This document shows, in pieces, positions 1-64,000 of a stretch of 64,000 nucleotides of DNA. A model generated the notes under the pieces. The model did not search any database, was not told the origin of the DNA, and was given only the letters and a program-made list of their open reading frames with translations. Origin of the DNA: an uncultured Acidobacteriota bacterium (lineage in GTDB: Bacteria > Acidobacteriota > Terriglobia > Acidiferrales > UBA7541); the NCBI GenBank assembly GCA_963715555.1, contig OY970253.1, positions 2,375,426 to 2,439,425 of the forward strand. Reading direction: 5' to 3'. The position numbers were made by a program, and so were the translations under genes. The first letter of the stretch is position 1; each line of letters starts with the position of its first letter.

Positions 1-732
1 CTTGTGGTCGCGGAAAGCGGCCTGGGCCTCGGTTTCCTCGCCCTTGTGCTCAGCTATTTGCCCGTGATTTATCAGGCGTTTTCCCGGCGCGAAGTGAATA
101 TCGTGTTGCTGGATGCGCGCGCCGGCTCGCCGCCCACCGCCGCAGAACTTCTGCGCCGCCACGCCGGCCCGAACGGCATCGAGTCTCTCATGCAGCTGCT
201 GCGCGATTGGGAGCGCTCTTCGGCCGAAATTCTCGAAAGCCACATCTCGTACCCCGCCGTCGCGTATTTCCGATCGCAGCACAACAACGAGTCGTGGCTC
301 TCCGCGCTTTCCGCTATGCTGGACCTGACGGCACTACTGCTCGCATCCGCGGTCGACATGGAATTGCGGCAGGTGCGTCTTACATTTGCGATGTGCCGCC
401 ACACGATTGTGGATCTGGCGCAGATGTTTCGCACTCCGCCGCACAATCTGCCCGTGGAACGTTTGCCGGGCGCGGAATTCGACCGCTTGCGCGCGCAACT
501 CGAAGCGACCGGCTTCCAGCTTCGCGAACGAGAAGCCGCGGAGAGGAAGTTGGCGGCCCTGCGCCAGATGTACGAGCCCTATCTCTCCGCGCTTTCTCGC
601 TACCTCTATATGGAAGTCCCGCCCTGGATCCTGGCAAGAGAAATTACGGATAATTGGCGCACCAGCGCCTGGGGACGAATCTCCGGCTTCGCCGTATCGT
701 CCGCGGTCGAGGTGGATGACCACTCCGACTGA
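1..732 (+). CDS. Hypothetical protein, probable C-terminal part of an ion (K+) channel family protein; 5' end outside window
   Basis: Frame is open from base 1 to the TGA at 730-732. A hydrophobic segment (LGLGFLALVLSYLPVIY) is followed by a soluble tail (RREVNIVLLDARAGSPPTAAELL) resembling tails of bacterial two-TM K+ channel family proteins. No pore motif is visible inside the window. Confidence 0.4.
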   Translation, partial: LVVAESGLGLGFLALVLSYLPVIYQAFSRREVNIVLLDARAGSPPTAAELLRRHAGPNGIESLMQLLRDWERSSAEILESHISYPAVAYFRSQHNNESWLSALSAMLDLTALLLASAVDMELRQVRLTFAMCRHTIVDLAQMFRTPPHNLPVERLPGAEFDRLRAQLEATGFQLREREAAERKLAALRQMYEPYLSALSRYLYMEVPPWILAREITDNWRTSAWGRISGFAVSSAVEVDDHSD

Positions 733-866
733 CTCCGCCGCCCCGGTCCAATTTGGCCTAAACCGGCGTGCCTTTCACGCACGGCTGCGTCCGGCCCGAA
801 AAATCCCTGTGCTATAATTTTCGTTGCGCTGGCTATAAAGCGCGCTTATGCGCTTGGAGAAACTCG

Positions 867-1814
867 ATGAGCCTCCCGAAAACCGAAAAGATCTGGTGCA
901 ACGGCAAATTTATTCCCTGGGACGACGCGAAGATTCACGTTCTCTCCCATGTGGTGAGCTACGGCTCCGCAGTTTTTGAAGGCCTTCGCTGCTACGAGAC
1001 ATCCAGTGGCCCGGCGGTGTTCCGTCTTACCGAGCACATGCAGCGGCTGGTGAACTCCGCGCACATCTACCGCATGGACGTTCCCTTCAGCGTGGATGCG
1101 CTCTGCCAAGCGGTGCTCGATCTGGTTCGCACGAACAAGCTGAACGCATGCTATATCCGTCCGATTGCTCTCCGCGGCTATGAAGATGTCGGCGTCGATC
1201 CGCGCACGTGCCCTGTTGACGTCTATCTCGCCTGCTGGAGCTGGGGAAAGTATTTGGGCGCGGAAGCGCTGCGCGACGGCGTGGACGTTTGCGTCAGCTC
1301 GTGGAACCGGCCGGCGCCCAATACCCTGCCGCAAATGGCCAAGGCCGCAGCGAACTACATGAATTCGCAGCTCATCAAAATGGAAGCGAAGATCAACGGC
1401 TATGCCGAAGGCATCGCGCTCGACGTGCACGGCCACGTCAGCGAAGGTTCCGGAGAAAATATTTTCGTGGTGATGAACGGCACGCTGACCACACCGCCGC
1501 TCGCCAATTCCTCGCTGCCCGGCATTACGCGCAATTCCATCATGACGATCTGCCACGATCTCGGCATTCCCGTCGCCGAACAGATGATTCCGCGGGAAAT
1601 GCTGTATATCGCCGACGAAGTGTTCCTCTGCGGCACGGCGGCGGAAATCACCCCGCTGCGTTCCGTGGACCGCATCAAGGTCGGCTCCGGAACGCGCGGC
1701 CCGATCACCCAGCGCATCCAGGAAGAATTCTTCGCCATCATCAACGGTAAGACGCCCGATCGGCACGGCTGGCTTTCCCCAGTCAGCGTTCCCAGCGGCG
1801 CCTCTGTCCGCTGA
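867..1814 (+). CDS. ilvE: Branched-chain amino acid aminotransferase
   Basis: ATG at 867 (MSLPKTEKIWCNGKFIPWDDAKIHVLSHVVSYGSAVFEGLRCY) is a typical class IV aminotransferase N-terminus. Length is 315 aa. The upstream ORF extension from 768 is not needed. Confidence 0.9.
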   Translation: MSLPKTEKIWCNGKFIPWDDAKIHVLSHVVSYGSAVFEGLRCYETSSGPAVFRLTEHMQRLVNSAHIYRMDVPFSVDALCQAVLDLVRTNKLNACYIRPIALRGYEDVGVDPRTCPVDVYLACWSWGKYLGAEALRDGVDVCVSSWNRPAPNTLPQMAKAAANYMNSQLIKMEAKINGYAEGIALDVHGHVSEGSGENIFVVMNGTLTTPPLANSSLPGITRNSIMTICHDLGIPVAEQMIPREMLYIADEVFLCGTAAEITPLRSVDRIKVGSGTRGPITQRIQEEFFAIINGKTPDRHGWLSPVSVPSGASVR

Positions 1815-1981
1815 TAATTTCGAAGCGTCCTTTGCTTGCGAGGAGTGCCGCAAGCCCGTTCAAGATGCCCGTTTTCGCGGCTTCGGCCGCTGTTTTGACT
1901 CGCCGCCGCGATTCCAGTAGAATTCGCGCGTTTACTGCGCGCTTCTGGTTTGCGCGCTACCATCCGCAACCGTAGGAATGC

Positions 1982-2752
1982 GTGCACAAGTTCCCGCAGA
2001 AATTCGCCGCTGAATTCGTAGGCACATTCGGGGTCGTCTTCATTGCAGCGGGCGCGATTTGCGCCGACCAATACCTTGCCGCCTCGAACCAGGGCCGGCT
2101 CGGCATCCTTGGCATCGCTTTGGCTTACGGCCTTGCCTACGCCGTGATGGTTTCGGCTCTCGGACACATCTCGGGCGGCCACTTCAATCCCGCCGTTACC
2201 GTCGGATACTGGGTCACTCGCCGCGTGGGCACGATGCAAGCGATTGCCTACTGGATCGCTCAAATACTGGGCAGCGTGACCGCGGCCTACCTTCTGACCT
2301 CGCTCATGCCGGACGCCGGATGGCGCACTCGCGCTCTCGGGTCGATCACTCCGGACCTGTCGCCGGACATCACGCGCGGTCAGGGTGTGGCGCTCGAAGC
2401 CGTTCTGACGTTCTTATTCGTCTTCGTGATCTTCGCAACCGCCGTCGATGCCAAGCGCGCCCTGCAGAAGTTTTCAGGATTTGCCTCGGGACTCGCTCTG
2501 GCGCTCGGCGTTCTCGTGGCGGTGCCGTTCACCGGCGGATCGATGAATCCCGCGCGCACGTTCGGACCGGCTATGGCAACGCATCATTGGGAGAACCACG
2601 GCGTCTATTGGATCGGACCGCTTCTGGGAGCCATCGTCGCCGCCGCCCTGTACGACCGCCTCTTTCTCCGCGATCAGCCGCCCGCCGGCGCGGCGCCTTC
2701 TCCGCAACCGGGCGCGGCCGAACCCTCCACCCCGGTCGCCCATCGCCGCTAA
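1982..2752 (+). CDS. MIP/aquaporin family channel
   Basis: Two NPA boxes are present (GGHFNPAVT and GGSMNPARTFGP) with six predicted TM segments. GTG start. The Pro/Ala-rich C-terminal tail is unusual. Confidence 0.85.
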   Translation: MHKFPQKFAAEFVGTFGVVFIAAGAICADQYLAASNQGRLGILGIALAYGLAYAVMVSALGHISGGHFNPAVTVGYWVTRRVGTMQAIAYWIAQILGSVTAAYLLTSLMPDAGWRTRALGSITPDLSPDITRGQGVALEAVLTFLFVFVIFATAVDAKRALQKFSGFASGLALALGVLVAVPFTGGSMNPARTFGPAMATHHWENHGVYWIGPLLGAIVAAALYDRLFLRDQPPAGAAPSPQPGAAEPSTPVAHRR

Positions 2753-2861
2753 CTCGGCCGTTGCGCCCCTAGAAATCGCCCGGCCCGGAGTCCTTGTGGC
2801 ACCCTGGCGCGCGTGTTAGCGTGGCTTGAATCCACCGAAAGCGAACTGAGGGCTCCTTTAC

Positions 2862-4010
2862 ATGGCTATCGTGATCGACGACCTCCTGCGGCGCGCGGTC
2901 GAAAACAGATCCTCCGACTTGCATCTCAAGGTCGGCAACCATCCTTACCTTCGCGTCGACGGCGTCCTCTCCGCCATCGCGGACGTGCCGCGCATCACGC
3001 CGGAAGAAATGCTCTCGATGGCCTTCAGCATGATGACCAACCGGCAGAAGCAGAAATTCAAAGAAACTGCCGAGCTGGATATGGCTTACGGCGTCGCCGG
3101 TCTGGGCCGGTTCCGCGTCAACGTATTTCAGCAACGCGGCAACGTCGGCATGGTTCTCCGCGTGATTCCCACGAAGATTCGGACCATCGAGGAACTCGAT
3201 CTCCCGCGCGTGATCGCGCAAGTCTGCGAAGAGCAGCGCGGCCTGATCCTCTGCACCGGGACCACCGGTTCCGGTAAGTCCACCACGCTCGCCGCTATGA
3301 TCGACCGCATCAACTCGCTCCGGCCCGAGCACATCATCACCATCGAGGACCCGATCGAGTACCTGCACCGCGACAAAAAAGGCTTCATCAATCAGCGCGA
3401 AGTGGAAGTCGATACCGCCACGTTTTCCACCGCTCTTCGCGCCGCGCTCCGCCAGGACCCGGACGTAATCCTCGTCGGTGAAATGCGCGACCTTGAGACG
3501 ATCTCCACCGCTCTGCTCGCCGCCGAAACCGGCCACTTGGTGCTTTCGACCTTGCACACCCTCGACGCCACCGAGACGATTCAGCGCATCATCGCCGTAT
3601 TTCCGCCGCCCGAGCAAAAACAGATTCGGTTGCAGCTCGCTTCCACTCTGAAGGCAGTCATCAGCCAGCGGCTCGTCCGCAAAAGCGATGGCCAGGGCCG
3701 CGTCCCGGCCGTGGAAGTGATGATCTCCACCGGCTACATCCGCGATTGCATCATGAATCCCGACAAGACGCGCATGATTCGCGACGCCATCGCCGCCGGC
3801 ACCAGCCAATACGGCATGCAGACGTTCGATCAGTCGCTCTTCGAGCTCTACTCGCGCAACCTCATCACGCTTGAGGAAGCCCTTTTGCGCGCGTCGAATC
3901 CGGACGATTTCCGCCTGCGCGTTCAGGGCATTCGCTCCTCCGCCGATGCCGCGCGTGAGGAAATGGAGCGCTCCATGAACGAGTTCGAGCGCCTCGGCGA
4001 CCGCCGCTAA
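2862..4010 (+). CDS. pilT: Type IV pilus twitching motility ATPase PilT
   Basis: N-terminus DLLRRAVENRSSDLHLKVGNHPYLRVDG, Walker A GTTGSGKSTT, and the GEMRD and TLHT motifs of PilT/PilU retraction ATPases. 382 aa. Confidence 0.9.
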   Translation: MAIVIDDLLRRAVENRSSDLHLKVGNHPYLRVDGVLSAIADVPRITPEEMLSMAFSMMTNRQKQKFKETAELDMAYGVAGLGRFRVNVFQQRGNVGMVLRVIPTKIRTIEELDLPRVIAQVCEEQRGLILCTGTTGSGKSTTLAAMIDRINSLRPEHIITIEDPIEYLHRDKKGFINQREVEVDTATFSTALRAALRQDPDVILVGEMRDLETISTALLAAETGHLVLSTLHTLDATETIQRIIAVFPPPEQKQIRLQLASTLKAVISQRLVRKSDGQGRVPAVEVMISTGYIRDCIMNPDKTRMIRDAIAAGTSQYGMQTFDQSLFELYSRNLITLEEALLRASNPDDFRLRVQGIRSSADAAREEMERSMNEFERLGDRR

Positions 4011-4489
4011 CGCGCGATTTCAACGTTCTTACCAAGCAATGCGAATCGCGGGACTCGCCCGTGGAAAAATCGGCTCTAAGTCCCGGTTTTCTGTTGCAGC
4101 CCTTGGAGACACAAAAAAAGTTCCCCATCCCCGGTCCGGGCTGCCACTCAGAATACTCGTGTGAAGCTTCACAACGGCTTTAGAGCGACCCAATTCGCGC
4201 GATTGGTCCCGTAGGCCCAGCGGCCGGAACGCATCGCCTCCTGGCCGCCCGCAAACGAAAATCGGAATTGCCGTTTTCGGCTCCTCCCCCCTCCGCCGGG
4301 CGGCCAGTTCCGCAAACCGCCTCGGACTGATGCACTTCAACCTCGCCAGGGGGATACCATGTGACAGGGCTCTTCCACCGCGGCGCTGCGCTTGTGCCTG
4401 CCGCGGAATGATGGTATAAAAATTGTTTACGGCACTGCATTGCGTGCAATGCGGTGCAAATTGCCTCGTTATCATCCAGGAGATCGTGA

Positions 4490-4750
4490 ATGGCTTACGT
4501 GATTGCCGAGCCCTGCATTGGGACCAAGGACACCGCCTGCGTGGACGTTTGCCCCGTGGACTGCATCCATCCGCGCAAGGACGAAGCAGGTTTCGAAGGC
4601 GACAAACAGCTCTATATCAATCCCGATGAGTGTATCGACTGCGGTGCTTGCGTTCCCGTTTGCCCGGTGACGGCGATCTTTGCGATGGAAGACCTTCCTG
4701 AAAAGTGGGCCAGCTACGCCCAGATCAACACCGAGTATTTCAAAAAGTAG
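4490..4750 (+). CDS. Ferredoxin (7Fe-type, 3Fe-4S/4Fe-4S)
   Basis: [28 protein letters not shown] followed by [13 protein letters not shown], the classical ferredoxin Cys pattern. 86 aa. Confidence 0.85.
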
Positions 4751-4829
4751 CCTTTCGAAGAATTTGCCGGCGAACGTCTGATCGGGCGGGTGGCTTTGCG
4801 ACTACGCCGGTTATCGCGCTGTGCCGCGA

Positions 4830-5177
4830 CTAAATCGCCCCAATGCGTGGTAGTCTCTCTCTCCCGGGGTTCTGTCCCTCGCCCAACATCCGCGCCCACC
4901 AAATCGCGTCTTGGCGCAGCTCGTCAACCGCGATGCCTCGATGATTGGGCGCGAACCGCTGCAGCTTAACCGCAGCCGCAGCCAGCAGCGATTGCGCGCC
5001 GGCGGAATTCCCTCTCACGTAGTGATGAAAAGCCGCGGCGAGCTGAATCAGCCCCTGCAGGAACGTCTTCTCCGGCTCGGCTTCATTCATCCATAGCTCT
5101 TCCCAAACCTCGTGCGCGAGGAAAAATTCCCCGGAATTGAAAAGCGCCACGCCGCGCTGGAATTTTTCTTCGTCCAT
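4830..5177 (-). CDS. DUF309 domain protein
   Basis: FNSGEFFLAHEVWEELW ... LQGLIQLAAAFHH is the signature of the DUF309 family. 115 aa. Confidence 0.7.
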   Translation of the reverse strand: MDEEKFQRGVALFNSGEFFLAHEVWEELWMNEAEPEKTFLQGLIQLAAAFHHYVRGNSAGAQSLLAAAAVKLQRFAPNHRGIAVDELRQDAIWWARMLGEGQNPGRERLPRIGAI

Positions 5178-5275
5178 CGTGCTCGTCGCACTCGCGCGAA
5201 ACTTCCGCTACACTTCCCAGTCGCCGAAATTTTCAGAGCGACGCGAGATCATATCAGTCCTGTTGCGGCGGTGTG

Positions 5276-5941
5276 ATGGTCGATATCAAAGTTGAATTAC
5301 CCGGAGTCGTGCTGGGCGTCCTGGAGGCGGATGGCATCCGGGTTGAGCCTGCCGGGCCGGAACTGGCTCGCCTGATGGACGGCACATCGGAAGCCAACCG
5401 GCGCAAGTTCACCCTCGAATCGCTGGCCGAATCCGAGCCAAGCCGCGCCGTGCGCGCCATGTTCCGGGCCTGGGGCGTCGATCCGTCCAAATACCGGCCA
5501 TCCTCGGAGGCCCTTCAGCGGCGCGTGGTACAAGGCAAGGGCCTCTACCGCGTTTCGAATGTGGTCGACATAGGCAATCTCGGCTCGATTGAAACCGGCT
5601 GGCCCTTCGGACTCTACGACCGGTCCCGCATTCAGTCTCCCGTCATCTTTCGCCACGGCGCCGGTGGCGAAACGTACGAAGGCATCGGCAAGCGCACCTG
5701 GCACCTCGCGGGCCGCCCCGTCCTTGCCGATTCCGAAGGCCCTTTCGGCAGCCCCATCAGCGATTCCACGCGCAGCATGATTACCGAATCGACGCGCGAC
5801 GTCTTCGCCGTCATCTACGCTCCGGAACACGCCTCCGAAGCGTCCATTCGGCAGGCGCTCGCGCACCTCGCCGAACGCTTGACTCGCTTCGCGGCCGCTT
5901 CCGCCACTCGCTCCGGGTTTCCTCACTCCAACGAAAAGTAG
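5276..5941 (+). CDS. B3/B4 (PheRS beta-subunit-like) tRNA-binding domain protein
   Basis: LYRVSNVVDIGNLGSIETGWPFGLYD and FGSPISDSTRSMITEST resemble stand-alone B3/4 domain proteins. ATG at 5276 sits directly after a GTG at 5273. Confidence 0.6.
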   Translation: MVDIKVELPGVVLGVLEADGIRVEPAGPELARLMDGTSEANRRKFTLESLAESEPSRAVRAMFRAWGVDPSKYRPSSEALQRRVVQGKGLYRVSNVVDIGNLGSIETGWPFGLYDRSRIQSPVIFRHGAGGETYEGIGKRTWHLAGRPVLADSEGPFGSPISDSTRSMITESTRDVFAVIYAPEHASEASIRQALAHLAERLTRFAAASATRSGFPHSNEK

Positions 5942-6396
5942 CCCCGCATCGCGGTAGCGCCGTTCCTGTTTTTCCCGGGCGCGCCAAACTCCAGTTTGGC
6001 GGTTTTGGCTGGGAGAAAAGGCGAAATGCTGTCGAGGGATCCTTGGGGGCCGCAGCCACCGCTGCGGTACGCGATCACCAAGGAGCACCCGAGCACGACG
6101 AGCACAGGAGCACATAGAGCACCCGACCGCCGCTAAACCCAATGCACTCATCAATTGCTCCGCGAAAATTCGCCGGATCGACCGGCCTGCGCGCCCATCT
6201 TGGCCAGCAAACAGGCTTCGGGCCCTCAGCGTCGCGCCAACACCGAGTTCCCCGACAGAATTGCGGGCTTGATCCCGATACTTAACGAACTGCAAAATAG
6301 GCGCGTACCCTTAAATCGCCCTTTGTATCGGCGACCAAAAGGTAATCTGCGCGTGGGGCGCCCCGCGCAGCACCGGTTCTGGAGTACTGAGAGGAA

Positions 6397-6930
6397 ATGG
6401 CCATGAAAGCAGGAAACCTCGCAGTCGTGCCAAAGCAGCCCAACAAAGCCGCGACAAAACGTCTTCAACTCAGAGAGAGTCTTTGGCCGAATGCCGATAC
6501 CTACGTCTGGCATCGGAGCAAGGAACATGGCTGGTCCACCGTGCCCCGCACCCTTACGCTAATCATGACCCTAATCGACCTGCTCAAGCCGGGATACGAC
6601 GCTTCGCGCGTATATCTTGAGTTATGGTGCAGGCAATTTGACGACTCGTTCGTCCAAATTGACGACGAGGAGGCTTTGGCCTACGCCTGCGGCTATGTGA
6701 CACAAACGCGAAACGTACGCTCGCTGCGCGAACGACTGAATCTACTGCACAAACTCGGATTCATTAGCATCAAGCCCAACGGCAGCCGGAAGTTCGGGTA
6801 CGTCTTGCTCCTGCAACCGCACAGAGTTGCGAAGAAGATCCGCGATACGACCTCAAATCCTGAAATCCATGACAAGTGGTGGGGCGCGTGGGTAAAGCGC
6901 GCAGTCGACGTCGGGTCCGCCATTCCATAG
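6397..6930 (+). CDS. Hypothetical protein with possible winged-helix segment
   Basis: 177-aa ORF preceded by GAGAGGAAATGG, an SD-like sequence. RNVRSLRERLNLLHKLGFISIKPNG looks like a wHTH recognition helix plus wing. No family recognised. Confidence 0.45.
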   Translation: MAMKAGNLAVVPKQPNKAATKRLQLRESLWPNADTYVWHRSKEHGWSTVPRTLTLIMTLIDLLKPGYDASRVYLELWCRQFDDSFVQIDDEEALAYACGYVTQTRNVRSLRERLNLLHKLGFISIKPNGSRKFGYVLLLQPHRVAKKIRDTTSNPEIHDKWWGAWVKRAVDVGSAIP

Positions 6931-6964
6931 CTAGGAACGGCCTAGCTCCGCTTCGCGCGGCGGA

Positions 6965-8026
6965 TCACAGGAACACACCGATTTCGGGATTCATTTCTGA
7001 TTTCTCCAAAACGGCGGGCCGTTCCTGCACCCGAATGTCCGGCACTGGGTAATGCGAACTGCGCGCCGCCTCCTCGACAATCTGCCGCACAGCACCGGCC
7101 TTTCGTTTCGCCGGCGCCAGATGCTCCAACCTAATTACCTTGCCCACAGGCACCCCAGGCGCATAAACCACTCGGCTTGCCTTGAAGCCCTTCTCCGAAA
7201 GCCGGCTCGCTATGACGTCAGCGAGCTTCATAGTCTCTAAACTATCAAGATGTCCGGCCACGATTACCCGAAAATTGGAGTTGTCGGCAAACTCGGCTTC
7301 GTCGTCGGCGGCCGAGTGGCGCAGTTCATCGAGCTTTCGCTCATGTTCCGAGACGCTCTCCCGATCGCGTGGCGACTCCATCGCAAGTCTCACAACCATG
7401 CCACGAATCTCGTTGAGCTGCTTGTCCAGCGCGGAGATTTTAATGTCGGCACCAGCGGAGGCGCGCATCCCTTCTGACTCGATTCGACTCATGACTTCCC
7501 TAAATTTCTCGTCCACGCTTCTCGCAGTCGCCGACAGACTCTCCACTTCATCTTTATACTTCGCGGCTTCCGCGCGAACATCCCTGATCGCTTCATGCCC
7601 CTGCGAGGCCGCGGCCTGCGCTTCCGCCGCAGCGCGCATCGCGTCTCTGATCTCCTTAGAGAGCATCCAGCGCACAATTCCCGGTACCAGCGCAATCGCG
7701 GCGCCACCTAGCAGGCCTACAAGAACGACCGCTACCAAGAGCTGCGTCTTTGCCCAGTGGATCAATTCATCCTCACTGCCTTGCAGCGCCTGGATTTTCA
7801 GCAACTGGTACTCTTCATCCGGGGATAATCTCGGTGCCGACGAGCCTCCCCCCGGTGCCCCTGGGCGAGGCCGAGCGGCAGGCGGCGGAAAAGTAGATCC
7901 GCCCGCCGGGATAGTGGCGCCTCCGCGCCGCGGCGGGATGGTAGATTGAGGGGCGGCCGGCAAACCCACACAGCCAACAAGCACCGCAACAGCAAGGAAG
8001 CGTCTGATATAGCTCATACAATCCAT
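6965..8026 (-). CDS. Hypothetical secreted/membrane coiled-coil protein
   Basis: Signal-like N-terminus (RRFLAVAVLVGCVGLPAA), then a Pro/Gly-rich stretch, one TM segment (LLVAVVLVGLLGGAAIALV) and a long Ala/Glu/Arg coiled coil. The C-terminal roughly 100 aa (FRVIVAGHLDS...LSEKGFKASRVVYAP) is reminiscent of LytR_C-type domains. An alternative ATG lies at 8017. Confidence 0.5.
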   Translation of the reverse strand: MDCMSYIRRFLAVAVLVGCVGLPAAPQSTIPPRRGGATIPAGGSTFPPPAARPRPGAPGGGSSAPRLSPDEEYQLLKIQALQGSEDELIHWAKTQLLVAVVLVGLLGGAAIALVPGIVRWMLSKEIRDAMRAAAEAQAAASQGHEAIRDVRAEAAKYKDEVESLSATARSVDEKFREVMSRIESEGMRASAGADIKISALDKQLNEIRGMVVRLAMESPRDRESVSEHERKLDELRHSAADDEAEFADNSNFRVIVAGHLDSLETMKLADVIASRLSEKGFKASRVVYAPGVPVGKVIRLEHLAPAKRKAGAVRQIVEEAARSSHYPVPDIRVQERPAVLEKSEMNPEIGVFL

Positions 8027-8792
8027 TTAAGACATTTGAAATAACACCTGCCCAACTCAACTTCAAGGAGTTTTCCGAGCGTGCGCAGAGAAGCCCGTAG
8101 ATCATATCTCCTTCAAGACAATCACCCCAGGCACCGGATACGAGTGAATGGAGCGTCCATCCCGGTGTCAGTCGGTTTTTCCCCCAACGGGAGGAGGCGA
8201 ATATAGACGCCGGTCGTGCTACGGTCGCCGTGCCACCCGTCTGCAACCCCGAAGCGCGCGGCTCCCCGTGCGGCCCATTGTGGTCCTTGACGAGTTGTCA
8301 TATTCATGCTAACGTGGGTTGTTTTTCTTGACTGCTCGGAACCAGCCGGGGGCAGGCAAGCCCATTTTGGGAACGGCAACCGGCTGCACACACGGCCCGT
8401 GTGCGCTAACGGCCCGAGCCAGCCTCGCTGTAGCCCACACAGGGCGGAGGCGAGCGAGTCCGCCGTAGCCGACTCACGGCGGAGGCGGGAAAGGAGCTAC
8501 GAAGTGGCGGCGACAATTTTTCCAAATCCCCGCGCTGCGCATTCGCGCCCCAATGCCGCTGCTTCCCTGCCTCCCTGCACCCTTGCTCGCCAGCGCCAGC
8601 GTCGTCGCGCCGCGACTTTCGCCGCTAGCCAATCACCTACCCATGTGCGACGGTTCTTCGGGGGGCGGAGGTTTACCTCCGCCATAAACCCGCGCGCCAC
8701 AGCGCGCTTCCTTTCGCGCTTCTTTACCCGCGCGAAGTATTCGCTTTTGTATTCGAGCTACTCGCCACGAATCACTCGCCATTTGCCTTTCT

Positions 8793-8880
8793 TACCCGAG
8801 ACAGTCAATCGAGTAGAAACGCACCTAACTCATAGAAAACAAACGACCGCACATGCGTCTACCCGGAACGTCCCGGCGCA
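8793..8880 (+). repeat. Dispersed repeat family 1, copy R1 (about 88 nt, bounded by TACCCGGAAC-like direct repeats)
   Basis: TACCCGAGACAGTCAATCGAGTAGAAACG...GAAAACAAACGA...CTACCCGGAACGTCCCGGCGCA aligns by eye with 51479-51563 (same strand) and with the reverse complement of 28262-28349. Confidence 0.8.
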
Positions 8881-8944
8881 TGAATCTTTTCACCAATCTT
8901 TCGCCCCTTGGCCACGACAAACGACGCGGGCGGGGCGTTCCACA

Positions 8945-11149
8945 ATGAAAAGTGTGCGAATGCGCACCCTGCTCGATCACTCACGGCTTCGCAGTTTTGC
9001 CGATCCGGGTTATTCTGTTTCTTGGCACCGAGGCCCGACTGTGCGGAAATTTGAACTCGTTCTCCTGATGCACGCCCACCAACCGGTCGGGAACTTCGAC
9101 GATGTATTTGAGCGCGCCTACGCGAAGTCGTACCTTCCCTTCCTCCAGGTTTTAGCGCGCCATCCCCAGATTCGCGTGGGGCTGCACTATTCGGGGCCGC
9201 TGCTGGAATGGATCGAGCAGAAGCATCCCGAGTATTTCGACCAGATTCGGGAGCTTTGCACGCGAGGGCAAGTCGAAATGGTTGGCGGCGGCATGTACGA
9301 GCCGATCCTGATCGCCATCCCGCCGAAAGACCGCCATACGCAAATCACGCGGCTTGCGGATTACGTCGAAAAGCATTTCGGCGTGCACCCGCGCGGCGCG
9401 TGGCTGGCCGAACGCGTCTGGGAGCCGCAGCTTCCGTCTACGCTGCATGGCGCGGGAGTCGATTACACGCTGGTGGACGACAATCATTTCGTCAGCGCCG
9501 GATTCGAGATGGAGCAGCTTTACGGCTACTACATCGCCGAAGACCTTGGCCACACCGTTCGCGTGCTGCCTGGGCTACAAATTCTGCGCTACCTGATTCC
9601 CTTCCACGACGTTTCCGAGACGATCGACCTTTTGCGCCGCGCCTCCGAATCGCATCCCGGCGGCTTCGCCGCCATGGGCGACGACACGGAAAAGTTCGGT
9701 ATCTGGCCGGGAACGAACGAGCTCTGCTATCGCGACGGCTGGCTGGAACGCTTTTTCAGCGCCCTGGAAGAAAACTCCGACTGGCTCGCCCTGACCCCAC
9801 CCGGCGAGGCGATTTCGTCCCGCGCGCCGCTTGGCCGCGCCGACCTGCCGGTGGCTTCCTACACGGAAATGGGCGAGTGGTCGCTGCCGACTCCCGCGCG
9901 CAACCGTTACCACGAGCTTCTGCGCGAGTTCGCACCGCGCGAAGACGTTCTGCCCTTCCTGCGCGGCGGCATCTGGCGCGGATTTTTCAGCAAGTACCGC
10001 GAATCGAACCTTCTGCACAAGAAGATGCTGCACGTATCGCGCAAAGTCGGCCGGCTCTCCCAAGGCCGCAACCCGCGGCGGAAATCTCACGCCGAACGCG
10101 AATCCGCGGAAACATCGCTGCTGCACGGACAGTGCAACGACTCGTATTGGCACGGCGTCTTCGGCGGCCTGTATTCTCCCCACTTGCGCACGGCCGCCTG
10201 GCAAGCGCTCGCCGCCGCCGAAGCGACCGCGGACCGCCTCTCACACCGATCGCGACAGTTCGCGGACGCAGCGACGCTCGATTTCGATGGCGATGGACGG
10301 GACGAGGTCTATCTCACGTCCGACCAGTACGCCGCGCTCGTCTCGCCGGACGACGGCGGCACGATCAGCGCCATCGACTTCCGTCCGCGCAACGTGACGC
10401 TGATCAATTCCCTGCAGCGACGGCCGGAGTCCTATCACGCCAAGTTGCGTAATCCGCCGGCCAACCAGTCGCAAGGCGTGCATTCGATCCACGAGCAGAT
10501 GCGCACGAAAGAGGAGGGTCTCGAGCGCTGGCTGCATTACGACCGCTGGCCTCGGACCGCCTTCCGCCTGCTGCTCTTCGGCCGCGACAAAACTTTTGAG
10601 GATTGCACCGCAGTGCGTCTCGACGAAGACGCCGTGCTGGCAGGAGGCGAGTATCGGGTAGCCGAAGTTTCGCCGAGAAGCGTCGCGCTCGCGTCCCCGG
10701 ATTGCGGCGATTGGTCCGCGGAAAAATCCTTCGCGTTCCAACGGGTTACCGGAGGGTTTGCAATCGCCTGCGACGCCATCGTTCGACGCCACGCGCGGGG
10801 CGCCGCTTCCGTGAACATCGGAATCGAAGTGGTCGTCAATTTTCTCGCTCCGTCCACGCCGGATCGCTATTTCGAATCGGACGGGCGCCGATTCCCTCTT
10901 CGCTGGGCGGCGGCCGTTCCGGGAGCCGAACTTCGCGTGGTGGATGCATGGCAGAAGGCCGGCGTGGAGTTAAAAGCGCCCGAAGCGCGCGAATTCTGGG
11001 TGTCGCCAATCGATACCGTGTCGGAATCGGAAGATGGATTCGAGCGCGTTTATCAGGGCTCGCAGGTGATCGCCGTATGGCCGGTTGAGTTGCCGGAGCA
11101 AGGCGAGTGGCGCGGGCGTCTGAATTTTACGGTCGCGCAGTTCGACTGA
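8945..11149 (+). CDS. Glycoside hydrolase family 57 enzyme (alpha-amylase / 4-alpha-glucanotransferase type)
   Basis: FELVLLMHAHQPVGNF, HYSGPLLEW and VEMVGGGMYEPIL are GH57 N-terminal catalytic-domain motifs. A long C-terminal region follows, as in DUF1925/DUF1926-containing GH57 proteins. ATG at 8945. The upstream 213 codons of the ORF are repeat DNA. Confidence 0.8.
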   Translation: MKSVRMRTLLDHSRLRSFADPGYSVSWHRGPTVRKFELVLLMHAHQPVGNFDDVFERAYAKSYLPFLQVLARHPQIRVGLHYSGPLLEWIEQKHPEYFDQIRELCTRGQVEMVGGGMYEPILIAIPPKDRHTQITRLADYVEKHFGVHPRGAWLAERVWEPQLPSTLHGAGVDYTLVDDNHFVSAGFEMEQLYGYYIAEDLGHTVRVLPGLQILRYLIPFHDVSETIDLLRRASESHPGGFAAMGDDTEKFGIWPGTNELCYRDGWLERFFSALEENSDWLALTPPGEAISSRAPLGRADLPVASYTEMGEWSLPTPARNRYHELLREFAPREDVLPFLRGGIWRGFFSKYRESNLLHKKMLHVSRKVGRLSQGRNPRRKSHAERESAETSLLHGQCNDSYWHGVFGGLYSPHLRTAAWQALAAAEATADRLSHRSRQFADAATLDFDGDGRDEVYLTSDQYAALVSPDDGGTISAIDFRPRNVTLINSLQRRPESYHAKLRNPPANQSQGVHSIHEQMRTKEEGLERWLHYDRWPRTAFRLLLFGRDKTFEDCTAVRLDEDAVLAGGEYRVAEVSPRSVALASPDCGDWSAEKSFAFQRVTGGFAIACDAIVRRHARGAASVNIGIEVVVNFLAPSTPDRYFESDGRRFPLRWAAAVPGAELRVVDAWQKAGVELKAPEAREFWVSPIDTVSESEDGFERVYQGSQVIAVWPVELPEQGEWRGRLNFTVAQFD

Positions 11150-11226
11150 TACAATCGCACGAAAAGCGCCGCGCACTCTCGATTCGTGACTCGACGAGCG
11201 ACCGCGCGGCTGGTCGGAGAATTCGA

Positions 11227-11400
11227 ATGCCCGTTTCGAAAGAACTGCTGGATATTTTGGTCTGTCCGCTCTGCAAGACTCCGGTCAAATTGACTGACGA
11301 CGGAGAGGGATTGAAATGCCAGACCTGCCGCCGCGTGTATCCGATCCGCGGCGACATTCCCGTGATGCTGATCGAGGAAGCGCGCGTCGATCCGGAATAG
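11227..11400 (+). CDS. Trm112/YcaR family small zinc-ribbon protein
   Basis: MPVSKELLDILVCPLCKTPV...CQTCRRVYPIRGDIPVML is a diagnostic Trm112 family sequence. 57 aa. Confidence 0.85.
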   Translation: MPVSKELLDILVCPLCKTPVKLTDDGEGLKCQTCRRVYPIRGDIPVMLIEEARVDPE

Positions 11401-11424
11401 TCCGAGTCCGCGCGCCGCGCTGAC

Positions 11425-11880
11425 TCAAAGCGCCGGAGGAGGAAAGCTCAGCGACTCGTCGCTGAACTGAACAAACAGGTCAATTTCCTTGGTGTTGCTC
11501 TGTTCCGCGGCATTATCGTCGGACGGAAACGGCTTGTACGGGCTTACTTCCACGATCACATCCACTCCGTTCGAATTCTTGCGGCGCGTGGTTCGTTCGA
11601 TGTGGTAGCTGCGCACCGGGCCGTAGTAGCCGTTCGGTCCCCAATCCTCCAAAAAATCCTTAAAGGAATAGGAAGCGGACGGCTTCCAGATGTGATACGC
11701 CTCCTGCATGTTGCCGGTTGCGACTTCGTCCAGGAAATGGCGAACCGTGTCTTTTTGCTTGTAATAGCGCAGGAAATACCAGCTCGTGCCGAGTACCAGG
11801 GCCAGGAAAACAACAATGGTGATGATATAGCGCCGAACCTTGGACGCGTGATGTTCTTGCTGGGGAGCGTCAAAAAGCAA
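11425..11880 (-). CDS. Hypothetical single-pass membrane protein
   Basis: 151-aa ORF with an N-terminal TM segment (YIITIVVFLALVLGTSWYFL). No family recognised. Confidence 0.5.
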   Translation of the reverse strand: MLFDAPQQEHHASKVRRYIITIVVFLALVLGTSWYFLRYYKQKDTVRHFLDEVATGNMQEAYHIWKPSASYSFKDFLEDWGPNGYYGPVRSYHIERTTRRKNSNGVDVIVEVSPYKPFPSDDNAAEQSNTKEIDLFVQFSDESLSFPPPAL

Positions 11881-11898
11881 CCGCGCTACTCCTTGGCT

Positions 11899-13017
11899 CT
11901 AAATTTGGCGCTTGAAGAGCGCAATACTGATCCCGATCATCAACGCCGAGAACCCGCTTAACAGTAGCACGTCCACGTAAATGCCTTCAATCCCGGTATT
12001 CTTCACCGTCAGATTGCGCAGCGCGTGAACCGTGTACGTGAACGGATCGACCACCGACATCCAGCGAAGCCACTTCGGAAATCCCTCGATTGGAGAGACG
12101 GCGCCGGATGGGAAGAACAGCAGCATATTCAGCACGCCGAACACTGCTCTCGGAACCAGCGGGTCGCTCACGCGCACCATGGCCACGAACATCAAGCTGA
12201 TCATGGCCACGGACGCCACCAGCGTCACCAAGCATAAGTACAGCAGCCGCACCGGGTCCCACAAACCGGGTATTCCCACAATCATGCCGCCGATGATCAC
12301 GATCGACATGCCGGCCATCAAGCCTTTCAGTGCTCCGGCCCCGATCAGTCCTGTCACCAATTCCGATTTCTTGATCGGCGTGAGTAAATAGCCTTCATGC
12401 AGGCCGCGGGATTTGTCGTCGATAAACGTGATGCCGCCGCCGATCATCGCCACGATGAAAATCGCCATCGCTGCCGATCCCGCCAGCAAATATTTCGCGT
12501 ATTCGACGTACGGATATACTTCGACCACGTCCAGCTGCACCTGTCCGTCCAGTCGAGACTGCGTCGCCGGCGCATTCAGCGCCGTGACGATGTCTTGAAG
12601 TTCTCCCTGCAGTGCGCTGGCCATCACCTGATCGGTGTTGTCTTCGCTGAACGCGATCTGCGGCCGGTCGTGATCGTAAAACTTCTGCGAAAAATGCTGC
12701 GGGAGCTCGATGACACCGCGGACGAAGCCCTCGCGCAGCGCATCCACGGCCGCGATCTCGGAGGGATAATCCACAACCCGAAAAGTATCCGGCCCGGCTG
12801 CCACTCCGTCGAACATCTCGCGGACCTTGCGCGACAATACGGAGTGGTCCTGATCGACGAACGCGACCTTGGCGCCTCTAATTTTTCCGCCGAACGCATA
12901 CCCGAGCACGATCAGCTGCACCAGCGGAAAAATCAGAGAGCTCACCATCAGCGCGGGCGAGCGGAAGAACTTCCGCATGTCGCGCTCGATCAAGGCCCAG
13001 ACTCGTTCGAAATTCAT
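11899..13017 (-). CDS. ABC-2 type transporter permease
   Basis: N-terminus ERVWALIERDMRKFFRSPALM, a large periplasmic loop, then five C-terminal TM segments typical of ABC-2 permeases. ATG at 13017 with GAAGGGTGG upstream. An alternative TTG lies at 13038. Confidence 0.8.
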   Translation of the reverse strand: MNFERVWALIERDMRKFFRSPALMVSSLIFPLVQLIVLGYAFGGKIRGAKVAFVDQDHSVLSRKVREMFDGVAAGPDTFRVVDYPSEIAAVDALREGFVRGVIELPQHFSQKFYDHDRPQIAFSEDNTDQVMASALQGELQDIVTALNAPATQSRLDGQVQLDVVEVYPYVEYAKYLLAGSAAMAIFIVAMIGGGITFIDDKSRGLHEGYLLTPIKKSELVTGLIGAGALKGLMAGMSIVIIGGMIVGIPGLWDPVRLLYLCLVTLVASVAMISLMFVAMVRVSDPLVPRAVFGVLNMLLFFPSGAVSPIEGFPKWLRWMSVVDPFTYTVHALRNLTVKNTGIEGIYVDVLLLSGFSALMIGISIALFKRQI

Positions 13018-13065
13018 TGCTTGAAAGCCACCCTTCAACCGCCAGTCAGTCCGCTCGCCGCAGGG

Positions 13066-14046
13066 CTACTTGTAAAACCGGCTGACGTCAAACGTCGCCT
13101 TGTGCGTCGTGTCGCGCAAATCGCTTCCCGTGTAATGGAGAAACACATCGTCGAGCGTCGTGCTCTGCACCGAAACTTTTCGGACGGTCACGTGTTCCGC
13201 GCGCGCCGCGTCCATCAGCGCCGCCACGGTTGCCGGCCCGTCCAGCGATGCGATGTGCGTCACTTTTTCGTGTTTCGTCACGGCTTTCACTGCGGCCAGC
13301 GCGTTGAGCTGCTCGTCCCAGTTCGGCGGCGCGTTATCGAATTCCGCCTCCACCACGTCGGTTCCCGGGATGCTGTCCTTCAGCCGCACGGGCGTATCGA
13401 GCGCCGCGAGTTTCCCGTGATCCACAATCGCAATGCGGTCGCAGAGCTTGTCGGCTTCGTCCATGTAGTGCGTCGTCAGCAGAATGGTCAGCTCGGATTT
13501 GTCGCGCAAATTGCGAATCATCTCCCACACGTTGGCGCGCGACACGGGATCGAGCCCCGTCGTCGGCTCGTCGAGAAACAATATCCGCGGCGAATGGACC
13601 AATCCGCGCGCGATTTCCAGACGGCGCCGCATTCCCCCGGAAAACGTTCCGACCAGCGCGTCTTTGAATTTCAGCAAATCGACCGATTCGAGCAAGCTGA
13701 TAATCAGCTTTCCGCGCGTTCCCGCCGGCACGCCGTAGAGCTTGGCGTGGATCAGCATGTTTTCCATCGCTGTTAGCTCGGGATCGGACGTGAACGCCTG
13801 CGGAATCACTCCCAGGGCGTGCCGCACGCCGTCCGCATCCGTGCGAATATCGTGGCCATCGATTCGCGCCGTGCCGGAGGTGGGCGGCGTCAGAGTCGTC
13901 ATCATGCGAATCAGAGTGGTCTTCCCCGCTCCGTTCGGGCCCAGGAGTCCGAAAATTTCGCGGGTGGCCACGGTAAAACTGATGTCGTTCACCGCGACCA
14001 AATTCCCGAATTTCTTGATGAGATGATCGACTTCAATCGCGTTCAT
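13066..14046 (-). CDS. ABC transporter ATP-binding protein
   Basis: Walker A GPNGAGKTT, signature FSGGMRRRL and Walker B ILFLDEPTTGLD. 326 aa. Confidence 0.9.
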   Translation of the reverse strand: MNAIEVDHLIKKFGNLVAVNDISFTVATREIFGLLGPNGAGKTTLIRMMTTLTPPTSGTARIDGHDIRTDADGVRHALGVIPQAFTSDPELTAMENMLIHAKLYGVPAGTRGKLIISLLESVDLLKFKDALVGTFSGGMRRRLEIARGLVHSPRILFLDEPTTGLDPVSRANVWEMIRNLRDKSELTILLTTHYMDEADKLCDRIAIVDHGKLAALDTPVRLKDSIPGTDVVEAEFDNAPPNWDEQLNALAAVKAVTKHEKVTHIASLDGPATVAALMDAARAEHVTVRKVSVQSTTLDDVFLHYTGSDLRDTTHKATFDVSRFYK

Positions 14047-14063
14047 GCTCGTCCTTCAGCGGC

Positions 14064-15137
14064 TTACAACTTGGCGAACCAGCTTCTCTTGTGCGGCGGG
14101 GGCAACAAAACGGTCGCGGTCATGCCGGTGAATAGCCGGCCGTCGTCTTTCGGCAAAGACACTTTGATCGCAAACGTCTTAATGTCGCGCTTCGTGCGGC
14201 TCACGTCACGTTGCGTGGCGAAATCGCTCTCCACGCCTTTGAAGAACACCTGCCCCTTCAAAATGTCTCCGGAAGGAAGCTTCACGCGCAGCGTTTGCCC
14301 GAACTCCACGTCGTCAATGTAGCTTTCTTCCACATCGACTCGCGCCCACAAGTGATCCACATCCACAATCACCACGATCGGAGATCCCTGCGACACCACT
14401 TCGCCCTGCTTCGCCACGCGCACGGACACGATTCCGCCGAGCGGCGCATAAATTTTCGTGTAGCCGAGCTGCGTTGCCGCCTGCGCTTCGGCCGCGCGCG
14501 CCTGCTCCAATTGTGCGATGGTGGTGGCAATCTGGCTCTGCCGCACCTCCACTTGCTTTTGGTTCGCCAGAGCCACTCCCACAGCCGCCTCTTGCGCGCC
14601 GACGGAATCTTGAAGCGATTTCACGTTGGCCTTGGAAGCTCGCAGCGTGGCTTCGGCATGGTCGCGGTCCTGCGCGGACTCAATGCCGCTTTTGAAGAGC
14701 TGCTGCATGCGGTCGTAGTCCGTCTGATCGCGCCAGAGGTTGGCCTGCGCTTGCGCCAGTTGCGCGCGCGTGGACGTCAGCGTCGCGCGCGCTTGCTGCA
14801 CGGAGGCATTCGTCTCGTCCTTCGTCCAGACGTAATTGTGGTTCGCTTCCTGAACCTGTGCTTCCAGGCTGGCCACGTTGGCCTTGGCCGAAGCCAGACT
14901 CGCCTGCAATTCCTTGGGGTCGAGCTCCGCAATCAACTCGCCCGGCTTCACCCTCGATCCTTCATCGACCGTCAGATTCACCAGGCGGCCGGTGATCTGC
15001 GGGCTGACGATGACTTCGTTTCCATCCACAATTCCGGTCAGCGGTATCGCGTTTCCCAAGGGCGTCGAATACCAGTAAATACCGGCAGCAATCAGAAAAA
15101 TTACCGCCAATAGAACCAGGAATTTTCGGCCGCTCAT
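14064..15137 (-). CDS. HlyD-family efflux periplasmic adaptor
   Basis: N-terminal TM anchor, a long coiled-coil hairpin (LEAQVQEA...LAQAQANL) and a beta-barrel C-terminus (GGIVSVRVAKQGEVV). The start overlaps the TetR stop (ATGA). Confidence 0.85.
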   Translation of the reverse strand: MSGRKFLVLLAVIFLIAAGIYWYSTPLGNAIPLTGIVDGNEVIVSPQITGRLVNLTVDEGSRVKPGELIAELDPKELQASLASAKANVASLEAQVQEANHNYVWTKDETNASVQQARATLTSTRAQLAQAQANLWRDQTDYDRMQQLFKSGIESAQDRDHAEATLRASKANVKSLQDSVGAQEAAVGVALANQKQVEVRQSQIATTIAQLEQARAAEAQAATQLGYTKIYAPLGGIVSVRVAKQGEVVSQGSPIVVIVDVDHLWARVDVEESYIDDVEFGQTLRVKLPSGDILKGQVFFKGVESDFATQRDVSRTKRDIKTFAIKVSLPKDDGRLFTGMTATVLLPPPHKRSWFAKL

Positions 15138-15772
15138 CGCGCTCTGCTCCTTGCCCGCGCCAATCCGTGATCCAAAAAGTCCAGCAAGGCCCGCTTGCGC
15201 TTCTCCACGGCCTCCGGCGACAGCAAATCCCGTCCCATTACGCGGCCCATGATCGGCGCGGCCGCGAAATACGAAGTCACCATGCCCAGCGTGATGAACG
15301 CCGTTTGATCGGCGTCCACTTCTCGAAACTCGCCGGCCGCGACCGCCTCATCGATGGCTCCTGCAATCTTCCGGTGAAGAGGCCGAAAATGCTCGCGCAC
15401 CATCCAGTCGAATTTGGCGCTTTCTTCCATCGCCTCGCGCTGCACCAGACGCGGATAATTCGGATGCGTGGCCAAAAAGTCGAAATACCCGGTCACATAA
15501 CCGAAAAACTGCTCGCTGGCGGACAAATTCTTCGCGGGCGGCGTCAGCACCCGCATCCGCAATTGGCGGAAGATGTTTTCGAGCACGGCGCGATGCAGGC
15601 GGCGCTTGTTTCCGAAATAGTAGTAAAGCATCGCCTTGTTTGCGCGAGCGGCCGTGGCGATTTCCTCCGTCCGCGCGCCCGCCAAGCCTCGCGCGGCGAA
15701 GTGCTGCTCGGCCGCCGCCAGAATTCGACGCGCCGTCGCCGGATCTTCCGCTTTTCTACGTCCTCGACGCAT
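15134..15772 (-). CDS. TetR/AcrR family transcriptional regulator
   Basis: ILAAAEQHFAARGLAGARTEEIATAARANKAMLYYYFGNK is a TetR HTH. ATG at 15772 gives 212 aa. The longer ORF to 16231 overlaps the AKR gene. Confidence 0.85.
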   Translation of the reverse strand: MRRGRRKAEDPATARRILAAAEQHFAARGLAGARTEEIATAARANKAMLYYYFGNKRRLHRAVLENIFRQLRMRVLTPPAKNLSASEQFFGYVTGYFDFLATHPNYPRLVQREAMEESAKFDWMVREHFRPLHRKIAGAIDEAVAAGEFREVDADQTAFITLGMVTSYFAAAPIMGRVMGRDLLSPEAVEKRKRALLDFLDHGLARARSRAR

Positions 15773-15780
15773 GGCTTGTT

Positions 15781-16767
<987 letters not shown>

Positions 16768-16797
16768 AGCGTTCCTCCGGGAGCGTCTGCATTATTT

Positions 16798-16813
16798 AAC
16801 TAACCGGTTAGTT
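16798..16813. promoter_or_regulatory. Perfect 16-bp palindrome AACTAACCGGTTAGTT, candidate TetR-type operator
   Basis: Read directly from the sequence. It lies 31 nt upstream of the AKR start codon, at the head of the co-directional AKR-TetR-HlyD-ABC-ABC gene string. Confidence 0.5.
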
Positions 16814-16865
16814 TATTCAGCGGGCCGCCCGCTGTCAAGCGCGGCTCCCACACAAAATCGAGCGA

Positions 16866-17999
16866 TCAGCCTTCGAGGGCGCCGCCCGCTCCCGCGGGCA
16901 GCTCGATGGAATATTTCGTGCGGGCTTTCTCGGCGTGAAGTTCCAGGGCCAGTTCGATCAGACGGTCGATCAGCTTCGGATACGGCAGCCCCGAGGCCTC
17001 CCACATCTTCGGATACATGCTGATCGAAGTGAAGCCCGGAATCGTGTTCAGCTCGTTGACGAAGAACTTCCCCGTCTTGCGCTCCAGAAAGAAATCGCAG
17101 CGCGCCATGCCCGTGCAGTCGATGGCGCGAAAGGCGCGCACGGCGTAATCCTGTACCGTGGATACCTGCTTCTTCGTCAGCTGCGCCGGAATCACCAGCT
17201 GTGTTCCCTGCTCCAGATATTTGGCCTTATAGTCGTAATAATCGCGATGCGGCACCACCTCGCCGGGAACCGACGCCTGCACTTCCTCGTTGCCGAGCGC
17301 CGAGACTTCGATCTCCCGCGCGTTTACCGCGCGCTCCACCAAAATCTTGAGCGCAAATTCGCCCGCCAAATCCATCGCCGCGGGCAATTCATCGGCTGTC
17401 TTCACGCGCGTCATGCCCACCGACGATCCGCCCGTGGCCGGCTTGACGAACACGGGAAACCGGAATTTCTTCTTGATTGCTTGCAGCACTTTCGCCCGCT
17501 GTTTTTCCCATTCCCAGCGATGCGCCGCGAGAAACGGCACCACCGGCAGCCCGGCCTGCTCGAAAAGCCGCTTCTGCACGTCCTTGTCGAGTCCCACCGC
17601 CGAGCCCAGCACGCCCGCCCCGACGTACGGCAGCCCCGCCAGCTCCAGCAGCCCCTGCACCGTGCCGTCTTCGCCAAACGTTCCGTGCAGCACGGGGAAA
17701 ATCACGTCCACGCCGACGCTCGGCCGTCCCGCGCCCGGCGAAAGCGGCACCAGCGCCGCCGCCGTGGGATCCGGCGGCAGCGAAACGCGCTCGCCCGATT
17801 TCAGCACTTCCGGCAGCATCTTTTGCGCGCCCGTGCCCACCAGCCAGCGCCCATCCTTCGTGATGCCGATCGGCACCACTTCATATTTTCCCGGGTCGAG
17901 CGCGCGAATCACCGATGTAGCCGACGCCAGCGATACTTCATGTTCGCCGGAGCGTCCTCCATACATCACACCAACCCTTAACCGCTTTTGAGAATTCAT
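16866..17999 (-). CDS. ddl: D-alanine--D-alanine ligase
   Basis: RVGVMYGGRSGEHEVSLASA at the N-terminus, an ATP-grasp core, and the C-terminal NELNTIPGFTSISMYPKMW motif. 377 aa. Confidence 0.9.
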   Translation of the reverse strand: MNSQKRLRVGVMYGGRSGEHEVSLASATSVIRALDPGKYEVVPIGITKDGRWLVGTGAQKMLPEVLKSGERVSLPPDPTAAALVPLSPGAGRPSVGVDVIFPVLHGTFGEDGTVQGLLELAGLPYVGAGVLGSAVGLDKDVQKRLFEQAGLPVVPFLAAHRWEWEKQRAKVLQAIKKKFRFPVFVKPATGGSSVGMTRVKTADELPAAMDLAGEFALKILVERAVNAREIEVSALGNEEVQASVPGEVVPHRDYYDYKAKYLEQGTQLVIPAQLTKKQVSTVQDYAVRAFRAIDCTGMARCDFFLERKTGKFFVNELNTIPGFTSISMYPKMWEASGLPYPKLIDRLIELALELHAEKARTKYSIELPAGAGGALEG

Positions 18000-18044
18000 C
18001 CTTCCCCTGCCCTTTTCTCCGCCGCTTCCCCGAATTCGAAAGCT

Positions 18045-18956
18045 TCACAAGATCTTCTTGCCCAACCCCGATAGCACCAACTCCACTCCCAGCGTCGCCG
18101 TGGTGTTGTGCAGATCGATCACCGGATTGATCTCCACCAGCTCGAACGACACCATGGACCGGCTATCGGCAATCATCTCCATCGCCAGATGCGCCTCGCG
18201 GTACGTCGCGCCGCCGCGTACCGGCGTGCCCACTCCCGGCGCTTCCGAGGGATCGACGAAATCCATGTCGAGGCTCACCGCGATTCCCGCCGTGTCGTCG
18301 CCCGCAAACTTCAGCGCCTCGGCCATCACCTCGCGCATGCCGCGCTCGTCGATATCCCGCATGGTGAACACGTGCACGCCCGACTCTTTCATCAGCCGCC
18401 GCTCTTTCGCATCCAGATCGCGCACGCCCACCAGCGCCACGTTGCGCGGCTCGACCATCGGCTTGACGCCCGCCAGCTCCGTCAATCCCGCCAGCCCGTA
18501 GCCCATGATCGACGCGAGCGGCATCCCATGCACGTTGCCCGAAGGCGAACTTTCCGGCGTGTTCATATCGCCGTGCGCGTCGAGCCAGATCATGCCGACG
18601 CGCTTCGATTGCTTGTGAAAAAATCCCGCCACTCCGGCCATCGTGCCCACGGCGATCGAATGGTCGCCGCCCAGCACCAGCGGCAGCAGGTCGGCTTCGA
18701 GCGTCTTCCGCACTGTCTCCGCCAGTCCCCTGCACGTCTCGGCGATCTCGTCGAGATACTTGGCGTTTTTCTCACCGTAGTGCTGCTCTTCCGGCTGACG
18801 GACGGAAATATTGCCGATGTCTTCCACCTGCCGCCCCAGCTGCTTCAGCCGCGCCTGCAAACCGGCCACGCGCAATGCGGACGGTCCCATATCGACGCCT
18901 CGGCGGCTCGCGCCCAGGTCCATTGGCACACCGATGATGCGGATTTTCTCGGCCAT
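18045..18956 (-). CDS. rocF: Arginase
   Basis: GGDHSIAVGT, DAHGDMNTPESSPSGNVHGMPLA and SLDMDFVDP are Mn-binding and arginase-specific motifs. ATG at 18956 gives 303 aa. The upstream ORF extension overlaps asnS. Confidence 0.85.
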   Translation of the reverse strand: MAEKIRIIGVPMDLGASRRGVDMGPSALRVAGLQARLKQLGRQVEDIGNISVRQPEEQHYGEKNAKYLDEIAETCRGLAETVRKTLEADLLPLVLGGDHSIAVGTMAGVAGFFHKQSKRVGMIWLDAHGDMNTPESSPSGNVHGMPLASIMGYGLAGLTELAGVKPMVEPRNVALVGVRDLDAKERRLMKESGVHVFTMRDIDERGMREVMAEALKFAGDDTAGIAVSLDMDFVDPSEAPGVGTPVRGGATYREAHLAMEMIADSRSMVSFELVEINPVIDLHNTTATLGVELVLSGLGKKIL

Positions 18957-19000
18957 TTCGGTGGTACTTCCGCGATCCCGAAAAACTTCGGAGGGACGTC

Positions 19001-20326
19001 TTAAGGATAGACGCGATAGAGCATGCGTGGGAAGGGGATCACTTCGCGAATGTGCTCGGTTCCGCAAATCCAGGCCACAGTCCGTTCCAGGCCCAGGCCA
19101 AACCCCGCGTGCGGAACGCTGCCGTAGCGCCGCAAGTCGAGATACCACTGAAACGCTTCTTCCGGCAGATTGCTTTCCCGAATCCGCCGTACCAGCGTTT
19201 CGTAATCCGATTGCCGCTCGCCTCCGCCAATGATTTCGCCGAACCCCTCGGGCGCAATCATGTCGAAGCTCAACGAAAGCTCGGGCCGCTCCGGGTCGGT
19301 GGCCATGTAGAACGCCTTCATCGCCGCCGGGTAGCGATGGATGATCACCGGCTTGTCGAACTCTTTCGATAGCAGCGTTTCTTCGTCCCCGCCGAAATCG
19401 TCGCCCCATTTCGTCGGGTTCCCTGCTTTTTGCAGCACCTTCACCGCATCGTCGTAGGTGATCCTCGGAAACGGGGGCGCGATCTTTTCGAGTTTCGAGA
19501 CGTCTCTCCCCAGCGTCGTCACCTCGCGCGCGCGGTTTTTCAACACCGACTGCACGATCGCGCTCACCAGACCTTCGCCCAGGTCCATCATGTCCGCCAG
19601 ATGCGCAAACGCCGCCTCGGGCTCCAGCATCCAGAATTCCGTCAAATGCCGCCGCGTTTTAGACTTTTCCGCGCGAAACGTGGGTCCGAACGTGTACACC
19701 TTGCCCAGCGCCGCCGCCGTCGCTTCCACATAGAGTTGCCCCGACTGCGTCAAATAAGCTTTCTGGTCGTCGATGTAATTGACCTCGAAGAGCGTCGTGG
19801 TGCCTTCGCAAGCCGCCGGGGTGAAAATCGGAGCATCTGTCAGCGTGTAGCCCTGGTCGTCCATGAAATTGCGCGCCGCGCGAACGGCCTCCGCGCGAAT
19901 CCGCAAAATAGCCGCCTGCCGAGGCGTGCGAATCCACAAATGGCGCTGGTCGAGCAGGAAATCGACGCCGTGCTCCTTCAGTTGGATCGGGTACGGAGTC
20001 GACTCCGGCACGCGCTGCACCACTTCCACGGCATGCACGTGAATCTCGCACCCGCCCGGCGCTCGCGGTTCCATCTGAATCTTGCCGGTAACGATCACGC
20101 TCGATTCCTGCGTCAGCCCCTTCAGCGCGCCGAACGCCTCCGGCTGCTCCTTCAGCGACACCACGCCCTGCATCACGCCCGTGCCGTCGCGAAAAATGGG
20201 AAACAGCAGCTTGCCCGATTCGCGCAGGTTGTAAAGCCAGCCCCGAATCGTAACCACCTGCCCCGCGTGATCCCCGGCCCGCTCGATCGCGATCACCGGG
20301 GCTGTCGTCTGTGCTTCTTGGCTCAT
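19001..20326 (-). CDS. asnS: Asparagine--tRNA ligase
   Basis: An OB-fold N-terminus ([26 protein letters not shown]) is followed by class II motifs ([30 protein letters not shown]). ATG at 20326. Confidence 0.85.
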
Positions 20327-20371
20327 GTGTTGAATTGAATCGAAGGCGCCCACCAAGGGGCGCCGCCCGCC

Positions 20372-21199
20372 CTATTTGCCTGCAATCTTCTCCAGCCGGT
20401 CAAACGCTGCGCGAATTTCGTCCATCGCCGGCATTCCCGGCGTCTTCTCTTTCAGTTCCATCACCAGCGCGGGCATCTCCGGTGCGCTTCCGAACGACTC
20501 AAATGCCGCCGCCCAGTCGATCGTTCCCTCGCCCGGCAACAGGTGCTCGTCCTTGTCCCCATGATTGTCGTGCATGTGGACCGTCACCACGCGCTCCCGC
20601 ATCAACTCGAAACCCGGCCCCACTCCGCCTTCGATATGCGCGTGGCCCGTGTCGAAGCAGAACTTCACCTGCAGGTGCGTCTCTTGTATGAATTGATGCA
20701 GCGTCGTGGGACAGCCCAGCTCGTCCGCCTTGTTCTCCAGGGCGATGGTCACTCCACGATGCTTGGCGAAAATGGAAAGATTTTCGAGCGATTCAAACGC
20801 CGCGTCGAGTTTTCGCGGATCGGCCGACTGCCTGCCGCTGCCGATGTGCTGGATCAAATACCGGAATGGAATCCGCTCCGCCACTTCCAGCGCACGCTTC
20901 ACTTCGTCGACGGAATCGATGCGCCGGATGCGCTCCGGCTCGGAGATTGCAATTTGCAACCCGCTCTGGGGCCCGGATATGGAATCGCGCTCGGTAGGCG
21001 AATGCAGCGCGTGCAGTTCCAGACGGTGATCGGCAAGCGCGCCGGCCAGCTCTCGCAACGCCTCTGCCGAGCGGTACTGAAAATGCCCGCTGGCGCAAAA
21101 CACTTCCACGGCCGGAATCTCCGCTTTGGCAATTTCCCCGAGCAGAGCCGGCGTGAGCGGCTGCCCCACCCACCGGTACGTCGACAGAATGCGTCGCAT
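20372..21199 (-). CDS. Sugar phosphate isomerase/epimerase (xylose isomerase-like TIM barrel)
   Basis: Pattern LENK...FCFDTGHAHI...VHMHDN, typical of the AP endonuclease 2 / xylose isomerase-like TIM-barrel family. 275 aa. Confidence 0.7.
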   Translation of the reverse strand: MRRILSTYRWVGQPLTPALLGEIAKAEIPAVEVFCASGHFQYRSAEALRELAGALADHRLELHALHSPTERDSISGPQSGLQIAISEPERIRRIDSVDEVKRALEVAERIPFRYLIQHIGSGRQSADPRKLDAAFESLENLSIFAKHRGVTIALENKADELGCPTTLHQFIQETHLQVKFCFDTGHAHIEGGVGPGFELMRERVVTVHMHDNHGDKDEHLLPGEGTIDWAAAFESFGSAPEMPALVMELKEKTPGMPAMDEIRAAFDRLEKIAGK

Positions 21200-21247
21200 C
21201 CTATCCTCGCGCTATTCCCTTACCGCGTTTATGGTCGATGGAAAATG

Positions 21248-21282
21248 ATTCCGCGTCAATAGTTCGCGTCTCGACGCGGAAT
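21248..21282 (-). terminator. Possible intrinsic terminator downstream of the Mqn-family gene
   Basis: 10-bp arms ATTCCGCGTC / GACGCGGAAT, followed on the minus strand by CATTTTCC. It lies 36 nt after the stop at 21318. The loop is long (15 nt) and an alternative inner hairpin exists. Confidence 0.35.
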
Positions 21283-21317
21283 CGTCCGATGCGGATATAC
21301 TCTGCGGAATTTCCAAA

Positions 21318-22184
21318 TCAAGCCGCTTCCGGCAGGAATTCAACCTCAAAAGAAGAAGGCACCAAGCCCGCTGCGGTGCCGCGCCCCAGCAGTTCCTTCA
21401 CGGCGCGCCGCCCCACGTCTCCGTACCCCAGCGTCCACTTGTTCACGTACATGCCGATAAACTTGTCGGCTAGCGCCGGATCCATATCCCGCGCGAACTG
21501 CAGCGAGTACTCCAGCGCCTCCTCGCGATGTTCCATCGCGTAGCTCACGCTTTCGCGAATCACGCGCGCCACGTCGCGTCCCAGCTTCGGCGCCAGACTG
21601 CGCCGGATTCCGTTGGCGCCCAGCGGCAGCGGCAAGCCGGTCGACTCCTGCCACCACTGGCCAAGGTCGACCACCTTCTGCAGGCCAACCTGCGAAAAGA
21701 GCAGCTGGCCCTCGTGGATCAGCAGCCCCGCTTCCACTTCCTTCGCCTGCACCGCGCCCAAAATCTTGTCGAATGGCATCGTCACCGTTTCGACGTTCGG
21801 CTCGAACAGCTTCAGGGCCAGGTATGAAGTCGTGCGGTTTCCGGCGACGGCAATTCTCCGCCCGGCCAGCTCGTTTTTCTTGATCGGCTTTGAAGCCACC
21901 ACGATCGGGCCGTAGCCTTCGCCGAAACTCGCCCCGCAATCCAGCAGCACGTATTTGTCGGCCACGAAGGCGTACCCGTAGAAGCTGAGAGCGGTCACAT
22001 CGTAGGTTTCCTTATGCGCCGCGCTGTTAAGGGACTCGATATCGGAAAGCACGTGCGTAAACTTCACTCCCGGAAGCCGCACCTTGCCCGTGGCCAGCGC
22101 GTAAAACATGAACGCATCGTCGCTATCCGGCGAATGCGCCAGGCTAAGCGGTACTGTTTCCGTTGAAGTCACTGCGGTAGACAT
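21318..22184 (-). CDS. MqnA/MqnD-family (futalosine-pathway menaquinone biosynthesis, periplasmic-binding-protein fold) protein
   Basis: N-terminal LSLAHSPDSDDAFMFYALATGKV is characteristic of this family. ATG at 22184 is preceded by GAGGATGG. I cannot separate MqnA from MqnD by eye. Confidence 0.6.
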   Translation of the reverse strand: MSTAVTSTETVPLSLAHSPDSDDAFMFYALATGKVRLPGVKFTHVLSDIESLNSAAHKETYDVTALSFYGYAFVADKYVLLDCGASFGEGYGPIVVASKPIKKNELAGRRIAVAGNRTTSYLALKLFEPNVETVTMPFDKILGAVQAKEVEAGLLIHEGQLLFSQVGLQKVVDLGQWWQESTGLPLPLGANGIRRSLAPKLGRDVARVIRESVSYAMEHREEALEYSLQFARDMDPALADKFIGMYVNKWTLGYGDVGRRAVKELLGRGTAAGLVPSSFEVEFLPEAA

Positions 22185-22579
22185 GTTCGTAACCATCCTC
22201 GGTTGAGAGAAGCGATTCGCCCGTCCGCGCACACCGCGCGACGAAACTTCTTTCTTCGCTGGCGTACCTTGGATGCCTCAGGTTGCCTCGGGCGTGCGCT
22301 TTCGTGTGTGAGCGTGTATGAGAGCGCCCAAGAATACCACATCGCCTCGTCGCGCGTACAGGCGGCGCCTGTACTTCGCACCTGTACCTGTGCGCCGCGC
22401 GAATTTGGGCGCCGCTTTGCTTCGAAGGACGCGCTCAAAATCTCACAATCAAAGGAGAATTGCAGAACGGTGCGACCCTCCCCTCAAATTTCGCGTCGTA
22501 AAACCATTGGATGGATTATGATAGCCGCCAGGGCGAAGTGCCTGCCTGCCGGTTCAATTTCACATTTCGGGAGTTCGCA

Positions 22580-23563
<984 letters not shown>

Positions 23564-23738
23564 GTTTCTGATTGGTTGCCAGACAGGTGCTAGCGGAATC
23601 GCCTCGCGCGTGTGTACGGCTCTTTCGTGCGAGGGAACGTTCGATATGCGCGCGCGAGAACCGCGCGTTATTGCGCGGAGCGCGCCGCGGGCCGACTCTC
23701 GCCAGCCCGCGTCCCGTTCATAAATCGCGCCGAATGCC

Positions 23739-24401
23739 CTAGCGGTGAAGGGCTGCAGCGGAATGCCCGGCCTCGTGCTGCTGCCGTCGTGGCAAGTGCG
23801 GCGGAATTCTCTCGGGCGTATGCGCGGTCACCAGCGGGCGCATGTGCTGGCTGCTGCTGACATGCTCGCTGATCGCCTGCAAACGCTTCAGAATTCCCTG
23901 CCACTGATTCCAATCGAGCTGCCGCAAAAACGGCCGGAGCCCCTGAATAAAGGGGTCCTCGAGAACCGTCTCACCGTTCGATTCGGGAACGAAGAAGCGG
24001 TTCAGCCCGACTCCCAACGCCTCAGCGATCTTCTCCAGCGTGCCGAGGCTTGGCGTCATTTGTCCGCTTTCAATTCGGGACAAGTAAGAGCGCGATACGC
24101 GTGAACGAGCCTGTAACTGGCTCTGCGTCATACCGCGCGATTCCCGCAACTGCCGGATTCGCTGGCCGATGTTTTCCACGGTTTCGCGGTTCGGCCAGTT
24201 CTCAAACAGTTGGCGGTCGTCTCCCGGCAGGTCCTGAGGCGACGGCGTCGGTATGACGAACGTCACCTTTGGTGGCAGCAAGCGCAGACAACGACGACAA
24301 TTGCCTGTGCGCGTACGATACTGCACCAACCCGCATACTTGACAACGAATGACTTCTCGATCGAATTCCATACTCGTAGCTATGCCATCTTTTTCCGCCA
24401 C
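23739..24401 (-). CDS. XRE-family HTH transcriptional regulator with N-terminal zinc-ribbon-like segment
   Basis: IGQRIRQLRESRGMTQSQLQARSRVSRSYLSRIESGQMTPSLGTLEKIAEALGV is an XRE HTH. CQVCG...CRRC lies near the N-terminus. Start uncertain. Confidence 0.75.
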   Translation of the reverse strand: MAEKDGIATSMEFDREVIRCQVCGLVQYRTRTGNCRRCLRLLPPKVTFVIPTPSPQDLPGDDRQLFENWPNRETVENIGQRIRQLRESRGMTQSQLQARSRVSRSYLSRIESGQMTPSLGTLEKIAEALGVGLNRFFVPESNGETVLEDPFIQGLRPFLRQLDWNQWQGILKRLQAISEHVSSSQHMRPLVTAHTPERIPPHLPRRQQHEAGHSAAALHR

Positions 24402-24748
24402 CGGTCTCCTCGCAGACTATTCCCGGCGATGCGAAGGGGAGGAACGTCACAATCTAGGGAAGGCAGGAACTGGCGCGCGAGTCATTCTCCATAGGGTGCC
24501 AATTCTTGTCAAGCCCTTTTTCCCTTTTTTGACGAAATCCCCGGGCCCCATTCTAACTTCCGGCGAAAGCGCGTTACAAACAAAATGGATGAGCGTGTGC
24601 GGTAGTCGCCATATGTTCTCGCTCGCAGCGAATGACATCATTCGTCCACGTCGCGTCGCAACGGCCAGACATTTTTTGCGCGAAGTTGCGTGTGCTATGA
24701 TGACCGTGCCTTCCTTGGCGGGCGATTTTTCTCACGGAGGAAAATTCT

Positions 24749-25456
24749 TTGAGGTGGAAACACGCGAGAACGGCCTTGGCACTCTGGTTGGTAATTTGCA
24801 CAGCGCCGGCGATTCTCGCTGCCGCGCGGCCGCAAACCCGGGAAGCGTGGACATGGAACACAGTCCGTGCGGAACTCGACCGAGAAGCCAAAAATTTCCA
24901 CAGCCTCTCGGCCAGCATGGAGCGCACGAAGGTAACGGTGGTCGTCAACGACCGCTCCACCGAGCGCGGCGACATCTTCGTGCGCGGCGACAAAATGCTC
25001 CTCCAGATCAAGGCACCTGATCCGCGCACCATTCTCCGCCTGGGAGACAATCTTTACATCTACAACCCGGGCCTGAAGCGGGTCGAGGAATACAACCTGG
25101 GCAAAAATCGTGCAATGGTCGAACAGTTTCTGCTTCTCGGATTCGGCACGCGTGGTTCGGAGCTGGAAAAGGGCTACGACGTGAAGCTCTTGCGCGAGGA
25201 GAGAATCTCCGATCAAGGAGTGGTCGTTCTGGATCTGACTCCGAAATCCGCGCAAGTGCGCCACGAAATTTCGAAAATTCAAATCTGGGTGAGCGAAGCA
25301 ACGTGGCTGCCCGTGCAGCAGGAGTTTTACGAGGCCGGCTCCGGCGACTACTCGATCGTGCGCTACTCGAATGTGGTGCGCAACGCGGAAATTCCCGATT
25401 CCACTTTCCGCCAGAATTGGCCCAAGGGAACACAAAAGGTAAAGTTGCGAGGCTAA
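24749..25456 (+). CDS. LolA-like outer-membrane lipoprotein-sorting family protein
   Basis: Signal peptide (ALALWLVICTAPAILAA) with beta-rich motifs GDIFVRGDKMLLQI and LYIYNPGLKRVEEY, as in LolA/outer membrane lipoprotein carrier-like proteins. TTG start. Confidence 0.55.
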   Translation: MRWKHARTALALWLVICTAPAILAAARPQTREAWTWNTVRAELDREAKNFHSLSASMERTKVTVVVNDRSTERGDIFVRGDKMLLQIKAPDPRTILRLGDNLYIYNPGLKRVEEYNLGKNRAMVEQFLLLGFGTRGSELEKGYDVKLLREERISDQGVVVLDLTPKSAQVRHEISKIQIWVSEATWLPVQQEFYEAGSGDYSIVRYSNVVRNAEIPDSTFRQNWPKGTQKVKLRG

Positions 25457-25501
25457 ACCGCGGCGGCGCTCAAAGCTCCGCTACCAGCCTCGCCCCGTTC
25501 A

Positions 25502-26656
25502 TCACGATTTCCCCTTCCGTTTTTCTACAGTCGCGGACTCGGTCTGCAGCAACACCCGCTTGCGATCAATTCCCCACCGGTATCCGGCGAGCTCACCGTC
25601 TTCGCGCACCACGCGGTGGCATGGCACGACCACGGCCACGGGATTCGTGGCGCAGGCGCGCGCCACGGCGCGGACCGCGGACGGTTTACCGATCGAGCGA
25701 GCGACTTCCGTGTATGTGCGCGTGGAACCATACGGGATTTTGCGAAGTTCTTCCCAGACGCGGCGCTGAAAAGCCGTGGCGCGGACGTCGGTTGGCAAGT
25801 CGAGGTGGGGTTCGCGCCCGCGAAGATGCTCCAGAACTTTGGCGACCCATTTCCCAAGTTTTCCGGAGCCGATGTGACTCTCGGCGTCGGGCAAGATTTC
25901 TGCGCGGGGATACTCCTCCCGCAGCGCAGCGCGGAGCACGGCGTCGGAATCGCTCAGGTAGAGGGCGCTGATGCCGCGGCCCGTGGCGCCGACGAGCAAC
26001 CGGCCCAGCGGTGAATCCGCGATTGCATAGTGGATTTTCATTCCCTGGCCGCCGCGGCCATATTCGCCGGGCGTCATGCCCAGTTGCGACGGAGCGCGTT
26101 CGTAGAGGCGGCTCGATGAGCCGAATCCTGCGTCGTAGAGTGCGGTAGTCACGTCGTCTCCTTTTTTCAGGCGAGATTTTAGCCGGCGCATGCGCTGCGC
26201 ATCCGCATACTGACGCGGCGTGATGCCCATCGCGCCGCGAAAAGCGCGATCGAGCTGATAGGGGCTCATTCCGGCGATGCCACCGAGCGCGGCGAGCGTC
26301 AGCCGATCATCTTTTGGCACGCCGATGGAATCGGCCGCGATCCGAGAGTCGATCCATCGGCAGATGCGCGCCACCGCGTCGAGTTTCGGATCGCGAGGCG
26401 TCACGCGGGAGGGCTTGCAGCGCCGGCAGGGACGAAATCCTTCGCGCTCGGCCGCTTCGGCAAGCGGAAAGAACCTCACATTTGACGGGCGCGGCCGGCG
26501 CGAGGGGCAAGACGGCTTGCAGTAAATTCCGGTGGAGCGCACGGCATAGACGAACGCGCCATCGGCTTGCCGGTCGCGCGACTTGACCGCTTTCCAAAGC
26601 GAGCGGCGATCATAGTCGCGCCAGAATTTGTCTGCGGATTTGTTTCGCTTTGTCAT
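25502..26656 (-). CDS. ada: Bifunctional Ada: methylphosphotriester-DNA methyltransferase/AraC regulator plus O6-methylguanine-DNA methyltransferase
   Basis: An N-terminal Cys4 Ada Zn domain (YCKPSCPSRRPRPSNVRFF...CRRC) is followed by an AraC HTH. The C-terminus carries the MGMT active site VVPCHRVV. Confidence 0.85.
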   Translation of the reverse strand: MTKRNKSADKFWRDYDRRSLWKAVKSRDRQADGAFVYAVRSTGIYCKPSCPSRRPRPSNVRFFPLAEAAEREGFRPCRRCKPSRVTPRDPKLDAVARICRWIDSRIAADSIGVPKDDRLTLAALGGIAGMSPYQLDRAFRGAMGITPRQYADAQRMRRLKSRLKKGDDVTTALYDAGFGSSSRLYERAPSQLGMTPGEYGRGGQGMKIHYAIADSPLGRLLVGATGRGISALYLSDSDAVLRAALREEYPRAEILPDAESHIGSGKLGKWVAKVLEHLRGREPHLDLPTDVRATAFQRRVWEELRKIPYGSTRTYTEVARSIGKPSAVRAVARACATNPVAVVVPCHRVVREDGELAGYRWGIDRKRVLLQTESATVEKRKGKS

Positions 26657-26932
26657 CGGCTGTGAATTTCGCCCTTATTTCTCCCGCGTGCAAATCTATC
26701 GAAACAGGAGCGAAGCTCGCTATCCGAATCTTGCGGCCAAAGTGTACGAAGGCTGTAGCGGTCAGCCAGTACCACGGGCGGATGCAACTGGCTGGAATCA
26801 ATACACTTGGATTCTTGTTGCATTATAGGACACCTCCTTCGGTTGGCCCTTGACCATCGAAACCGGGACGAGCATATTCGGAAAGCCTGTTCGCGTGGGG
26901 GTCACTGTCGAATGGGGCTTGGGGGATGTGCC

Positions 26933-27436
26933 ATGGGAGCTGCTCCGGAGTGGATCGGACAGCGGCCTGCCAGTTCGCCGCTGCATGAACGCGAAGTTGA
27001 ACGCCGCACGGAAACCGTCACAGCTCATTCGGTAAAACCAGGTCCGCGCAGATTTACGCGCGTGCCGACGCACGCCATTGGTGTGCCCGACGAGCGCCGC
27101 CGCAATCCGCGCGCTGCCTTGGCGCTGCCGCTGCGGCTGACGCGGGTCGGCGAGAGGCCGGAGCCGACGCCGGTCACGCTGGTCACGCGGAACATCAGCT
27201 CGAGCGGCGTCTATTTCCTTGCGCCCCGCGAGATCGAGCCGGGTACGGCCATCGAGCTGGAAGTCGCACTGGTGGAGCGGGCGGCCGGTTTCGGCACCGT
27301 GCAGATGTGCACCGCCGCGCATATTGTCCGCGCCGAAGAATGCGATATGCCGGGCTGGCGCGGCTACGCTGCGAGCTTTGATGATTTTGCGCTGCGCCGC
27401 GACGACGTGCTTCCGATTCGCTTCAACTCTCACTAG
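26933..27436 (+). CDS. PilZ domain protein
   Basis: Canonical c-di-GMP motifs RRNPR (RxxxR) and NISSSG (NxSxxG). ATG at 26933 is preceded by GGGGGA. The start is uncertain (the ORF is open from 26807). Confidence 0.7.
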   Translation: MGAAPEWIGQRPASSPLHEREVERRTETVTAHSVKPGPRRFTRVPTHAIGVPDERRRNPRAALALPLRLTRVGERPEPTPVTLVTRNISSSGVYFLAPREIEPGTAIELEVALVERAAGFGTVQMCTAAHIVRAEECDMPGWRGYAASFDDFALRRDDVLPIRFNSH

Positions 27437-27511
27437 CGCGAATCTCACCTCTACAGGCTGCTGCCTTCGGTCATCGGGCCGGACTGTGCGCACCCCAAAG
27501 CGCAGAGCGCT

Positions 27512-28231
27512 TTGGGGACCCCGTATAGAACTGCGGACTTCTGCTACCATCCTGTCGTTGTGAACGATTCCATCGCGAATTTGCCACGCTTCCCTGCCCG
27601 TGTGGTCCTGCTCGATTGGGACGGCACGCTGCTCGATTCCTACGCCGCGGATGCGCGCGCGTACATGGCCATGTTCCGCGCGCTCAAAATCGAGTGGGGC
27701 GAAGCCGAACTCAAGCAGCACTACTGCCCGAACTGGTACGAAGTCTATCGCGCGGCGCGCGTGCCGCGGTCGAAATGGCGGCAAGCGGACCGGCTCTGGC
27801 GCGCAGCTTACGGCGCGGAGCGTCCCAAGCTGCTGCCGGGAGCGCGAAGCGTAGTGCGGGCGCTGGCGCGCAAGTTCCAGTTGGGGCTGGTGACCAGCGG
27901 GAGCCGCGATCGCGTCCGACAACAGATTGCCGGGTTCGGATTTGAGGAGCTTTTCGCAGCATGCGTTTTCAGCGAGGACGCCGCACGCAAGAAGCCGCAT
28001 CCGGCCCCGTTGCACCTGGCGCTGAAGAGGCTGCGAGCCCGCGCCGAGGATTGCGTCTACGTGGGTGACGCGGCGGAAGACATCGAAATGGCGCGGCGAG
28101 CCGGAGTGCGGCCGATTGGCGTGCTGGGCCCGTTCCCGACCGCGGAGCGCATTCGCGAAGCGCGCCCCGACCTGCTGCTGGAGTCGATCCGCGAATTGCC
28201 GCGGTACCTGCGGGCTGTCGAAATTCGGTGA
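27512..28231 (+). CDS. HAD-superfamily hydrolase (phosphoglycolate phosphatase-like)
   Basis: Motif I VVLLDWDGTLLDS and motif IV YVGDAAEDIEMARRAG. The start is uncertain (TTG at 27512 or GTG at 27560). Confidence 0.8.
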   Translation: MGTPYRTADFCYHPVVVNDSIANLPRFPARVVLLDWDGTLLDSYAADARAYMAMFRALKIEWGEAELKQHYCPNWYEVYRAARVPRSKWRQADRLWRAAYGAERPKLLPGARSVVRALARKFQLGLVTSGSRDRVRQQIAGFGFEELFAACVFSEDAARKKPHPAPLHLALKRLRARAEDCVYVGDAAEDIEMARRAGVRPIGVLGPFPTAERIREARPDLLLESIRELPRYLRAVEIR

Positions 28232-28261
28232 GTTTTTTGTCGAAAATGTAGCGAGAAACAT

Positions 28262-28349
28262 TGCACCGGGACGTTCCAGGTAGGCAGGGTCGCCGTCGTT
28301 TATTTTCAACAAGTTAGATACGTTTCTACTCAAGAGACTGTTCCGGGTA
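28262..28349 (-). repeat. Dispersed repeat family 1, copy R2 (inverted orientation)
   Basis: The reverse complement reads TACCCGGAACAGTCTCTTGAGTAGAAACG...GAAAATAAACGA...CTACCTGGAACGTCCCGGTGCA, colinear with copies at 8793-8880 and 51479-51563. Confidence 0.8.
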
Positions 28350-28450
28350 GAACGTGGCGATTCGCGATTGGTGACTGGCGACTGGTGCGGGCCGATTGCG
28401 TCGCTTGAGGTGAGGGACGGCCGGGTGCCGATATCCGTGCGGAGCCTGTG

Positions 28451-28474
28451 CCGGGCCGAAGGCCCGGCGCTACA
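28451..28474 (-). repeat. REP-like element (GTAG head plus GC-rich hairpin)
   Basis: The plus strand reads CCGGGCCGAAGGCCCGGCGCTACA. On the minus strand this is GTAG followed by an 8-bp-stem palindrome. Confidence 0.6.
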
Positions 28475-28515
28475 TTGAATCCCGGCGGAATACGGCGCGG
28501 AGGCAAACAAGGCGT

Positions 28516-28541
28516 GCCGCGCTGAAGGCCGCGGCGCTACG
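28516..28541 (-). repeat. REP-like element (GTAG head plus GC-rich hairpin)
   Basis: The plus strand reads GCCGCGCTGAAGGCCGCGGCGCTACG. It has the same architecture and orientation as 28451-28474, 42 nt away. Confidence 0.6.
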
Positions 28542-28753
28542 TTTAATTCCTTTCGTCGCCAATCCGCCGATTCAAGGGTCGCGACTGCTGTCCATTCGCC
28601 GATCTTTTGGTTTGCGCGCATCATCACAGATCGACCATAGCAGACGCGGGAACGGTTTCTACTGGCCGAAGGTGCAAATTAGGGACAGGTTCTAGAACTG
28701 TACCTTTCGGATGAGTCGGGGTCGAACTTGGAAGCTCGGCTACGGTTCCCGGG

Positions 28754-29908
28754 TCACGGCATTCCCGGTACGACCGGCTGGTTCCAATCGGGTTTGCGTG
28801 TGCAACCAGAGACGTTGGCAGATACTGCGACGGTCAGTAGGTGCGGCGCGACATCCTCGCCGACCCCGGCCTTCGTAGAGGTGGCGATGACCGCAGATGT
28901 CTTTCCGGTTGCGTCCGTAATCTTAATTCGGAACTTTCCGGCGGGCAATCTTAGGGATCGGAACGCAGCCCAGCCGCGAACTGTCTCGCCTTTCAAGAGC
29001 GTATGGCCGCCTATCAGTGAGTCAAAGATTGGGAACGCCATAACGCTGGCCTGCTTAAAGTGGCCGGCTCCGGTCGAAGCCGAATACATGTAGTACAAGC
29101 TATCGCTTCCTTCCGATGGAATGCTGATGGTCCATCCCATGGGTGGGGCAACCTTTGCCAGCGTTCCGACCATGTAGCCCTCGGCCAAATTTAGCCTCGT
29201 AAGTGGATACCACTTCCCTTTGTCGCTGGCTTCCAGCGTGTAGTTGATGACGGTCTTGGGGTCTGGCTGAATATTGGTCAGTCTCAGGAATAGGAGGTCG
29301 TCGATTGGGTCAAGGGTACAGCCTTCAAGGCCGGACTGTTCGAGCCAGTAGCCCGTGAACGATCCCGAGCCTGGGCCCACGAGTCCCGCTTCCACGGCGA
29401 ACGCGAACGGTGAGCCCGGAGCCCGTTTCGCACTGGTACCCGTAGATTGCGTCGTAATTGCCGGCGCGGGAGCCGGCTTCGGTTCGCGGCTGGGGATGTA
29501 ATTGCTGATCTCCTGGGCGGTTGGGATGTGTGGGAAATTCCTCTTTATCAGGAGCTCGGCGCCATAAAGGCCGGCGGTCGCGATAGCGAAAACGGCGCCA
29601 TACGCAAGCACCCGGACCGTTCTTCTCTTCCCGCGAACTACGCCTACCCGGTGAAAGGCTAGTAGGACGATAATTCCAGACGCGACGAGTACGAGCGGGT
29701 AGTCGAAGCCCAGTAGCGTAGCTACGATACCTATCGCGAACATGAACCACGGGTGCTCGAAGAAATCGAGCAGTTTTTGTCCTGTCGTCTTTTCCTCGTG
29801 TTGGGTGTTATGAGGCATGGCGCCCGAAGGCTTCGCTGGTGGAGTTAGCCGCTCGTCAAGTGTGCGACAAAGTGCTCTCTTAAACTTTCTGCGCTGATGG
29901 CTGTCCAC
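28754..29908 (-). CDS. Hypothetical membrane protein
   Basis: 384-aa ORF with 3-4 N-terminal TM segments (WFMFAIGIVATLLGF, LVLVASGIIVLLAF, VLAYGAVFAIATAGLYGA), a Pro-rich linker, then a beta-rich domain of about 230 aa. No family recognised. The start is uncertain (alternative ATG at 29818). Confidence 0.55.
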   Translation of the reverse strand: MDSHQRRKFKRALCRTLDERLTPPAKPSGAMPHNTQHEEKTTGQKLLDFFEHPWFMFAIGIVATLLGFDYPLVLVASGIIVLLAFHRVGVVRGKRRTVRVLAYGAVFAIATAGLYGAELLIKRNFPHIPTAQEISNYIPSREPKPAPAPAITTQSTGTSAKRAPGSPFAFAVEAGLVGPGSGSFTGYWLEQSGLEGCTLDPIDDLLFLRLTNIQPDPKTVINYTLEASDKGKWYPLTRLNLAEGYMVGTLAKVAPPMGWTISIPSEGSDSLYYMYSASTGAGHFKQASVMAFPIFDSLIGGHTLLKGETVRGWAAFRSLRLPAGKFRIKITDATGKTSAVIATSTKAGVGEDVAPHLLTVAVSANVSGCTRKPDWNQPVVPGMP

Positions 29909-29999
29909 AATTACGCATAGTATACCGATACTTTTTCGACCACGGGTCTACGTTTGCGGACGTGGACATAAATTCCGAGACGAGACACCTTTTCGTGAG

Positions 30000-30599
30000 T
30001 TACAGGTCGCGGCGGCCTTCCATGGCTTTGAGCATGGTGACTTCGTCGGCGTATTCGAGGTCGGAGCCGACGGGGATGCCCATGGCGATGCGGGTGACGC
30101 GGACGCCGAGGGGCTTGATGAGTTTGGAGAGATAGACGGCGGTGGCTTCGCCTTCGGCGGTGGGATTGGTGGCGATGATGATTTCCTGGACGCCGCCGCC
30201 CTTGAGGCGTTCGATGAGACTCTTGATTTTGAGCTGGTCGGGGCCAATACCCTGCAGCGGAGAGAGCGAGCCGCCGAGGACGTGGTAGAGGCCGTTGAAC
30301 TGGCGCGTCTTTTCGACGGATTGGATGTTGGTGGCTTCCTCGAGCACGCAGATTAGCGCGCGATTGCGCGCGGGGTTGGTGCAGAAGAGGCAGGGGTCGG
30401 CGTCGGTAATGTTGTTGCAGACCGAGCATTCGCGGACTTTTTCCTTGGCGTCGCGAATGGCATCGGAAAGGGCAAGGGCCTGGTCGCGGTCCACGCGGAG
30501 AAGGAAAAAGGCGAGCCGCTGGGCGGTCTTTTGGCCGATGCCGGGCAGACGCTTGAGTTCGTCGATGAGCCGGGAAACCGAAGGAGCAAAATCAGCCAT
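30000..30599 (-). CDS. recR: Recombination protein RecR
   Basis: [24 protein letters not shown] (HhH), a C4 zinc finger ([16 protein letters not shown]) and a Toprim domain. 199 aa. Confidence 0.95.
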
Positions 30600-30707
30600 G
30601 CAGTGTCATCTCGTTTCGTGTGCGGTTGCGAATGGATGATTATCGCAGAAGTGCGCGGGGGTTGGCCACAGAGACGAGGAGGCACGGAGGAATGGAAGAA
30701 GCTGGGT

Positions 30708-31232
30708 TCAGAAACCACATCGCCAAAGGTAAAAGCACTTCAGTTTCCGGACCTTCCGAAACCCGTCGCAGATACACGGTGCGTAGACGTAGTTCGTGAG
30801 AGTAACGTGGCTACCCTCTAATTTCACCGTGGGCGCGGGTTGAACAGGCTCGGGGCCCGTGCGATTGCAATCGTCAGGGCATTTTCCTTCGGTCACGATG
30901 AGGTTAAAGGTGTAGGTCACGCGATACGCGGTGACGGCATCGGCGCAGTTGCGGCATTGGAACTGAGATTGCTGCGCGCTTTGAAGCGCGGCCCTGATTA
31001 GCAGCGGAGGACCACTGACGACACGCGCGAATTCCTGGCTGCCGTCGCGCTTGACTCCGACCTCAATTTCCACGTCGCCGCTGATGTGAGCCGTTCGCGC
31101 AATTTGCGGATAGGCGATGGGCCCTAATTTCGTCAGGACGATATGGGCTTCTGGGGCGGCGCTCTGCCCCAGCAAAGAAGGCGCTAGAATTGCCACGGCA
31201 ACGAGGACAAGCAGAGAGAGACAGCGGGACAT
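30708..31232 (-). CDS. Secreted protein with TonB C-terminal-like domain
   Basis: Signal peptide (LSLLVLVAVAILAPSLLG) and YPQIARTAHISGDVEIEVGVKRDGS...RAALQSAQQSQF, resembling the TonB_C fold motif. Several Cys residues lie in the C-terminus. Confidence 0.5.
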   Translation of the reverse strand: MSRCLSLLVLVAVAILAPSLLGQSAAPEAHIVLTKLGPIAYPQIARTAHISGDVEIEVGVKRDGSQEFARVVSGPPLLIRAALQSAQQSQFQCRNCADAVTAYRVTYTFNLIVTEGKCPDDCNRTGPEPVQPAPTVKLEGSHVTLTNYVYAPCICDGFRKVRKLKCFYLWRCGF

Positions 31233-31498
31233 GGGCTTAGTCTAGCTCCAAGCTCGCGAGAATGAAACGAGATCGGGCGGCGGGGCGTCCAAGGGGACAG
31301 GTTGATTGCGCGGGCAATTTGCCGGGGTTACAATGCGCGGCGTTGCGCGGGCCACAGTAGCTTCGCGAGAGTTCAAGAGAGATTCTTCGGGCAAAGACGG
31401 CCCTCAGAATGACAAGACCGGGATTTTTCGGCCAAGGGCCAGAATCGCGGTTCCACAGAAGCGCTGCGAAGTAAGAATTCAAAAGGGGGAGAGAACGC

Positions 31499-32143
31499 AT
31501 GCGAACGAAAGCAGTCCGATGGATCGGGGCTGTAGCGGTATTGGCAGCAGCGAGCGCGGTTCCCGTGCTCGCGCAGGGCCCGCCGCCGGGACGGCGCGGC
31601 GGCGGGATGATGATGGGACCACCGCTGCAATTGAGTTCCTCGGCGTTTCAGGATCTGGGCACGTATCCGGAAAAGTATTCGTGCGCGCCGACCGGAACGA
31701 TGAACCCGGCTAACATGACTTCGCCGCCGCTGGAGTGGAAGAACCCGCCAGCGGGCACGAAGAGCTTCGTGCTGCTGCTGCACGATCCCGACGCGCACGC
31801 GGGGAAGTCGCTGGACGACATCACGCACTGGATCATTTTCAACATTCCGGGAACGGCGACCTCGCTGCCGGAAGGAGTGAAGGCGGACGCGCCGGCAAGC
31901 GTGGGCGTGCAGGGCGCCAACATCGCGCGGCAGCCGGGGTTCTTCGGGCCGTGCGCGCCTCCGGGACCGGCGCACCACTACACGTTTGAGCTGTACGCGC
32001 TGGACACCACGCTGGACCTGAAGGCGGGCGCGAGCCGCGACGACATCATGAAGGCCATGGACGGGCACGTCCTGGGGGGCACGGTGTTGATCGGCATGTT
32101 CGCGCGCAAGCCCGGAGGGGGCATGGGCGGTCCTCCACGGTAA
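31499..32143 (+). CDS. YbhB/YbcL (PEBP / Raf-kinase-inhibitor-like) family protein
   Basis: Signal peptide, then SPPLEWKNPPAGTKSFVLLLHDPDA, HWIIFNIP and HHYTFELYALD, which are PEBP family motifs. Confidence 0.85.
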   Translation: MRTKAVRWIGAVAVLAAASAVPVLAQGPPPGRRGGGMMMGPPLQLSSSAFQDLGTYPEKYSCAPTGTMNPANMTSPPLEWKNPPAGTKSFVLLLHDPDAHAGKSLDDITHWIIFNIPGTATSLPEGVKADAPASVGVQGANIARQPGFFGPCAPPGPAHHYTFELYALDTTLDLKAGASRDDIMKAMDGHVLGGTVLIGMFARKPGGGMGGPPR

Positions 32144-32167
32144 GCAGGACGTAAAAGCGATTCAGCG

Positions 32168-32214
32168 AAAATCCCTCTCTGCTCACGATGGGCAGAGGGG
32201 GATTTTTGTTTTTG
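32168..32214 (+). terminator. Rho-independent terminator of the PEBP gene
   Basis: AAAATCCCTCTCTGC-TCACGATG-GGCAGAGGGGGATTTTTGTTTTT is a GC-rich stem of about 11 bp followed by a T-run, 25 nt after the stop codon. Confidence 0.85.
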
Positions 32215-32295
32215 GGTGCGGGGATTGAGAGCGCTGACGCGCACTAAAACCGCCGTACCGTGGAAACGTGGGTGCGCGACGCCTGGAACAAGAAC

Positions 32296-32366
32296 AAAAG
32301 CAGATCCCTCACCGCCGTTCGCCGAAAACCGGCGACCGGGTTCGGGATGACAACGATATGCAACGC
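32296..32366 (+). repeat. Dispersed repeat family 2, short copy C (AAAGCAGATCCCTC...GGGATGACAAC)
   Basis: It shares the AAAAGCAGATCCCTC head, an internal GC hairpin and the TCGGGATGACAAC tail with 34009-34170 and 34408-34570. Confidence 0.7.
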
Positions 32367-32494
32367 ATTAGCCCGACTCTACACAAAACACGGCGCTCAA
32401 TTCCCTTCCAGCCAATTGGGACCGTTAAAGGGAGCAAGTGAATCGGCTAGGCTGATACGTAGGATGGGTCTGTGAAGCTTCACAATGGCCCTAG

Positions 32495-33858
32495 CAGGGT
32501 GCTGCAAAACGGATGATTTTCGAGATGAGGACGGAGTTCAGGGCAAAGTGGCAGGCGAGCAGGGGGCCGTGTAAAACTTCTCGCAGTCGCATTTTGTCTT
32601 TCGGCACTGCGCCCTGCTCTCGATCCTGTCTATGTAGCGGCCTCCAGATGGGCCAAGCGCAGCAGGTTGAACGCTGCAGCCCACAGGTAGGCTACCTGCT
32701 GAATCTTCCAGCGGCCCACGTGACGCACTTTGCGCAGCCCGCCAGCTTGCTTCATCCAGCCGAACATCTGCTCGATCTTCTTTCGTGCTCGCTGACTCAG
32801 CGCATATCCCTGGGTCTTCATCCGCCGCAGCATGCGGCGGCGCGCGTCTCCTGCGGGACCTTGGCTGATCACGCGCTCCGCGGTGAGCGGCACGTGCGGC
32901 GTGACGTGCAGGTCTTCTTCCAGCGTGCGCAAAAACTCGCCCGCCTCGAATCCGCGGTCGGCACCCACGGTCTTGGGCTTGATGCCGTGCCGCCGCGCCA
33001 AGCGCCGCAACAGCTTTTCCGCCGTGTCTCGCTCGGCGTGCCCGTCAGCCACGGCGATGGCGATGTCCAAGCACAGCCCATGCCGGTTCTCCATCAAGGC
33101 GTGCCCGCTGTGGCAGAGCAGCGCCGCCATGCCCTTGCTCTTCCGCGCCAACCGCGCCTCGGGATCGGTCGTAGACTGATGCGTTTCATTGCGGCGCTTC
33201 TCGCCGCGAAAATCCACCGAAGGATTGCTGCCGTCTTGGGCGGGCGGCTTGTTCACCGGCTCTTCCTTGGGACGAAAACTTTTCAGCGAGGCCCAGGACT
33301 GGATCAGCGTCCCGTCCACGGTGAAGTGATCGTTCGAGGCGTACTGCTCGACCAGCGCGCTGGCCACCACGCGTTCAAAAAACTTCTGCACCAGCCCGTG
33401 CCGCTCGAAGCGCTCGCGATTGTGGGTGAACGCCGTGGCATCCCACACCGCTTGGTCCGCGTCCAGATCGCAGAACCAGCGGTACAGCAAGTTCCAGTTG
33501 ATGGCGTCCACCAGACGCCGCTCCGAGGGAATCGAGTACAGCGCTTGCAGCAACAGCGCCTTCAGCAGCGCCTCCGGCGGAATCCCCGGACGCCCCGTTT
33601 CGCTGTACGCCGCATCGAACACGCGCTGCATCTGCTTCAGCACCTCGTCGGCACGGCGCTTGATCGCGCGCAGAGGATGATCTTTTGGCAGCCGCTCTTC
33701 CGTGTTGGCCACGAAAAACATCGGATTCTGCAATTTGGGATTTCCGCGCACGAAGTGCTCCTGTTTTTCAGAGAATCGCCGCACAAATTGCGGCGTTCAA
33801 GCTTCGTGCAAACTAAACTGCAATCACAGCTCCAAACACGGAGTTTTGCAGCACCCTG
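32495..33858 (-). mobile_element. IS5-family insertion sequence (1364 bp) with 16-bp perfect terminal inverted repeats and a 4-bp CTAG target duplication
   Basis: IRs are CAGGGTGCTGCAAAAC at 32495-32510 and its reverse complement at 33843-33858. CTAG lies at 32491-32494 and 33859-33862. It carries a single DDE transposase ORF. Confidence 0.9.
32630..33784 (-). CDS. IS5-family DDE transposase
   Basis: The N-terminal InsH-like region (LPKDHPLRAIKRRADEVL...PGIPPEALLKALLLQALYSIPSERRLVDAINWNLLYRWFC) is typical of IS5/IS1182-type transposases. 384 aa. Confidence 0.9.
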   Translation of the reverse strand: MRRFSEKQEHFVRGNPKLQNPMFFVANTEERLPKDHPLRAIKRRADEVLKQMQRVFDAAYSETGRPGIPPEALLKALLLQALYSIPSERRLVDAINWNLLYRWFCDLDADQAVWDATAFTHNRERFERHGLVQKFFERVVASALVEQYASNDHFTVDGTLIQSWASLKSFRPKEEPVNKPPAQDGSNPSVDFRGEKRRNETHQSTTDPEARLARKSKGMAALLCHSGHALMENRHGLCLDIAIAVADGHAERDTAEKLLRRLARRHGIKPKTVGADRGFEAGEFLRTLEEDLHVTPHVPLTAERVISQGPAGDARRRMLRRMKTQGYALSQRARKKIEQMFGWMKQAGGLRKVRHVGRWKIQQVAYLWAAAFNLLRLAHLEAAT

Positions 33859-34008
33859 CTAGGAGCGTCCAAGCGGCCGGGCTCGCTCCATTTCTCATGC
33901 TTGCCTGATTCGTCGGCTGCAGGGCCTTCTCGGAGCGCTCAATGAGGCGGAGGCAGTCTTGATTTTGGTTGGATTCCGAGAATCGCGCAGCCGAATTCGG
34001 CGAAAGGC

Positions 34009-34170
34009 AAAAGCAGATCCCTCGTCGTCCCGGTAACGCGCTTCGCGCATCGGGACTCGCTCGGGATGACAACCGTTACGTTGTTGTGCGTATGGCACGC
34101 GGAGAGAATGCAGCGCCAGCGCGGAGTGCGCAACACTCGCACGCTTTGCGAAACGCGCGAAAAGTGCCGT
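34009..34170 (+). repeat. Dispersed repeat family 2, long copy A (about 160 nt)
   Basis: Colinear by eye, with few mismatches, with 34408-34570: AAAGCAGATCCCTCGTCGTCCCGGT(A/G)ACGCGCTTCGCGCA(T/C)CGGGACTCGCTCGGGATGACAACCGTTACGTTGTTG... Confidence 0.8.
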
Positions 34171-34274
34171 GGACGGAAGCGGGAAGACAGCAACTCGCGC
34201 GCTCCAGCGGCGAGGCGGGAAACGGGTGCGAGGGACGAGGGAGCGTGCGGCGGTTGCGTCAGCAGAGGTCGCAT

Positions 34275-34297
34275 GCTGCGCTGAAGCGCAGCGCTAC
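34275..34297 (-). repeat. REP-like element (GTAG head plus hairpin)
   Basis: The plus strand reads GCTGCGCTGAAGCGCAGCGCTAC. On the minus strand this is GTAG plus a 7-bp-stem palindrome, the same design as 28451-28541. Confidence 0.55.
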
Positions 34298-34407
34298 ATC
34301 AAAAACGTGCGAGCGAAAGGCGCCAATCTGGAGATTGGCGCTCCCGGGAACGGAGGAACAGCGCTCGCACCTGTGCAGTGCTCAGGGTAAACGGCACCCG
34401 CAAATAT

Positions 34408-34570
34408 AAAAGCAGATCCCTCGTCGTCCCGGTGACGCGCTTCGCGCACCGGGACTCGCTCGGGATGACAACCGTTACGTTGTTGCGTGCGTGGCACGCC
34501 GAGAGAGTGCAGCGCGGGCGTGGAGCAACCCTCGCAGCCTTTGCGAAAACCGCAAAGAGTGCGGCACCCG
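34408..34570 (+). repeat. Dispersed repeat family 2, long copy B
   Basis: See copy A. The two copies are direct repeats about 400 nt apart, located between ybaB and the IS5 element. Confidence 0.8.
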
Positions 34571-34594
34571 AAAAATTGTCCTGAAAAGCTAAAT

Positions 34595-34921
34595 TTAGAA
34601 GAGGCCGGGGATTTTCATTCCGGCGATGCCGGGCATGCCGCCGGCGAGTTCGGTCACTTGTTTGGAGAGCTCTTCGTCGACGCGGCGGGCCGCCTCGTTG
34701 ACGGCGGCGATCATAAGCTCCTGCAGCATTTCCTGGTCCTTGCCCTTGAAGACTTCCGGGTCGATGCGCACTTCGATCAAGTGCTTTTGACCGTTCATGC
34801 GCACGGTGACCATGCCGCCGCCGGCGGAAGCTTCCACGGAGATTTCGCCGATGCGCTTTTCCAGCTTTTCCTGCGCCTGGCGGAATTGCGAGAGCATTTG
34901 CTGCAGAGCTTTGACTTCCAT
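34595..34921 (-). CDS. ybaB: YbaB/EbfC nucleoid-associated protein
   Basis: LQQMLSQFRQAQEKLE...SAGGGMVTVRMNGQKHLIEVRIDPE is the YbaB family signature. 108 aa. The start is 4 nt after the dnaX stop. Confidence 0.9.
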   Translation of the reverse strand: MEVKALQQMLSQFRQAQEKLEKRIGEISVEASAGGGMVTVRMNGQKHLIEVRIDPEVFKGKDQEMLQELMIAAVNEAARRVDEELSKQVTELAGGMPGIAGMKIPGLF

Positions 34922-34924
34922 GCG

Positions 34925-36874
34925 TTATTCCTCGCCGGGACGCTTTACGTTCGAAATGCGGCCACCGAACTTTTCGAGCATCGCCCGAACGATCGGATCT
35001 TCCTCGAAGCGAGCGCGAAGTTCGGAGCCGCGAGTCGCACCTACCCGGCCGGATTCGATTTTAACACAGACGCGCAACGGCTGGCCCATCACCTGGTGGA
35101 GCACTGTGCGCAAACGTTCCATCGGGTCGCGGGCCTGCAACATTTCGGCGAGCGCGCGGCTTTCGGTTGGGAAAAACAGGTTCAGCTCGTTGCCCTCGAT
35201 CTCCCAGCGCGACGCGTGCTCGACCATGGACCACAAAAATCGCTGGCTCTGCAGCGCGGATTTGATGGCGGCGACTTGCGCGGAAGCCAAATCGCTGCTC
35301 GAATTGTCCGCGGCGCGCGCGACGACGTGCGGAGACGATGGGGGGTTGGGACGATCACCGCGGCCTGTGTGATCTGTGTGATCCGTGCGCTCGGTTTGCA
35401 CAGGTGCTGGCGGCGCGGGCGCGGAGCTGGGAGCGGACGGCGGCGCTACTGATTCTGGTTGCGCAGTGCGGGCCCATGGAGCGGACGGCGCGCTGGCGGC
35501 GCCCGAATCGGTCGATTCGGTTGATTCGCTCGGTGCAGAGGCTTCGGCGGCGGGTGCCATGCGTACGGCCGCGCCGGAAGAGCTCGATGCGGATTGCGCC
35601 GGCGGCACGGAGCGCGCAGGCGCGCTTGCGACGGCGATTGGAGCGGAGGAGGCGGGCGACGTTGATGGCGCTGCCGCGGACGACGGTGCAGCGGACGCGC
35701 CAGAATGTCGAGCGGGATGCGCGGCGCGCGGCGAGTAAGAATTTTCGCCGCGCAGTTCGGCGATGGCTTCTTCGAGCGGCGCAAGGCGCTGCGCGTTGAT
35801 GAGCTTCAGCAAGCCGAGTTCGAGATGCAGGCGCTGATCGGGCTTGCGGCGCAGATCGTCTTCGGTGGCCACGAGGATGTTGAAGAAGCGCGTGAGATCT
35901 TCCTCGGTGAACTGCGCGGATTGCTCGGCCAAGCGCGGGCGCTCGTCGGCAGGCGCGGCGATGAGCGGCGAATCCGAGCCGCAGACGCGCGCGACCAGCA
36001 GATTGCGGAGATGGCGAATCGCCTCGCGGCAGAAATGCTGGAGATTCTGACCGTCGGCGATGAGGCGATGGACGAGCGCGAGCGCGCGTTCGGCAGATTG
36101 CGCGGCGATGGATTCGACGAGATCGTCGAGGACGCTTTCGGCGACGACGCCGAGAAGTTCGCGCACTTGCGCGTTGGTGATAGTGTCGCCGCCGTAGGCC
36201 ATGGCCTGTTCGAGAAGCGAGAGACCGTCGCGCAGGCTGCCTTCAGCGGCGCGGGCCAGCACGGCGATGGCCCCGGTATCGATGGCCAGCTTTTCGGCCT
36301 TGGCGATGTGTTCGATCTGGCCGGCGATTTCCTGAAAGGTGAGCGAGCGGAACTGGAAAAGCTGGGCGCGCGACTTGATGGTTTCGACGAGATCTTCGGC
36401 GCGCGTGGTGGCGAGAATGAAGATCACGCGTTCGGGCGGCTCTTCGAGAGTTTTCAGCAGCGCGTTGGAGGCTTCGTCGGTGAGCTGATGGGCTTCGTCG
36501 AGAATCACGACTTTGTAGCGGCTGGCCGCCGGCGCGTAGCGCACCATTTCGCGGAGTTCGCGGATCTGGTCGATGCCGCGGTTGGAGGCCGCGTCGATTT
36601 CCAGAACGTCGAGCGAAGTACCTGCGGAAATTTCGCGGCAGGAGTCGCAGGTGTTGTCGGGCTCGGCGGTGGGGCCGTTGGCGCAATTGAGCGCTTTGGC
36701 CAGAATGCGCGCGGCAGTGGTCTTCCCCACTCCGCGCACGCCGGAAAAAATGTAGGCGTGGGCGACGCGATTCGACTGGATGGCGTTGGCGAGCGTGCGC
36801 GTGACATGCTGCTGGCCGACAATCTCGCTGAAAGTCTGCGGGCGATATTTGCGGGCGATGACTTTGTAGCTCAT
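34925..36874 (-). CDS. dnaX: DNA polymerase III subunit gamma/tau
   Basis: YRPQTFSEIVGQQHV, Walker A GVRGVGKTT and DEAHQLT, followed by a long Pro/Ala/Ser-rich linker and a C-terminal tau domain. 649 aa. Confidence 0.95.
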   Translation of the reverse strand: MSYKVIARKYRPQTFSEIVGQQHVTRTLANAIQSNRVAHAYIFSGVRGVGKTTAARILAKALNCANGPTAEPDNTCDSCREISAGTSLDVLEIDAASNRGIDQIRELREMVRYAPAASRYKVVILDEAHQLTDEASNALLKTLEEPPERVIFILATTRAEDLVETIKSRAQLFQFRSLTFQEIAGQIEHIAKAEKLAIDTGAIAVLARAAEGSLRDGLSLLEQAMAYGGDTITNAQVRELLGVVAESVLDDLVESIAAQSAERALALVHRLIADGQNLQHFCREAIRHLRNLLVARVCGSDSPLIAAPADERPRLAEQSAQFTEEDLTRFFNILVATEDDLRRKPDQRLHLELGLLKLINAQRLAPLEEAIAELRGENSYSPRAAHPARHSGASAAPSSAAAPSTSPASSAPIAVASAPARSVPPAQSASSSSGAAVRMAPAAEASAPSESTESTDSGAASAPSAPWARTAQPESVAPPSAPSSAPAPPAPVQTERTDHTDHTGRGDRPNPPSSPHVVARAADNSSSDLASAQVAAIKSALQSQRFLWSMVEHASRWEIEGNELNLFFPTESRALAEMLQARDPMERLRTVLHQVMGQPLRVCVKIESGRVGATRGSELRARFEEDPIVRAMLEKFGGRISNVKRPGEE

Positions 36875-36933
36875 GCGATCGGCTCGATTGGGCTGCAGTC
36901 CGCCGGGAGTTGGTTTCGTGATGCGCGGCGATG

Positions 36934-37044
<111 letters not shown>

Positions 37045-37424
37045 ATCGGCAGTTTCTGCCGAAAGTTTTTTCCGCAGCACAACCGCTGGACGGAGTCTAG
37101 CACAGCGCATCCGAGCGCGAAAGCGGGCGGCGGACCGAGACATAGGGACACAACAGTACCCGGCCCCATTCAGGCTGAAGTTGAAAAGGCAATTGTCCGG
37201 TAACCCCGTTTATCGGGAGTTGGGCGAATTGAAATCGCCAACCGCTGCTTCCGGAGAGTGTTTCAAGCGACTTAGCTAACGTGTTGATTGGAAGAACAGA
37301 AAACGCTGCAAACCTTTTCTTCTTAAACCAGTCCAGTACTTGTAGGAAGTCGTTTCGAGATGTGACGAAATGCACCGGGCGCGAGTTTGCGGATTGTGTG
37401 CAGCACGCTTAGCTTTTCAGCGTT

Positions 37425-38849
37425 CTAGGCACCGGGGGACTTTAATGAACGCGATCCGTTCGCGGCCCGTTTTCGTCCCACCGACATCATCATCACGAGG
37501 AGACCAGCAATAATAAGAACGCTCACCCAAGCGCCTGCCGCGAACTTCGCAACGAGCACAACTGCAAGCGTGATTCCGGTCCCCACCGCCCCCCACCCGT
37601 TCACGATCATGTTCCATGTCGTCATGCGCCCTGCGGCCTTTAGCCAATGAGCGACCATCCCCGCTTGAGACAACGTAAACGCGAGGAATGCCCCAACGGC
37701 AAATAGCGGGATCAGCCGGTCGGTAATGCCATGAAACACAATCAGCAAGATCGCCGAGAGGATGGCGACAACGATGATGCCGTGTGAATAGACCAGCCGC
37801 CGGCCTCGGAAAGCGAACCATGCCGGCAGAAAACCGCTCCGGGCGATTTCTTTGCAAAGCCGGGGAAAATCCGCAAAGCCTGTGTTGGCCGAAAACGCCA
37901 GAACCATAAGTACCGATCCCATAGTTACGTAGTAGGACCAGCCCGTGCCCGCCACCGCTGCGACCAGCATCGATAGAACACTCCGGTACCCGGGCTGCCC
38001 CGGGACCGTGGCCGAAATCCGATAAGCCGAAACGAGATAGGCAATTCCGGCCAGCAGCGCGATCAGTATGCCTATGATCGTCAGCTGAGTTCGCTGGGCA
38101 TGCCGGACCGCAGGCTCGCGGAACGCGCGCACTCCATTGCTCACCGCTTCAACGCCGGTAAGCGCAGAGCAGCCGCTCGAAAAGACCAGCAGCAACATCC
38201 AGGGGTTCGCCGCAGTCACGGTGGGGAGTGGCGCCAATGGAGGCATCACAATGGGCGTGGGATGTCCGCCTGCCAAGACCGCCTTGAATAAACCCGCCAG
38301 AATCACGCTGAGCAAAGATCCGACAAAAAGATAAGTAGGAAGCAGGAAAACAAGGCCAGTCTCACGAACCCCTCGCAGGTTCACCAACGTGATGAACGCG
38401 AGAATCCCGACGCATAGGATCACTGTATATGGCTGAAGAGTCGGGACGGCCGACACCATCGCGCCCACGCCGGCCGAGATCCCCACGGCTACGACGAGGA
38501 CATAGTCGATCATGAGGGCCGCGGCTGCCAGCAACCCGGGAAACGTACCCAGGTTTTCCATGGCAACCGTGTAGGAACCGCCGCCGTATGGATAGGCTGC
38601 GATCGTCTGATGATAAGAAAAGCAGACAATTGCAAGGAGCACGATAATGCCAAAACTGACCGGCACGATATATACAATCCCCGCAGCTCCCAACGGGGTC
38701 AGGAGGGTGAGTGCAGCTTCCGGCCCGTACGCCGCCGAACCTAGCGCATCCAACCCGAAGATCGGAATGCCGGCGAGAGTTCCGATTTGCTCGGCTCGCT
38801 CATCCGACGTGTCGAGCGACTTCCCGAGCAAGATATCCAGAAAGGACAC
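37425..38849 (-). CDS. APC-family amino acid/polyamine permease
   Basis: About 12 TM segments. The N-terminus SFLDILLGKSLDTSDERAEQIGTLAGIPIFGLDALGSAAYGPEAAL is typical of a widespread APC permease subfamily. 474 aa. Confidence 0.8.
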   Translation of the reverse strand: MSFLDILLGKSLDTSDERAEQIGTLAGIPIFGLDALGSAAYGPEAALTLLTPLGAAGIVYIVPVSFGIIVLLAIVCFSYHQTIAAYPYGGGSYTVAMENLGTFPGLLAAAALMIDYVLVVAVGISAGVGAMVSAVPTLQPYTVILCVGILAFITLVNLRGVRETGLVFLLPTYLFVGSLLSVILAGLFKAVLAGGHPTPIVMPPLAPLPTVTAANPWMLLLVFSSGCSALTGVEAVSNGVRAFREPAVRHAQRTQLTIIGILIALLAGIAYLVSAYRISATVPGQPGYRSVLSMLVAAVAGTGWSYYVTMGSVLMVLAFSANTGFADFPRLCKEIARSGFLPAWFAFRGRRLVYSHGIIVVAILSAILLIVFHGITDRLIPLFAVGAFLAFTLSQAGMVAHWLKAAGRMTTWNMIVNGWGAVGTGITLAVVLVAKFAAGAWVSVLIIAGLLVMMMSVGRKRAANGSRSLKSPGA

Positions 38850-39105
38850 GCTCCCTCCAGTGCATCCCTCAACTGTACATCCTGAGATAGCAGGAAGCGG
38901 CGGGATAAGTCCTGATAAGTCGGCTTACCGGACATCTGGTCCGAGCGGGTAACAAACTTCCGCTGGGCCTGTTTGTCAGGACATGCGCCGTTTATCGTCA
39001 GAGAAAACTCAGGGCTCTAGCGGACACTTCCCCGCTGGCGCGGCAATTCTTCGCGGACTGTCCTAACAAGGCATGTGATTTCTTGCGGCTCGCTTCTCTA
39101 GCAGG

Positions 39106-39285
39106 TCATTCCGTGGGACGAATCGCTGCGAAATCGCACGTTGCTTCGCATGCGCCGCAATCCGTGCAGTCGTCAGCTTTGACGAAGAGGGAGCCGCTGT
39201 CCGTCTTTTCGATAGCCTCAACGGGACATGCGTCCAGGCAGTGATCGTCTTGCTCGCATAGCTCCTGGTTGATGATGTACGCCAT
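39106..39285 (-). CDS. Small 4Fe-4S ferredoxin (59 aa, below the 60-aa cut-off of the supplied ORF track)
   Basis: Hand translation gives MAYIINQELCEQDDHCLDACPVEAIEKTDSGSLFVKADDCTDCGACEATCDFAAIRPTE. It has a CxxCxxCxxxC cluster motif plus CxxxCP. GGAGG lies 5 nt upstream of the ATG, and the stop TGA is at 39106-39108. Confidence 0.8.
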   Translation of the reverse strand: MAYIINQELCEQDDHCLDACPVEAIEKTDSGSLFVKADDCTDCGACEATCDFAAIRPTE

Positions 39286-39647
39286 AAAACCTCCGTAGCA
39301 AAATCACAAATTACCGCCGCTGCCCGAGCCGGTATGTGACGGTCGTCACGCAAGGCCGTGCTACAGATCACTGTGTGCCGTTCGGCCGGGGACGAGCAGC
39401 ATCTCGTTGGTATCCGCAGGTGGAGGGTAAGTGGGCTCACCAGACGATCCACTCTTGCGAGGTGCAGCTCGAATCGTAAATGAGAATTTCACGGCTCTTG
39501 ATTCGCGCGCTCGATCGTCGCGAATTTTGCGCGCCGGCTCTTACCTCACAGGTTCAAAACCTTCGCGCGGCGTTCTGAGATGGGCTTCCGCGAATTGTGG
39601 AGCGAGGCTTGCGCTCGGCGGTGGCGCATTCTACTCTGTCGGCGCAC

Positions 39648-40349
39648 ATGAATCCTCAATTCGTGGTTCTCGGAGTCATCTGGTACATCGTTTTTCTGCT
39701 TTCCACCACGTGCCATGAGGGCGCGCACGCGCTGGTGGCGCATCTGGGCGGCGATTCGACGGCGTTCCACGGCGGGCAAGTGAGCTTGAATCCTCTGCCG
39801 CACATTCAGCGCGAGCCCTTTGGCACGGTGGTGGTGCCATGGCTCACCTACATTTTGCCTCCGCACTTCATGCTGGGATGGGCCAGCGCGCCGTACGATC
39901 CGGCGTGGGAGCAGCGGCATCCGCATCGCGCCGCGTGGATGGCGCTGGCGGGACCGGCGGCGAATTTTACGCTGGCGGCGATCGCGGCGCTGGCGATTCG
40001 CGGCGGGATCGCGTTTGGAGTTTTCCGAGTGCCTGCCGAGGCGAGCTTCACGCATATGACGGCTGCGGCCATTCCCGGAGCGGCGGGGTTCGCGGCAACA
40101 TTTTTGAGCGTACTGTTCGTGCTGAACGTGCTGCTCGGAACGTTCAATCTGTTGCCGGTGCCACCGCTCGATGGGCACGCCGGAATTACGGCGCTCATGA
40201 GCGAAGAGAGAGCGCGCCGCTTTCTCGACTGGACGCGCAGGCAGGGATTGGGCTTCGCGGGATTGCTGCTGGCGTGGGTGCTGTACGATCAGGTGTTTGG
40301 TTACATTTTCCGCTTCAGCCTGTCTTTGTTGTATCCCGGGTCGTTCTAG
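39648..40349 (+). CDS. Site-2 protease (peptidase M50) family membrane protein
   Basis: HEGAHAL (HExxH) lies in the first TM region and NLLPVPPLDGH (the LDG motif) lies later. ATG at 39648. Confidence 0.8.
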   Translation: MNPQFVVLGVIWYIVFLLSTTCHEGAHALVAHLGGDSTAFHGGQVSLNPLPHIQREPFGTVVVPWLTYILPPHFMLGWASAPYDPAWEQRHPHRAAWMALAGPAANFTLAAIAALAIRGGIAFGVFRVPAEASFTHMTAAAIPGAAGFAATFLSVLFVLNVLLGTFNLLPVPPLDGHAGITALMSEERARRFLDWTRRQGLGFAGLLLAWVLYDQVFGYIFRFSLSLLYPGSF

Positions 40350-40533
40350 CTTCCCATTTTCGTCCACGGTCGGCTGCTTGCCAGATGGTTCAAACGCGCA
40401 CACCTAGCGCGGAAGGAACACGCTCCCGCGGATCGAGTGTACCCGCAAGCATTGCAACTGCTTTGAATTGAACGCTCGGCAGCGGCGGGCCTGTGGCATA
40501 GCAGGTGCAGATCTTCCCGGCGGAGGCGAGGCC

Positions 40534-40878
40534 ATGGATTTCGACGGGAATCAGCAGCAGAACAGCTACGCGGTGGAGGTGTCCGGCTGGGACGTGTCCG
40601 AGATATTTTTCGTGGAAAAAACGAATCTGACTTGGGCGGCGGACGGAATGAAGGAAGTCAGCCTGCGACACCCGGTGCGCGAAGGAAGCGTGATTTTCGT
40701 GCGCCTGATGCAGCCCGTGGAGAGCGCGGACAATTACCCGATCGCGTGCCAGGCGATGAAAGTATTGGAACAAGCCGCGGACGGGCGTTCGGCGATTCAA
40801 CTGACGCAGCTGCGGCCGCGCGCGTTTTTCAAGGATACGGCGCGCGAACTGAACTACTCGGCAATTAAAGTAGCTTGA
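40534..40878 (+). CDS. PilZ-like protein, degenerate (lacks c-di-GMP binding motifs)
   Basis: AVEVSGWDVSEIFFVEKTNL is paralogous to PVEVSGYDVRGRFFTEQTTTL of the 42775 PilZ protein, but there is no RxxxR or DxSxxG motif. ATG at 40534 is preceded by GGAGG. Confidence 0.55.
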   Translation: MDFDGNQQQNSYAVEVSGWDVSEIFFVEKTNLTWAADGMKEVSLRHPVREGSVIFVRLMQPVESADNYPIACQAMKVLEQAADGRSAIQLTQLRPRAFFKDTARELNYSAIKVA

Positions 40879-41164
40879 GCGTCGGAGGGGCGCGCCGCCT
40901 CACTGCATCAGACAGGATATCGGCTGTTCAGTTTCGGTTTGGCACCAGCGTTCCGCTTCGGGACTCAAGAGCGTAACGAACAGATCCACTTCCCTACTAC
41001 GTGAATTTCTGCGCCGCTTCAGTTGCGCAGCGTTCTCACGACTAAACTCCACAATGTAAAAACCTTACGCGTGTTTTTTGCGCGGATTAGCATGCTTGCG
41101 GATGGGCAGTGCGGTTACGGTACGAGCGCATCGCTCTGGCATTGATCGTGCCTTTGTGCGGCAC

Positions 41165-42589
41165 ATGGAAACTCTCATGGAACACGCGGCAATCGGCACC
41201 GCCCGAAAAAACTTGTCCGTGTGCGTCCTGGATGACGACCCGAACCAAGTAGAACTGGTGACCGCCCGGCTGGAGAAGGCCGGCTTTCCGGCGATCGGAA
41301 CGACGAGCCCGGAAGAAGCACTACAGAATGTGAGGCTGGGCGCGTGCCGGGCTGTGCTGGCCGACTTGAAGATGCCGGAGATGGACGGGATGGAGTTCCT
41401 GGAAAAGGCGCTGCAGCACGATCCCGGGATGTACGTGATCCTCATTACCGGTTTCTATGCCGTCGAATCGGCGATCGAGGCGATCAAAAAAGGCGCGCAT
41501 GATTATCTGAGCAAGCCGCTCGATTTCCGGCGGCTGGAAAAGACGCTGGGCGAGATTGCGGAGCTGCTCTCGCGGCGCTCGGAAATTCGCGAGCTCGAGC
41601 ACAAGCTGTTTGAGAACCACCAGTTCCAGGGGATTGTCGGCAAAAGCCCGGCGATGCTGGACATGCTGGACCTGGTGAAGAAAGTCTCGCGGCATTACTC
41701 GAACGTGCTGATCACCGGGCCGACGGGCGCAGGAAAGGAGTTGATCGCGCGGGCGCTGCACCAACTTAGCCCCGTGGCGAAGGAGCGGTTCGCGGTCTGC
41801 AATTGCTCCGCTTTGGTGGATACGCTCTTGGAAAGCCAGCTTTTCGGGCACGTGCGTGGCGCGTTCACGGGAGCCACGGACACGCGGCCGGGATTATTCG
41901 AGTTCGCCAACGGCGGCACAGTGTTTCTGGACGAAATTGGCGAGACCTCGCTGGGCATGCAGGCCAAGCTGCTGCGGGTAATCGAGAATCGCGAAATCCA
42001 GAGGGTGGGCTCGCCGGAGGTACGCAGCGTGAACGTGCGCATGATCGCCGCCACCAACCGCGATCTGCGCGCGGAGGTGTTGGCCGGGCGATTCCGCGAG
42101 GATCTTTTCTACCGGCTGAGCACCATCGAAATCCGAGTTCCCGGATTAGCGGAGCGGCGCGAGGACGTTCCTCTGCTGGTGCAGCATTTCTTGAAAAAAT
42201 ACAGCGATGCATACGGAAAGCCGTTTCAAGGGCTCACGCGACGGGCGCAGATTGCCATGCTACAGCACGATTGGCCGGGCAACGTACGCGAGCTGGCAAA
42301 CGCGATCTCCAGCGCGGCCATTACCGCCAGCACGGATTTTATCGACGTGACCGATTTGCCGGAGAGCCTACAGAAGTCCGGACGCCGGGGCGGTGCGCCG
42401 TTAACGGGCGAGCTCTGGCGGCCGCTGCCGCTGGACGAAGTCCGGCGCATCCACATCCAGCGAGTTCTGGAAATGTGCAAAGGAAACCGCGTGCGGGCCG
42501 CGCAGATGCTTGGCATCGGACGCACCAGCCTGTATCGCTTTCTCAAACGGACCAACAAGCAGGCTGCGGCTGCGCGCAGCGGGTCTTAG
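41165..42589 (+). CDS. Sigma-54-dependent response regulator (NtrC family enhancer-binding protein)
   Basis: A receiver domain (VLDDDP...LADLKMPEMDG) is followed by an AAA+ domain with Walker A GPTGAGKE and the sigma54-contact loop GAFTGA. The C-terminus carries a Fis-type HTH (AAQMLGIGRTSLYRFLKR). Confidence 0.9.
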   Translation: METLMEHAAIGTARKNLSVCVLDDDPNQVELVTARLEKAGFPAIGTTSPEEALQNVRLGACRAVLADLKMPEMDGMEFLEKALQHDPGMYVILITGFYAVESAIEAIKKGAHDYLSKPLDFRRLEKTLGEIAELLSRRSEIRELEHKLFENHQFQGIVGKSPAMLDMLDLVKKVSRHYSNVLITGPTGAGKELIARALHQLSPVAKERFAVCNCSALVDTLLESQLFGHVRGAFTGATDTRPGLFEFANGGTVFLDEIGETSLGMQAKLLRVIENREIQRVGSPEVRSVNVRMIAATNRDLRAEVLAGRFREDLFYRLSTIEIRVPGLAERREDVPLLVQHFLKKYSDAYGKPFQGLTRRAQIAMLQHDWPGNVRELANAISSAAITASTDFIDVTDLPESLQKSGRRGGAPLTGELWRPLPLDEVRRIHIQRVLEMCKGNRVRAAQMLGIGRTSLYRFLKRTNKQAAAARSGS

Positions 42590-42603
42590 ACCGAGAAAAA
42601 GCT

Positions 42604-42622
42604 GCCGCCCGCGAAGGGCGGC
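42604..42622. terminator. GC hairpin after the sigma54 activator gene (possible terminator)
   Basis: GCCGCCC-GCGAA-GGGCGGC, 15 nt after the stop codon. An A-run precedes it but no T-run follows on the plus strand. Confidence 0.35.
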
Positions 42623-42774
42623 GCCACGTCAAGACCCGGGTTTAGCGTTTCAATTCCGCACAACGTTTCATCGCGCAGCACCCGCCCCGACCGCGCGCGC
42701 GGACATCCCGAATCCGCTGAATAACTTGGAGAAATTTCAAATGGCGACTGGAGTGCGGTTCTTCTGGGGTATCG

Positions 42775-43206
42775 ATGCACTCCACCAATTCACAAAATCC
42801 TGAGATTCGTTCCGCCAAGGCCGCAGAGCGCCGGCGCGAACCCCGCGAGGCGCGCAGCGTTCCCGTGGAAGTCTCCGGATACGACGTGCGCGGCCGCTTT
42901 TTCACGGAACAGACGACGACACTCGACGTAAGCGAATCCGGCTGCCGCTTTCAGCTGAATGCCGAACTGGAGAAGAACAGCGCGGTATCGGTGCGCGTAA
43001 TTCGCCGGAGCCACGGCTTTGCGCTTCCCGATCCGCCGGTGCTCTTCCGCGTCGCTTGGATTAAACAGACGCACCCCGGCTGGATGGTCGCCGGGGCGAA
43101 ATTGCAGCCCGTTCACCTTTGGACCGTCGGCTTCCCCGCAGACACGGGAGACAACTCAGCCGACGATCCGTCCGACACATCTCCTGACGAACCACCCGCT
43201 GCTTAA
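42775..43206 (+). CDS. PilZ domain protein (canonical c-di-GMP receptor motifs)
   Basis: RREPR (RxxxR) is followed 26 aa later by DVSESG (DxSxxG). 143 aa with an acidic, Pro-rich tail. Confidence 0.75.
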   Translation: MHSTNSQNPEIRSAKAAERRREPREARSVPVEVSGYDVRGRFFTEQTTTLDVSESGCRFQLNAELEKNSAVSVRVIRRSHGFALPDPPVLFRVAWIKQTHPGWMVAGAKLQPVHLWTVGFPADTGDNSADDPSDTSPDEPPAA

Positions 43207-43231
43207 ATTCCTCAGCCGTCCGCCCTCACGG

Positions 43232-43261
43232 GCGCGTGGCTCGTCCGAGCGAGCCGCGCGC
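43232..43261. terminator. Hairpin between convergent genes (possible bidirectional terminator)
   Basis: GCGCGTGGCTCG-TCCGAG-CGAGCCGCGCGC is a 12-bp stem with one G-T pair. It lies between the stops at 43206 (+) and 43340 (-). Confidence 0.4.
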
Positions 43262-43339
43262 CACCCTCCTCCGATGGCCACCACGGCCGAGCGCCGAGCG
43301 CCGCGCCGCGCCGCGCGAGCAACGGGCCGGTGACGTCCT

Positions 43340-44026
43340 CTATTGGCCAGTCGCATAGGAGGTATTCCTCAGCAGCATTTCCGGGAGAGAGAGGGTTGAG
43401 TCCATGCGCACGATCATGCCGGTCTTGGCAGGGAGCTCGACGTCTTTGCCTTTGCGCGCTGCGATATATGCACCGCTGCCCGCTAGACCGAGTATGGTGC
43501 CGCGCATGACGCGGCTGAAAACGAGCCCGAGCGTGGCGCCACCGGCCGTTCCCATGGCGGCGTCCATCACATCACCCTTGATACTCTGATGTTCCTGGAC
43601 CACTTCGCCCTCGATGGTGGTCAAGTCTTTGCGGCGGCTGACGTCGGACCCGCTGCTGTAGATGGTGATGATGCTCATGCGCGCCGGGAAAATGCGGCTA
43701 TCGACTTCGACCGAGTCGAAGACGAGGTTCATGGCCGCGCCGCCTCGGAAAGCGGAAAACCAGCGGGGATGCTGCACGCTGGTAACCCGTCCGTGAACGA
43801 TGGCACCGGCGGGCAAAACCAGATTGGAGCCGGAAAAAACGGGCTCGGTGACTACCGCGGTGAACGGATCGCCCATCCGCGCCACGCGGCTGCTCAATCC
43901 GTTGACCAGGCTCAGGCGGACTTCCGTTCCGGGGATTACCTGGCGCGCCTGCGCCTGCGCATACACGGCCGGCACTGCCACCAAGGCACACGCCAGAACG
44001 GCGAAAACAGCCATCAATCGCTTCAT
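43340..44026 (-). CDS. Hypothetical secreted protein
   Basis: ATG at 44026 is preceded by GGAGGA. It has a signal peptide (MKRLMAVFAVLACALVAVPAVYA), a beta-rich body and a Gly-rich C-terminal segment. No family recognised. Confidence 0.6.
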   Translation of the reverse strand: MKRLMAVFAVLACALVAVPAVYAQAQARQVIPGTEVRLSLVNGLSSRVARMGDPFTAVVTEPVFSGSNLVLPAGAIVHGRVTSVQHPRWFSAFRGGAAMNLVFDSVEVDSRIFPARMSIITIYSSGSDVSRRKDLTTIEGEVVQEHQSIKGDVMDAAMGTAGGATLGLVFSRVMRGTILGLAGSGAYIAARKGKDVELPAKTGMIVRMDSTLSLPEMLLRNTSYATGQ

Positions 44027-44386
44027 TCGATCCTCCTCGATCAGCGGGCGGACGCCGCTAGGCGTCCGCAAAGGCACCCAGGCGAAGGCATTTCCCGTTC
44101 GCAATGGATGAAAGTTCGAAGCGGCGTCCTGGGACTTGCGTGGACGGCACTTCGCGTTACCCCTCGTTTCGTGAGGGGTGCCGCTGGCGCAGCGGAACAG
44201 GTGCGGAGGACGCACCCGAAACCAAAGTACACTAAATTGCGGGAAATTGTGCGGGAATTTGATGTTACCGGTGCGCAAAAGCAATCCGCGGCTGCGCGTT
44301 TCGGGAGGGGCGGTGTTGGTTTTTGGCCGAGAAGGCGTACGGACGGACGGCATGCTTTAGGCAGCCGGAGACGGCTCGTAAAAATC

Positions 44387-44415
44387 TTGACACTCTAATT
44401 CGTTAGGCATAGCCT
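44387..44415 (+). promoter_or_regulatory. Sigma70-like promoter candidate (TTGACA-N17-TAGCCT)
   Basis: Perfect -35 hexamer at 44387-44392. A TAnnnT -10 hexamer lies at 44410-44415 with 17-nt spacing, upstream of a small ORF with a strong SD. Confidence 0.4.
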
Positions 44416-44464
44416 CCGGGGAGTGTTTCAGGACTTCCCTCGTCAGGGTCAATGGGAGGATCCC

Positions 44465-44623
44465 GTGCGTACCCAGCGCCCGCAAGTAACCGCCGAACGG
44501 CCCATGTCCTCACAGGAATTTGAACGCTTGCTTCAGCGTGCCGCGAGGTTTCAGGAGCTGCGCGGACCGCAAAGCGCGCCTAAGGTTTTGCACGTGCCGA
44601 AGAGACCGTCTTCGGCCGCCTAG
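44465..44623 (+). CDS. Small hypothetical protein (52 aa)
   Basis: A GTG start is preceded by GGGAGGA at 5-nt spacing, and the promoter candidate lies about 50 nt upstream. The product is VRTQRPQVTAERPMSSQEFERLLQRAARFQELRG.... No homology recognised. Confidence 0.3.
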   Translation: MRTQRPQVTAERPMSSQEFERLLQRAARFQELRGPQSAPKVLHVPKRPSSAA

Positions 44624-44685
44624 CGCGCAGCAGCGATGCAGCCAGGGCGATTGTGCAAGGAAGCGCGGAGGCCATGCGAGAGGCA

Positions 44686-44760
44686 TGGCTCCGGGGCCTG
44701 GACTCGAACCAGGATAAACGGCTCCAAAGGCCGCTGTGCTACCAATTGCACTACCCCGGA
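44686..44760 (-). tRNA. tRNA-Gln (anticodon UUG)
   Basis: Hand-folded cloverleaf: acceptor TCCGGGG/CCCCGGA with U1-A72, D arm GTGC/GCAC, anticodon arm GCGGC-CTTTGGA-GCCGT, T arm CCTGG-TTCGAGT-CCAGG, discriminator G and an encoded CCA. Confidence 0.9.
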
Positions 44761-44887
44761 GTGGCGACGAAAAGTGTAGCAGACATCCCGCCGTTTTGTT
44801 CCATCCGCGAAAGAGTGCGTAAAGATGTTCCGCGCGTTGTTTGCCGCGCCTGCGCGAATTTGCTAGTCTTCTGAAGCCGCACACTGC

Positions 44888-44977
<90 letters not shown>

Positions 44978-45334
44978 TTAGATCCCCAATAAAGACGGCC
45001 TGTTCTCGCATGCCATTGATTTTTGTTCCGATTGTAGTCGATGGAAGGGATGGTATCTGGATGGCCGAGGTTCGCCGATTACGATCTTCGCTAGGCATAT
45101 CGCAAAGTGCTCGCACGCCGGGGACGAATCGTACATGAGTGGCTGGTGCCCCTAGCCCCGCCGCTGGACTCACGATAGTGTTCAAACTCGCGTCCCTGCC
45201 AAGGCTCGGACATGGTCACGGGGCCGAGGATGCCAAGCGCCGAATGGGAGACACGTTCAAGGCGACCGACAAAGGCGCGGTAGCCATCAGCCTTCTCAGT
45301 GGGGTGTTAGCCAGCACAAACCTTATCGTGTTGT

Positions 45335-45727
45335 TCATCCGCACGTTGGATGTTCGGCGCGGAGCCGCAAGAGCGTTGCGACCAGAACGACCAGCAAAGC
45401 GCCGCCGACCATCCATTCTGGCCTCAGCCAAACATTCCAGATGAAACCGGCTAACGATACCACGCCGATCCATGCCAGGATGGCCACGATGCCAAGTATC
45501 GCCGAGAGTTTACTTGGACGGAACCTGACGACGGTGGTTCCGAACACGAACTGCGTTTTGATGCCGAAGGTTACTGCCCACAGGAATAACAGCCCCCCGG
45601 CGATCCAAACCCTAGAAAGCCCTTCGTGCAGATATGTGTTTCCCGCAATGGTGACGCCGAGCCACACCGCAACGATAACTATAGCCGACAGCGCCAACTT
45701 CCAGCCTACGTGCAATTTTAGTGTCAT
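45335..45727 (-). CDS. Hypothetical 4-TM membrane protein (candidate immunity component)
   Basis: 130-aa ORF with four hydrophobic segments. It is the last gene of the co-directional SdpA/SdpB-type string. No family recognised. Confidence 0.5.
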   Translation of the reverse strand: MTLKLHVGWKLALSAIVIVAVWLGVTIAGNTYLHEGLSRVWIAGGLLFLWAVTFGIKTQFVFGTTVVRFRPSKLSAILGIVAILAWIGVVSLAGFIWNVWLRPEWMVGGALLVVLVATLLRLRAEHPTCG

Positions 45728-45782
45728 ATTTCGTCTCCTTTCATGGATTGAATCCGAATAGGATGCCCACGCCGCGCTCTTT

Positions 45783-46514
45783 TCATGGTCTCGGAATGCG
45801 CGTCAAAAATCCGCTAAGAATGGCCAACGACAGGGTGCAGACAATCAGGCCAAAGACGGTAACTACGGCTTGGGATTTTTTCAGGCGCGCGACCGTGGCG
45901 ACGCCGACGACCAACAGCATCCAGTACCAAAGGGAAAAGAGACTGCAAGCATTGGCGAGCGAGAGCCAAACCGGGTGCCCACTAAGATCGACGAAAGAGC
46001 CGACACTCAAAAACGTACTCCGAAGCTCCAGCGCGGTCCCGATCTGTCGCCAATTTGGCGCAAAATAGTTCACCGCGAATCCACCAACATGATCGACGCC
46101 GATGATAATCCATGCGTAGGAAACGACGGCAAATAGCTTCTTGAAACTCACGTCGTGTGCGCTAAGTACGGTGGCAAGTATCCACAAAATTCCGTTCGAG
46201 ACGAGCAATCCCACGGCGACGCCAATGGGAGCGCCCACGAAGCTCGCATATTCTGCGATCCGCAGCGCGTGGTCTAGCGCCGCCGTCTGCGCGATGTGGT
46301 GTTCTTGGAGCAGGTTTGCGCTCACGCTCCTATTGAGTGGCATCGCAACGACGAAGGTTGTCAGCGCTAACGAGATCGCAATAACAAATCCCGTAATCCA
46401 GCAACTCGGGCGATTGTTAACCGCCGTAAAAAACTGTCCGGGCGAAAAGATGAGATCAAATATCGATGGTCGCGCTCCCGCCTCTACCGCCAGTTTCGGA
46501 TTCAGGCAGTCCAC
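45783..46514 (-). CDS. Yip1-like polytopic membrane protein (tentative)
   Basis: The N-terminal soluble segment (IFDLIFSPGQFFTAV) is followed by about 5 TM segments, resembling bacterial Yip1/DUF1282-type proteins. The start is uncertain because it overlaps the end of the upstream pseudogene by 59 nt. Confidence 0.45.
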   Translation of the reverse strand: MDCLNPKLAVEAGARPSIFDLIFSPGQFFTAVNNRPSCWITGFVIAISLALTTFVVAMPLNRSVSANLLQEHHIAQTAALDHALRIAEYASFVGAPIGVAVGLLVSNGILWILATVLSAHDVSFKKLFAVVSYAWIIIGVDHVGGFAVNYFAPNWRQIGTALELRSTFLSVGSFVDLSGHPVWLSLANACSLFSLWYWMLLVVGVATVARLKKSQAVVTVFGLIVCTLSLAILSGFLTRIPRP

Positions 46515-46941
46515 CGTAAACTCCTTTACCGAAGAATTGCAGCCGCAGCCGTGCCCTGGCCCCGCCGGACATCAACCCCAAGCGTCTATAGAAGGCCAGG
46601 TATTCCCGGTCGTTGAAAATGATGAGTTCGGTGCTAATCATAACAGCGGAGAACCAAGCCAAGCCCATGAAATAGCCGATCATCGAATGAAGGCAGACGG
46701 CACCCAAGAAAACCGGCACCTTCGTCCGGTGATTCCAAATCAGCCACGGCCACGAGACCTGGAAGATGACCGTGGACCATGTGAGGAGGGTTACGATCAC
46801 GTCGGAGTGATAGAAATGATACGCGAATGGCGAAAGATTGAATTCTGAAGACCTGAGTATGTAGTAGATTGCTGTAGTGCTCCCCACTAAAACTGGACAA
46901 CCTGCTTAGGTAGAATCAGGGCCTCCAAACGAGGAGGCAAG

Positions 46942-47229
46942 ATGGGCAGGAAACCACGCGTAGAGCGATCCCCGGAAGAGAAGTGGCAGATCGTGCAGGA
47001 AGGCATCAAGAGCGGGAACGTGTCGGAGACGTGCCGACGGTACGGCATCGCTCCGAATCTGTTCTATCGCTGGAAGGATGAAGCGGAACAGGGAGCCAAG
47101 GCAGCGCTTGGGGGGAGAAGCGCTGCCGCGGCCGAAAGCGAGAAGGACCGCCGCATCCGGCAACTGGAACGCACGCTGGGGCGGAAGTCGCTGGAGATCG
47201 AAATCCTAAAAAACGTCGTGGGGGAGTGA
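46942..47229 (+). CDS. IS3-family transposase OrfA (HTH)
   Basis: MGRKPRVERSPEEKWQIVQEGIKSGNVSETCRRYGIAPNLFYRWKDEAEQG plus a leucine-zipper-like tail. 95 aa. Confidence 0.9.
   Translation: MGRKPRVERSPEEKWQIVQEGIKSGNVSETCRRYGIAPNLFYRWKDEAEQGAKAALGGRSAAAAESEKDRRIRQLERTLGRKSLEIEILKNVVGE
47208..47214 (+). promoter_or_regulatory. Programmed -1 ribosomal frameshift heptamer A AAA AAC (OrfA-OrfB fusion)
   Basis: In the orfA zero frame it reads cuA AAA AAC. orfB is in the -1 frame and overlaps the orfA end. This is the classical IS3-family arrangement. Confidence 0.7.
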
Positions 47230-48101
47230 GCTGCGGTGCCGTTCACTCCCAGGCGCGCGAACTGGTGACGCAGGGCTACACGGCCACGGTAGTGGCGGGG
47301 ACGCTGGCGATCAGTCGGTCGAGCTTGTACTACCGGAAGAAACCGCGAGGCAGCCGAGCCGACCGCACCTACGACGAACAGATCGTGATGGCCTGCGGAG
47401 AGAAGTTGGCCTACGGCTATCGCCGCGTGGCGTGGTGGTTGCAGCGGAAGAAAGGACTGCCGGTGAATCGCAAGCGCGTGCTGCGGGTGATGCGCGAACG
47501 CGGGCTGCTGGTGCGCTCGCGGCGCCTGCGTGCGCGGCGCCGGAAAGAGTGGGGGCGCGTGGAAGCCAGCCGGCCCAATGAAATCTGGCAATCGGACATG
47601 ACCAAAATCTGGGCTGGTCCAGCGGTGGGTTGGGCCTACTTGGTCTGCGTGATCGACTGCTGCACGCGAGAGATCGTGGGCTGGAATCTCTCGCACCGCT
47701 GCCGGACCGAAGACGCGCTGGCAGCGGTGGAACAAGCAGTGCTGGCACGGCTGCCCGAGGGCAGCCGCGAAGCGAGCGTGACGCTCACCACGGACAACGG
47801 CACGCAGTTTACCTCGTCGCGCTTCCTGGAAACGCTGGGGCGGCTGGGCATCACGCACCGGCGGACGGCCTATCATCACCCGGAGGGCAACAGCTACATC
47901 GAACGGTTCCATCGCAGCTTGAAGGAAGAGGAAGTCTGGACGGCCGAGTATCGCAGCCTGCAGGAAGCGCGCACCAGCATCGCTCGTTGGATCGAGGAGT
48001 ACAATCACGACCGGCCTCACCGCGGAGTCCAAAATCGCACTCCGCACGAGGCCTTCTTGGCTTTTGCAACTGACCTAAACTCGGAGCCCCTGATCGTCTA
48101 A
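47226..48101 (+). CDS. IS3-family transposase OrfB (DDE/rve integrase core)
   Basis: PNEIWQSDMTKIW...VIDCCTREIVGW...TDNGTQFTS...YHHPEGNSYIERFHRSLKEE. It is probably expressed as an OrfAB frameshift fusion. Confidence 0.9.
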   Translation: MSCGAVHSQARELVTQGYTATVVAGTLAISRSSLYYRKKPRGSRADRTYDEQIVMACGEKLAYGYRRVAWWLQRKKGLPVNRKRVLRVMRERGLLVRSRRLRARRRKEWGRVEASRPNEIWQSDMTKIWAGPAVGWAYLVCVIDCCTREIVGWNLSHRCRTEDALAAVEQAVLARLPEGSREASVTLTTDNGTQFTSSRFLETLGRLGITHRRTAYHHPEGNSYIERFHRSLKEEEVWTAEYRSLQEARTSIARWIEEYNHDRPHRGVQNRTPHEAFLAFATDLNSEPLIV

Positions 48102-49013
48102 ATTAGCGGGGAGCACTACAAAGTTGTCTCCGCCATCAAGAAGGAACGGATTGCGCTGGAAGAGCGACCAAGTAAAAACGTAGAAGAGGATCGTCGAAAT
48201 CCTGGTTCTGTATCCCAGCGTAAAGGCGATTGTCACCAAAAAGCCCAAGTAGAAGATGGCCGCTTGGTAGATCGGAGATGACAGCAGCATGTAAAGAGAG
48301 AAGTTGCGTTGGGAGCGCATGAGCGCCCAAAATAGGCCGAATGGGACGACACCGTTATTGCCCCAGAGGTATCCTCGCTGTTCGATGTGCTGCGCGTAGT
48401 AGGCGAGAATAATGCTGCCGTAGCAAATCCGTATGAGCGAAAGTCCGATCAACCTCTGCCTCACGCTAGCTACGGCCTTGAATTCCGTTAGCCGATTCTG
48501 CCATTTTTGAAGCATATTTTGCTCCGCCTAATTCCTCGGCGGCAGATAGGGCGTTACCCATTCTGCGTGCTGCCAGTCGATGCTAGAAAATGCAACCTCA
48601 GTCTTTGCGCCCTTGACGTTGCGCTGCGTGAAACGTGGAAATACGACGGTTGAAACTCCGAGCTGAATCTTGTCGAAAGCAACCTGCGGGTACACGATTT
48701 CCAGCGTGGCCAATGCAGTTCGCCTCATTACCGTCATGTCAACTGGGTCAACGTCACTGGGTAGCTCCGGTTTGAAATATCTCTTGCCGTCCTTGGTGAG
48801 CATCGCTCGCGGATCGTCCGGCAGCTTGTTAATGAAGCTCATCAGCGCGTTGGACAGCGCGATCTCGACGTGGAATAGGGGGGTGAGGCGATGCTGCCGT
48901 ACCGCGCCTATGAGCGTGTCAGATACGTCGAGCCAGTTGGTCGTAATAACGTGCCCGGACTGCGGGTCTTTGTAGCTTACCCTAGCCAGCAGGGCATAGT
49001 CCCGGTCAATCGG

Positions 49014-50284
49014 TGTCTTGGCCCAATAATTGTGTCACCCCTTAATGGCCCAGTGAAAATGTCACCCTATGAACCGGGAGACATTTCGGTTGAGTCAGAA
49101 AGAGTTGCAACGAGTGGCTGTGATTTCATCCTGCAGCAAGGGAACTCTGACGTGTGCCAGGGCTGCGGAGCTGCTCGCTCTAACGCCTCGGCATATCAAA
49201 CGTCTCAAAGCGCGCTATCGGCAAGGCGGCGCAGCGGCCCTGGCACACGTCCGCCGCGACCGTCCCAGTCCGCGCCGTCTCCCCGATCCCCTGCGCACCC
49301 GCATCCTCGAACTGGCCCGCACGCGCTACGCGGGCTTCAACGATCATCATCTCCACGAGAAGCTCTGTGAGGTCGAAGGCCTTTCTCTGGGCCGCGAAAC
49401 TCTCCGCCGTCTTCTCCGCAGCGCCGGGATCGGTTCGCCCCGCAAACGACGCGCTCCCACTCATCGCCAGCGCCGTTTGCCTCGCGCCCGCGAAGGCGAA
49501 ATGCTTCTGCTCGACGCCAGCCTGCACCGCTGGCTCGAAGATCGCGGCTCCGAACTCGCCCTGCTCGGCTTCCTCGACGATGCCACCCGCAAAGTCCTGG
49601 TCGCCCAGTTCTTCCCCACCGAAGACGCGCGCGGCTATTTCCGCCTGCTCCATCGCTTGCTGCGCCGTTACGGCGTGCCCCTCAGCTTGTACGGCGATCG
49701 CCACAGCATTTTCGTCCGCAATGACGATCACTGGTCGACCGAAGAGCAACTCGCCGGCAAACGCCAGCCCACTCAGTTCGGCCGCGCCCTGGCCCAACTC
49801 GGTGTCACCTACATCGCTGCCCGCAGCCCCCAAGCCAAAGGTCGCATCGAACGCCTCTGGGGCACTTTTCAGGATCGCCTCACCAGCGAACTGCGCCTGG
49901 CCGGCGCCTCCGATATCGCCACAGCCAATCAGGTCCTGCGCCGCTTTCTTCCCGACTACAACCGCCGCTTTGCCCGCGCCCCGCGCCAGACCGAAAAAGC
50001 CTGGCGTCTGGCTCCTCAGGATCTCACCCGCATCTGCTGCTTCCTGCACGAACGCGCCGTCGGCAACGACAACGTCGTGCAATGGGCGGGACGCCGCTTC
50101 CAAATCCCGCCCCAACCACAACGCTTTAGCTTTGCCGGAGCCAAGGTTCACCTCTACGAATCGCTCGACGGAGACGTGACCATTTACCACGGACCAAACA
50201 AACTCCACCACCTCGGTGGTTAACTTCTCAGGGCGTGACATTTTCATCGGGCCATTAGGGTGACATTTTCACGTTGCTATAACA
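49014..50284 (+). mobile_element. ISNCY-family (IS1202-group-like) insertion sequence, 1271 bp, flanked by a 16-bp direct repeat
   Basis: The direct repeat AGTCCCGGTCAATCGG lies at 48998-49013 and 50285-50300. Imperfect terminal IRs are TGTCTTGGCCCAATAATTGTGTCACCC and the reverse complement of TGTTATAGCAACGTGAAAATGTCACCC. Internal GTGAAAATGTCAC subrepeats lie near both ends. Confidence 0.85.
49069..50223 (+). CDS. ISNCY-family transposase (HTH plus rve DDE domain)
   Basis: LSQKELQRVAVISSCSKGTLTCARAAELLALTPRHIKRLKARYRQGGAAALAHVRRDRPSPRRL matches the characteristic N-terminus of ISNCY/IS1202-type transposases as I remember it. DDE-region motifs are DASLHRW...LLGFLDDATR and SPQAKGRIERLWGTFQDRL. 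Confidence 0.85.
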   Translation: MNRETFRLSQKELQRVAVISSCSKGTLTCARAAELLALTPRHIKRLKARYRQGGAAALAHVRRDRPSPRRLPDPLRTRILELARTRYAGFNDHHLHEKLCEVEGLSLGRETLRRLLRSAGIGSPRKRRAPTHRQRRLPRAREGEMLLLDASLHRWLEDRGSELALLGFLDDATRKVLVAQFFPTEDARGYFRLLHRLLRRYGVPLSLYGDRHSIFVRNDDHWSTEEQLAGKRQPTQFGRALAQLGVTYIAARSPQAKGRIERLWGTFQDRLTSELRLAGASDIATANQVLRRFLPDYNRRFARAPRQTEKAWRLAPQDLTRICCFLHERAVGNDNVVQWAGRRFQIPPQPQRFSFAGAKVHLYESLDGDVTIYHGPNKLHHLGG

Positions 50285-50544
50285 AGTCCCGGTCAATCGG
50301 CGTCGGAGCGAAGAAACTCCAATTCTGCGCGAAGTAGGGGCTTACGTACCGTGCCAACGGGTTGACGATCCGTAACTTCAGCGGACTTGTCGGCATGTTC
50401 GATAGTTGTATGAGCGAGAAGTGTCCGGCCATAAGCAAACTGCCGAGTATGCAGGTCGCCCACCACAGTGCGTTCGTTCGCCGTTCCGTTCGTTGCTCCG
50501 CCGTCATAAGCCCCTCTTTCCTTGCGGTTTTCGGTTGTTTTTGG

Positions 50545-50934
50545 TCAGTTGTCAAACGTGTTTTGCGCGATCTGTGACATCTGCTGGGCGGTCAACTTTG
50601 TGTCATATAGTCCGGCGTTAGCGGCACCACCGGCAGCGACCAGTACGGTTAGTTCGGCATACTCTGTAACAACCGCAGCTTCTTCTTCTTCTTCATAATA
50701 TTCCTGCAACTGCAAGGCCAGACTGGCTACGGCGGTTACCGCCGCGACTGTTGCCGCGACATCGCCGACAACGTCTGTGTTCGGCGTGACGGCCGCCACC
50801 AAACCCGAATGCCGGATGGCGCTCAACGGCGTGAATTGATTCCCGGCTAGAACCGACGATGCCAGCCCGAGTGTGAGAACTCCAACCACGAGCAGGACCG
50901 TGAAACGTACAGCGAACTGCTTTGCTGTTTGCAT
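50545..50934 (-). CDS. Secreted hypothetical protein, candidate cargo/precursor of the SdpA/SdpB-type system
   Basis: ATG at 50934 lies 9 nt after GAGGAG. It has a Sec-type signal peptide (MQTAKQFAVRFTVLLVVGVLTLGLASSVLA/GNQ). The Ala/Val/Thr-rich mature region of about 100 aa carries a YYEEEEEAAVV acidic patch. The stop overlaps the SdpA-like start by 11 nt. No family recognised. Confidence 0.55.
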   Translation of the reverse strand: MQTAKQFAVRFTVLLVVGVLTLGLASSVLAGNQFTPLSAIRHSGLVAAVTPNTDVVGDVAATVAAVTAVASLALQLQEYYEEEEEAAVVTEYAELTVLVAAGGAANAGLYDTKLTAQQMSQIAQNTFDN

Positions 50935-51478
50935 CTGAATCATCTCCTCTGTGCGTATTGCCAATAACAAAAACGTTGGCATTGGGCCTTGTACCCGCGG
51001 TATGCTAAGATGTCAAGACAATAAGCTTGTTGCTTAGTAATGAAAGCAGACGGCCTTGTCCCGTGATGGGGGCACTGATGTTTTTGTACGAGCGATCTGC
51101 AAAAGAAAGGACACCTGCAAATTGAAAACCCAGCAACTTACGTGGTTTCAGCAACGCGGCAGGGCTCTAATCCCGCGTCTCCACCATCCCCAATCAGACT
51201 GCTGGGCAGGTACGATTACCTGTACTTCAGACCAGTAGCCTTTTTGCTATGAGCTGCGCTACCGTCGGCGTGAGCTGTAAGCGGTCTCCGAAATTCGCAC
51301 CAGTCGGTGACCAAGAGGAGAGCGACGGACGCGACGACGAGGCGGCAGGATACGATGTGATTGGCATCGCAAAAATTGGCCACGAACAGCGACAAGCGGC
51401 GGCCCGCTCGACGGCCACGGAAGCGGCCATTCGCTTTCGCCTTTTCGGCGCCTCGGCCGCCCCAACATCCGCTTGTTT

Positions 51479-51563
51479 TACCCGGAACAGTCAATCGAGT
51501 AAAAACGCTCGCAAGTCGTTGAAAACAAACGATCGCGTGCCGTTCTACCCGGAACGTCGCGCA
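51479..51563 (+). repeat. Dispersed repeat family 1, copy R3
   Basis: TACCCGGAACAGTCAATCGAGTAAAAACG...GAAAACAAACGA...CTACCCGGAACGTCGCGCA is colinear with R1 and R2. It abuts the truncated end of the IS1182-like transposase fragment. Confidence 0.8.
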
Positions 51564-51639
51564 ACACACGATCATGCTGAATTTACGGCTTCCGCCATCG
51601 CCAATGGTGGCGGCCGTGGGCGCTCCGGGCGAGCGCGTG

Positions 51640-52141
51640 ATTGCTCTGTGACAACCGAATCCGCGCGCAGCTTCTCCACCGTTTCCGCCGAGTCCGCGGC
51701 CGCGTTCGCCGCGATGCGCGTGGAGTCGATCGCCACGTGCCCCAGCTTGCCCATCCCCAGCGAGCGCGCCAGCTCCACCACTTGCGTGAATACCTCGTTC
51801 ATCGCTCGCCCGTGCTTCTTGCGGAACTCGTTCAGCGCCCAATAGTCCGGCTGCGCTCCGCCCGCCAGATAGCGGAACGCCAGGTCTTCGCGGATGCGCT
51901 GCTCCAGCCGCCGCGAACTGGTGATGCCCAGCGCGTACGCGTACAGCCACACCTTCAGCAGCAGCCCCGGATGGTACGCCCAATGCCCCTCTTCGCTGTA
52001 CCCGGCTTGCAAAACGGTCAAATCCAGCTTCTCCACCGCCCGATGCACGAAAAAACACAGATGCTCTCCCCCCAATACGTCCCGCACGCTCGGCGGCAGC
52101 AAGTAGGCCTGCTCCGGGTTGTACTCGTAAAAGTTCGGCAT
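51640..52141 (-). pseudogene. IS1182/IS5-type transposase fragment (N-terminal roughly 165 aa only)
   Basis: MPNFYEYNPEQAYLLPPSVRDVLGGEHLCFFVHRAVEKLDL...GYHPGLLLKVWLYAYALGITSSRRLEQRIREDLAFRYLAGG...IDSTRIAANAA matches the N-terminal half of IS1182-family transposases. The DDE catalytic half is absent. The lower boundary is approximate. Confidence 0.75.
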
Positions 52142-52500
52142 CGCGCGCATCCTCCTGCGCGCAGTATAAACGCCACGCCCCAATCCGCCCAGTTGCCACA
52201 CAGACTCTTTAGCCCCCTGGCGCCACCCAATTCAATTTCGCAGCCGATCGCTGTGATGTAGACTCTCTCACTGCAACTGGTACAAAAACTCGGGCTGGTC
52301 AGCGGAGGGTTCGGGCGTTTGAAGGTTGGATCCGCTGTGACTTTTGTTGAAGGGTTAGGAGAGAAAGGACCGCAAGCCAGCACCGTTCGTATCCGTCCTA
52401 GGCAACGAACCGGGCAATCCGCTGCTGAGTCAGTTGCGTCCCCAGTTGCTTAGGTCAGAGGGAGAGCCACGCCTGCCAGGTGTTATCGATGAGAAATTGC

Positions 52501-53424
52501 ATGATCCTGTTTAACTTTCCTAGTCATGAGCCCGTCGCGCGGGAGCTGCGAACGATTCCAACCGTGCAAGCGAGCCAATTTTCTGTGGCCCGCTACGACA
52601 ATCAAGAAATGCATATTAGGGTCGAAGGGCGTGTTTCCGGCGAACATTGCGTAATATTGGGGACCATTGCTCCTCCGGATGAATGCCTGCTTGCGGTAAC
52701 GTTGCTCGCCCAAACGCTCAAGAAAGAGGGCGCGATTAAGATCACGGCATTGCTCCCCTATCTCGCGTATACACGACAAGACAAGGACAAACAGGGAGAG
52801 AGCCTAGGAGCGGCGTGGGTTGGCACTCTTCTGAAGAGTTCTGGGATCAATCGGGTAGTCACCGTCGATGTGCATAGCGATCGCGACAAACAGCTATTCT
52901 CGATTCCCTTGATGTCTCTGCCTACCGATGCCCTCTTTGCTCAGGCTATTCAAGACCACCGGTTACAAGGTGCAACGATAGTTGCACCGGATAACGGGGC
53001 AATTGCCCGCTGCGAGGCCGTGAAGCGCGCAGCTGGGATGCCCATCGGTGAAATACCATACTTTGAGAAAAAGCGGACGGACCAAGGGATCATTCATCAC
53101 GGTCCGGTCGGCACTGTCGGGGCTAAGGTGGTGATGATCGATGACATGATCGATACGGGTGGAACCCTAATCTCCGCGTGCGAAAACTTAAGAGCTGCTG
53201 GCGTTCGGGAGATTTTCATACTAGTGACTCACGGGCTCTTCACCGGAACAAACTGGACGCGATTGTGGTCTCTGGGTGTGAAACACATTTTTTGTACCGA
53301 CACCGTTCCCATCCGAGCAGAGATGGAGACCGCGAATGTTACTGTCCTTTCGATTGCGCCGCTGGTCCGAGAGACTTTCATGAACTATGGCGATGCCGAG
53401 CCAATTGCTGTGCGAGGGATATAG
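52501..53424 (+). CDS. Ribose-phosphate pyrophosphokinase (PRPP synthetase) family protein
   Basis: LLPYLAYTRQDK (PRPP synthetase signature region) and VVMIDDMIDTGGTL (ribose-5-P / PRTase loop). About 307 aa. The start is uncertain (ATG at 52501 or 52489, GTG at 52480). Confidence 0.8.
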   Translation: MILFNFPSHEPVARELRTIPTVQASQFSVARYDNQEMHIRVEGRVSGEHCVILGTIAPPDECLLAVTLLAQTLKKEGAIKITALLPYLAYTRQDKDKQGESLGAAWVGTLLKSSGINRVVTVDVHSDRDKQLFSIPLMSLPTDALFAQAIQDHRLQGATIVAPDNGAIARCEAVKRAAGMPIGEIPYFEKKRTDQGIIHHGPVGTVGAKVVMIDDMIDTGGTLISACENLRAAGVREIFILVTHGLFTGTNWTRLWSLGVKHIFCTDTVPIRAEMETANVTVLSIAPLVRETFMNYGDAEPIAVRGI

Positions 53425-53427
53425 TCT

Positions 53428-54519
53428 TTGACGGTTGGGACTCAATCCTTGCTTTCGATCGACGGCTCGCTCGGCGAAGGAGGCGGCCAAGTTCTGAGGA
53501 CTTCCCTGGCACTAGCTTTGATTACCCGCAGGCCGTTCGCCCTGCGGAACATTCGCAGCCGGCGGCCAAAACCTGGGCTGATGCCGCAGCATTTGAAGGC
53601 TGTGGATGCGGCCCGCGAAATCGGACGAGCGAAGGTGGAAGGCGATCGGCTCGGCTCGCAGCTTCTGTTATTTGAGCCGAGCAGTATCGCCAGCGGTGAT
53701 TTCTATTTCGATATCGGCACAGCTGGATCCACATCACTTGTACTCCAGACCATCTTAATCCCACTAAGTTTCGCTAGCGCGAGTTCCCACGTCACGGTAG
53801 TTGGAGGCACGCACGTACCGTGGAGTCCATGCTTCCACTTTCTAGAATGGCATTGGCTCCGCTACATGAAAAAGATAGGCTTCGAGATTCGATTAGAACT
53901 CGGCGCCGCTGGCTTTTACCCGCGTGGAGGTGGACGCGTTGTCGCTATGGTCCGTCCAATACCCCAGCTCTCGCCGCTGCACCTGACCAGTCGCGGAACC
54001 TTAAAGCGAATCCGGGGCATTTCTGCGGTCGCCAATCTGGACAGCAGCATTGCTGAAAGGCAAAAGTCACAGGCGATCAAGCGGCTCAGCGATCTGTCGG
54101 AGGCGGTTGAAATCAGCGTCATCCGCCTCGCCTCTTCGTCGAAAGGATCGCTCCTGTTGCTCCTTGCAGAATTTGAAAAGTCTCAGTGTTGTTTCTATAG
54201 CCTCGGTGCACGCGGAAAATCTGCCGAAAAGGTCGCCGACCAAGCGGTTCACGAACTACTTGAATTCTTGGCCACCGACGGGGCCGTCGATCACTATTTG
54301 GCCGATCAACTGGTATTGCCTTTGGCCCTCGCGCCAGAAACCTCTGAGATTCGAACGTCAAAGCTGACACCTCACCTCACAACCAACATCGAGATCATCC
54401 GAATGTTTCTTCCGGCAAGTATTGATATCGAGGGGGCCATGGGGCAGCCGGCATCGATTCGCATAGGATCCGCCGAATCCGTGAATATACGGAAAGCGAC
54501 TCTCACAGGTGGAAGTTGA
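53428..54519 (+). CDS. rtcA: RNA 3'-terminal phosphate cyclase
   Basis: GSLGEGGGQVLRTSLALALITRRPFALRNIRSRRPKPGLMPQHL is the RtcA N-terminal signature. DQLVLPLALA...LTPHLTTNIEII contains the nucleotidylated His region. The TTG start is 3 nt after the prs-like stop, with GAGGGA 8 nt upstream. Confidence 0.85.
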   Translation: MTVGTQSLLSIDGSLGEGGGQVLRTSLALALITRRPFALRNIRSRRPKPGLMPQHLKAVDAAREIGRAKVEGDRLGSQLLLFEPSSIASGDFYFDIGTAGSTSLVLQTILIPLSFASASSHVTVVGGTHVPWSPCFHFLEWHWLRYMKKIGFEIRLELGAAGFYPRGGGRVVAMVRPIPQLSPLHLTSRGTLKRIRGISAVANLDSSIAERQKSQAIKRLSDLSEAVEISVIRLASSSKGSLLLLLAEFEKSQCCFYSLGARGKSAEKVADQAVHELLEFLATDGAVDHYLADQLVLPLALAPETSEIRTSKLTPHLTTNIEIIRMFLPASIDIEGAMGQPASIRIGSAESVNIRKATLTGGS

Positions 54520-55595
54520 AGGTTCATCGCGCGCATACGAGCAACTCGGCTCCGAAGGATGCGAGCCAAGAGCATCTCCAGCTCTTGCTGCTCGGAGATT
54601 GCATGTTGGGGCGGTTAGTGAATGAGGTTCTTGAGAGTAAAGAGCCGGAATATCCTTGGGCAGACACCCTCCCGATTCTTCGCGGTGCTGACTGGCGGAT
54701 CTGTAATCTCGAATGTGTTATCTCCGACCGAGGAACACCGTGGTCGGAATATCCCAAGGCATTTCACTTTCGATCCTCGGCAAAAAACATTGCCGTGCTT
54801 GAGGCGGCCAACATCAATGCCGTCTCGTTGGCGAATAACCACGTTCTCGACTACGGATACGAGGCTCTGAGTGAGATGCTGGAGATATTGGACCGGGCCG
54901 GAGTCGTTCACAGCGGAGCGGGGTTGAACTATGCTCAGGCATCACGTGTTGCCACGTCGGTGGTCCGGGGGCGAAAGCTCGGACTTCTCGCATTCACAGA
55001 CAACGAACCGGACTGGGAAGCGACCCCAAACCGGCCGGGGATTTTTTATGTGCCAACAAACCTCGGCGATTGGCGGACGACCAACCTACTGGAAAGCGTT
55101 CGGGAAAGTAGCAGCGTGGTGGATTTACTGATTGTGTCTGCCCATTGGGGTTCGAATTGGGGCTACGATCCGCCTAAGGAGCATATCTCTTTTGCTCACG
55201 CGCTAATCGAAGCGGGCGCGGACATCGTATTCGGCCATTCCAGTCACGTCTTCCGAGGGGTCGAATTCTACAAAGGCCGACCGATTCTATATGGTGCCGG
55301 CAATTTTATAGACGACTACGCCGTCGACCAGATCGAGCGCAATGACCAATCGTTCATCTACGTAATCGAGGTGACTGACAAACTTTCCGCACGTATGTTC
55401 CTGTACCCGACCCTAATTCGTGGCTGCCACGCTTCTCTGGCCGAGGGAGTCCAAGCTTCCCGCATCGCCGACAAAATGGGCGAGCTTTGTGCTGCCCTGC
55501 ACACGCGAGCGACTTGGAATCAGGCGCGAGAGCGCATAGAGATCGAGCGCTTCGACAGTACGACACCAAGCGCCTTTTCGTCTTCTGAACCCTGA
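54516..55595 (+). CDS. CapA-family (PGA_cap) metallophosphoesterase-fold protein
   Basis: LLLLGDCMLGR, AVSLANNHVLDYGYEAL and SAHWGSNW are CapA/PGA_cap family motifs. The TTG start overlaps the rtcA stop (TTGA). The start is uncertain. Confidence 0.75.
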   Translation: MKVHRAHTSNSAPKDASQEHLQLLLLGDCMLGRLVNEVLESKEPEYPWADTLPILRGADWRICNLECVISDRGTPWSEYPKAFHFRSSAKNIAVLEAANINAVSLANNHVLDYGYEALSEMLEILDRAGVVHSGAGLNYAQASRVATSVVRGRKLGLLAFTDNEPDWEATPNRPGIFYVPTNLGDWRTTNLLESVRESSSVVDLLIVSAHWGSNWGYDPPKEHISFAHALIEAGADIVFGHSSHVFRGVEFYKGRPILYGAGNFIDDYAVDQIERNDQSFIYVIEVTDKLSARMFLYPTLIRGCHASLAEGVQASRIADKMGELCAALHTRATWNQARERIEIERFDSTTPSAFSSSEP

Positions 55596-55798
55596 CTTTG
55601 AGGCGATCGGGATGAACTGGCACAAAAAGAAATAGCCGTTGTCGCTCAATTCACGAATGCCGTAATGGAAAGCGTGCCGGCGAGCCCTCGAAGGCATGAT
55701 TACGCTCTACCGCGTGCGCTGCCCTGAAAATCACCTGCCCTGAATGTGAATGAACCGTTTTGTCCCCATAGAAAAGATCTGTAGTGCTCCCCGCTAAT

Positions 55799-56674
55799 TT
55801 AGACGATCAGGGGCTCCGAGTTTAGGTCAGTTGCAAAAGCCAAGAAGGCCTCGTGCGGAGTGCGATTTTGGACTCCGCGGTGAGGCCGGTCGTGATTGTA
55901 CTCCTCGATCCAACGAGCGATGCTGGTGCGCGCTTCCTCCAGGCTGCGATACTCGGCCGTCCAGACTTCCTCTTCCTTCAAGCTGCGATGGAACCGTTCG
56001 ATGTAGCTGTTGCCCTCCGGGTGATGATAGGCCGTCCGCCGGTGCGTGATGCCCAGCCGCCCCAGCGTTTCCAGGAAGCGCGACGAGGTAAACTGCGTGC
56101 CGTTGTCCGTGGTGAGCGTCACGCTCGCTTCGCGGCTGCCCTCGGGCAGCCGTGCCAGCACTGCTTGTTCCACCGCTGCCAGCGCGTCTTCGGTCCGGCA
56201 GCGGTGCGAGAGATTCCAGCCCACGATCTCTCGCGTGCAGCAGTCGATCACGCAGACCAAGTAGGCCCAACCCACCGCTGGACCAGCCCAGATTTTGGTC
56301 ATGTCCGATTGCCAGATTTCATTGGGCCGGCTGGCTTCCACGCGCCCCCACTCTTTCCGGCGCCGCGCACGCAGGCGCCGCGAGCGCACCAGCAGCCCGC
56401 GTTCGCGCATCACCCGCAGCACGCGCTTGCGATTCACCGGCAGTCCTTTCTTCCGCTGCAACCACCACGCCACGCGGCGATAGCCGTAGGCCAACTTCTC
56501 TCCGCAGGCCATCACGATCTGTTCGTCGTAGGTGCGGTCGGCTCGGCTGCCTCGCGGTTTCTTCCGGTAGTACAAGCTCGACCGACTGATCGCCAGCGTC
56601 CCCGCCACTACCGTGGCCGTGTAGCCCTGCGTCACCAGTTCGCGCGCCTGGGAGTGAACGGCACCGCAGCTCAC
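55799..56674 (-). CDS. IS3-family transposase OrfB
   Basis: 291-aa product, identical to the copy 1 OrfB except for one residue. Confidence 0.9.
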   Translation of the reverse strand: MSCGAVHSQARELVTQGYTATVVAGTLAISRSSLYYRKKPRGSRADRTYDEQIVMACGEKLAYGYRRVAWWLQRKKGLPVNRKRVLRVMRERGLLVRSRRLRARRRKEWGRVEASRPNEIWQSDMTKIWAGPAVGWAYLVCVIDCCTREIVGWNLSHRCRTEDALAAVEQAVLARLPEGSREASVTLTTDNGTQFTSSRFLETLGRLGITHRRTAYHHPEGNSYIERFHRSLKEEEVWTAEYRSLEEARTSIARWIEEYNHDRPHRGVQNRTPHEAFLAFATDLNSEPLIV

Positions 56675-56958
56675 TCCCCCACGACGTTTTTTAGGATTTC
56701 GATCTCCAGCGACTTCCGCCCCAGCGTGCGTTCCAGTTGCCGGATGCGGCGGTCCTTCTCGCTTTCGGCCGCGGCAGCGCTTCTCCCCCCAAGCGCTGCC
56801 TTGGCTCCCTGTTCCGCTTCATCCTTCCAGCGATAGAACAGATTCGGAGCGATGCCGTACCGTCGGCACGTCTCCGACACGTTCCCGCTCTTGATGCCTT
56901 CCTGCACGATCTGCCACTTCTCTTCCGGGGATCGCTCTACGCGTGGTTTCCTGCCCAT
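56671..56958 (-). CDS. IS3-family transposase OrfA
   Basis: 95-aa product, identical to the copy 1 OrfA. The frameshift heptamer lies at 56686-56692 (minus strand). Confidence 0.9.
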   Translation of the reverse strand: MGRKPRVERSPEEKWQIVQEGIKSGNVSETCRRYGIAPNLFYRWKDEAEQGAKAALGGRSAAAAESEKDRRIRQLERTLGRKSLEIEILKNVVGE

Positions 56959-57227
56959 CTTGCCTCCTCGTTTGGAGGCCCTGATTCTACCTAAGCAGGT
57001 TGTCCAGTTTTAGTGGGGAGCACTACAGATCTGTGACATGCAGCGCGTCGAAAAATGACGAGGGTTGTGATCCCAGTCACGCGCGACCGTGATGGTTCTT
57101 ACAGTTAGATTCGGCAGACCGCTTTAGCCTCCTGTAAGTTGTAATTGGAGCGACGCGAGGAACAACCGTCCAGAAATCAGACTCTCGAAAGCGGCGAGGA
57201 ATTCGAAACATGGAGGAACTATATAAA

Positions 57228-58109
57228 ATGGTTCGCTTCAAAAACATCTTATACGCCACGGATTTTTCGCCGGCGTCGCAAATGGCTCTCCGGTATGCCC
57301 TGCCGCTTGCGCGTAAGTATGCTTCGCACATTTTTGTGGTCCACGTAGTGTCGCCGACGCCGAAATCGGCAATCTCTTCAGGACATGCGCCGCCGATCGG
57401 CACAGAAAGCGACCGAGAGATCATGCAATCAATGGCGCAAATGGAGCCACAGCTGAAGGAATTCCGCCATGAATTCATCATTCGAAGGGGCGACATTTGG
57501 AAAGAAATGGCGGCGATTATAGAAGAGAAGTTGATCAGCTTGGTAGTAATCGGGACCCACGGGCGCTCTGGAGCTACGAAAGTCATAATGGGTTCCGTGG
57601 CCGAAGAAATATTCAGGAGGTCTCGCTGCCCAGTGCTCACAGTCGGACCAAATGTGTGCGGTGAGCCGGACGATCTCTCCGACATGCGCACTATTCTATG
57701 CCCCATTGATTTCCGCCCTGAATCATTTGCCGCTATTCCGTATGCAACATCGCTAGCCGAACAGAATCAGGCGCGCTTGTATTTGCTCTATGTTGCCGAT
57801 GGAGCTGCGGGCGAACTTCCCGATGCTTCACTTAAGGCTGCTCTACGCGCGCTGATCCCATCAGAAGCGGAGCTTTGGTGCGAGCCAAAAACCTTCATTG
57901 AGTCCGGCAACCCGGCCAACAAAATCGTTGAATCGGCCGCAGAACTTGGTGTGGACGTGATTGTCCTTGCTGTGAAATCTGCCGAGCAGTTGGCTACCAA
58001 ACCGCCTCATCTTGCCTTGGAAACCGCCTACAAGGTGGTCACCCAGGCGATCTGTCCTGTGCTCACGGTTCGACGTCGGCTTACCTTGGGTAATGTGGAG
58101 GCTCCATGA
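57228..58109 (+). CDS. Tandem universal stress protein (two UspA domains)
   Basis: Two repeats of the Usp pattern are present (ILYATDFS...VVIGTHGRSGATKVIMGSVAEEIFRRSRCPVLTV, and ILCPIDF...VIVLAV...ICPVLTV). ATG at 57228 lies 10 nt after GGAGGA. Confidence 0.85.
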   Translation: MVRFKNILYATDFSPASQMALRYALPLARKYASHIFVVHVVSPTPKSAISSGHAPPIGTESDREIMQSMAQMEPQLKEFRHEFIIRRGDIWKEMAAIIEEKLISLVVIGTHGRSGATKVIMGSVAEEIFRRSRCPVLTVGPNVCGEPDDLSDMRTILCPIDFRPESFAAIPYATSLAEQNQARLYLLYVADGAAGELPDASLKAALRALIPSEAELWCEPKTFIESGNPANKIVESAAELGVDVIVLAVKSAEQLATKPPHLALETAYKVVTQAICPVLTVRRRLTLGNVEAP

Positions 58110-59027
58110 AAAGAGTTAAGGCGCGAGTTCGACGGAAGGCAGTGGGGTGTCGCAGCATTCGTCGCAATCGTCGCGGGGCCCCGTCTTACCAGCCGAGGCT
58201 GCAGAAGTCTAATGACGTATGGGAGTCCATAACATAAGGAAATTGGCGGGTTTCGATGGCATTCGGTGCTCCGACCTTTTCGCGCCCGGTGTTGTCTCGT
58301 CATTTTTGCGCGCTGCGGCGGAACCAGCCCCCATAGCCTTCGCAAACTACAAGTTGCCAGGTATATCAACCGCAGTGGAGTTTGAACGTCGCTCTTTGAT
58401 TTCTTGACGCACGGGGAGGAGGCTGTGGACGACGCAGTCATCCGCAGCTGCTCGTCGGATCGTGGCGCGCAGGGACATCATTAGATCCGTTTCGGAACCG
58501 GAATTCATTCAGTTTGGGGGGCTTTTAGGCTTGATCTTGCGCAAAATGGGCTCGGCGGTAGTTAACGTGATGTTTCCGATGATGACCAGTGATCGAGATC
58601 ACCGCTTAGAGCACCAAATACGTAGTAAATAGGAGGCGTCGAAAGGCGGAGACTGCGACAGGGATCTCCAAGGCTATTCGGTAGCGCGAAGAAGCACAGA
58701 GGTTCCTCGGGGTTACTTCAACTAGAAGAAACCCAGATGCAGAAATACGCTTTTCGGCAGGAGGGGGCGGCCAGGTGCGAAGCCTGATCGCGCCTTGAAG
58801 TTTCGACGCACCGGCCCGCTACTGTCGGAAGCACTTCGCAACCGGCCACTGCCTCCTCGCAGTTGTCGCGTAATCGCCAGGTGCGATGAAGCACGTTTGG
58901 ATGTAAGCCCGCTCCGCAAAGTACACTGAAGTTCAGTTTTTCCGTGCACGGATCCCGCGCTGCTATCGTCAAACCAAAGTTCCATCACTTCAGCAGCGCG
59001 TCTCGCATTTCCGGCGCAGAAGCTACT

Positions 59028-59762
59028 ATGAAACAAGCCTGCTTCCGATTTTACGCGCAGTTGAATGACTTCCTTCCGCCCGAGCAGAGGAAGCAGGTTG
59101 TAACGTACCGTTTTTATGTCAGTGGGTCTGTCAAAGACATAATCGAAGCCATTGGGGTGCCGCATACGGAGGTTGACTTCATCTTGGTGAATGGCGTGCC
59201 AGTTGAGTTCGGCTACCAGGTAAAAAATGACGATTATGTGAGTGTCTTTCCCAAGTTCCGATCCATCGACTTGGGACCGGTCCCGCATCTTCAGCCGCCT
59301 GCAATTGCTGGGAGGCGTTTCGTGGCCGATGGGCATTTGGGGCGCCTAGCAGCGTACCTTCGGATGTTAGGATTCGATACGCTTTATCGGAGCGATTGCC
59401 AGGATGACGAACTTGCTCGCCTCTCTTCGAGCGAAAATCGAATCTTGCTGACCAGAGATCGTGGACTGCTAAAGCGCAATGAGGTCAGTCGCGCTTATTA
59501 TGTGCGCGCGACAGAGCCAGCCGACCAGCTGGCTGAAGTGTTCCGCGAGTTCGACCTTGGCCCAATGATCGATCCATTCTGCCGGTGTATGCACTGCAAC
59601 GCCTTGCTGCATTCTGTCGCGAAGAAATCCATTCAGCATCGGCTCTTGCCGGAAACGGTGAAGTACTTTGAGGAATTCTACGTATGCGCCGGCTGCCAAC
59701 GCGTTTACTGGAAGGGCTCCCACTACCGCCGGATGATGCGTCTTATCGAAGCTGTGATGTGA
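59028..59762 (+). CDS. Mut7-C RNase (PIN-like) domain protein with N-terminal ubiquitin-like beta-grasp domain
   Basis: N-terminus FRFYAQLNDFLP...GSVKDIIEAIGVPHTEVDFILVNG (Ub-Mut7C type). FVADGHLGRLAAYLRMLGFDT...LLTRDRGLL is the Mut7-C core. The C-terminus has a zinc ribbon (CRCMHCN...CAGCQRVYWKGSH). Confidence 0.8.
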   Translation: MKQACFRFYAQLNDFLPPEQRKQVVTYRFYVSGSVKDIIEAIGVPHTEVDFILVNGVPVEFGYQVKNDDYVSVFPKFRSIDLGPVPHLQPPAIAGRRFVADGHLGRLAAYLRMLGFDTLYRSDCQDDELARLSSSENRILLTRDRGLLKRNEVSRAYYVRATEPADQLAEVFREFDLGPMIDPFCRCMHCNALLHSVAKKSIQHRLLPETVKYFEEFYVCAGCQRVYWKGSHYRRMMRLIEAVM

Positions 59763-59770
59763 TTGTGCTG

Positions 59771-59796
59771 GAGGCAGCGCTGTGGACCGCTGCCTC
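59771..59796. terminator. Hairpin between convergent Mut7-C and Dps genes (possible bidirectional terminator)
   Basis: GAGGCAGCG-CTGTGGAC-CGCTGCCTC is a perfect 9-bp stem. No clear U-tract follows. Confidence 0.45.
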
Positions 59797-59832
59797 TAGC
59801 TCTGGGTGGCGGGGACGGCACATCTCTGCGGA

Positions 59833-60345
59833 TTAGACGACGAGACCATCCTTCTGTTTCAGGATATCGCGCAAGAACCATTCATGTTTTTCATGAATTT
59901 GGACGACTCTCGAAAACAAATCGACAGTGCCCGGATCGTTGCTTTGATCAGCAGCCTTCGCTGCTTCGCGCATTTCCTTGATTACCACCAGCAGGTTCGC
60001 ATCAGCCTCTTCAATTGCTTCGCGCATGGACTGATTGCTCGACGCTGATTGGACGCTGGCTGCTTCCTGCATTTGCCGCAATTGGATGTTTTGCACATCT
60101 GGTCCGATCATGCGTACGCGTTCCGCGAACTCGTCGGCCGTGCTCAGCACGTCCTTGGCGAATTCATCGAACGTCAAATGCAGGTCGCGAAACAAAGGGC
60201 CGAAAGTCTGCCAGTGGTAATGTTTGTAGTTGGCATAAAGAACGAAAGCATTTGCGACTTGGCGCTGCAAGTGCTGCACCACTGGATGATCTTCCCGATT
60301 TTCCTGGGATACATCCTTCGCCAAAACAGTACGTGTAGCTGGCAT
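59833..60345 (-). CDS. dps: Dps-family DNA-protection / ferritin-like protein
   Basis: LQRQVANAFVLYANYKHYHWQTFGPLFRDLHLTFDEFA is the Dps ferroxidase-site region. ATG at 60345 is preceded by GGAGG. Confidence 0.85.
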   Translation of the reverse strand: MPATRTVLAKDVSQENREDHPVVQHLQRQVANAFVLYANYKHYHWQTFGPLFRDLHLTFDEFAKDVLSTADEFAERVRMIGPDVQNIQLRQMQEAASVQSASSNQSMREAIEEADANLLVVIKEMREAAKAADQSNDPGTVDLFSRVVQIHEKHEWFLRDILKQKDGLVV

Positions 60346-60489
60346 AACCGGACCTCCTTCAAAGGCGGGTTCTACATTTCCCCGGGGCGTCCACCAATAT
60401 AGATCACGCGCAGATATAAACAGTGATTTCAATCACACTTGCTCATCTATACGGGAGCTGCAATCTGCACGAATCGTTTCCTTGCCAGA

Positions 60490-62964
60490 TCACAACGCTC
60501 CCACCGCTTCCTCGATCCTCTTGGCAATCGCGATGTAGTCGTCGCCCTGAAGTCGTAAAGGGGCACCGAATACAACCTCCACGCGTCCCGGTCGGGGCCA
60601 GTGTGCGTGCCGGTGAAGCACCTTCTCCACACCGTGCAACCGAACGGGCACGACGGGGATTCTCAGCCGGTCAGCAATCAGCCCGATGCCAGGCTGGAAG
60701 GGGTGGATCTCCCCGGCCTCTGTACGCTCGCCTTCCGGGAAGTACAAGATGGACCAGTTGTCGCTGATTAAGTCGCCGAGGTATCGGAGGGATTGGCGAG
60801 CACCAATTTCGGTTTGAGGAAGCGGAAAGGCGTTAAAGAGCAATGCAATCAAATAATAAAGAACACTATCGCTAAGCCATTGCAAGCGCGTGTGGCGCTC
60901 CGGCCAGAAGTGGGCGTCGAAGTATTCCTTCCACATTGCGACGGCCGTACGGAAACGAAAACGCTTAGGCACCGCGGACAGAATCAGCGGCGTATCAAGA
61001 TGACTCTGGTGGTTCGAAGCAAAGATGACAGGACCTTCCAGAGAGGCCAAATGCTCCAGCCCCCCGATGTGAGCATGTGCGAACAGGCGAGTGAGTGGGA
61101 GCCATAATCCACTCAGCGCCGCGTTTCGAATGAGCCGTGCCGGCCGCAGGCGACTCCATGAGGGAGTGTCTGGAGAACCCGGTGGGACGCTGACTTCGGC
61201 CAGCGCGGACACGGTGCGTGCGCCTGTCAATAGCGATTCATCGATACTGGTATCGAGTTGTCGCTCCAAGTCGACGAGGAGTTCTACTCGATCGAGAGAA
61301 CTCAAGCCGAGTTCATCGAGTGTGGTTTCCGGAGTTATGTTCCGATGCGGAGCATACTTCTCAAGAAGCTCGATCACTCTGTCTTTTCCAGGGGCCTGTA
61401 CCGTTGAGGTGCCACTCTCCACCCATGACTGGATCTCGCGGTGCTTTATCTTTTGCGTTCCTTCCGTGCGGGGCAGCCGGTCGCCCGGCCAAATCGAGAC
61501 CGTGCGAATTTTCTGATGATCCTCAAGCTGCAGATTGGCACGGCGAACGATTTCGTCCGCATTAGCTCCGCTTTCAAGCGCCAAGACGGCGTGCACGCGG
61601 TCCTTACCGACCACGGCTGATTCGCGCACACCCGGCGTGCGATTGAGCACATTCTCGACATCTTCAGGGAACACTTTCAGACCTTCCGGCGTGACGATCA
61701 TTTCCTTTTTGCGTCCCCGAATTGTCAGATTGCCGGCCTGGTCAAAAGATCCGATATCGCCAGTACGAAGCCATCCGTTCTCGAACGCCGCGCTGGTTTC
61801 GTCCGGAGCGTGGTAGTACCCAGGCGTAACACTTTTGCCTCGCACGAGGACTTCGCCGTCTGACGCAATCTTTACTTCCACACCGGCAATCGGCTTGCCA
61901 ACCGTACCCTTAGCGATGGCGAAGGGATTGTTGAAGGTGACCACAGGCGCCGTCTCCGTGAGGCCGTAACCCTGAATGACTGCGAATCCTAGGCCGGACC
62001 AATACTCCTCATCATCCTTTGTAAGCGGAGCCGCTCCGACGATGAAAGCCCAAAATCTCCATCCGAGTAACGCGTGAACGCGGCGGTAGCGCCACCAGCG
62101 GAAGATCCAATGGCTCGAAGGCGGAAGCCGGTCGGCAGTCTCCCGAAACTGCGAGAGAAAGTGCTTACGGAGCAATTCGAGGATCTTAGGCACACCGACG
62201 ACTACCGAAACTTTCCGCGTCCGGATCTGCCGCGTGATTTCGTGTGGGCTGTACCCGTGCATGAAAACGGCAGTGCCCGGAATAAGCGGCACGAGGAACA
62301 TCGTGACGATTTGGCCAAACATATGACTCAACGGAATCAAACATAGGAAGCGCAACGGGAGCACGGGCAGGAACCATTTGCGGTACGTGCGAACAATCTG
62401 CTCAGGAGACTCCATATCAGCCAGAATGTTTCGGTGGGTGATCATCACCCCCTTGGGCTCGCCCGTGGCACCGGACGTAAAGACGATCTCGACAAGATCA
62501 TCTTGCTCAATTTGGACCGGCGGAGTCTCATACCCCGCGGTGGTCCATTCAAGATCGCGGAGACGACTGCAAGGCGGTAGATCTGTCTCGGAGGGTAGAC
62601 GAACTTCTTCTCCGAACAGGATCATTCGGGCATTCACGATTGCTTGGACGCGGCATAGAAAATTGGCTGATGTTCGGTAGTCAATCGGTACAACGACCAC
62701 ACCCGCGAGGACGCAGCCCCAAAAAGCGGTGACCCACTCTGGGCGATTCTCAGACCAGATGATGACCTTGTCGCCGCGGTGGATGTTGTGTTCGGCCAGC
62801 CGAGCCGCGAAATGACGTGCGGCGAGGCCTACTTGCGCGTATGTGTATTTCCATCTGCGGTAGCCGTCGTCGTATTGAAGGAAATCGACTGATGATTCGG
62901 AGAACTCGGCAAAAAAATCCACGAGGGTGCAGCGCGGTACCGGGATTGATTTGCCCTTGGACAT
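60490..62964 (-). CDS. Tri-domain fusion: AMP-dependent acyl ligase, carrier protein (PP-binding) and lysophospholipid acyltransferase (PlsC/LPLAT)
   Basis: The adenylation core motif is FTSGATGEPKGVMITHRN. The carrier-domain motif is LDELGLSSLDRVELL. The acyltransferase motifs are NHQSHLD (HX4D) and FPEGERT. 824 aa. Confidence 0.8.
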   Translation of the reverse strand: MSKGKSIPVPRCTLVDFFAEFSESSVDFLQYDDGYRRWKYTYAQVGLAARHFAARLAEHNIHRGDKVIIWSENRPEWVTAFWGCVLAGVVVVPIDYRTSANFLCRVQAIVNARMILFGEEVRLPSETDLPPCSRLRDLEWTTAGYETPPVQIEQDDLVEIVFTSGATGEPKGVMITHRNILADMESPEQIVRTYRKWFLPVLPLRFLCLIPLSHMFGQIVTMFLVPLIPGTAVFMHGYSPHEITRQIRTRKVSVVVGVPKILELLRKHFLSQFRETADRLPPSSHWIFRWWRYRRVHALLGWRFWAFIVGAAPLTKDDEEYWSGLGFAVIQGYGLTETAPVVTFNNPFAIAKGTVGKPIAGVEVKIASDGEVLVRGKSVTPGYYHAPDETSAAFENGWLRTGDIGSFDQAGNLTIRGRKKEMIVTPEGLKVFPEDVENVLNRTPGVRESAVVGKDRVHAVLALESGANADEIVRRANLQLEDHQKIRTVSIWPGDRLPRTEGTQKIKHREIQSWVESGTSTVQAPGKDRVIELLEKYAPHRNITPETTLDELGLSSLDRVELLVDLERQLDTSIDESLLTGARTVSALAEVSVPPGSPDTPSWSRLRPARLIRNAALSGLWLPLTRLFAHAHIGGLEHLASLEGPVIFASNHQSHLDTPLILSAVPKRFRFRTAVAMWKEYFDAHFWPERHTRLQWLSDSVLYYLIALLFNAFPLPQTEIGARQSLRYLGDLISDNWSILYFPEGERTEAGEIHPFQPGIGLIADRLRIPVVPVRLHGVEKVLHRHAHWPRPGRVEVVFGAPLRLQGDDYIAIAKRIEEAVGAL

Positions 62965-63180
62965 GAGGCTATCTCAGCGCCAACAGGCGACAAGCGGTCG
63001 AGCCACTTGGCGGCATCGTGGCCTTTGCTGCACGCACGTTGCACTTCAGCAGCGGCGCTAGGTACAGAATTTCACCGTGTCCGAGTTGCCGCAGTGACCA
63101 AGATCACTGCAGACTGTACTCGAAACAGCAAATGTTATGCTTAAGCGGTAAGAAGAGTCTCGAAAGAAGGATTTCGGAGC

Positions 63181-63630
63181 ATGGCTGCGCGTGCCTCAAA
63201 TGCTCGCAGTTTGGGAATCGACCTTGCATCCAAGAGAGAAGAAGAACTATTCAAATGGTTTCTGGCGTGCCTCCTTTTTGGAAAGCCGATCCAATCCGCA
63301 GTTGCAGAGCGAGCCTTCCGCGAACTCATGCAGGCGCGCCTTACGAGTCCCGCGGCCGTTACGCGCGCCGGTTGGGACAAGCTCGTGTCGCTCTTGGATC
63401 GGGCCCATTACGTCAGGTATGATTTTTCCACTGCCACCAAGCTGCTCGACGTTTGCGAAGAACTGAAGCGCCGATACGGCACTCTAACCAATCTGCTAAC
63501 GCAAGCGAAGACTCCAGCCGAACTTTCGCGCAGGCTGCAGGAATTTAAGCATATCGGGCCAGTGACGGCGCGCATCTTTCTCCGCGAGATCCGGCCGCTT
63601 TGGTATTCCGGTCCGTCGCAGGACAAGTGA
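63181..63630 (+). CDS. Hypothetical HhH-motif protein (HhH-GPD-superfamily-like)
   Basis: LQEFKHIGPVTARIFLREI resembles a helix-hairpin-helix DNA-binding motif. 149 aa. The family assignment is tentative. Confidence 0.45.
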   Translation: MAARASNARSLGIDLASKREEELFKWFLACLLFGKPIQSAVAERAFRELMQARLTSPAAVTRAGWDKLVSLLDRAHYVRYDFSTATKLLDVCEELKRRYGTLTNLLTQAKTPAELSRRLQEFKHIGPVTARIFLREIRPLWYSGPSQDK

Positions 63631-63812
63631 ATCTAGCCGCCCGCGTTGAATAGCGGTGTGCTTATTGGAGGACGATCAGGGGTTTCGAGTACTGTCACAC
63701 TTCGCGCTCGTGGGTGTCCGTTCCGGCGACAAGCATTGAACGCTCTCCGCTTGCGACAGTGCACTACAACAATGAACTCTGCCATATCAGCCGACAGCCC
63801 GTGGATGAATGC

Positions 63813-64000
63813 TTACGAGGCGCGCCGCAGATGCTGACCCAGATCCCGCATAGGCGCTGATTGGCGAAGGGCGTTCAGCGCCTGCTTTTCAATCTGGCGG
63901 ATTCGCTCACGAGTAAGACCGAAGATCTCGCCGACCTGTTCGAGGGTCCGTTCCTCTCCGTCCATCAATCCAAAGCGAAACTTAATGATTTTAGCGTCCC
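63813..64000 (-). CDS. RNA polymerase sigma-70 family factor, C-terminal region 4 only (5' part outside window)
   Basis: Hand translation of the minus strand gives [61 protein letters not shown]-stop. This is the classical region 4.2 HTH of RpoD/RpoS-type sigmas. The stop TAA is at 63813-63815. Confidence 0.85.

Follow-up and report, generated by a model that had tools for sequence, protein, structure and literature searches.

A decayed DUF5819-HTTM locus in an uncultured acidobacterium: a probable split carboxylase-like enzyme with a candidate secreted precursor

The locus described here represents a conserved three-gene module in a decayed state. In this module, a split, carboxylase-like enzyme probably modifies or processes a small secreted precursor. 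The module is widespread in bacteria and uncharacterised, and the present copy has been wrecked by insertions. When about 24 relatives are compared, a small secreted protein with a conserved hydrophobic-Asp tail emerges as the likely natural substrate of a bacterial homolog of the vitamin K-dependent carboxylase. The module is best read as analogous to sdpABC and not as a member of that group.

Organization of the locus

In the window (the whole stretch of 64,000 nucleotides that was analysed), five tightly packed co-directional genes occupy positions 45335-50934 of the minus strand, as an initial annotation had recognized, with intergenic spacings of 37, 12, -59 and 55 nt from the first gene to the fifth (Table 1). 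The second and third genes are each broken by one insertion sequence (IS). The tRNA-Ser gene that had been named as a neighbor is also in place. The TTGACA hexamer reported upstream of the first gene is real, but a promoter could not be confirmed: the best -10 element is a weak TACAAG, a promoter scan made no call at 51016-51011, and promoter-like sites in the region occur at chance level.

Table 1. Features of the locus and its surroundings, in window coordinates.
Feature	Position	Strand	Remarks
tRNA-Ser (GGA)	44888-44977	+	357 nt past the last operon gene
130-aa protein	45335-45727	-	3-4 hydrophobic segments; no known family
Yip1/YknW-like five-TM membrane protein, 243 aa	45783-46514	-	Pfam Yip1 E=3e-11
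HTTM gene, 3' part	46456-46872	-	starts ...TAIYYILRS
IS3-family IS	46873-48120	+	orfA 46942-47229, orfB 47226-48101; 18-nt inverted repeats
HTTM gene, 5' part, about 131 codons	48121-48515	-	ends ...NPFLLDGGDN
DUF5819 gene, 3' part	48528-49013	-	stop at 48528; holds second target-duplication copy
ISNCY-family IS, 1271 bp	49014-50284	+	TGT...ACA ends; transposase 49069-50223
DUF5819 gene, 5' part	50285-50507	-	ATG at 50507; N-terminal TM helix and YFAQNWSFFAPTP motif
Cargo/precursor gene, 129 aa	50545-50934	-	ORF from Met; AGGAG 9 nt upstream
Perfect TTGACA hexamer	51011-51016	-	77 nt upstream of cargo start
Second IS3 copy	55780-57027		GATC duplication present

The precursor gene and its C-terminal tail

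The 129-aa product of the first gene has the hydrophobic, signal-like N-terminus, the Ala/Val/Thr-rich body and the EEEEE patch that had been ascribed to it, and, as in that annotation, it could be placed in no family, no match being found among the Pfam or NCBIfam models. The protein ends in ...IAQNTFDN. In sequence searches it matches only itself and one 36%-identical relative, and the only two non-trivial matches of such searches (P0027 and P0036) both lie directly upstream of DUF5819-HTTM. The small upstream proteins of the related loci are covered by no curated family.

In 22 of 23 related loci, the gene immediately upstream of DUF5819-HTTM encodes a signal-peptide protein of 77-129 aa; in 20 of the 23 this protein carries a [FLY]-D tail followed by 0-3 residues. 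The gene in the cargo position, which had been singled out from gene order, is thus no accidental neighbor of the pair: related genomes hold a positional equivalent with the same conserved end. The loci with an upstream protein come from Acidobacteriota, Thermoanaerobaculia, Eremiobacterota and Bacteroidota (Chryseobacterium, Olivibacter, Chitinophaga and Ferruginibacter). Counted by protein, 23 of 25 cargo proteins end in [FLY]-D-x(0-3), as against 6.4% of 659 ORFs of 70-160 aa from the same DNA, a background set that includes the 25 cargo ORFs and falls to ~3% when they are removed. Asp is the only invariant column of the cargo alignments; the tails are divergent in two loci (L021 and L022), and a third, L007, has the enzyme pair and no upstream cargo gene.

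One locus (L009) encodes seven tandem cargo paralogs, whose ends are conserved and whose middle is hypervariable, and tandem pairs occur in L019, L020 and L023. This arrangement is typical of precursor peptides and not of enzyme subunits. About half of the cargo proteins contain a central TM-like segment. As far as sequence can tell, the assignment of the first gene as the cargo of the module is strongly supported.

The DUF5819 partner

Joining 50285-50507 to 48528-48997 gives an in-frame 230-aa protein that matches Pfam PF19136 (DUF5819) with 89 bits (E=7e-25) and corresponds to an intact 230-aa gene in a 98%-identical metagenome contig (L006). There the ISNCY site is empty and the target is present once; in the window the 16-bp target, CCGATTGACCGGGACT, is duplicated at 48998-49013 and 50285-50300, on either side of an element whose transposase scores 387 bits against NF033594 (cut-off 250). 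The insertion is recent, since so close a relative lacks it.

The double assignment of this gene as SdpA-family/DUF5819 stands in its second half only, the SdpA models having matched none of 17 DUF5819 proteins. A protein search returned 24 DUF5819 homologs, and HTTM follows immediately downstream wherever the surroundings were examined. The N-terminus of DUF5819 is basic and is followed by a long helix. With this topology the domain would lie outside the cell and share a compartment with the exported cargo.

The HTTM protein and its relation to GGCX

The 5' part of the HTTM gene covers columns 1-161 of alignment A2. It shares 69% identity with residues 2-133 of the HTTM protein of L027, the nearest related locus, and the 3' part shares 75% with residues 197-291 of that protein. 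Compared with 17 homologs, the gene is short of ~69 codons, the catalytic-Lys motif among them. The IS3 copy between the two parts (227 bits against NF033516) lacks a target duplication, and its flanks, when joined, do not stay in frame. Both putative maturation genes are therefore inactivated, as proposed, but the HTTM gene was not plainly interrupted: a deletion associated with the IS3 copy took the catalytic motif. Because that deletion removed the catalytic Lys, excision of the IS3 element could not restore the gene. Judged from the DNA itself, the module is dead in this strain.

This gene had also been placed in the SdpB family. Membership of the HTTM superfamily and the NPFLLDGGD motif are confirmed; SdpB membership is not. 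Of the curated NCBIfam models, the HTTM proteins match that of SdpB (TIGR04033) only, with 30.9 bits for the joined fragments and 31-65 bits across the proteins, against a cut-off of 178. SdpB is thus the nearest curated family of this HTTM-superfamily protein, but the scores do not support membership.

Among PDB structures, the HTTM profile matched only human gamma-glutamyl carboxylase (GGCX; E=1e-11), indicating a homologous core. Equivalents of GGCX Lys218, Trp223, His287 and Phe299 are conserved in the HTTM homologs, the catalytic Lys, the stacking Trp and the CO2-stacking Phe in 17 of 17. In GGCX, the Lys deprotonates the quinol, the Phe stacks on CO2, and Asn159/His160 hold the substrate carboxylate (PMC12647623). 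The latter two residues are Gly-Gly in the HTTM homologs, and chemistry or substrate may therefore differ from those of GGCX. The hydrophobic-Glu dipeptide anchored in the catalytic pocket of GGCX (PMC12647623) has a parallel in the hydrophobic-Asp tail, and both systems have a secreted protein as substrate, a candidate one in the present case. Unlike GGCX, the putative enzyme is here divided over two genes, the acidic residue is an Asp at the extreme C-terminus, and there is no N-terminal propeptide or Gla-domain arrangement.

A preprint reports an AlphaFold 3 prediction of a DUF5819-HTTM complex resembling GGCX and MloH, in which DUF5819 lies where the lumenal clamp domains sit in GGCX (10.64898/2026.08.19.745780). 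Because a Foldseek search with a confident DUF5819 model (pLDDT 88) returned no significant PDB match, GGCX included, the notion of DUF5819 as a clamp-domain equivalent comes from the preprint only.

Trailing and accessory genes

The fourth and fifth genes encode the five-TM Yip1-like protein and the 130-aa membrane protein that had been predicted. The fourth has YknW as its best curated match, below the cut-off (NF052650 YknW_fam, 84 bits against 110), and an ortholog in the corresponding place of L027 (37% identity, E=1e-52); a Yip1/YknW-like protein lies near 5 of about 24 modules. YknW is part of a Bacillus subtilis pump that protects against SDP (PMC4887032); behind the YknW-like gene of L003 come OEP and a YknX-like adaptor. 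For the 130-aa gene, neither the related loci nor one metagenome scan yielded a relative. Of the trailing pair proposed to belong to the set, the Yip1 gene thus has support from its positional ortholog, and a role for the 130-aa gene is not supported.

Elsewhere, L027, L019, L020 and L003 have a DCC1 thiol-disulfide oxidoreductase, either as a fusion or in a neighboring gene; a membrane-anchored M23 peptidase is adjacent in five loci, and a transglutaminase-like protein in two.

Proposed mechanism and alternative explanations

In the proposed scheme, the first gene would supply a small Sec-exported precursor with a fast-evolving, often hydrophobic body and a conserved tail formed by a hydrophobic residue and Asp. 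DUF5819, a single-pass membrane protein, and HTTM would form one periplasm-facing enzyme, a "split GGCX", as suggested by the AlphaFold 3 model of a pair from another bacterium. Its substrate is probably the small protein encoded upstream, which would be modified in the tail at the invariant Asp. The likeliest chemistry would be quinol-driven carboxylation, for which the aspartyl carboxylation performed by MloH and the hydrophobic-Glu anchoring in GGCX offer analogies. Alternatively or in addition, DUF5819-HTTM may direct processing of the precursor to a membrane-active peptide, a role like that of SdpA and SdpB toward SdpC. Export or self-protection might be the task of the Yip1/YknW-like protein and perhaps also of the 130-aa protein. 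The tail could instead be a recognition tag and not the modified site; if the central segment of the cargo spans the membrane, the tail would be cytoplasmic, apart from the outward-facing active site.

The foremost alternative, albeit an unlikely one, is a true cannibalism-toxin operon of the sdpABC/yitPOM type, in which an SdpA/SdpB-family pair would process an SdpC-like pro-toxin to a hydrophobic, membrane-active peptide and the trailing membrane proteins would provide immunity. In B. subtilis, SdpA and SdpB process SdpC into the 42-aa SDP toxin, and the present locus likewise sets a polytopic HTTM-superfamily protein and a small partner beside a precursor that resembles SdpC and YitM (PMC6818787) in its signal peptide and, frequently, in an internal hydrophobic stretch. 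SdpB is also the sole curated match of the HTTM proteins, and the YknW-like genes, with OEP and the adaptor in L003, recall the SDP-protecting pump. Against this, the HTTM proteins score far under the SdpB cut-off, the partner is DUF5819 and is missed by the SdpA models, and Pfam and NCBIfam profile searches detected no relatives of SdpC, SdpI or SdpR. The gene order differs, the precursor coming first; the C-terminal hydrophobic-Asp tail is no described feature of SdpC; and the hosts are diderm soil bacteria (Acidobacteriota, Eremiobacterota and Bacteroidota), not Bacillus.

It is rather improbable that the small protein serves DUF5819-HTTM as a third subunit, chaperone or regulator, with the tail as a docking motif. 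Its adjacency and co-orientation are strict, the tail is its sole conserved part, and the TM-like middle that about half of these proteins have could anchor them beside the enzyme. However, the sets of 2-7 tandem paralogs, a hypervariable middle of variable length and a divergence too extreme for profile searches to bridge are what substrates or precursors typically show and are atypical of an obligate subunit, and L007 has kept the enzyme pair without it. The conserved Lys, Trp and Phe of the carboxylase site, together with the DCC1 redox partner in several loci, argue against a further reading, in which the tail would be a C-terminal sorting signal and DUF5819-HTTM, no carboxylase, would cleave at the hydrophobic-Asp site or anchor the protein to the envelope. 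We know of no HTTM protein that acts as a sortase and consider this improbable, even though the Glu-binding residues of GGCX are not conserved, the neighbors often include membrane-anchored M23 or transglutaminase-like (protease-fold) genes, and the motif, in the manner of a sorting tag, always lies 0-4 residues from the C-terminus, with one exception in L009 (FD seven residues from the end, with a second Y-D one residue from it). A linaridin-like pathway, with a LinH/CypH-type HTTM enzyme dehydrating Thr residues within a ribosomal precursor body rich in Thr, Ala and Val, is very improbable. In linaridin clusters the partner of HTTM is an alpha/beta hydrolase, and the leader peptides lack Sec signals. 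Here the partner is DUF5819, no alpha/beta hydrolase was seen among the Pfam-scanned neighbors, and the precursors combine Sec-type signal peptides with a conserved hydrophobic-Asp tail; linaridins have neither DUF5819 nor such a tail. What the two have in common is an HTTM-domain membrane protein beside a ribosomal precursor, such proteins being the hallmark enzymes, of unclear mechanism, of linaridin (cypemycin-type) clusters (PMC9927463, PMC10849128). Thr, Ala and Val are abundant in the cargo bodies, but the Thr content is not conserved among these proteins.

The preferred reading, a carboxylase-like pair acting on a secreted precursor, has two further points of comparison. MloH, likened here by description only, is a bacterial HTTM-type carboxylase that acts on an aspartyl residue; in the present module, by contrast, the candidate substrate is a protein made on the ribosome and exported by Sec, and the putative enzyme is spread over two genes. 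The DUF5819-HTTM(-DCC1) pair of Melghirimyces thermohalophilus likewise combines the two Pfam families in neighboring genes. For that pair no substrate is named in the preprint (10.64898/2026.08.19.745780); the precursor family with its conserved tail, the tandem arrays and the accessory genes are additions of the present analysis. The copy in the window, unlike that pair, is inactivated. The DCC1 fusion of the Melghirimyces pair recurs in L027, the closest relative of the HTTM gene in the window.

The Precursor, DUF5819 and HTTM Module

The window carries an inactivated copy of a conserved module, in which a small precursor with a hydrophobic-Asp tail is followed by a DUF5819 protein and an HTTM membrane protein. 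One scan of a genome collection and several contig look-ups gathered 23 distinct related loci, and 24 homologs of the DUF5819 protein were found at 28-57% identity. The hosts are Acidobacteriota, Thermoanaerobaculia, Eremiobacterota and Bacteroidota (Chryseobacterium, Olivibacter, Chitinophaga, and Ferruginibacter). The HTTM gene lies immediately 3' of the DUF5819 gene in every locus with enough sequence, and a protein of 77-129 aa with a signal-like N-terminus is encoded directly upstream of DUF5819 in 22 of the 23 loci (the exception is locus L007). The initial annotation had considered that the 129-aa gene might stand beside the pair by accident, never accompanying it in relatives; the equivalent protein upstream in nearly all loci decisively contradicts this, and the adjacency is therefore real.

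At 20 of these 22 loci the upstream protein ends in Phe, Leu or Tyr followed by Asp and zero to three further residues (...AQAEFDH, ...SKETFDN, ...ARSTFD, ...KASQFD, and ...EVATLDQ are examples). Counted by protein, the tail is present in 23 of 25 precursors, while its background rate is 6.4% among the 659 ORFs of 70-160 aa in this DNA, a set that includes the precursor ORFs themselves, and about 3% without them. In alignments the Asp is the only invariant column, and the Phe before it is nearly invariant. Three kinds of search (by word index, by phmmer through all 1.84 billion representatives, and with a profile built from 20 sequences) returned only the query itself, the inputs with their near relatives, and two new proteins (P0027 and P0036). 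Both of the latter are encoded directly upstream of a DUF5819-HTTM pair and thereby confirm the position independently. Pfam and NCBIfam models gave no match beyond scattered noise to 20 family members, and AlphaFold2 produced no usable model of the precursor (pLDDT 38.7). The family is recognisable only by its position and its tail.

Tandem copies of the precursor are common, with two each in loci L019, L020, and L023. Locus L019, from the cultured strain Chryseobacterium fistulae CECT 9393, thus combines two precursors with DUF5819, HTTM, and DCC1. The largest array, in an Eremiobacterota MAG (locus L009, contig CAWIZU010000021.1), comprises seven paralogs directly before a second DUF5819-HTTM pair, which lies 3 kb from the first module on the same contig. 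These paralogs conserve the signal peptide and the AEVATLDQ tail, and have a hypervariable middle of variable length. In locus L024, a truncated duplicate of a precursor tail (...IAQAEFDH) and an N-terminal DUF5819 fragment are found immediately upstream of an intact module, which suggests local duplication and decay.

Coordinates of the features in the window and in related loci (prefixed L)
Feature	Position	Strand	Details
Five-gene operon	45335-50934	minus	all genes co-directional
Gene 1 (precursor)	50934-50545	minus	129 aa, counted from the Met with AGGAG 9 nt upstream
Gene 2 (DUF5819)	ATG 50507, broken at 50285	minus	
Gene 3 (HTTM)	start 48515, broken at 48121	minus	
Overlap of gene 3 (3' end) with gene 4 (GTG start)	46456-46514		59 nt
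Gene 4 (Yip1/YknW-like)	46514-45783	minus	Pfam Yip1, E=3e-11
Gene 5	45727-45335	minus	3-4 hydrophobic segments; no family match
ISNCY element	49014-50284		transposase 387 bits against NF033594 (cut-off 250); TGT...ACA ends
IS3 copy in gene 3	46873-48120		227 bits (cut-off 160); 18-nt inverted repeats
Second IS3 copy	55780-57027		
IS5/IS1182-type transposase, N-terminal remnant	51572-52201	minus	Pfam DUF772, E=6e-17
Seven tandem precursors	L009:11049-15005		
Precursor-tail and DUF5819 fragments	L024:5433-5956		
Split HTTM gene	L002:6729-7760		ORFs of 280 and 61 aa
HTTM-DCC1 fusion	L027:3074-4378		DCC1 C-terminal
DCC1 gene adjoining the module	L019:9580-9921		
DCC1 gene adjoining the module	L020:2707-3048		
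DCC1 gene adjoining the module	L003:4650-5057		L003/L004
M23 metallopeptidase	L010:9610-10572		
M23 metallopeptidase	L017:9613-10617		
M23 metallopeptidase	L026:6356-7363		
M23 metallopeptidase	L009:9660-10505	minus	
M23 metallopeptidase	L003:7827-8523		apparent frameshift

Organization of the Operon

The description of five co-directional minus-strand genes near a tRNA-Ser proved accurate, the tRNA gene being located 357 nt past gene 5. The gene 1 product begins with a hydrophobic, signal-like segment, continues with a body rich in Ala, Val and Thr that includes a run of five Glu (EEEEE), and ends in ...IAQNTFDN. The transposase remnant lies close by on the upstream side of the operon, so that the locus has IS debris on one side and tRNA-Ser/tRNA-Gln on the other. 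Base composition gives no clear sign of foreign origin, since the GC content of the locus, 52-56%, resembles that of the stretch at 52-58 kb. The TTGACA noted upstream of the first gene is a perfect -35 hexamer, but the -10 is poor and a promoter scan performed at chance level, and a sigma-70 promoter for the operon was rejected.

Family Assignments

The initial annotation viewed genes 2 and 3 as an SdpA/SdpB pair, a reading that did not survive profile searches. Without its insertion, the gene 2 product matches Pfam DUF5819 (PF19136, gathering threshold 27.1 bits) with 89 bits (E=6.9e-25) over profile positions 2-167 of 169, so that the DUF5819 half of the proposal stands. The reconstruction agrees with the intact gene in L006, a near-identical metagenome contig. 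By contrast, the NCBIfam export_SdpA model gives no match to this product at E<=0.1, nor to any of 17 DUF5819 proteins even at E<=10.

The joined fragments of the gene 3 product score 30.9 bits on the SdpB model TIGR04033, and intact homologs reach 58.7 bits (L003) and 64.7 bits (L024), far under the curated cut-off of 178.4 bits. These scores point to kinship with SdpB at the superfamily level rather than to SdpB membership, and the gene pair is best classified, on its profile matches, as DUF5819 plus HTTM. The HTTM assignment itself holds for intact relatives, with 41 bits (L027, the closest relative) and 42 bits (L003) on Pfam HTTM (PF05090, gathering threshold 27.7 bits), but the joined window fragments have no match at E<=0.1, owing to the loss of about 69 codons from the middle of the gene. 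An SdpC-like pro-toxin was sought, but no curated model matches the precursor or its 19 relatives; where an SdpI/SdpR immunity-signalling pair was sought, genes 4 and 5 match only Yip1/YknW or nothing. On the long-read MAG contig of locus L002 the HTTM gene is split, either through a frameshift in the assembly or, possibly, because it is a further pseudogene.

Inactivation in the Window

Both presumed maturation genes are interrupted, as had been noted, by the ISNCY element in gene 2 and the IS3 copy in gene 3, but the damage to gene 3 extends beyond the insertion. The ISNCY element is flanked by a 16-bp target duplication, and excising it with one copy of the duplication restores an in-frame DUF5819 protein of 230 aa. 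This insertion is recent, because L006 (98% identical) has the same gene uninterrupted, with the target present once. The end of L006 falls inside the IS3 terminus, and the IS3 lesion is therefore shared by that contig and the window.

For the IS3 copy in the HTTM gene a target duplication was sought and none was found, and the flanks are out of frame when joined. In comparison with 17 intact homologs, L027 included, the gene is short of about 69 codons between ...DGGDN and TAIYY..., and its fragments share 69% and 75% identity with the L027 protein. The gene has therefore undergone an IS-associated deletion, which excision of the IS could not repair. The deleted part is exactly the stretch with the conserved Lys and Trp, the former being the catalytic Lys. 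Rebuilding the gene by precise excision was also attempted, and offsets of 0-7 nt gave no junction consistent with the homologs, as the deletion would explain. The second IS3 copy is 99.9% identical, inverted, and has a clean GATC target duplication; an inversion between the two copies as the source of the missing duplication was rejected because the HTTM halves are co-oriented and adjacent. The window copy of the module is a pseudogenised relic. The last ~40 residues of its HTTM protein are Gly/Arg-rich and align with no homolog; L027 carries a DCC1 domain in this place, and the tail may be the remnant of a lost DCC1 fusion.

Relationship to Gamma-Glutamyl Carboxylase

Searched against all PDB sequences, the profile of the HTTM homologs matches only human gamma-glutamyl carboxylase (GGCX, E=1e-11). 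The invariant Lys and Trp of the family (LYFTSAFYKxQGxxW) align with GGCX Lys218 and Trp223, and the conserved His and Phe (H...WFS) with His287 and Phe299; all four are kept in 17 of 17 intact homologs. In GGCX, Lys218 is the catalytic base, Trp223 stacks on it, Phe299 is the CO2-stacking residue, and Asn159/His160 hold the carboxylate of the substrate Glu (PMC12647623). These alignments show that the HTTM core is homologous to GGCX and that equivalents of the quinol-activating and CO2-binding residues are retained in intact homologs. Asn159/His160, however, align with Gly-Gly in the DGGDN motif, which is conserved, and the absence of the Glu-binding pair counts against the mechanism proposed below.

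In the confident AlphaFold2 model of the DUF5819 protein (pLDDT 88), a basic N-terminus precedes a long TM helix, and an alpha/beta domain is also present; Foldseek found no match to this model in the PDB at E<=0.001, GGCX included. The proposed equivalence of DUF5819 to the GGCX clamp comes from a 2026 preprint, in which AlphaFold 3 predicts a complex between a DUF5819 protein and the neighbouring HTTM-DCC1 protein. This complex is said to resemble whole GGCX and MloH, with DUF5819 in the place of the lumenal clamp; no substrate is named (10.64898/2026.08.19.745780). MloH, a bacterial orthologue, acts as a carboxylase on an aspartyl residue (10.64898/2026.08.19.745780; PMC12186529; PMC12647623). 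No paper linking SdpB to gamma-carboxylase chemistry was found in the literature.

Accessory Genes

In L027 the HTTM protein continues at its C-terminus into a DCC1-like thiol-disulfide oxidoreductase, and in L019, L020, and L003/L004 a gene for such an enzyme adjoins the module; a role as redox partner in the recycling of quinone is possible. Membrane-anchored M23 metallopeptidases adjoin five modules, and transglutaminase-like genes occupy their place in L002 and L008. Both are candidate processing proteases.

Yip1/YknW-like proteins are encoded near five modules. The gene 4 product scores 43.8 bits on Yip1 (cut-off 28.6) and 83.9 bits on YknW_fam (NF052650), under the cut-off of 110, and would by these scores be a Yip1-family member that resembles YknW without qualifying as one. 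With its counterpart in L027 it forms one subfamily (same position, 37% identity), while the proteins of L003, L009, and L010 belong to another; in L003 the genes that come next encode an outer-membrane factor and an adaptor resembling YknX. In Bacillus subtilis, protection against the SDP toxin is provided by the YknWXYZ pump (PMC4887032). Searches of all related-locus ORFs with phmmer and jackhmmer detected no relative of gene 5 and, in the subfamily of gene 4, no member besides the L027 ortholog; metagenome scans added nothing for either.

Proposed Function

The DUF5819 and HTTM membrane proteins would form one outward-facing enzyme, whose substrate is probably the Sec-exported upstream protein; the tail would be the recognised and probably also the modified site. 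[quoted passage not shown] An antimicrobial product is conceivable, if somewhat short of even chances. The catalytic pocket of GGCX anchors a hydrophobic-Glu dipeptide (PMC12647623), MloH acts on Asp, and the precursors bear an invariant hydrophobic-Asp dipeptide at the C-terminus, a suggestive parallel. As the chemistry, Asp carboxylation is nevertheless less likely than not, and the complete reading, in which a family of small Sec-exported proteins is carboxylated at the invariant tail Asp by a two-gene, menaquinol-dependent, GGCX-like carboxylase, is unlikely. Besides the absent Glu-binding residues, about half of the precursors have a central TM-like segment, which, if membrane-spanning, would put the tail in the cytoplasm and so count against the proposed mechanism.

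Among other readings of the same arrangement, the tail of the small protein might serve solely for docking or sorting, or the protein might be a subunit of the enzyme, against which the tandem hypervariable arrays argue. Linaridin-type dehydration is conceivable, as linaridin clusters also contain an HTTM protein, but there it is combined with an alpha/beta hydrolase and a leader-peptide precursor, whereas here the partner is DUF5819 and the precursors have Sec-type signal peptides; the hallmark hydrolase is absent from the Pfam-scanned neighbours. Full membership in the sdpABC group fails the profile tests, and the precursor family shares with that system only a general architecture of signal peptide and hydrophobic segment.

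Many bacteria carry relatives of the vitamin K-dependent carboxylase, yet very few substrates have been described for them, and to our knowledge the only worked bacterial examples are SdpB, the linaridin HTTM enzymes, and MloH, whose substrate is non-ribosomal. The DUF5819 and HTTM families (in databases), the idea of a split bacterial GGCX (in one preprint) and HTTM-dependent toxin maturation (in sdpABC) are already known; no description of the precursor family, with its conserved tail, tandem arrays and strict DUF5819-HTTM linkage across several bacterial lineages, was found in the literature. The window locus and its relatives offer a concrete candidate substrate, namely a secreted protein that is conserved in position and hypervariable in sequence, with nothing invariant but its hydrophobic-Asp C-terminus, and the value of the pseudogenised copy is as a pointer to this family. 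If Asp carboxylation took place, a bacterial vitamin K-type carboxylase would for the first time be tied to ribosomal protein substrates, and the products would be a new class of modified peptides, possibly antimicrobial. If the products are membrane-active, soil Acidobacteriota and Eremiobacterota would harbour a bacteriocin-like class that is as yet unexplored. Intact modules are present in the cultured strains Chryseobacterium fistulae CECT 9393 and C. potabilaquae CECT 9293, which makes the substrate question directly testable.

Follow-up and report, generated by a model that had tools for sequence, protein, structure and literature searches.

The three coupled genes described here, found in a probable stress/dormancy island of a soil acidobacterium, are a non-autonomous, lineage-specific variant of a wider, uncharacterised "PRPP-Rtc" module. 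Sequence comparison across loci suggests that the constant core of this module consists of an orphan type-I PRTase, a divergent PRPP-synthase paralogue (PRSL), and a DLH-type alpha/beta hydrolase. This core is repeatedly joined to a PGA_cap protein and to either RtcA or Archease-RtcB. We lean towards viewing the module as a dormancy toolkit, in which PRPP-based nucleotide salvage is combined with RNA-end repair. A preliminary description of the locus could not assign the gene combination to a known pathway, and we agree that none accounts for PRSL, RtcA, and PGA_cap together.

The coupled trio and its proteins

The plus strand of the window (the whole 64-kb stretch of DNA that was analysed) carries three coupled ORFs, all of them present and intact as first described:

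52501..53424, plus strand: PRSL, divergent PRPP-synthase-family diphosphokinase, 307 aa (Pfam, NCBIfam, catalytic residues)
53428..54519, plus strand: rtcA, RNA 3'-terminal phosphate cyclase, 363 aa, TTG start (TIGR03399, NF003246)
54516..55595, plus strand: PGA_cap/CapA-family cytosolic metalloenzyme, 359 aa (PF09587)

The TAG stop of PRSL (53422-53424) and the TTG start of rtcA (53428) are separated by 3 nt, in line with the preliminary description; the Shine-Dalgarno sequence that it placed in this gap is not there, and an SD-like GAGGGA (53413-53418) lies within the 3' end of the PRSL ORF, 8–9 nt ahead of the rtcA TTG. The overlap of the rtcA TGA (54517-54519) with the PGA_cap TTG at 54516 (TTGA) can be read directly from the sequence, as had been reported. 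PRSL most probably starts at ATG 52501, which matches a family-invariant Met and the 307-aa product recorded for the source genome; a longer form from GTG 52480 is less likely. In the source annotation, PGA_cap is a 330-aa product that starts from an internal ATG. The TTG at 54516 seems the more plausible start, because translation from the internal ATG would lose the conserved GDC motif of the metal site, and alignments with homologues already begin at residue 5. Values of dN/dS are ~0.1 for PRSL and PGA_cap, and ~0.12 for rtcA.

PRSL has the Pribosyltran_N, Pribosyl_synth, and Pribosyltran domains and reaches 222 bits with TIGR01251, yet scores under every equivalog cutoff. It is 25–32% identical to canonical Prs, whereas canonical Prs of different phyla share 42–81% among themselves. 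The RQD region and the DDMIDTGGT loop are both intact, as the preliminary description noted, and so are the DVH histidine and the K197/R199 loop. The class-I regulatory motifs, which we take to be those of the B. subtilis Prs work, are replaced (the ES(V/I)RG arginine, QIQGFF, and the C-terminal ESxSxLF), and allosteric regulation has probably been lost. PRSL forms a separate clade and, as had been argued, appears not to be the housekeeping Prs. With at most 29% identity, phage Prs homologues are no nearer to PRSL than any canonical Prs is, and the PRSL family-specific pattern had 0 matches in viral contigs. A domain search found no added RNA-binding domain.

RtcA, judged by family models and alignment, is a bona fide member of the RNA 3'-terminal phosphate cyclase family. 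It scores 382 bits with TIGR03399 (cutoff 250) and 380 bits with NF003246 (cutoff 352), contains RTC_insert, and aligns over its full length with E. coli RtcA; the catalytic histidine noticed earlier is conserved (H316, equivalent to E. coli His309). Neither RtcB, whose absence had been remarked on, nor Archease is encoded in the 64-kb window. Among sigma-54 activators, the only one examined (41078-42589) carries a receiver domain and not an RtcR-type N-terminus.

The third protein belongs to the CapA/PGA_cap family, as proposed (PF09587, 260 bits), and the only solved relatives are MslH epimerases. Its AF2 model (pLDDT 80) has MslH as the top Foldseek match (TM 0.74), followed by YmdB-type 2',3'-cyclic-nucleotide phosphodiesterases and 5'-nucleotidases. 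Residues D28, E66, N108, H109, H210, H241, and H244 are invariant, and the equivalents of MslH D11 and H295 are conserved. The N-terminus has no hydrophobic anchor, and no PgsB/PgsC-type partner was found in any locus examined. A phosphoesterase role is a guess, because the only characterised structure in the family is a peptide epimerase.

The module in other loci

The preliminary description had proposed conservation of the gene neighbourhood as a check, and the adjacency does recur. RtcA is the commonest immediate 3' neighbour of PRSL (19 of 49 loci with enough sequence), and RtcA plus PGA_cap follow PRSL in 12 of the 29 loci whose downstream sequence extends to 2.5 kb or more. Of 10 trio loci, 8 have no more than 6 nt between PRSL and RtcA, and gene order and spacing are kept among independent metagenomic loci at 61–82% protein identity. 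Because order and tight spacing persist in many independent loci, the arrangement is far beyond chance.

The suggestion that the three enzymes form one obligate pathway did not hold. One sublineage keeps PRSL intact while both RtcA and PGA_cap have decayed to pseudogenes, and in some loci Archease-RtcB stands in place of RtcA; RtcA and RtcB occur together in none of the 88 family loci or the window. Nor is the trio the full partner set of PRSL, whose constant partners are the PRTase and the DLH hydrolase. A PRTase is within reach in 15 of the 23 loci that extend 4 kb or more downstream. PRTase::PRSL fusions occur among six 50%-cluster representatives (the one checked was present on three independent contigs), a PRTase::DLH fusion is found in PRT482, and PRTase-PRSL-DLH form overlapping operons in L178, L179, and L180. 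The 64-kb window itself holds no PRTase/DLH partner.

The Rtc genes join this core in several ways. PRT-Archease-RtcB runs are found in the Terriglobia island (L002, L103-L107, L125), L180 has a compact five-gene overlapping operon (PRTase-PRSL-DLH-Archease-RtcB), and L173 reads PGA_cap-PRTase-PRSL::Archease-RtcB, with a PRSL::Archease fusion known from this single contig. Operons of the L180 type and the PRSL::Archease fusion hint at a tighter mechanistic coupling than two parallel functions. Several lineages carry PRTase-PRSL-DLH without any Rtc gene, some members of the PRSL clade are solitary or without nearby Rtc genes, and several module variants are without PGA_cap. Beside L180 lie an integrase and a HipA-like gene; beside L173 lies AbiEii.

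Insertion elements and the stress island

The surroundings of the trio in the window are as follows:

46872..48120, plus strand: twin IS3 copy, inverted relative to the copy at 55783-57026 (repeat search: 1249 nt, 100% complementary)
51572..52201, minus strand: DUF772 transposase fragment (Pfam PF05598)
52283..52453, plus strand: remnant of an HPF(S30AE)-cold-shock-domain (HPF-CSD) gene, C-terminal ~57 codons (tblastn, translation)
55783..57026, minus strand: IS3-family element between PGA_cap and the Usp gene, missing in sister strains
57067..57080, strand not assigned: CRP/FNR-type operator, palindrome GTGAY-N4-RTCAC, 130 nt ahead of the Usp gene
57210..58109, plus strand: tandem universal stress protein (Usp) gene, native 3' neighbour of PGA_cap (Pfam Usp)
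58589..58602, strand not assigned: CRP/FNR-type operator upstream of the Mut7-C gene (motif match)
58944..59762, plus strand: Ub-like + Mut7-C (PIN-like RNase) gene, recurrent island member (Pfam)
59833..60432, minus strand: Dps/ferritin-like gene, with a CRP/FNR-type operator (60423-60436) at its 5' end (Pfam)
60490..62964, minus strand: AMP-binding/PP-binding/acyltransferase gene, in synteny with the gene that relatives carry on the far side of RtcB (Pfam)
63094..63107, strand not assigned: CRP/FNR-type operator between divergent genes, ahead of the hyp173-like gene (motif match)
63181..63630, plus strand: hyp173-like conserved gene (tblastn, 70% identity)

In Terriglobia, the module comes after a ribosome-hibernation-factor/cold-shock fusion gene, and this HPF-CSD gene is directly upstream of PRSL in 26 of 60 loci. 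The window retains a remnant that matches the L002 protein at the latter's residues 162-202 with 66% identity (tblastn). Homology to the gene starts only at 52283, and the DUF772 fragment appears to have taken the place of its 5' part together with the native operator/promoter. Both IS flanks seen earlier are real, and the argument that they mark an accessory region does not stand. The IS3 element is missing from 99.7%-identical sister strains (contigs L169-L171), in which 55782 joins 57027 and the Usp gene directly follows PGA_cap, and the genes on either side are in synteny with relatives that have no IS. The IS elements inserted recently into a native chromosomal island and are not a sign of mobile cargo.

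Several neighbours recur in relatives. The Mut7-C gene adjoins the module in L135 and L139 too, the AMP-binding/PP-binding/acyltransferase gene is present in L001-L004 and L103-L106, and the hyp173-like gene, which matches no Pfam or NCBIfam family, sits between PGA_cap and the PRTase in relatives. The gene families of the Terriglobia island are Usp, HSP20, CBS, Cpn60, Lon, Dps, YbaK-like, and Mut7-C, and they appear to share a putative CRP/FNR-type operator (GTGA-N6-TCAC). The motif occurs 5 times in the window, where 0.10 sites would be expected, and 78 times in the family loci (1.9 expected), with all 78 lying outside coding hits and upstream of genes. In this strain the operon has been cut from its leader gene and operator by the transposase fragment, and from Usp by IS3. 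With the native leader and operator lost, the window operon may be poorly expressed.

Proposed working, alternatives, and known systems

As part of a dormancy toolkit, PRSL would be an active ribose-5-phosphate diphosphokinase without the class-I ADP/phosphate allosteric site, as its residues suggest, and loss of this site would allow PRPP to be made at low energy charge. The PRTase(-DLH), a partner of PRSL in operons and fusions, would use this PRPP to turn free bases, its presumed substrates, into nucleotides. RtcA, by its family, would convert RNA 3'-phosphate (and 2'-phosphate) ends of putative cellular targets to 2',3'-cyclic phosphates. Most tentatively, PGA_cap might be a metal-dependent hydrolase acting to condition phosphate ends on RNA or nucleotides. 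The combined effect would be to protect the translation apparatus and bring it back into working order, both in dormancy and afterwards.

It is rather unlikely, in our judgement, that the PRPP enzymes work directly in RNA repair, which would be a new repair chemistry. PRSL would then pyrophosphorylate the ribose C1'-OH of damaged RNA (e.g., an abasic site or damaged terminal nucleotide), the PRTase would put a base back, DLH would remove an ester adduct, and PGA_cap, RtcA, or RtcB/Archease would heal and seal. The compact overlapping operons of L180 and L173, the PRTase-Archease-RtcB runs of the Terriglobia island, the coupling of RtcA to PRSL in the window lineage (gap at most 6 nt), and the nearby YbaK-like tRNA deacylase and hibernation factor are all consistent with such chemistry, and no paper in the literature collection searched ties archease to PRPP enzymes. 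However, PRSL has the standard ribose-5-phosphate loop DDMIDTGGT and no added RNA-binding domain, its fusion to Archease is on one contig only, PRTase-PRSL-DLH occurs without Rtc genes in several lineages, and PRSL outlasts decayed RtcA and PGA_cap in one sublineage. Operons also often hold co-regulated yet independent functions.

Another reading, which we hold to be distinctly improbable, is that PGA_cap is unrelated to ribose or RNA chemistry and merely co-regulated, affecting a glutamate/glutamine polymer, as proposed for M. tuberculosis Rv0574c, or acting on a peptide in the manner of MslH. Family membership, with peptide epimerases as the sole solved relatives, points this way, as do the module variants without PGA_cap, and Rv0574c has been described as modulating poly-alpha-L-glutamine content (PMC5309233). 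Against this, the examined loci hold no PgsB/PgsC-type partner and the N-terminal anchor is missing; PGA_cap is translationally coupled to RtcA and decays alongside it, and it is the first gene of the L173 operon, whose last is RtcB.

As was first speculated, the trio might process, step by step, a small molecule such as a (cyclic) phosphorylated ribose, ADP-ribose, or an NAD-related compound, perhaps as part of phage-host conflict; we find this very unlikely. The trio is tightly coupled and co-conserved, PRSL is a non-canonical Prs, cyclic-nucleotide phosphodiesterases are among the structural neighbours of PGA_cap, and L180 and L173 have their integrase, HipA-like, and AbiEii neighbours. Yet the three proteins had no PADLOC matches, PRSL is no closer to phage than to canonical Prs and its pattern is not found in viral contigs, and the island is chromosomal and built of stress genes. 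RtcA also exceeds RNA cyclase equivalog cutoffs, is interchangeable with the RNA enzymes RtcB/Archease, and the trio as a unit is dispensable, with pseudogenes in one sublineage. A housekeeping prs placed by chance beside unrelated genes in an IS-rich accessory region, as the flanking IS elements might suggest, is refuted by the conserved order and adjacency at 61–82% protein identity, the recent IS3 insertion, and the distance of PRSL from canonical Prs, and is extremely improbable.

The module resembles the rtcR-rtcBA operon for RNA repair in E. coli and Salmonella in its bona fide RtcA and in sister architectures with RtcB and Archease. It differs in having no RtcR and no RtcB beside RtcA (the two are mutually exclusive per locus), in its partners (Prs paralogue, PRTase, DLH hydrolase, PGA_cap), and in apparent CRP/FNR-type operator control rather than sigma-54/RtcR control. 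With class I PRPP synthases (B. subtilis, E. coli, M. tuberculosis), PRSL shares the two-domain fold, RQD, the DxH histidine, the K-x-R flexible loop, and the DDMIDTGGT ribose-5-phosphate loop, and it differs by its 25–32% identity, lost regulatory motifs, and stress/RNA-repair gene context.

Two M. tuberculosis proteins also invite comparison: Rv0571c, which we take to have a PRTase+DLH architecture, and Rv0574c, presumably of the CapA family. The DosR dormancy regulon includes the Rv0079 ribosome factor, the Rv0571c PRTase, polyglutamate-synthase-like Rv0574c, and Rv2631 RtcB, along with Usp, CBS, and the alpha-crystallin HspX (PMC5309233). The likeness of the island to this set (Rv0079, Rv0571c, Rv0574c, Rv2630-Rv2631, Usp, Rv2626c, HspX) is one of protein kinds and speaks for the dormancy reading, and the Prs paralogue and RtcA of the island are unlisted for the regulon (PMC5309233). 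DosR genes are scattered in nine blocks, whereas the island genes are clustered and partly fused, and the DosR box contrasts with the CRP/FNR-like operator here.

In phage NAD+ reconstitution, a Prs-like ADP-ribose pyrophosphokinase is paired with a phosphoribosyl-type transferase. The shared idea is a Prs-family enzyme outside housekeeping PRPP synthesis. The module described here pairs such an enzyme with a type-I PRTase that has a DLH domain, and it lies in a chromosomal stress island; PRSL is at most 29% identical to the phage homologues, with no viral-contig occurrences. PGA_cap, finally, resembles CapA/PgsA and MslH through PF09587, the predicted-fold match to MslH (TM 0.74), and the D11/H295 equivalents. 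It differs in being cytosolic, in having neither PgsB/C nor lasso-peptide genes as neighbours, and in its setting, either coupled to RtcA or first in an operon that RtcB closes.

Three coupled genes and a larger module

The preliminary description of this region reported three coupled genes on one strand, and suggested a role in NAD-related or conflict chemistry within an accessory region. The observation holds, and the interpretation holds in part. All three open reading frames are present in the window (the first opening at 52480 or 52501, with its start placed here at the ATG at 52501), and profile searches upheld their identities as PRPP-synthase family, RNA 3'-phosphate cyclase and PGA_cap:

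52501–53424, forward strand, Prs-like gene (PRSL, 307 aa)
53428–54519, forward strand, rtcA, RNA 3'-phosphate cyclase
54516–55595, forward strand, PGA_cap (CapA-like) gene

Read from the sequence, the prs-like stop and the TTG start of rtcA are 3 nt apart, and the rtcA stop overlaps the next start as TTGA. A Shine-Dalgarno sequence had been placed in the 3-nt gap; a Shine-Dalgarno-like GAGGGA instead lies inside the 3' end of the prs-like ORF. Scans for sigma-70 promoters and intrinsic terminators around the operon did no better than shuffles. All three genes are under strong purifying selection, with dN/dS of ~0.1. Sister strains differ from the window by just 0–4 codons per gene, too few to gauge selection.

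The adjacency of the three genes, checked by neighborhood search, recurs in metagenomic loci of the family, spacing included. A metagenome scan with a trimmed PRSL alignment, annotated with seed proteins, gave 80 family loci of 61–82% identity. RtcA is the commonest gene directly 3' of PRSL (19 of the 49 loci with enough downstream sequence). Of the 29 loci that extend 2.5 kb or more downstream, 12 have RtcA and then PGA_cap. Of 10 trio loci, 8 have a PRSL–RtcA gap of 6 nt or less, and most have an overlapping or short RtcA/PGA_cap junction. Upstream, the usual neighbors are a small gene of unassigned function and a fusion of a hibernation factor (S30AE) and a cold-shock domain, HPF-CSD (26/60 loci). 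Downstream are hyp173, a small conserved gene, and an orphan type-I phosphoribosyltransferase (PRTase), which comes in two forms, one of 229 aa and one of 482 aa that ends in a dienelactone-hydrolase-type (DLH) domain. Where RtcA is missing, Archease and RtcB come after the PRTase, and RtcA and RtcB were never found together in one locus among 88 family loci and the window. With at least 4 kb downstream, 15 of 23 loci have the PRTase and 10 have an Rtc enzyme. In one sublineage from several soils (L150, L152, L156, and also L142), PRSL and the PRTase are intact, RtcA is disrupted by multiple frameshifts plus a deletion (about 10848–11713 in L150), and PGA_cap is frameshifted. Because RtcA and PGA_cap are broken beside an intact PRSL, PRSL is independent of those two, and because both are broken in one sublineage, the two decay together.

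What is constant can be read from gene fusions and from compact operons found elsewhere than in the island. PRTase::PRSL fusions make up six cluster representatives (P0256, P0283, P0293, P0304, P0313, and P0326), and one that was checked occurs on three independent contigs, with a DLH gene after it. At one locus (L179, 51% identity) the PRTase, PRSL, and DLH genes have 4-nt overlaps, and the same triad is found in an Armatimonadota locus (L178). Another locus (L180, 48%, 6032–11351) has PRTase, PRSL, DLH, Archease, and RtcB as a single overlapping operon, and a further one (L173, 52%) has PGA_cap, PRTase, a PRSL::Archease fusion, and RtcB in one operon with a DLH gene alongside. We place little weight on the PRSL::Archease fusion alone (L173, 9226–10542), because it is on a single contig. 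From these arrangements, the constant core is therefore PRTase, PRSL, and DLH, to which PGA_cap and one Rtc enzyme set are repeatedly added, and the trio is a variant of this larger module. In the Nitrosomonas member of the clade, the PRTase is the sole module gene nearby, and some members stand alone.

Two neighborhoods are worth recording. The five-gene operon of L180 adjoins a phage-type integrase, a HipA-like gene, and DUF932, which suggests that an integrative element can carry the module. One clade member of 45% identity, which stands alone (L181, 7671–8912), adjoins a gene for a small acid-soluble spore protein, a hint that a spore-former, too, may show a link to dormancy.

Properties of the three proteins

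Aligned with PDB and canonical Prs sequences, PRSL keeps the RQD motif, the D(L/V)H histidine, the K-x-R flexible loop, and DDMIDTGGT, in agreement with the catalytic elements first described as intact, and these positions are invariant across the family. It had also been proposed that this is not the housekeeping prs, and PRSL indeed falls outside housekeeping class I Prs. Our comparison used 12 canonical Prs from at least four phyla (Actinomycetota, Bacillota, Pseudomonadota, Campylobacterota, a Melioribacteraceae MAG, and one unclassified MAG), which share 42–81% mutual identity (median 47%). PRSL-family members are 61–89% identical among themselves and 25–32% identical to these 12, less than the roughly 42% or more that Prs orthologues from different phyla typically share. 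Among NCBIfam Prs models, PRSL passes just the broad subfamily model TIGR01251 and scores below every equivalog cutoff (at best 176 bits vs. 438), and against solved Prs structures it reaches 136 bits at most. Throughout the family, ES(V/I)RG, with its Arg, is replaced by VSG, QIQGFF of canonical Prs is replaced by RDKQLF, the loop after RQD is shortened, and the C-terminal ESxSxLF is lost, with R(M/I)TA(R/S)G-type tails in its place. Going by B. subtilis Prs structures, we take these altered elements to be the ADP/phosphate regulatory site. Because the catalytic residues are kept and these elements are replaced, we infer that PRSL is an active but differently regulated enzyme.

The 0.72 Mb searched, which covers 64 kb of the 3.78-Mb source contig, turned up no canonical prs; this is too little sequence to bear on whether PRSL is the sole copy. 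When 1.84 billion representatives were searched exhaustively, a graded clade of about 100 clusters emerged at 160–374 bits, above the level of canonical Prs, with named members from Acidobacteriaceae, Armatimonadota, and Nitrosomonas. The taxonomic breadth of PRSL is taken from metagenomes and cluster names, because in reference genomes the generic DDMIDTG motif swamped the scan with the full family alignment, and canonical Prs alone came back.

RtcA scores above the equivalog cutoffs (TIGR03399, 382 bits, cutoff 250; NF003246, 380 bits, cutoff 352) and has the insert domain PF05189. The catalytic His that had been noted is H316, in TPHLTTN, which aligns with the adenylylated catalytic His309 of E. 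coli RtcA, and by these features the rtcA product is a bona fide RNA 3'-phosphate cyclase. Its setting differs from the rtcR-rtcBA operon. There, RtcB is beside RtcA, whereas the 64-kb window has no RtcB or Archease, which bears out the remark that rtcA is without rtcB and rtcR here. That operon also has RtcR (CARF and sigma-54), whereas the one sigma-54 activator examined in the window, an NtrC-type response regulator at 41078–42589, is not RtcR, because it carries a receiver domain and not a CARF-type N-terminus.

The PGA_cap protein matches PF09587 at 260 bits against a cutoff of 27, and D28, E66, N108, H109, H210, H241, and H244 are invariant and putative metal ligands. MslH peptide epimerases are its sole solved relatives and the best fold match of its structure model (mean pLDDT 80), followed by YmdB-type 2',3'-cyclic-nucleotide phosphodiesterases, 5'-nucleotidases, and purple acid phosphatases. 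These fold neighbors are suggestive of metallophosphoesterase activity, and a phosphoesterase working on RNA or nucleotide ends would be plausible. The PgsBCA/CapBCA systems have a ligase, PgsC/CapC partners, and a membrane-anchored CapA, whereas this protein comes without any of them: no PgsB/CapB ligase or PgsC/CapC was found among the called neighbors of any locus, and no hydrophobic segment was read at its N-terminus. The source-genome gene call starts PGA_cap at an internal ATG (330 aa; affected span 54516–54605), which would drop the conserved GDC motif aligned with the D11 region of MslH; the longer form from the TTG overlapping the rtcA stop appears more likely.

A native stress island and its predicted operator

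The operon had been placed in an accessory region, between a transposase fragment and an IS3 copy, and this position had been taken to argue against a housekeeping prs. That argument does not survive, as the right-hand IS3 copy is recent, sister strains have the same genes in place, and the flanks are syntenic with IS-free relatives. The IS3 copy (about 55783–57026) is 100% identical to an inverted twin at 46872–48120, 7.7 kb away, and in contigs of 99.7%-identical strains 55782 is joined straight to 57027. Since sister strains are without the right copy, its insertion is very recent. The operon is in a native stress island and is not mobile cargo. We also considered cargo of a composite transposon, and rejected it because sister strains hold the genes at the same site without the right IS3. 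The stretch between the two inverted IS3 copies could be flipped by way of this pair. Elsewhere in the window, the transposase-like ORFs that share a length of 384 aa do not form repeats of 400 nt or longer.

On the left, the last ~57 codons of the HPF-CSD gene remain (52283–52453), beside a DUF772 transposase fragment. The intact fusion, a conserved and unusual protein of 213 aa, leads the operon in relatives. Between the left IS3 and the operon (48075–48515, 50277–50555, and 49069–50223) are unrelated gene fragments, one with a DUF5819 match, interrupted by another transposase gene (HTH and rve_3), so this stretch has been heavily scrambled by IS activity.

In relatives, the island includes genes for Usp, HSP20, CBS, Cpn60, Lon, BON, OsmC, Dps, a YbaK-like deacylase, and Mut7-C. 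On the right-hand side of the operon in the window are Usp, Mut7-C, and Dps, together with an AMP-binding/acyltransferase gene that in relatives lies beyond RtcB. Two small conserved island genes, hyp102 and hyp173 (window 63181–63630; L002 6972–7280 and 10081–10602), have no Pfam or NCBIfam family, and hyp173 is divergent from the PRTase, with an operator in between.

By k-mer enrichment in upstream regions we found a palindrome, (C/T)(A/T)GTGA-N6-TCAC(A/T)G, which has the shape of a CRP/FNR-family site. Its strict form, GTGAY-N4-RTCAC, occurs five times in the window against 0.10 expected:

57067–57080, predicted CRP/FNR-type operator
58589–58602, predicted CRP/FNR-type operator
60423–60436, predicted CRP/FNR-type operator
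63094–63107, predicted CRP/FNR-type operator
39336–39349, predicted CRP/FNR-type operator

Four of the five precede Usp, Mut7-C, Dps, and hyp173-like genes. Across 0.56 Mb of family loci (L002, L089–L168) there are 78 such sites against 1.9 expected, with 0 of the 78 inside annotated coding matches, and in 23 of 44 loci the operator precedes the leader genes of the PRSL operon. The non-Terriglobia loci examined do not have it, and none is left upstream of the PRSL operon of the window. No CRP/FNR regulator gene was found in the 10 window ORFs scanned (nine of 220–503 aa), nor was a cognate regulator among the called genes of looked-up loci.

Possible roles and comparison with known systems

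Our results show a recurrent module, in several phyla, in which a Prs paralogue clade that had gone unnoticed is joined with proteins of the PRTase, CapA-like, and RtcA or RtcB/archease kinds. We lean somewhat toward a dormancy-associated toolkit that combines PRPP-based nucleotide salvage with maintenance of RNA ends. PRSL, as a PRPP synthase without the regulatory site, would supply the dedicated PRTase(-DLH) for nucleotide salvage, and RNA ends would be kept up by RtcA with PGA_cap, or by Archease-RtcB.

The main rival, that the PRPP enzymes themselves take part directly in RNA repair, seems unlikely. A form of it in which RNA itself is the substrate of PRSL, PRTase, and DLH, working alongside RtcA or RtcB/Archease and PGA_cap, we hold to be quite improbable. 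PRPP-type activation and re-glycosylation, or rebuilding of terminal nucleotides, would here restore damaged tRNA or rRNA; to our knowledge, such a repair chemistry is not known for RNA. If true, this reading would give a function to the unexplained proteins Rv0571c, Rv0574c, and Rv2630–Rv2631 of the mycobacterial DosR regulon. The conflict or NAD-related role first suggested finds no support here: PADLOC gave no match for PRSL, RtcA, or PGA_cap and a fold-level match of the PRTases to ShosT at 22–23 bits, Prs homologues from phages share no more than 29% identity with PRSL, and viral contigs had zero matches to the family-specific pattern.

Read as a dormancy toolkit, the module offers a testable hypothesis for RtcA, orphan PRTases, the CapA-like protein, and RtcB/archease of the mycobacterial dormancy regulon, namely that salvage driven by PRPP, coupled to RNA-end repair, helps cells to live through dormancy and to leave it. 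A further prediction is a CRP/FNR-type stress regulon in Terriglobia, a group of abundant, slow-growing soil bacteria. Our literature search found no paper linking archease with PRPP enzymes, and nothing useful on Rv0574c with CapA or on PRTase, DLH, Prs, and Usp combined.

The DosR regulon includes the ribosome-associated factor Rv0079, the putative PRTase Rv0571c, the polyglutamate-synthase-like Rv0574c, the RtcB ligase Rv2631 with its neighbor Rv2630, Usp, CBS, and alpha-crystallin, and most of these proteins are uncharacterized (PMC5309233). The acidobacterial island has the same kinds of protein, matched by kind and not by sequence: Usp, alpha-crystallin, CBS, a hibernation factor, RtcB, an orphan PRTase, and PGA_cap, here clustered, partly fused, and with one predicted operator in common. 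It has a Prs paralogue and RtcA in addition. No DosR/DevR regulator gene was identified in the window ORFs scanned or in looked-up loci, and in contrast to the DosR box, the motif enriched here is CRP/FNR-like. RNA-repair operons and dormancy regulons are both known kinds of system, and the one described here is a new variant of these.
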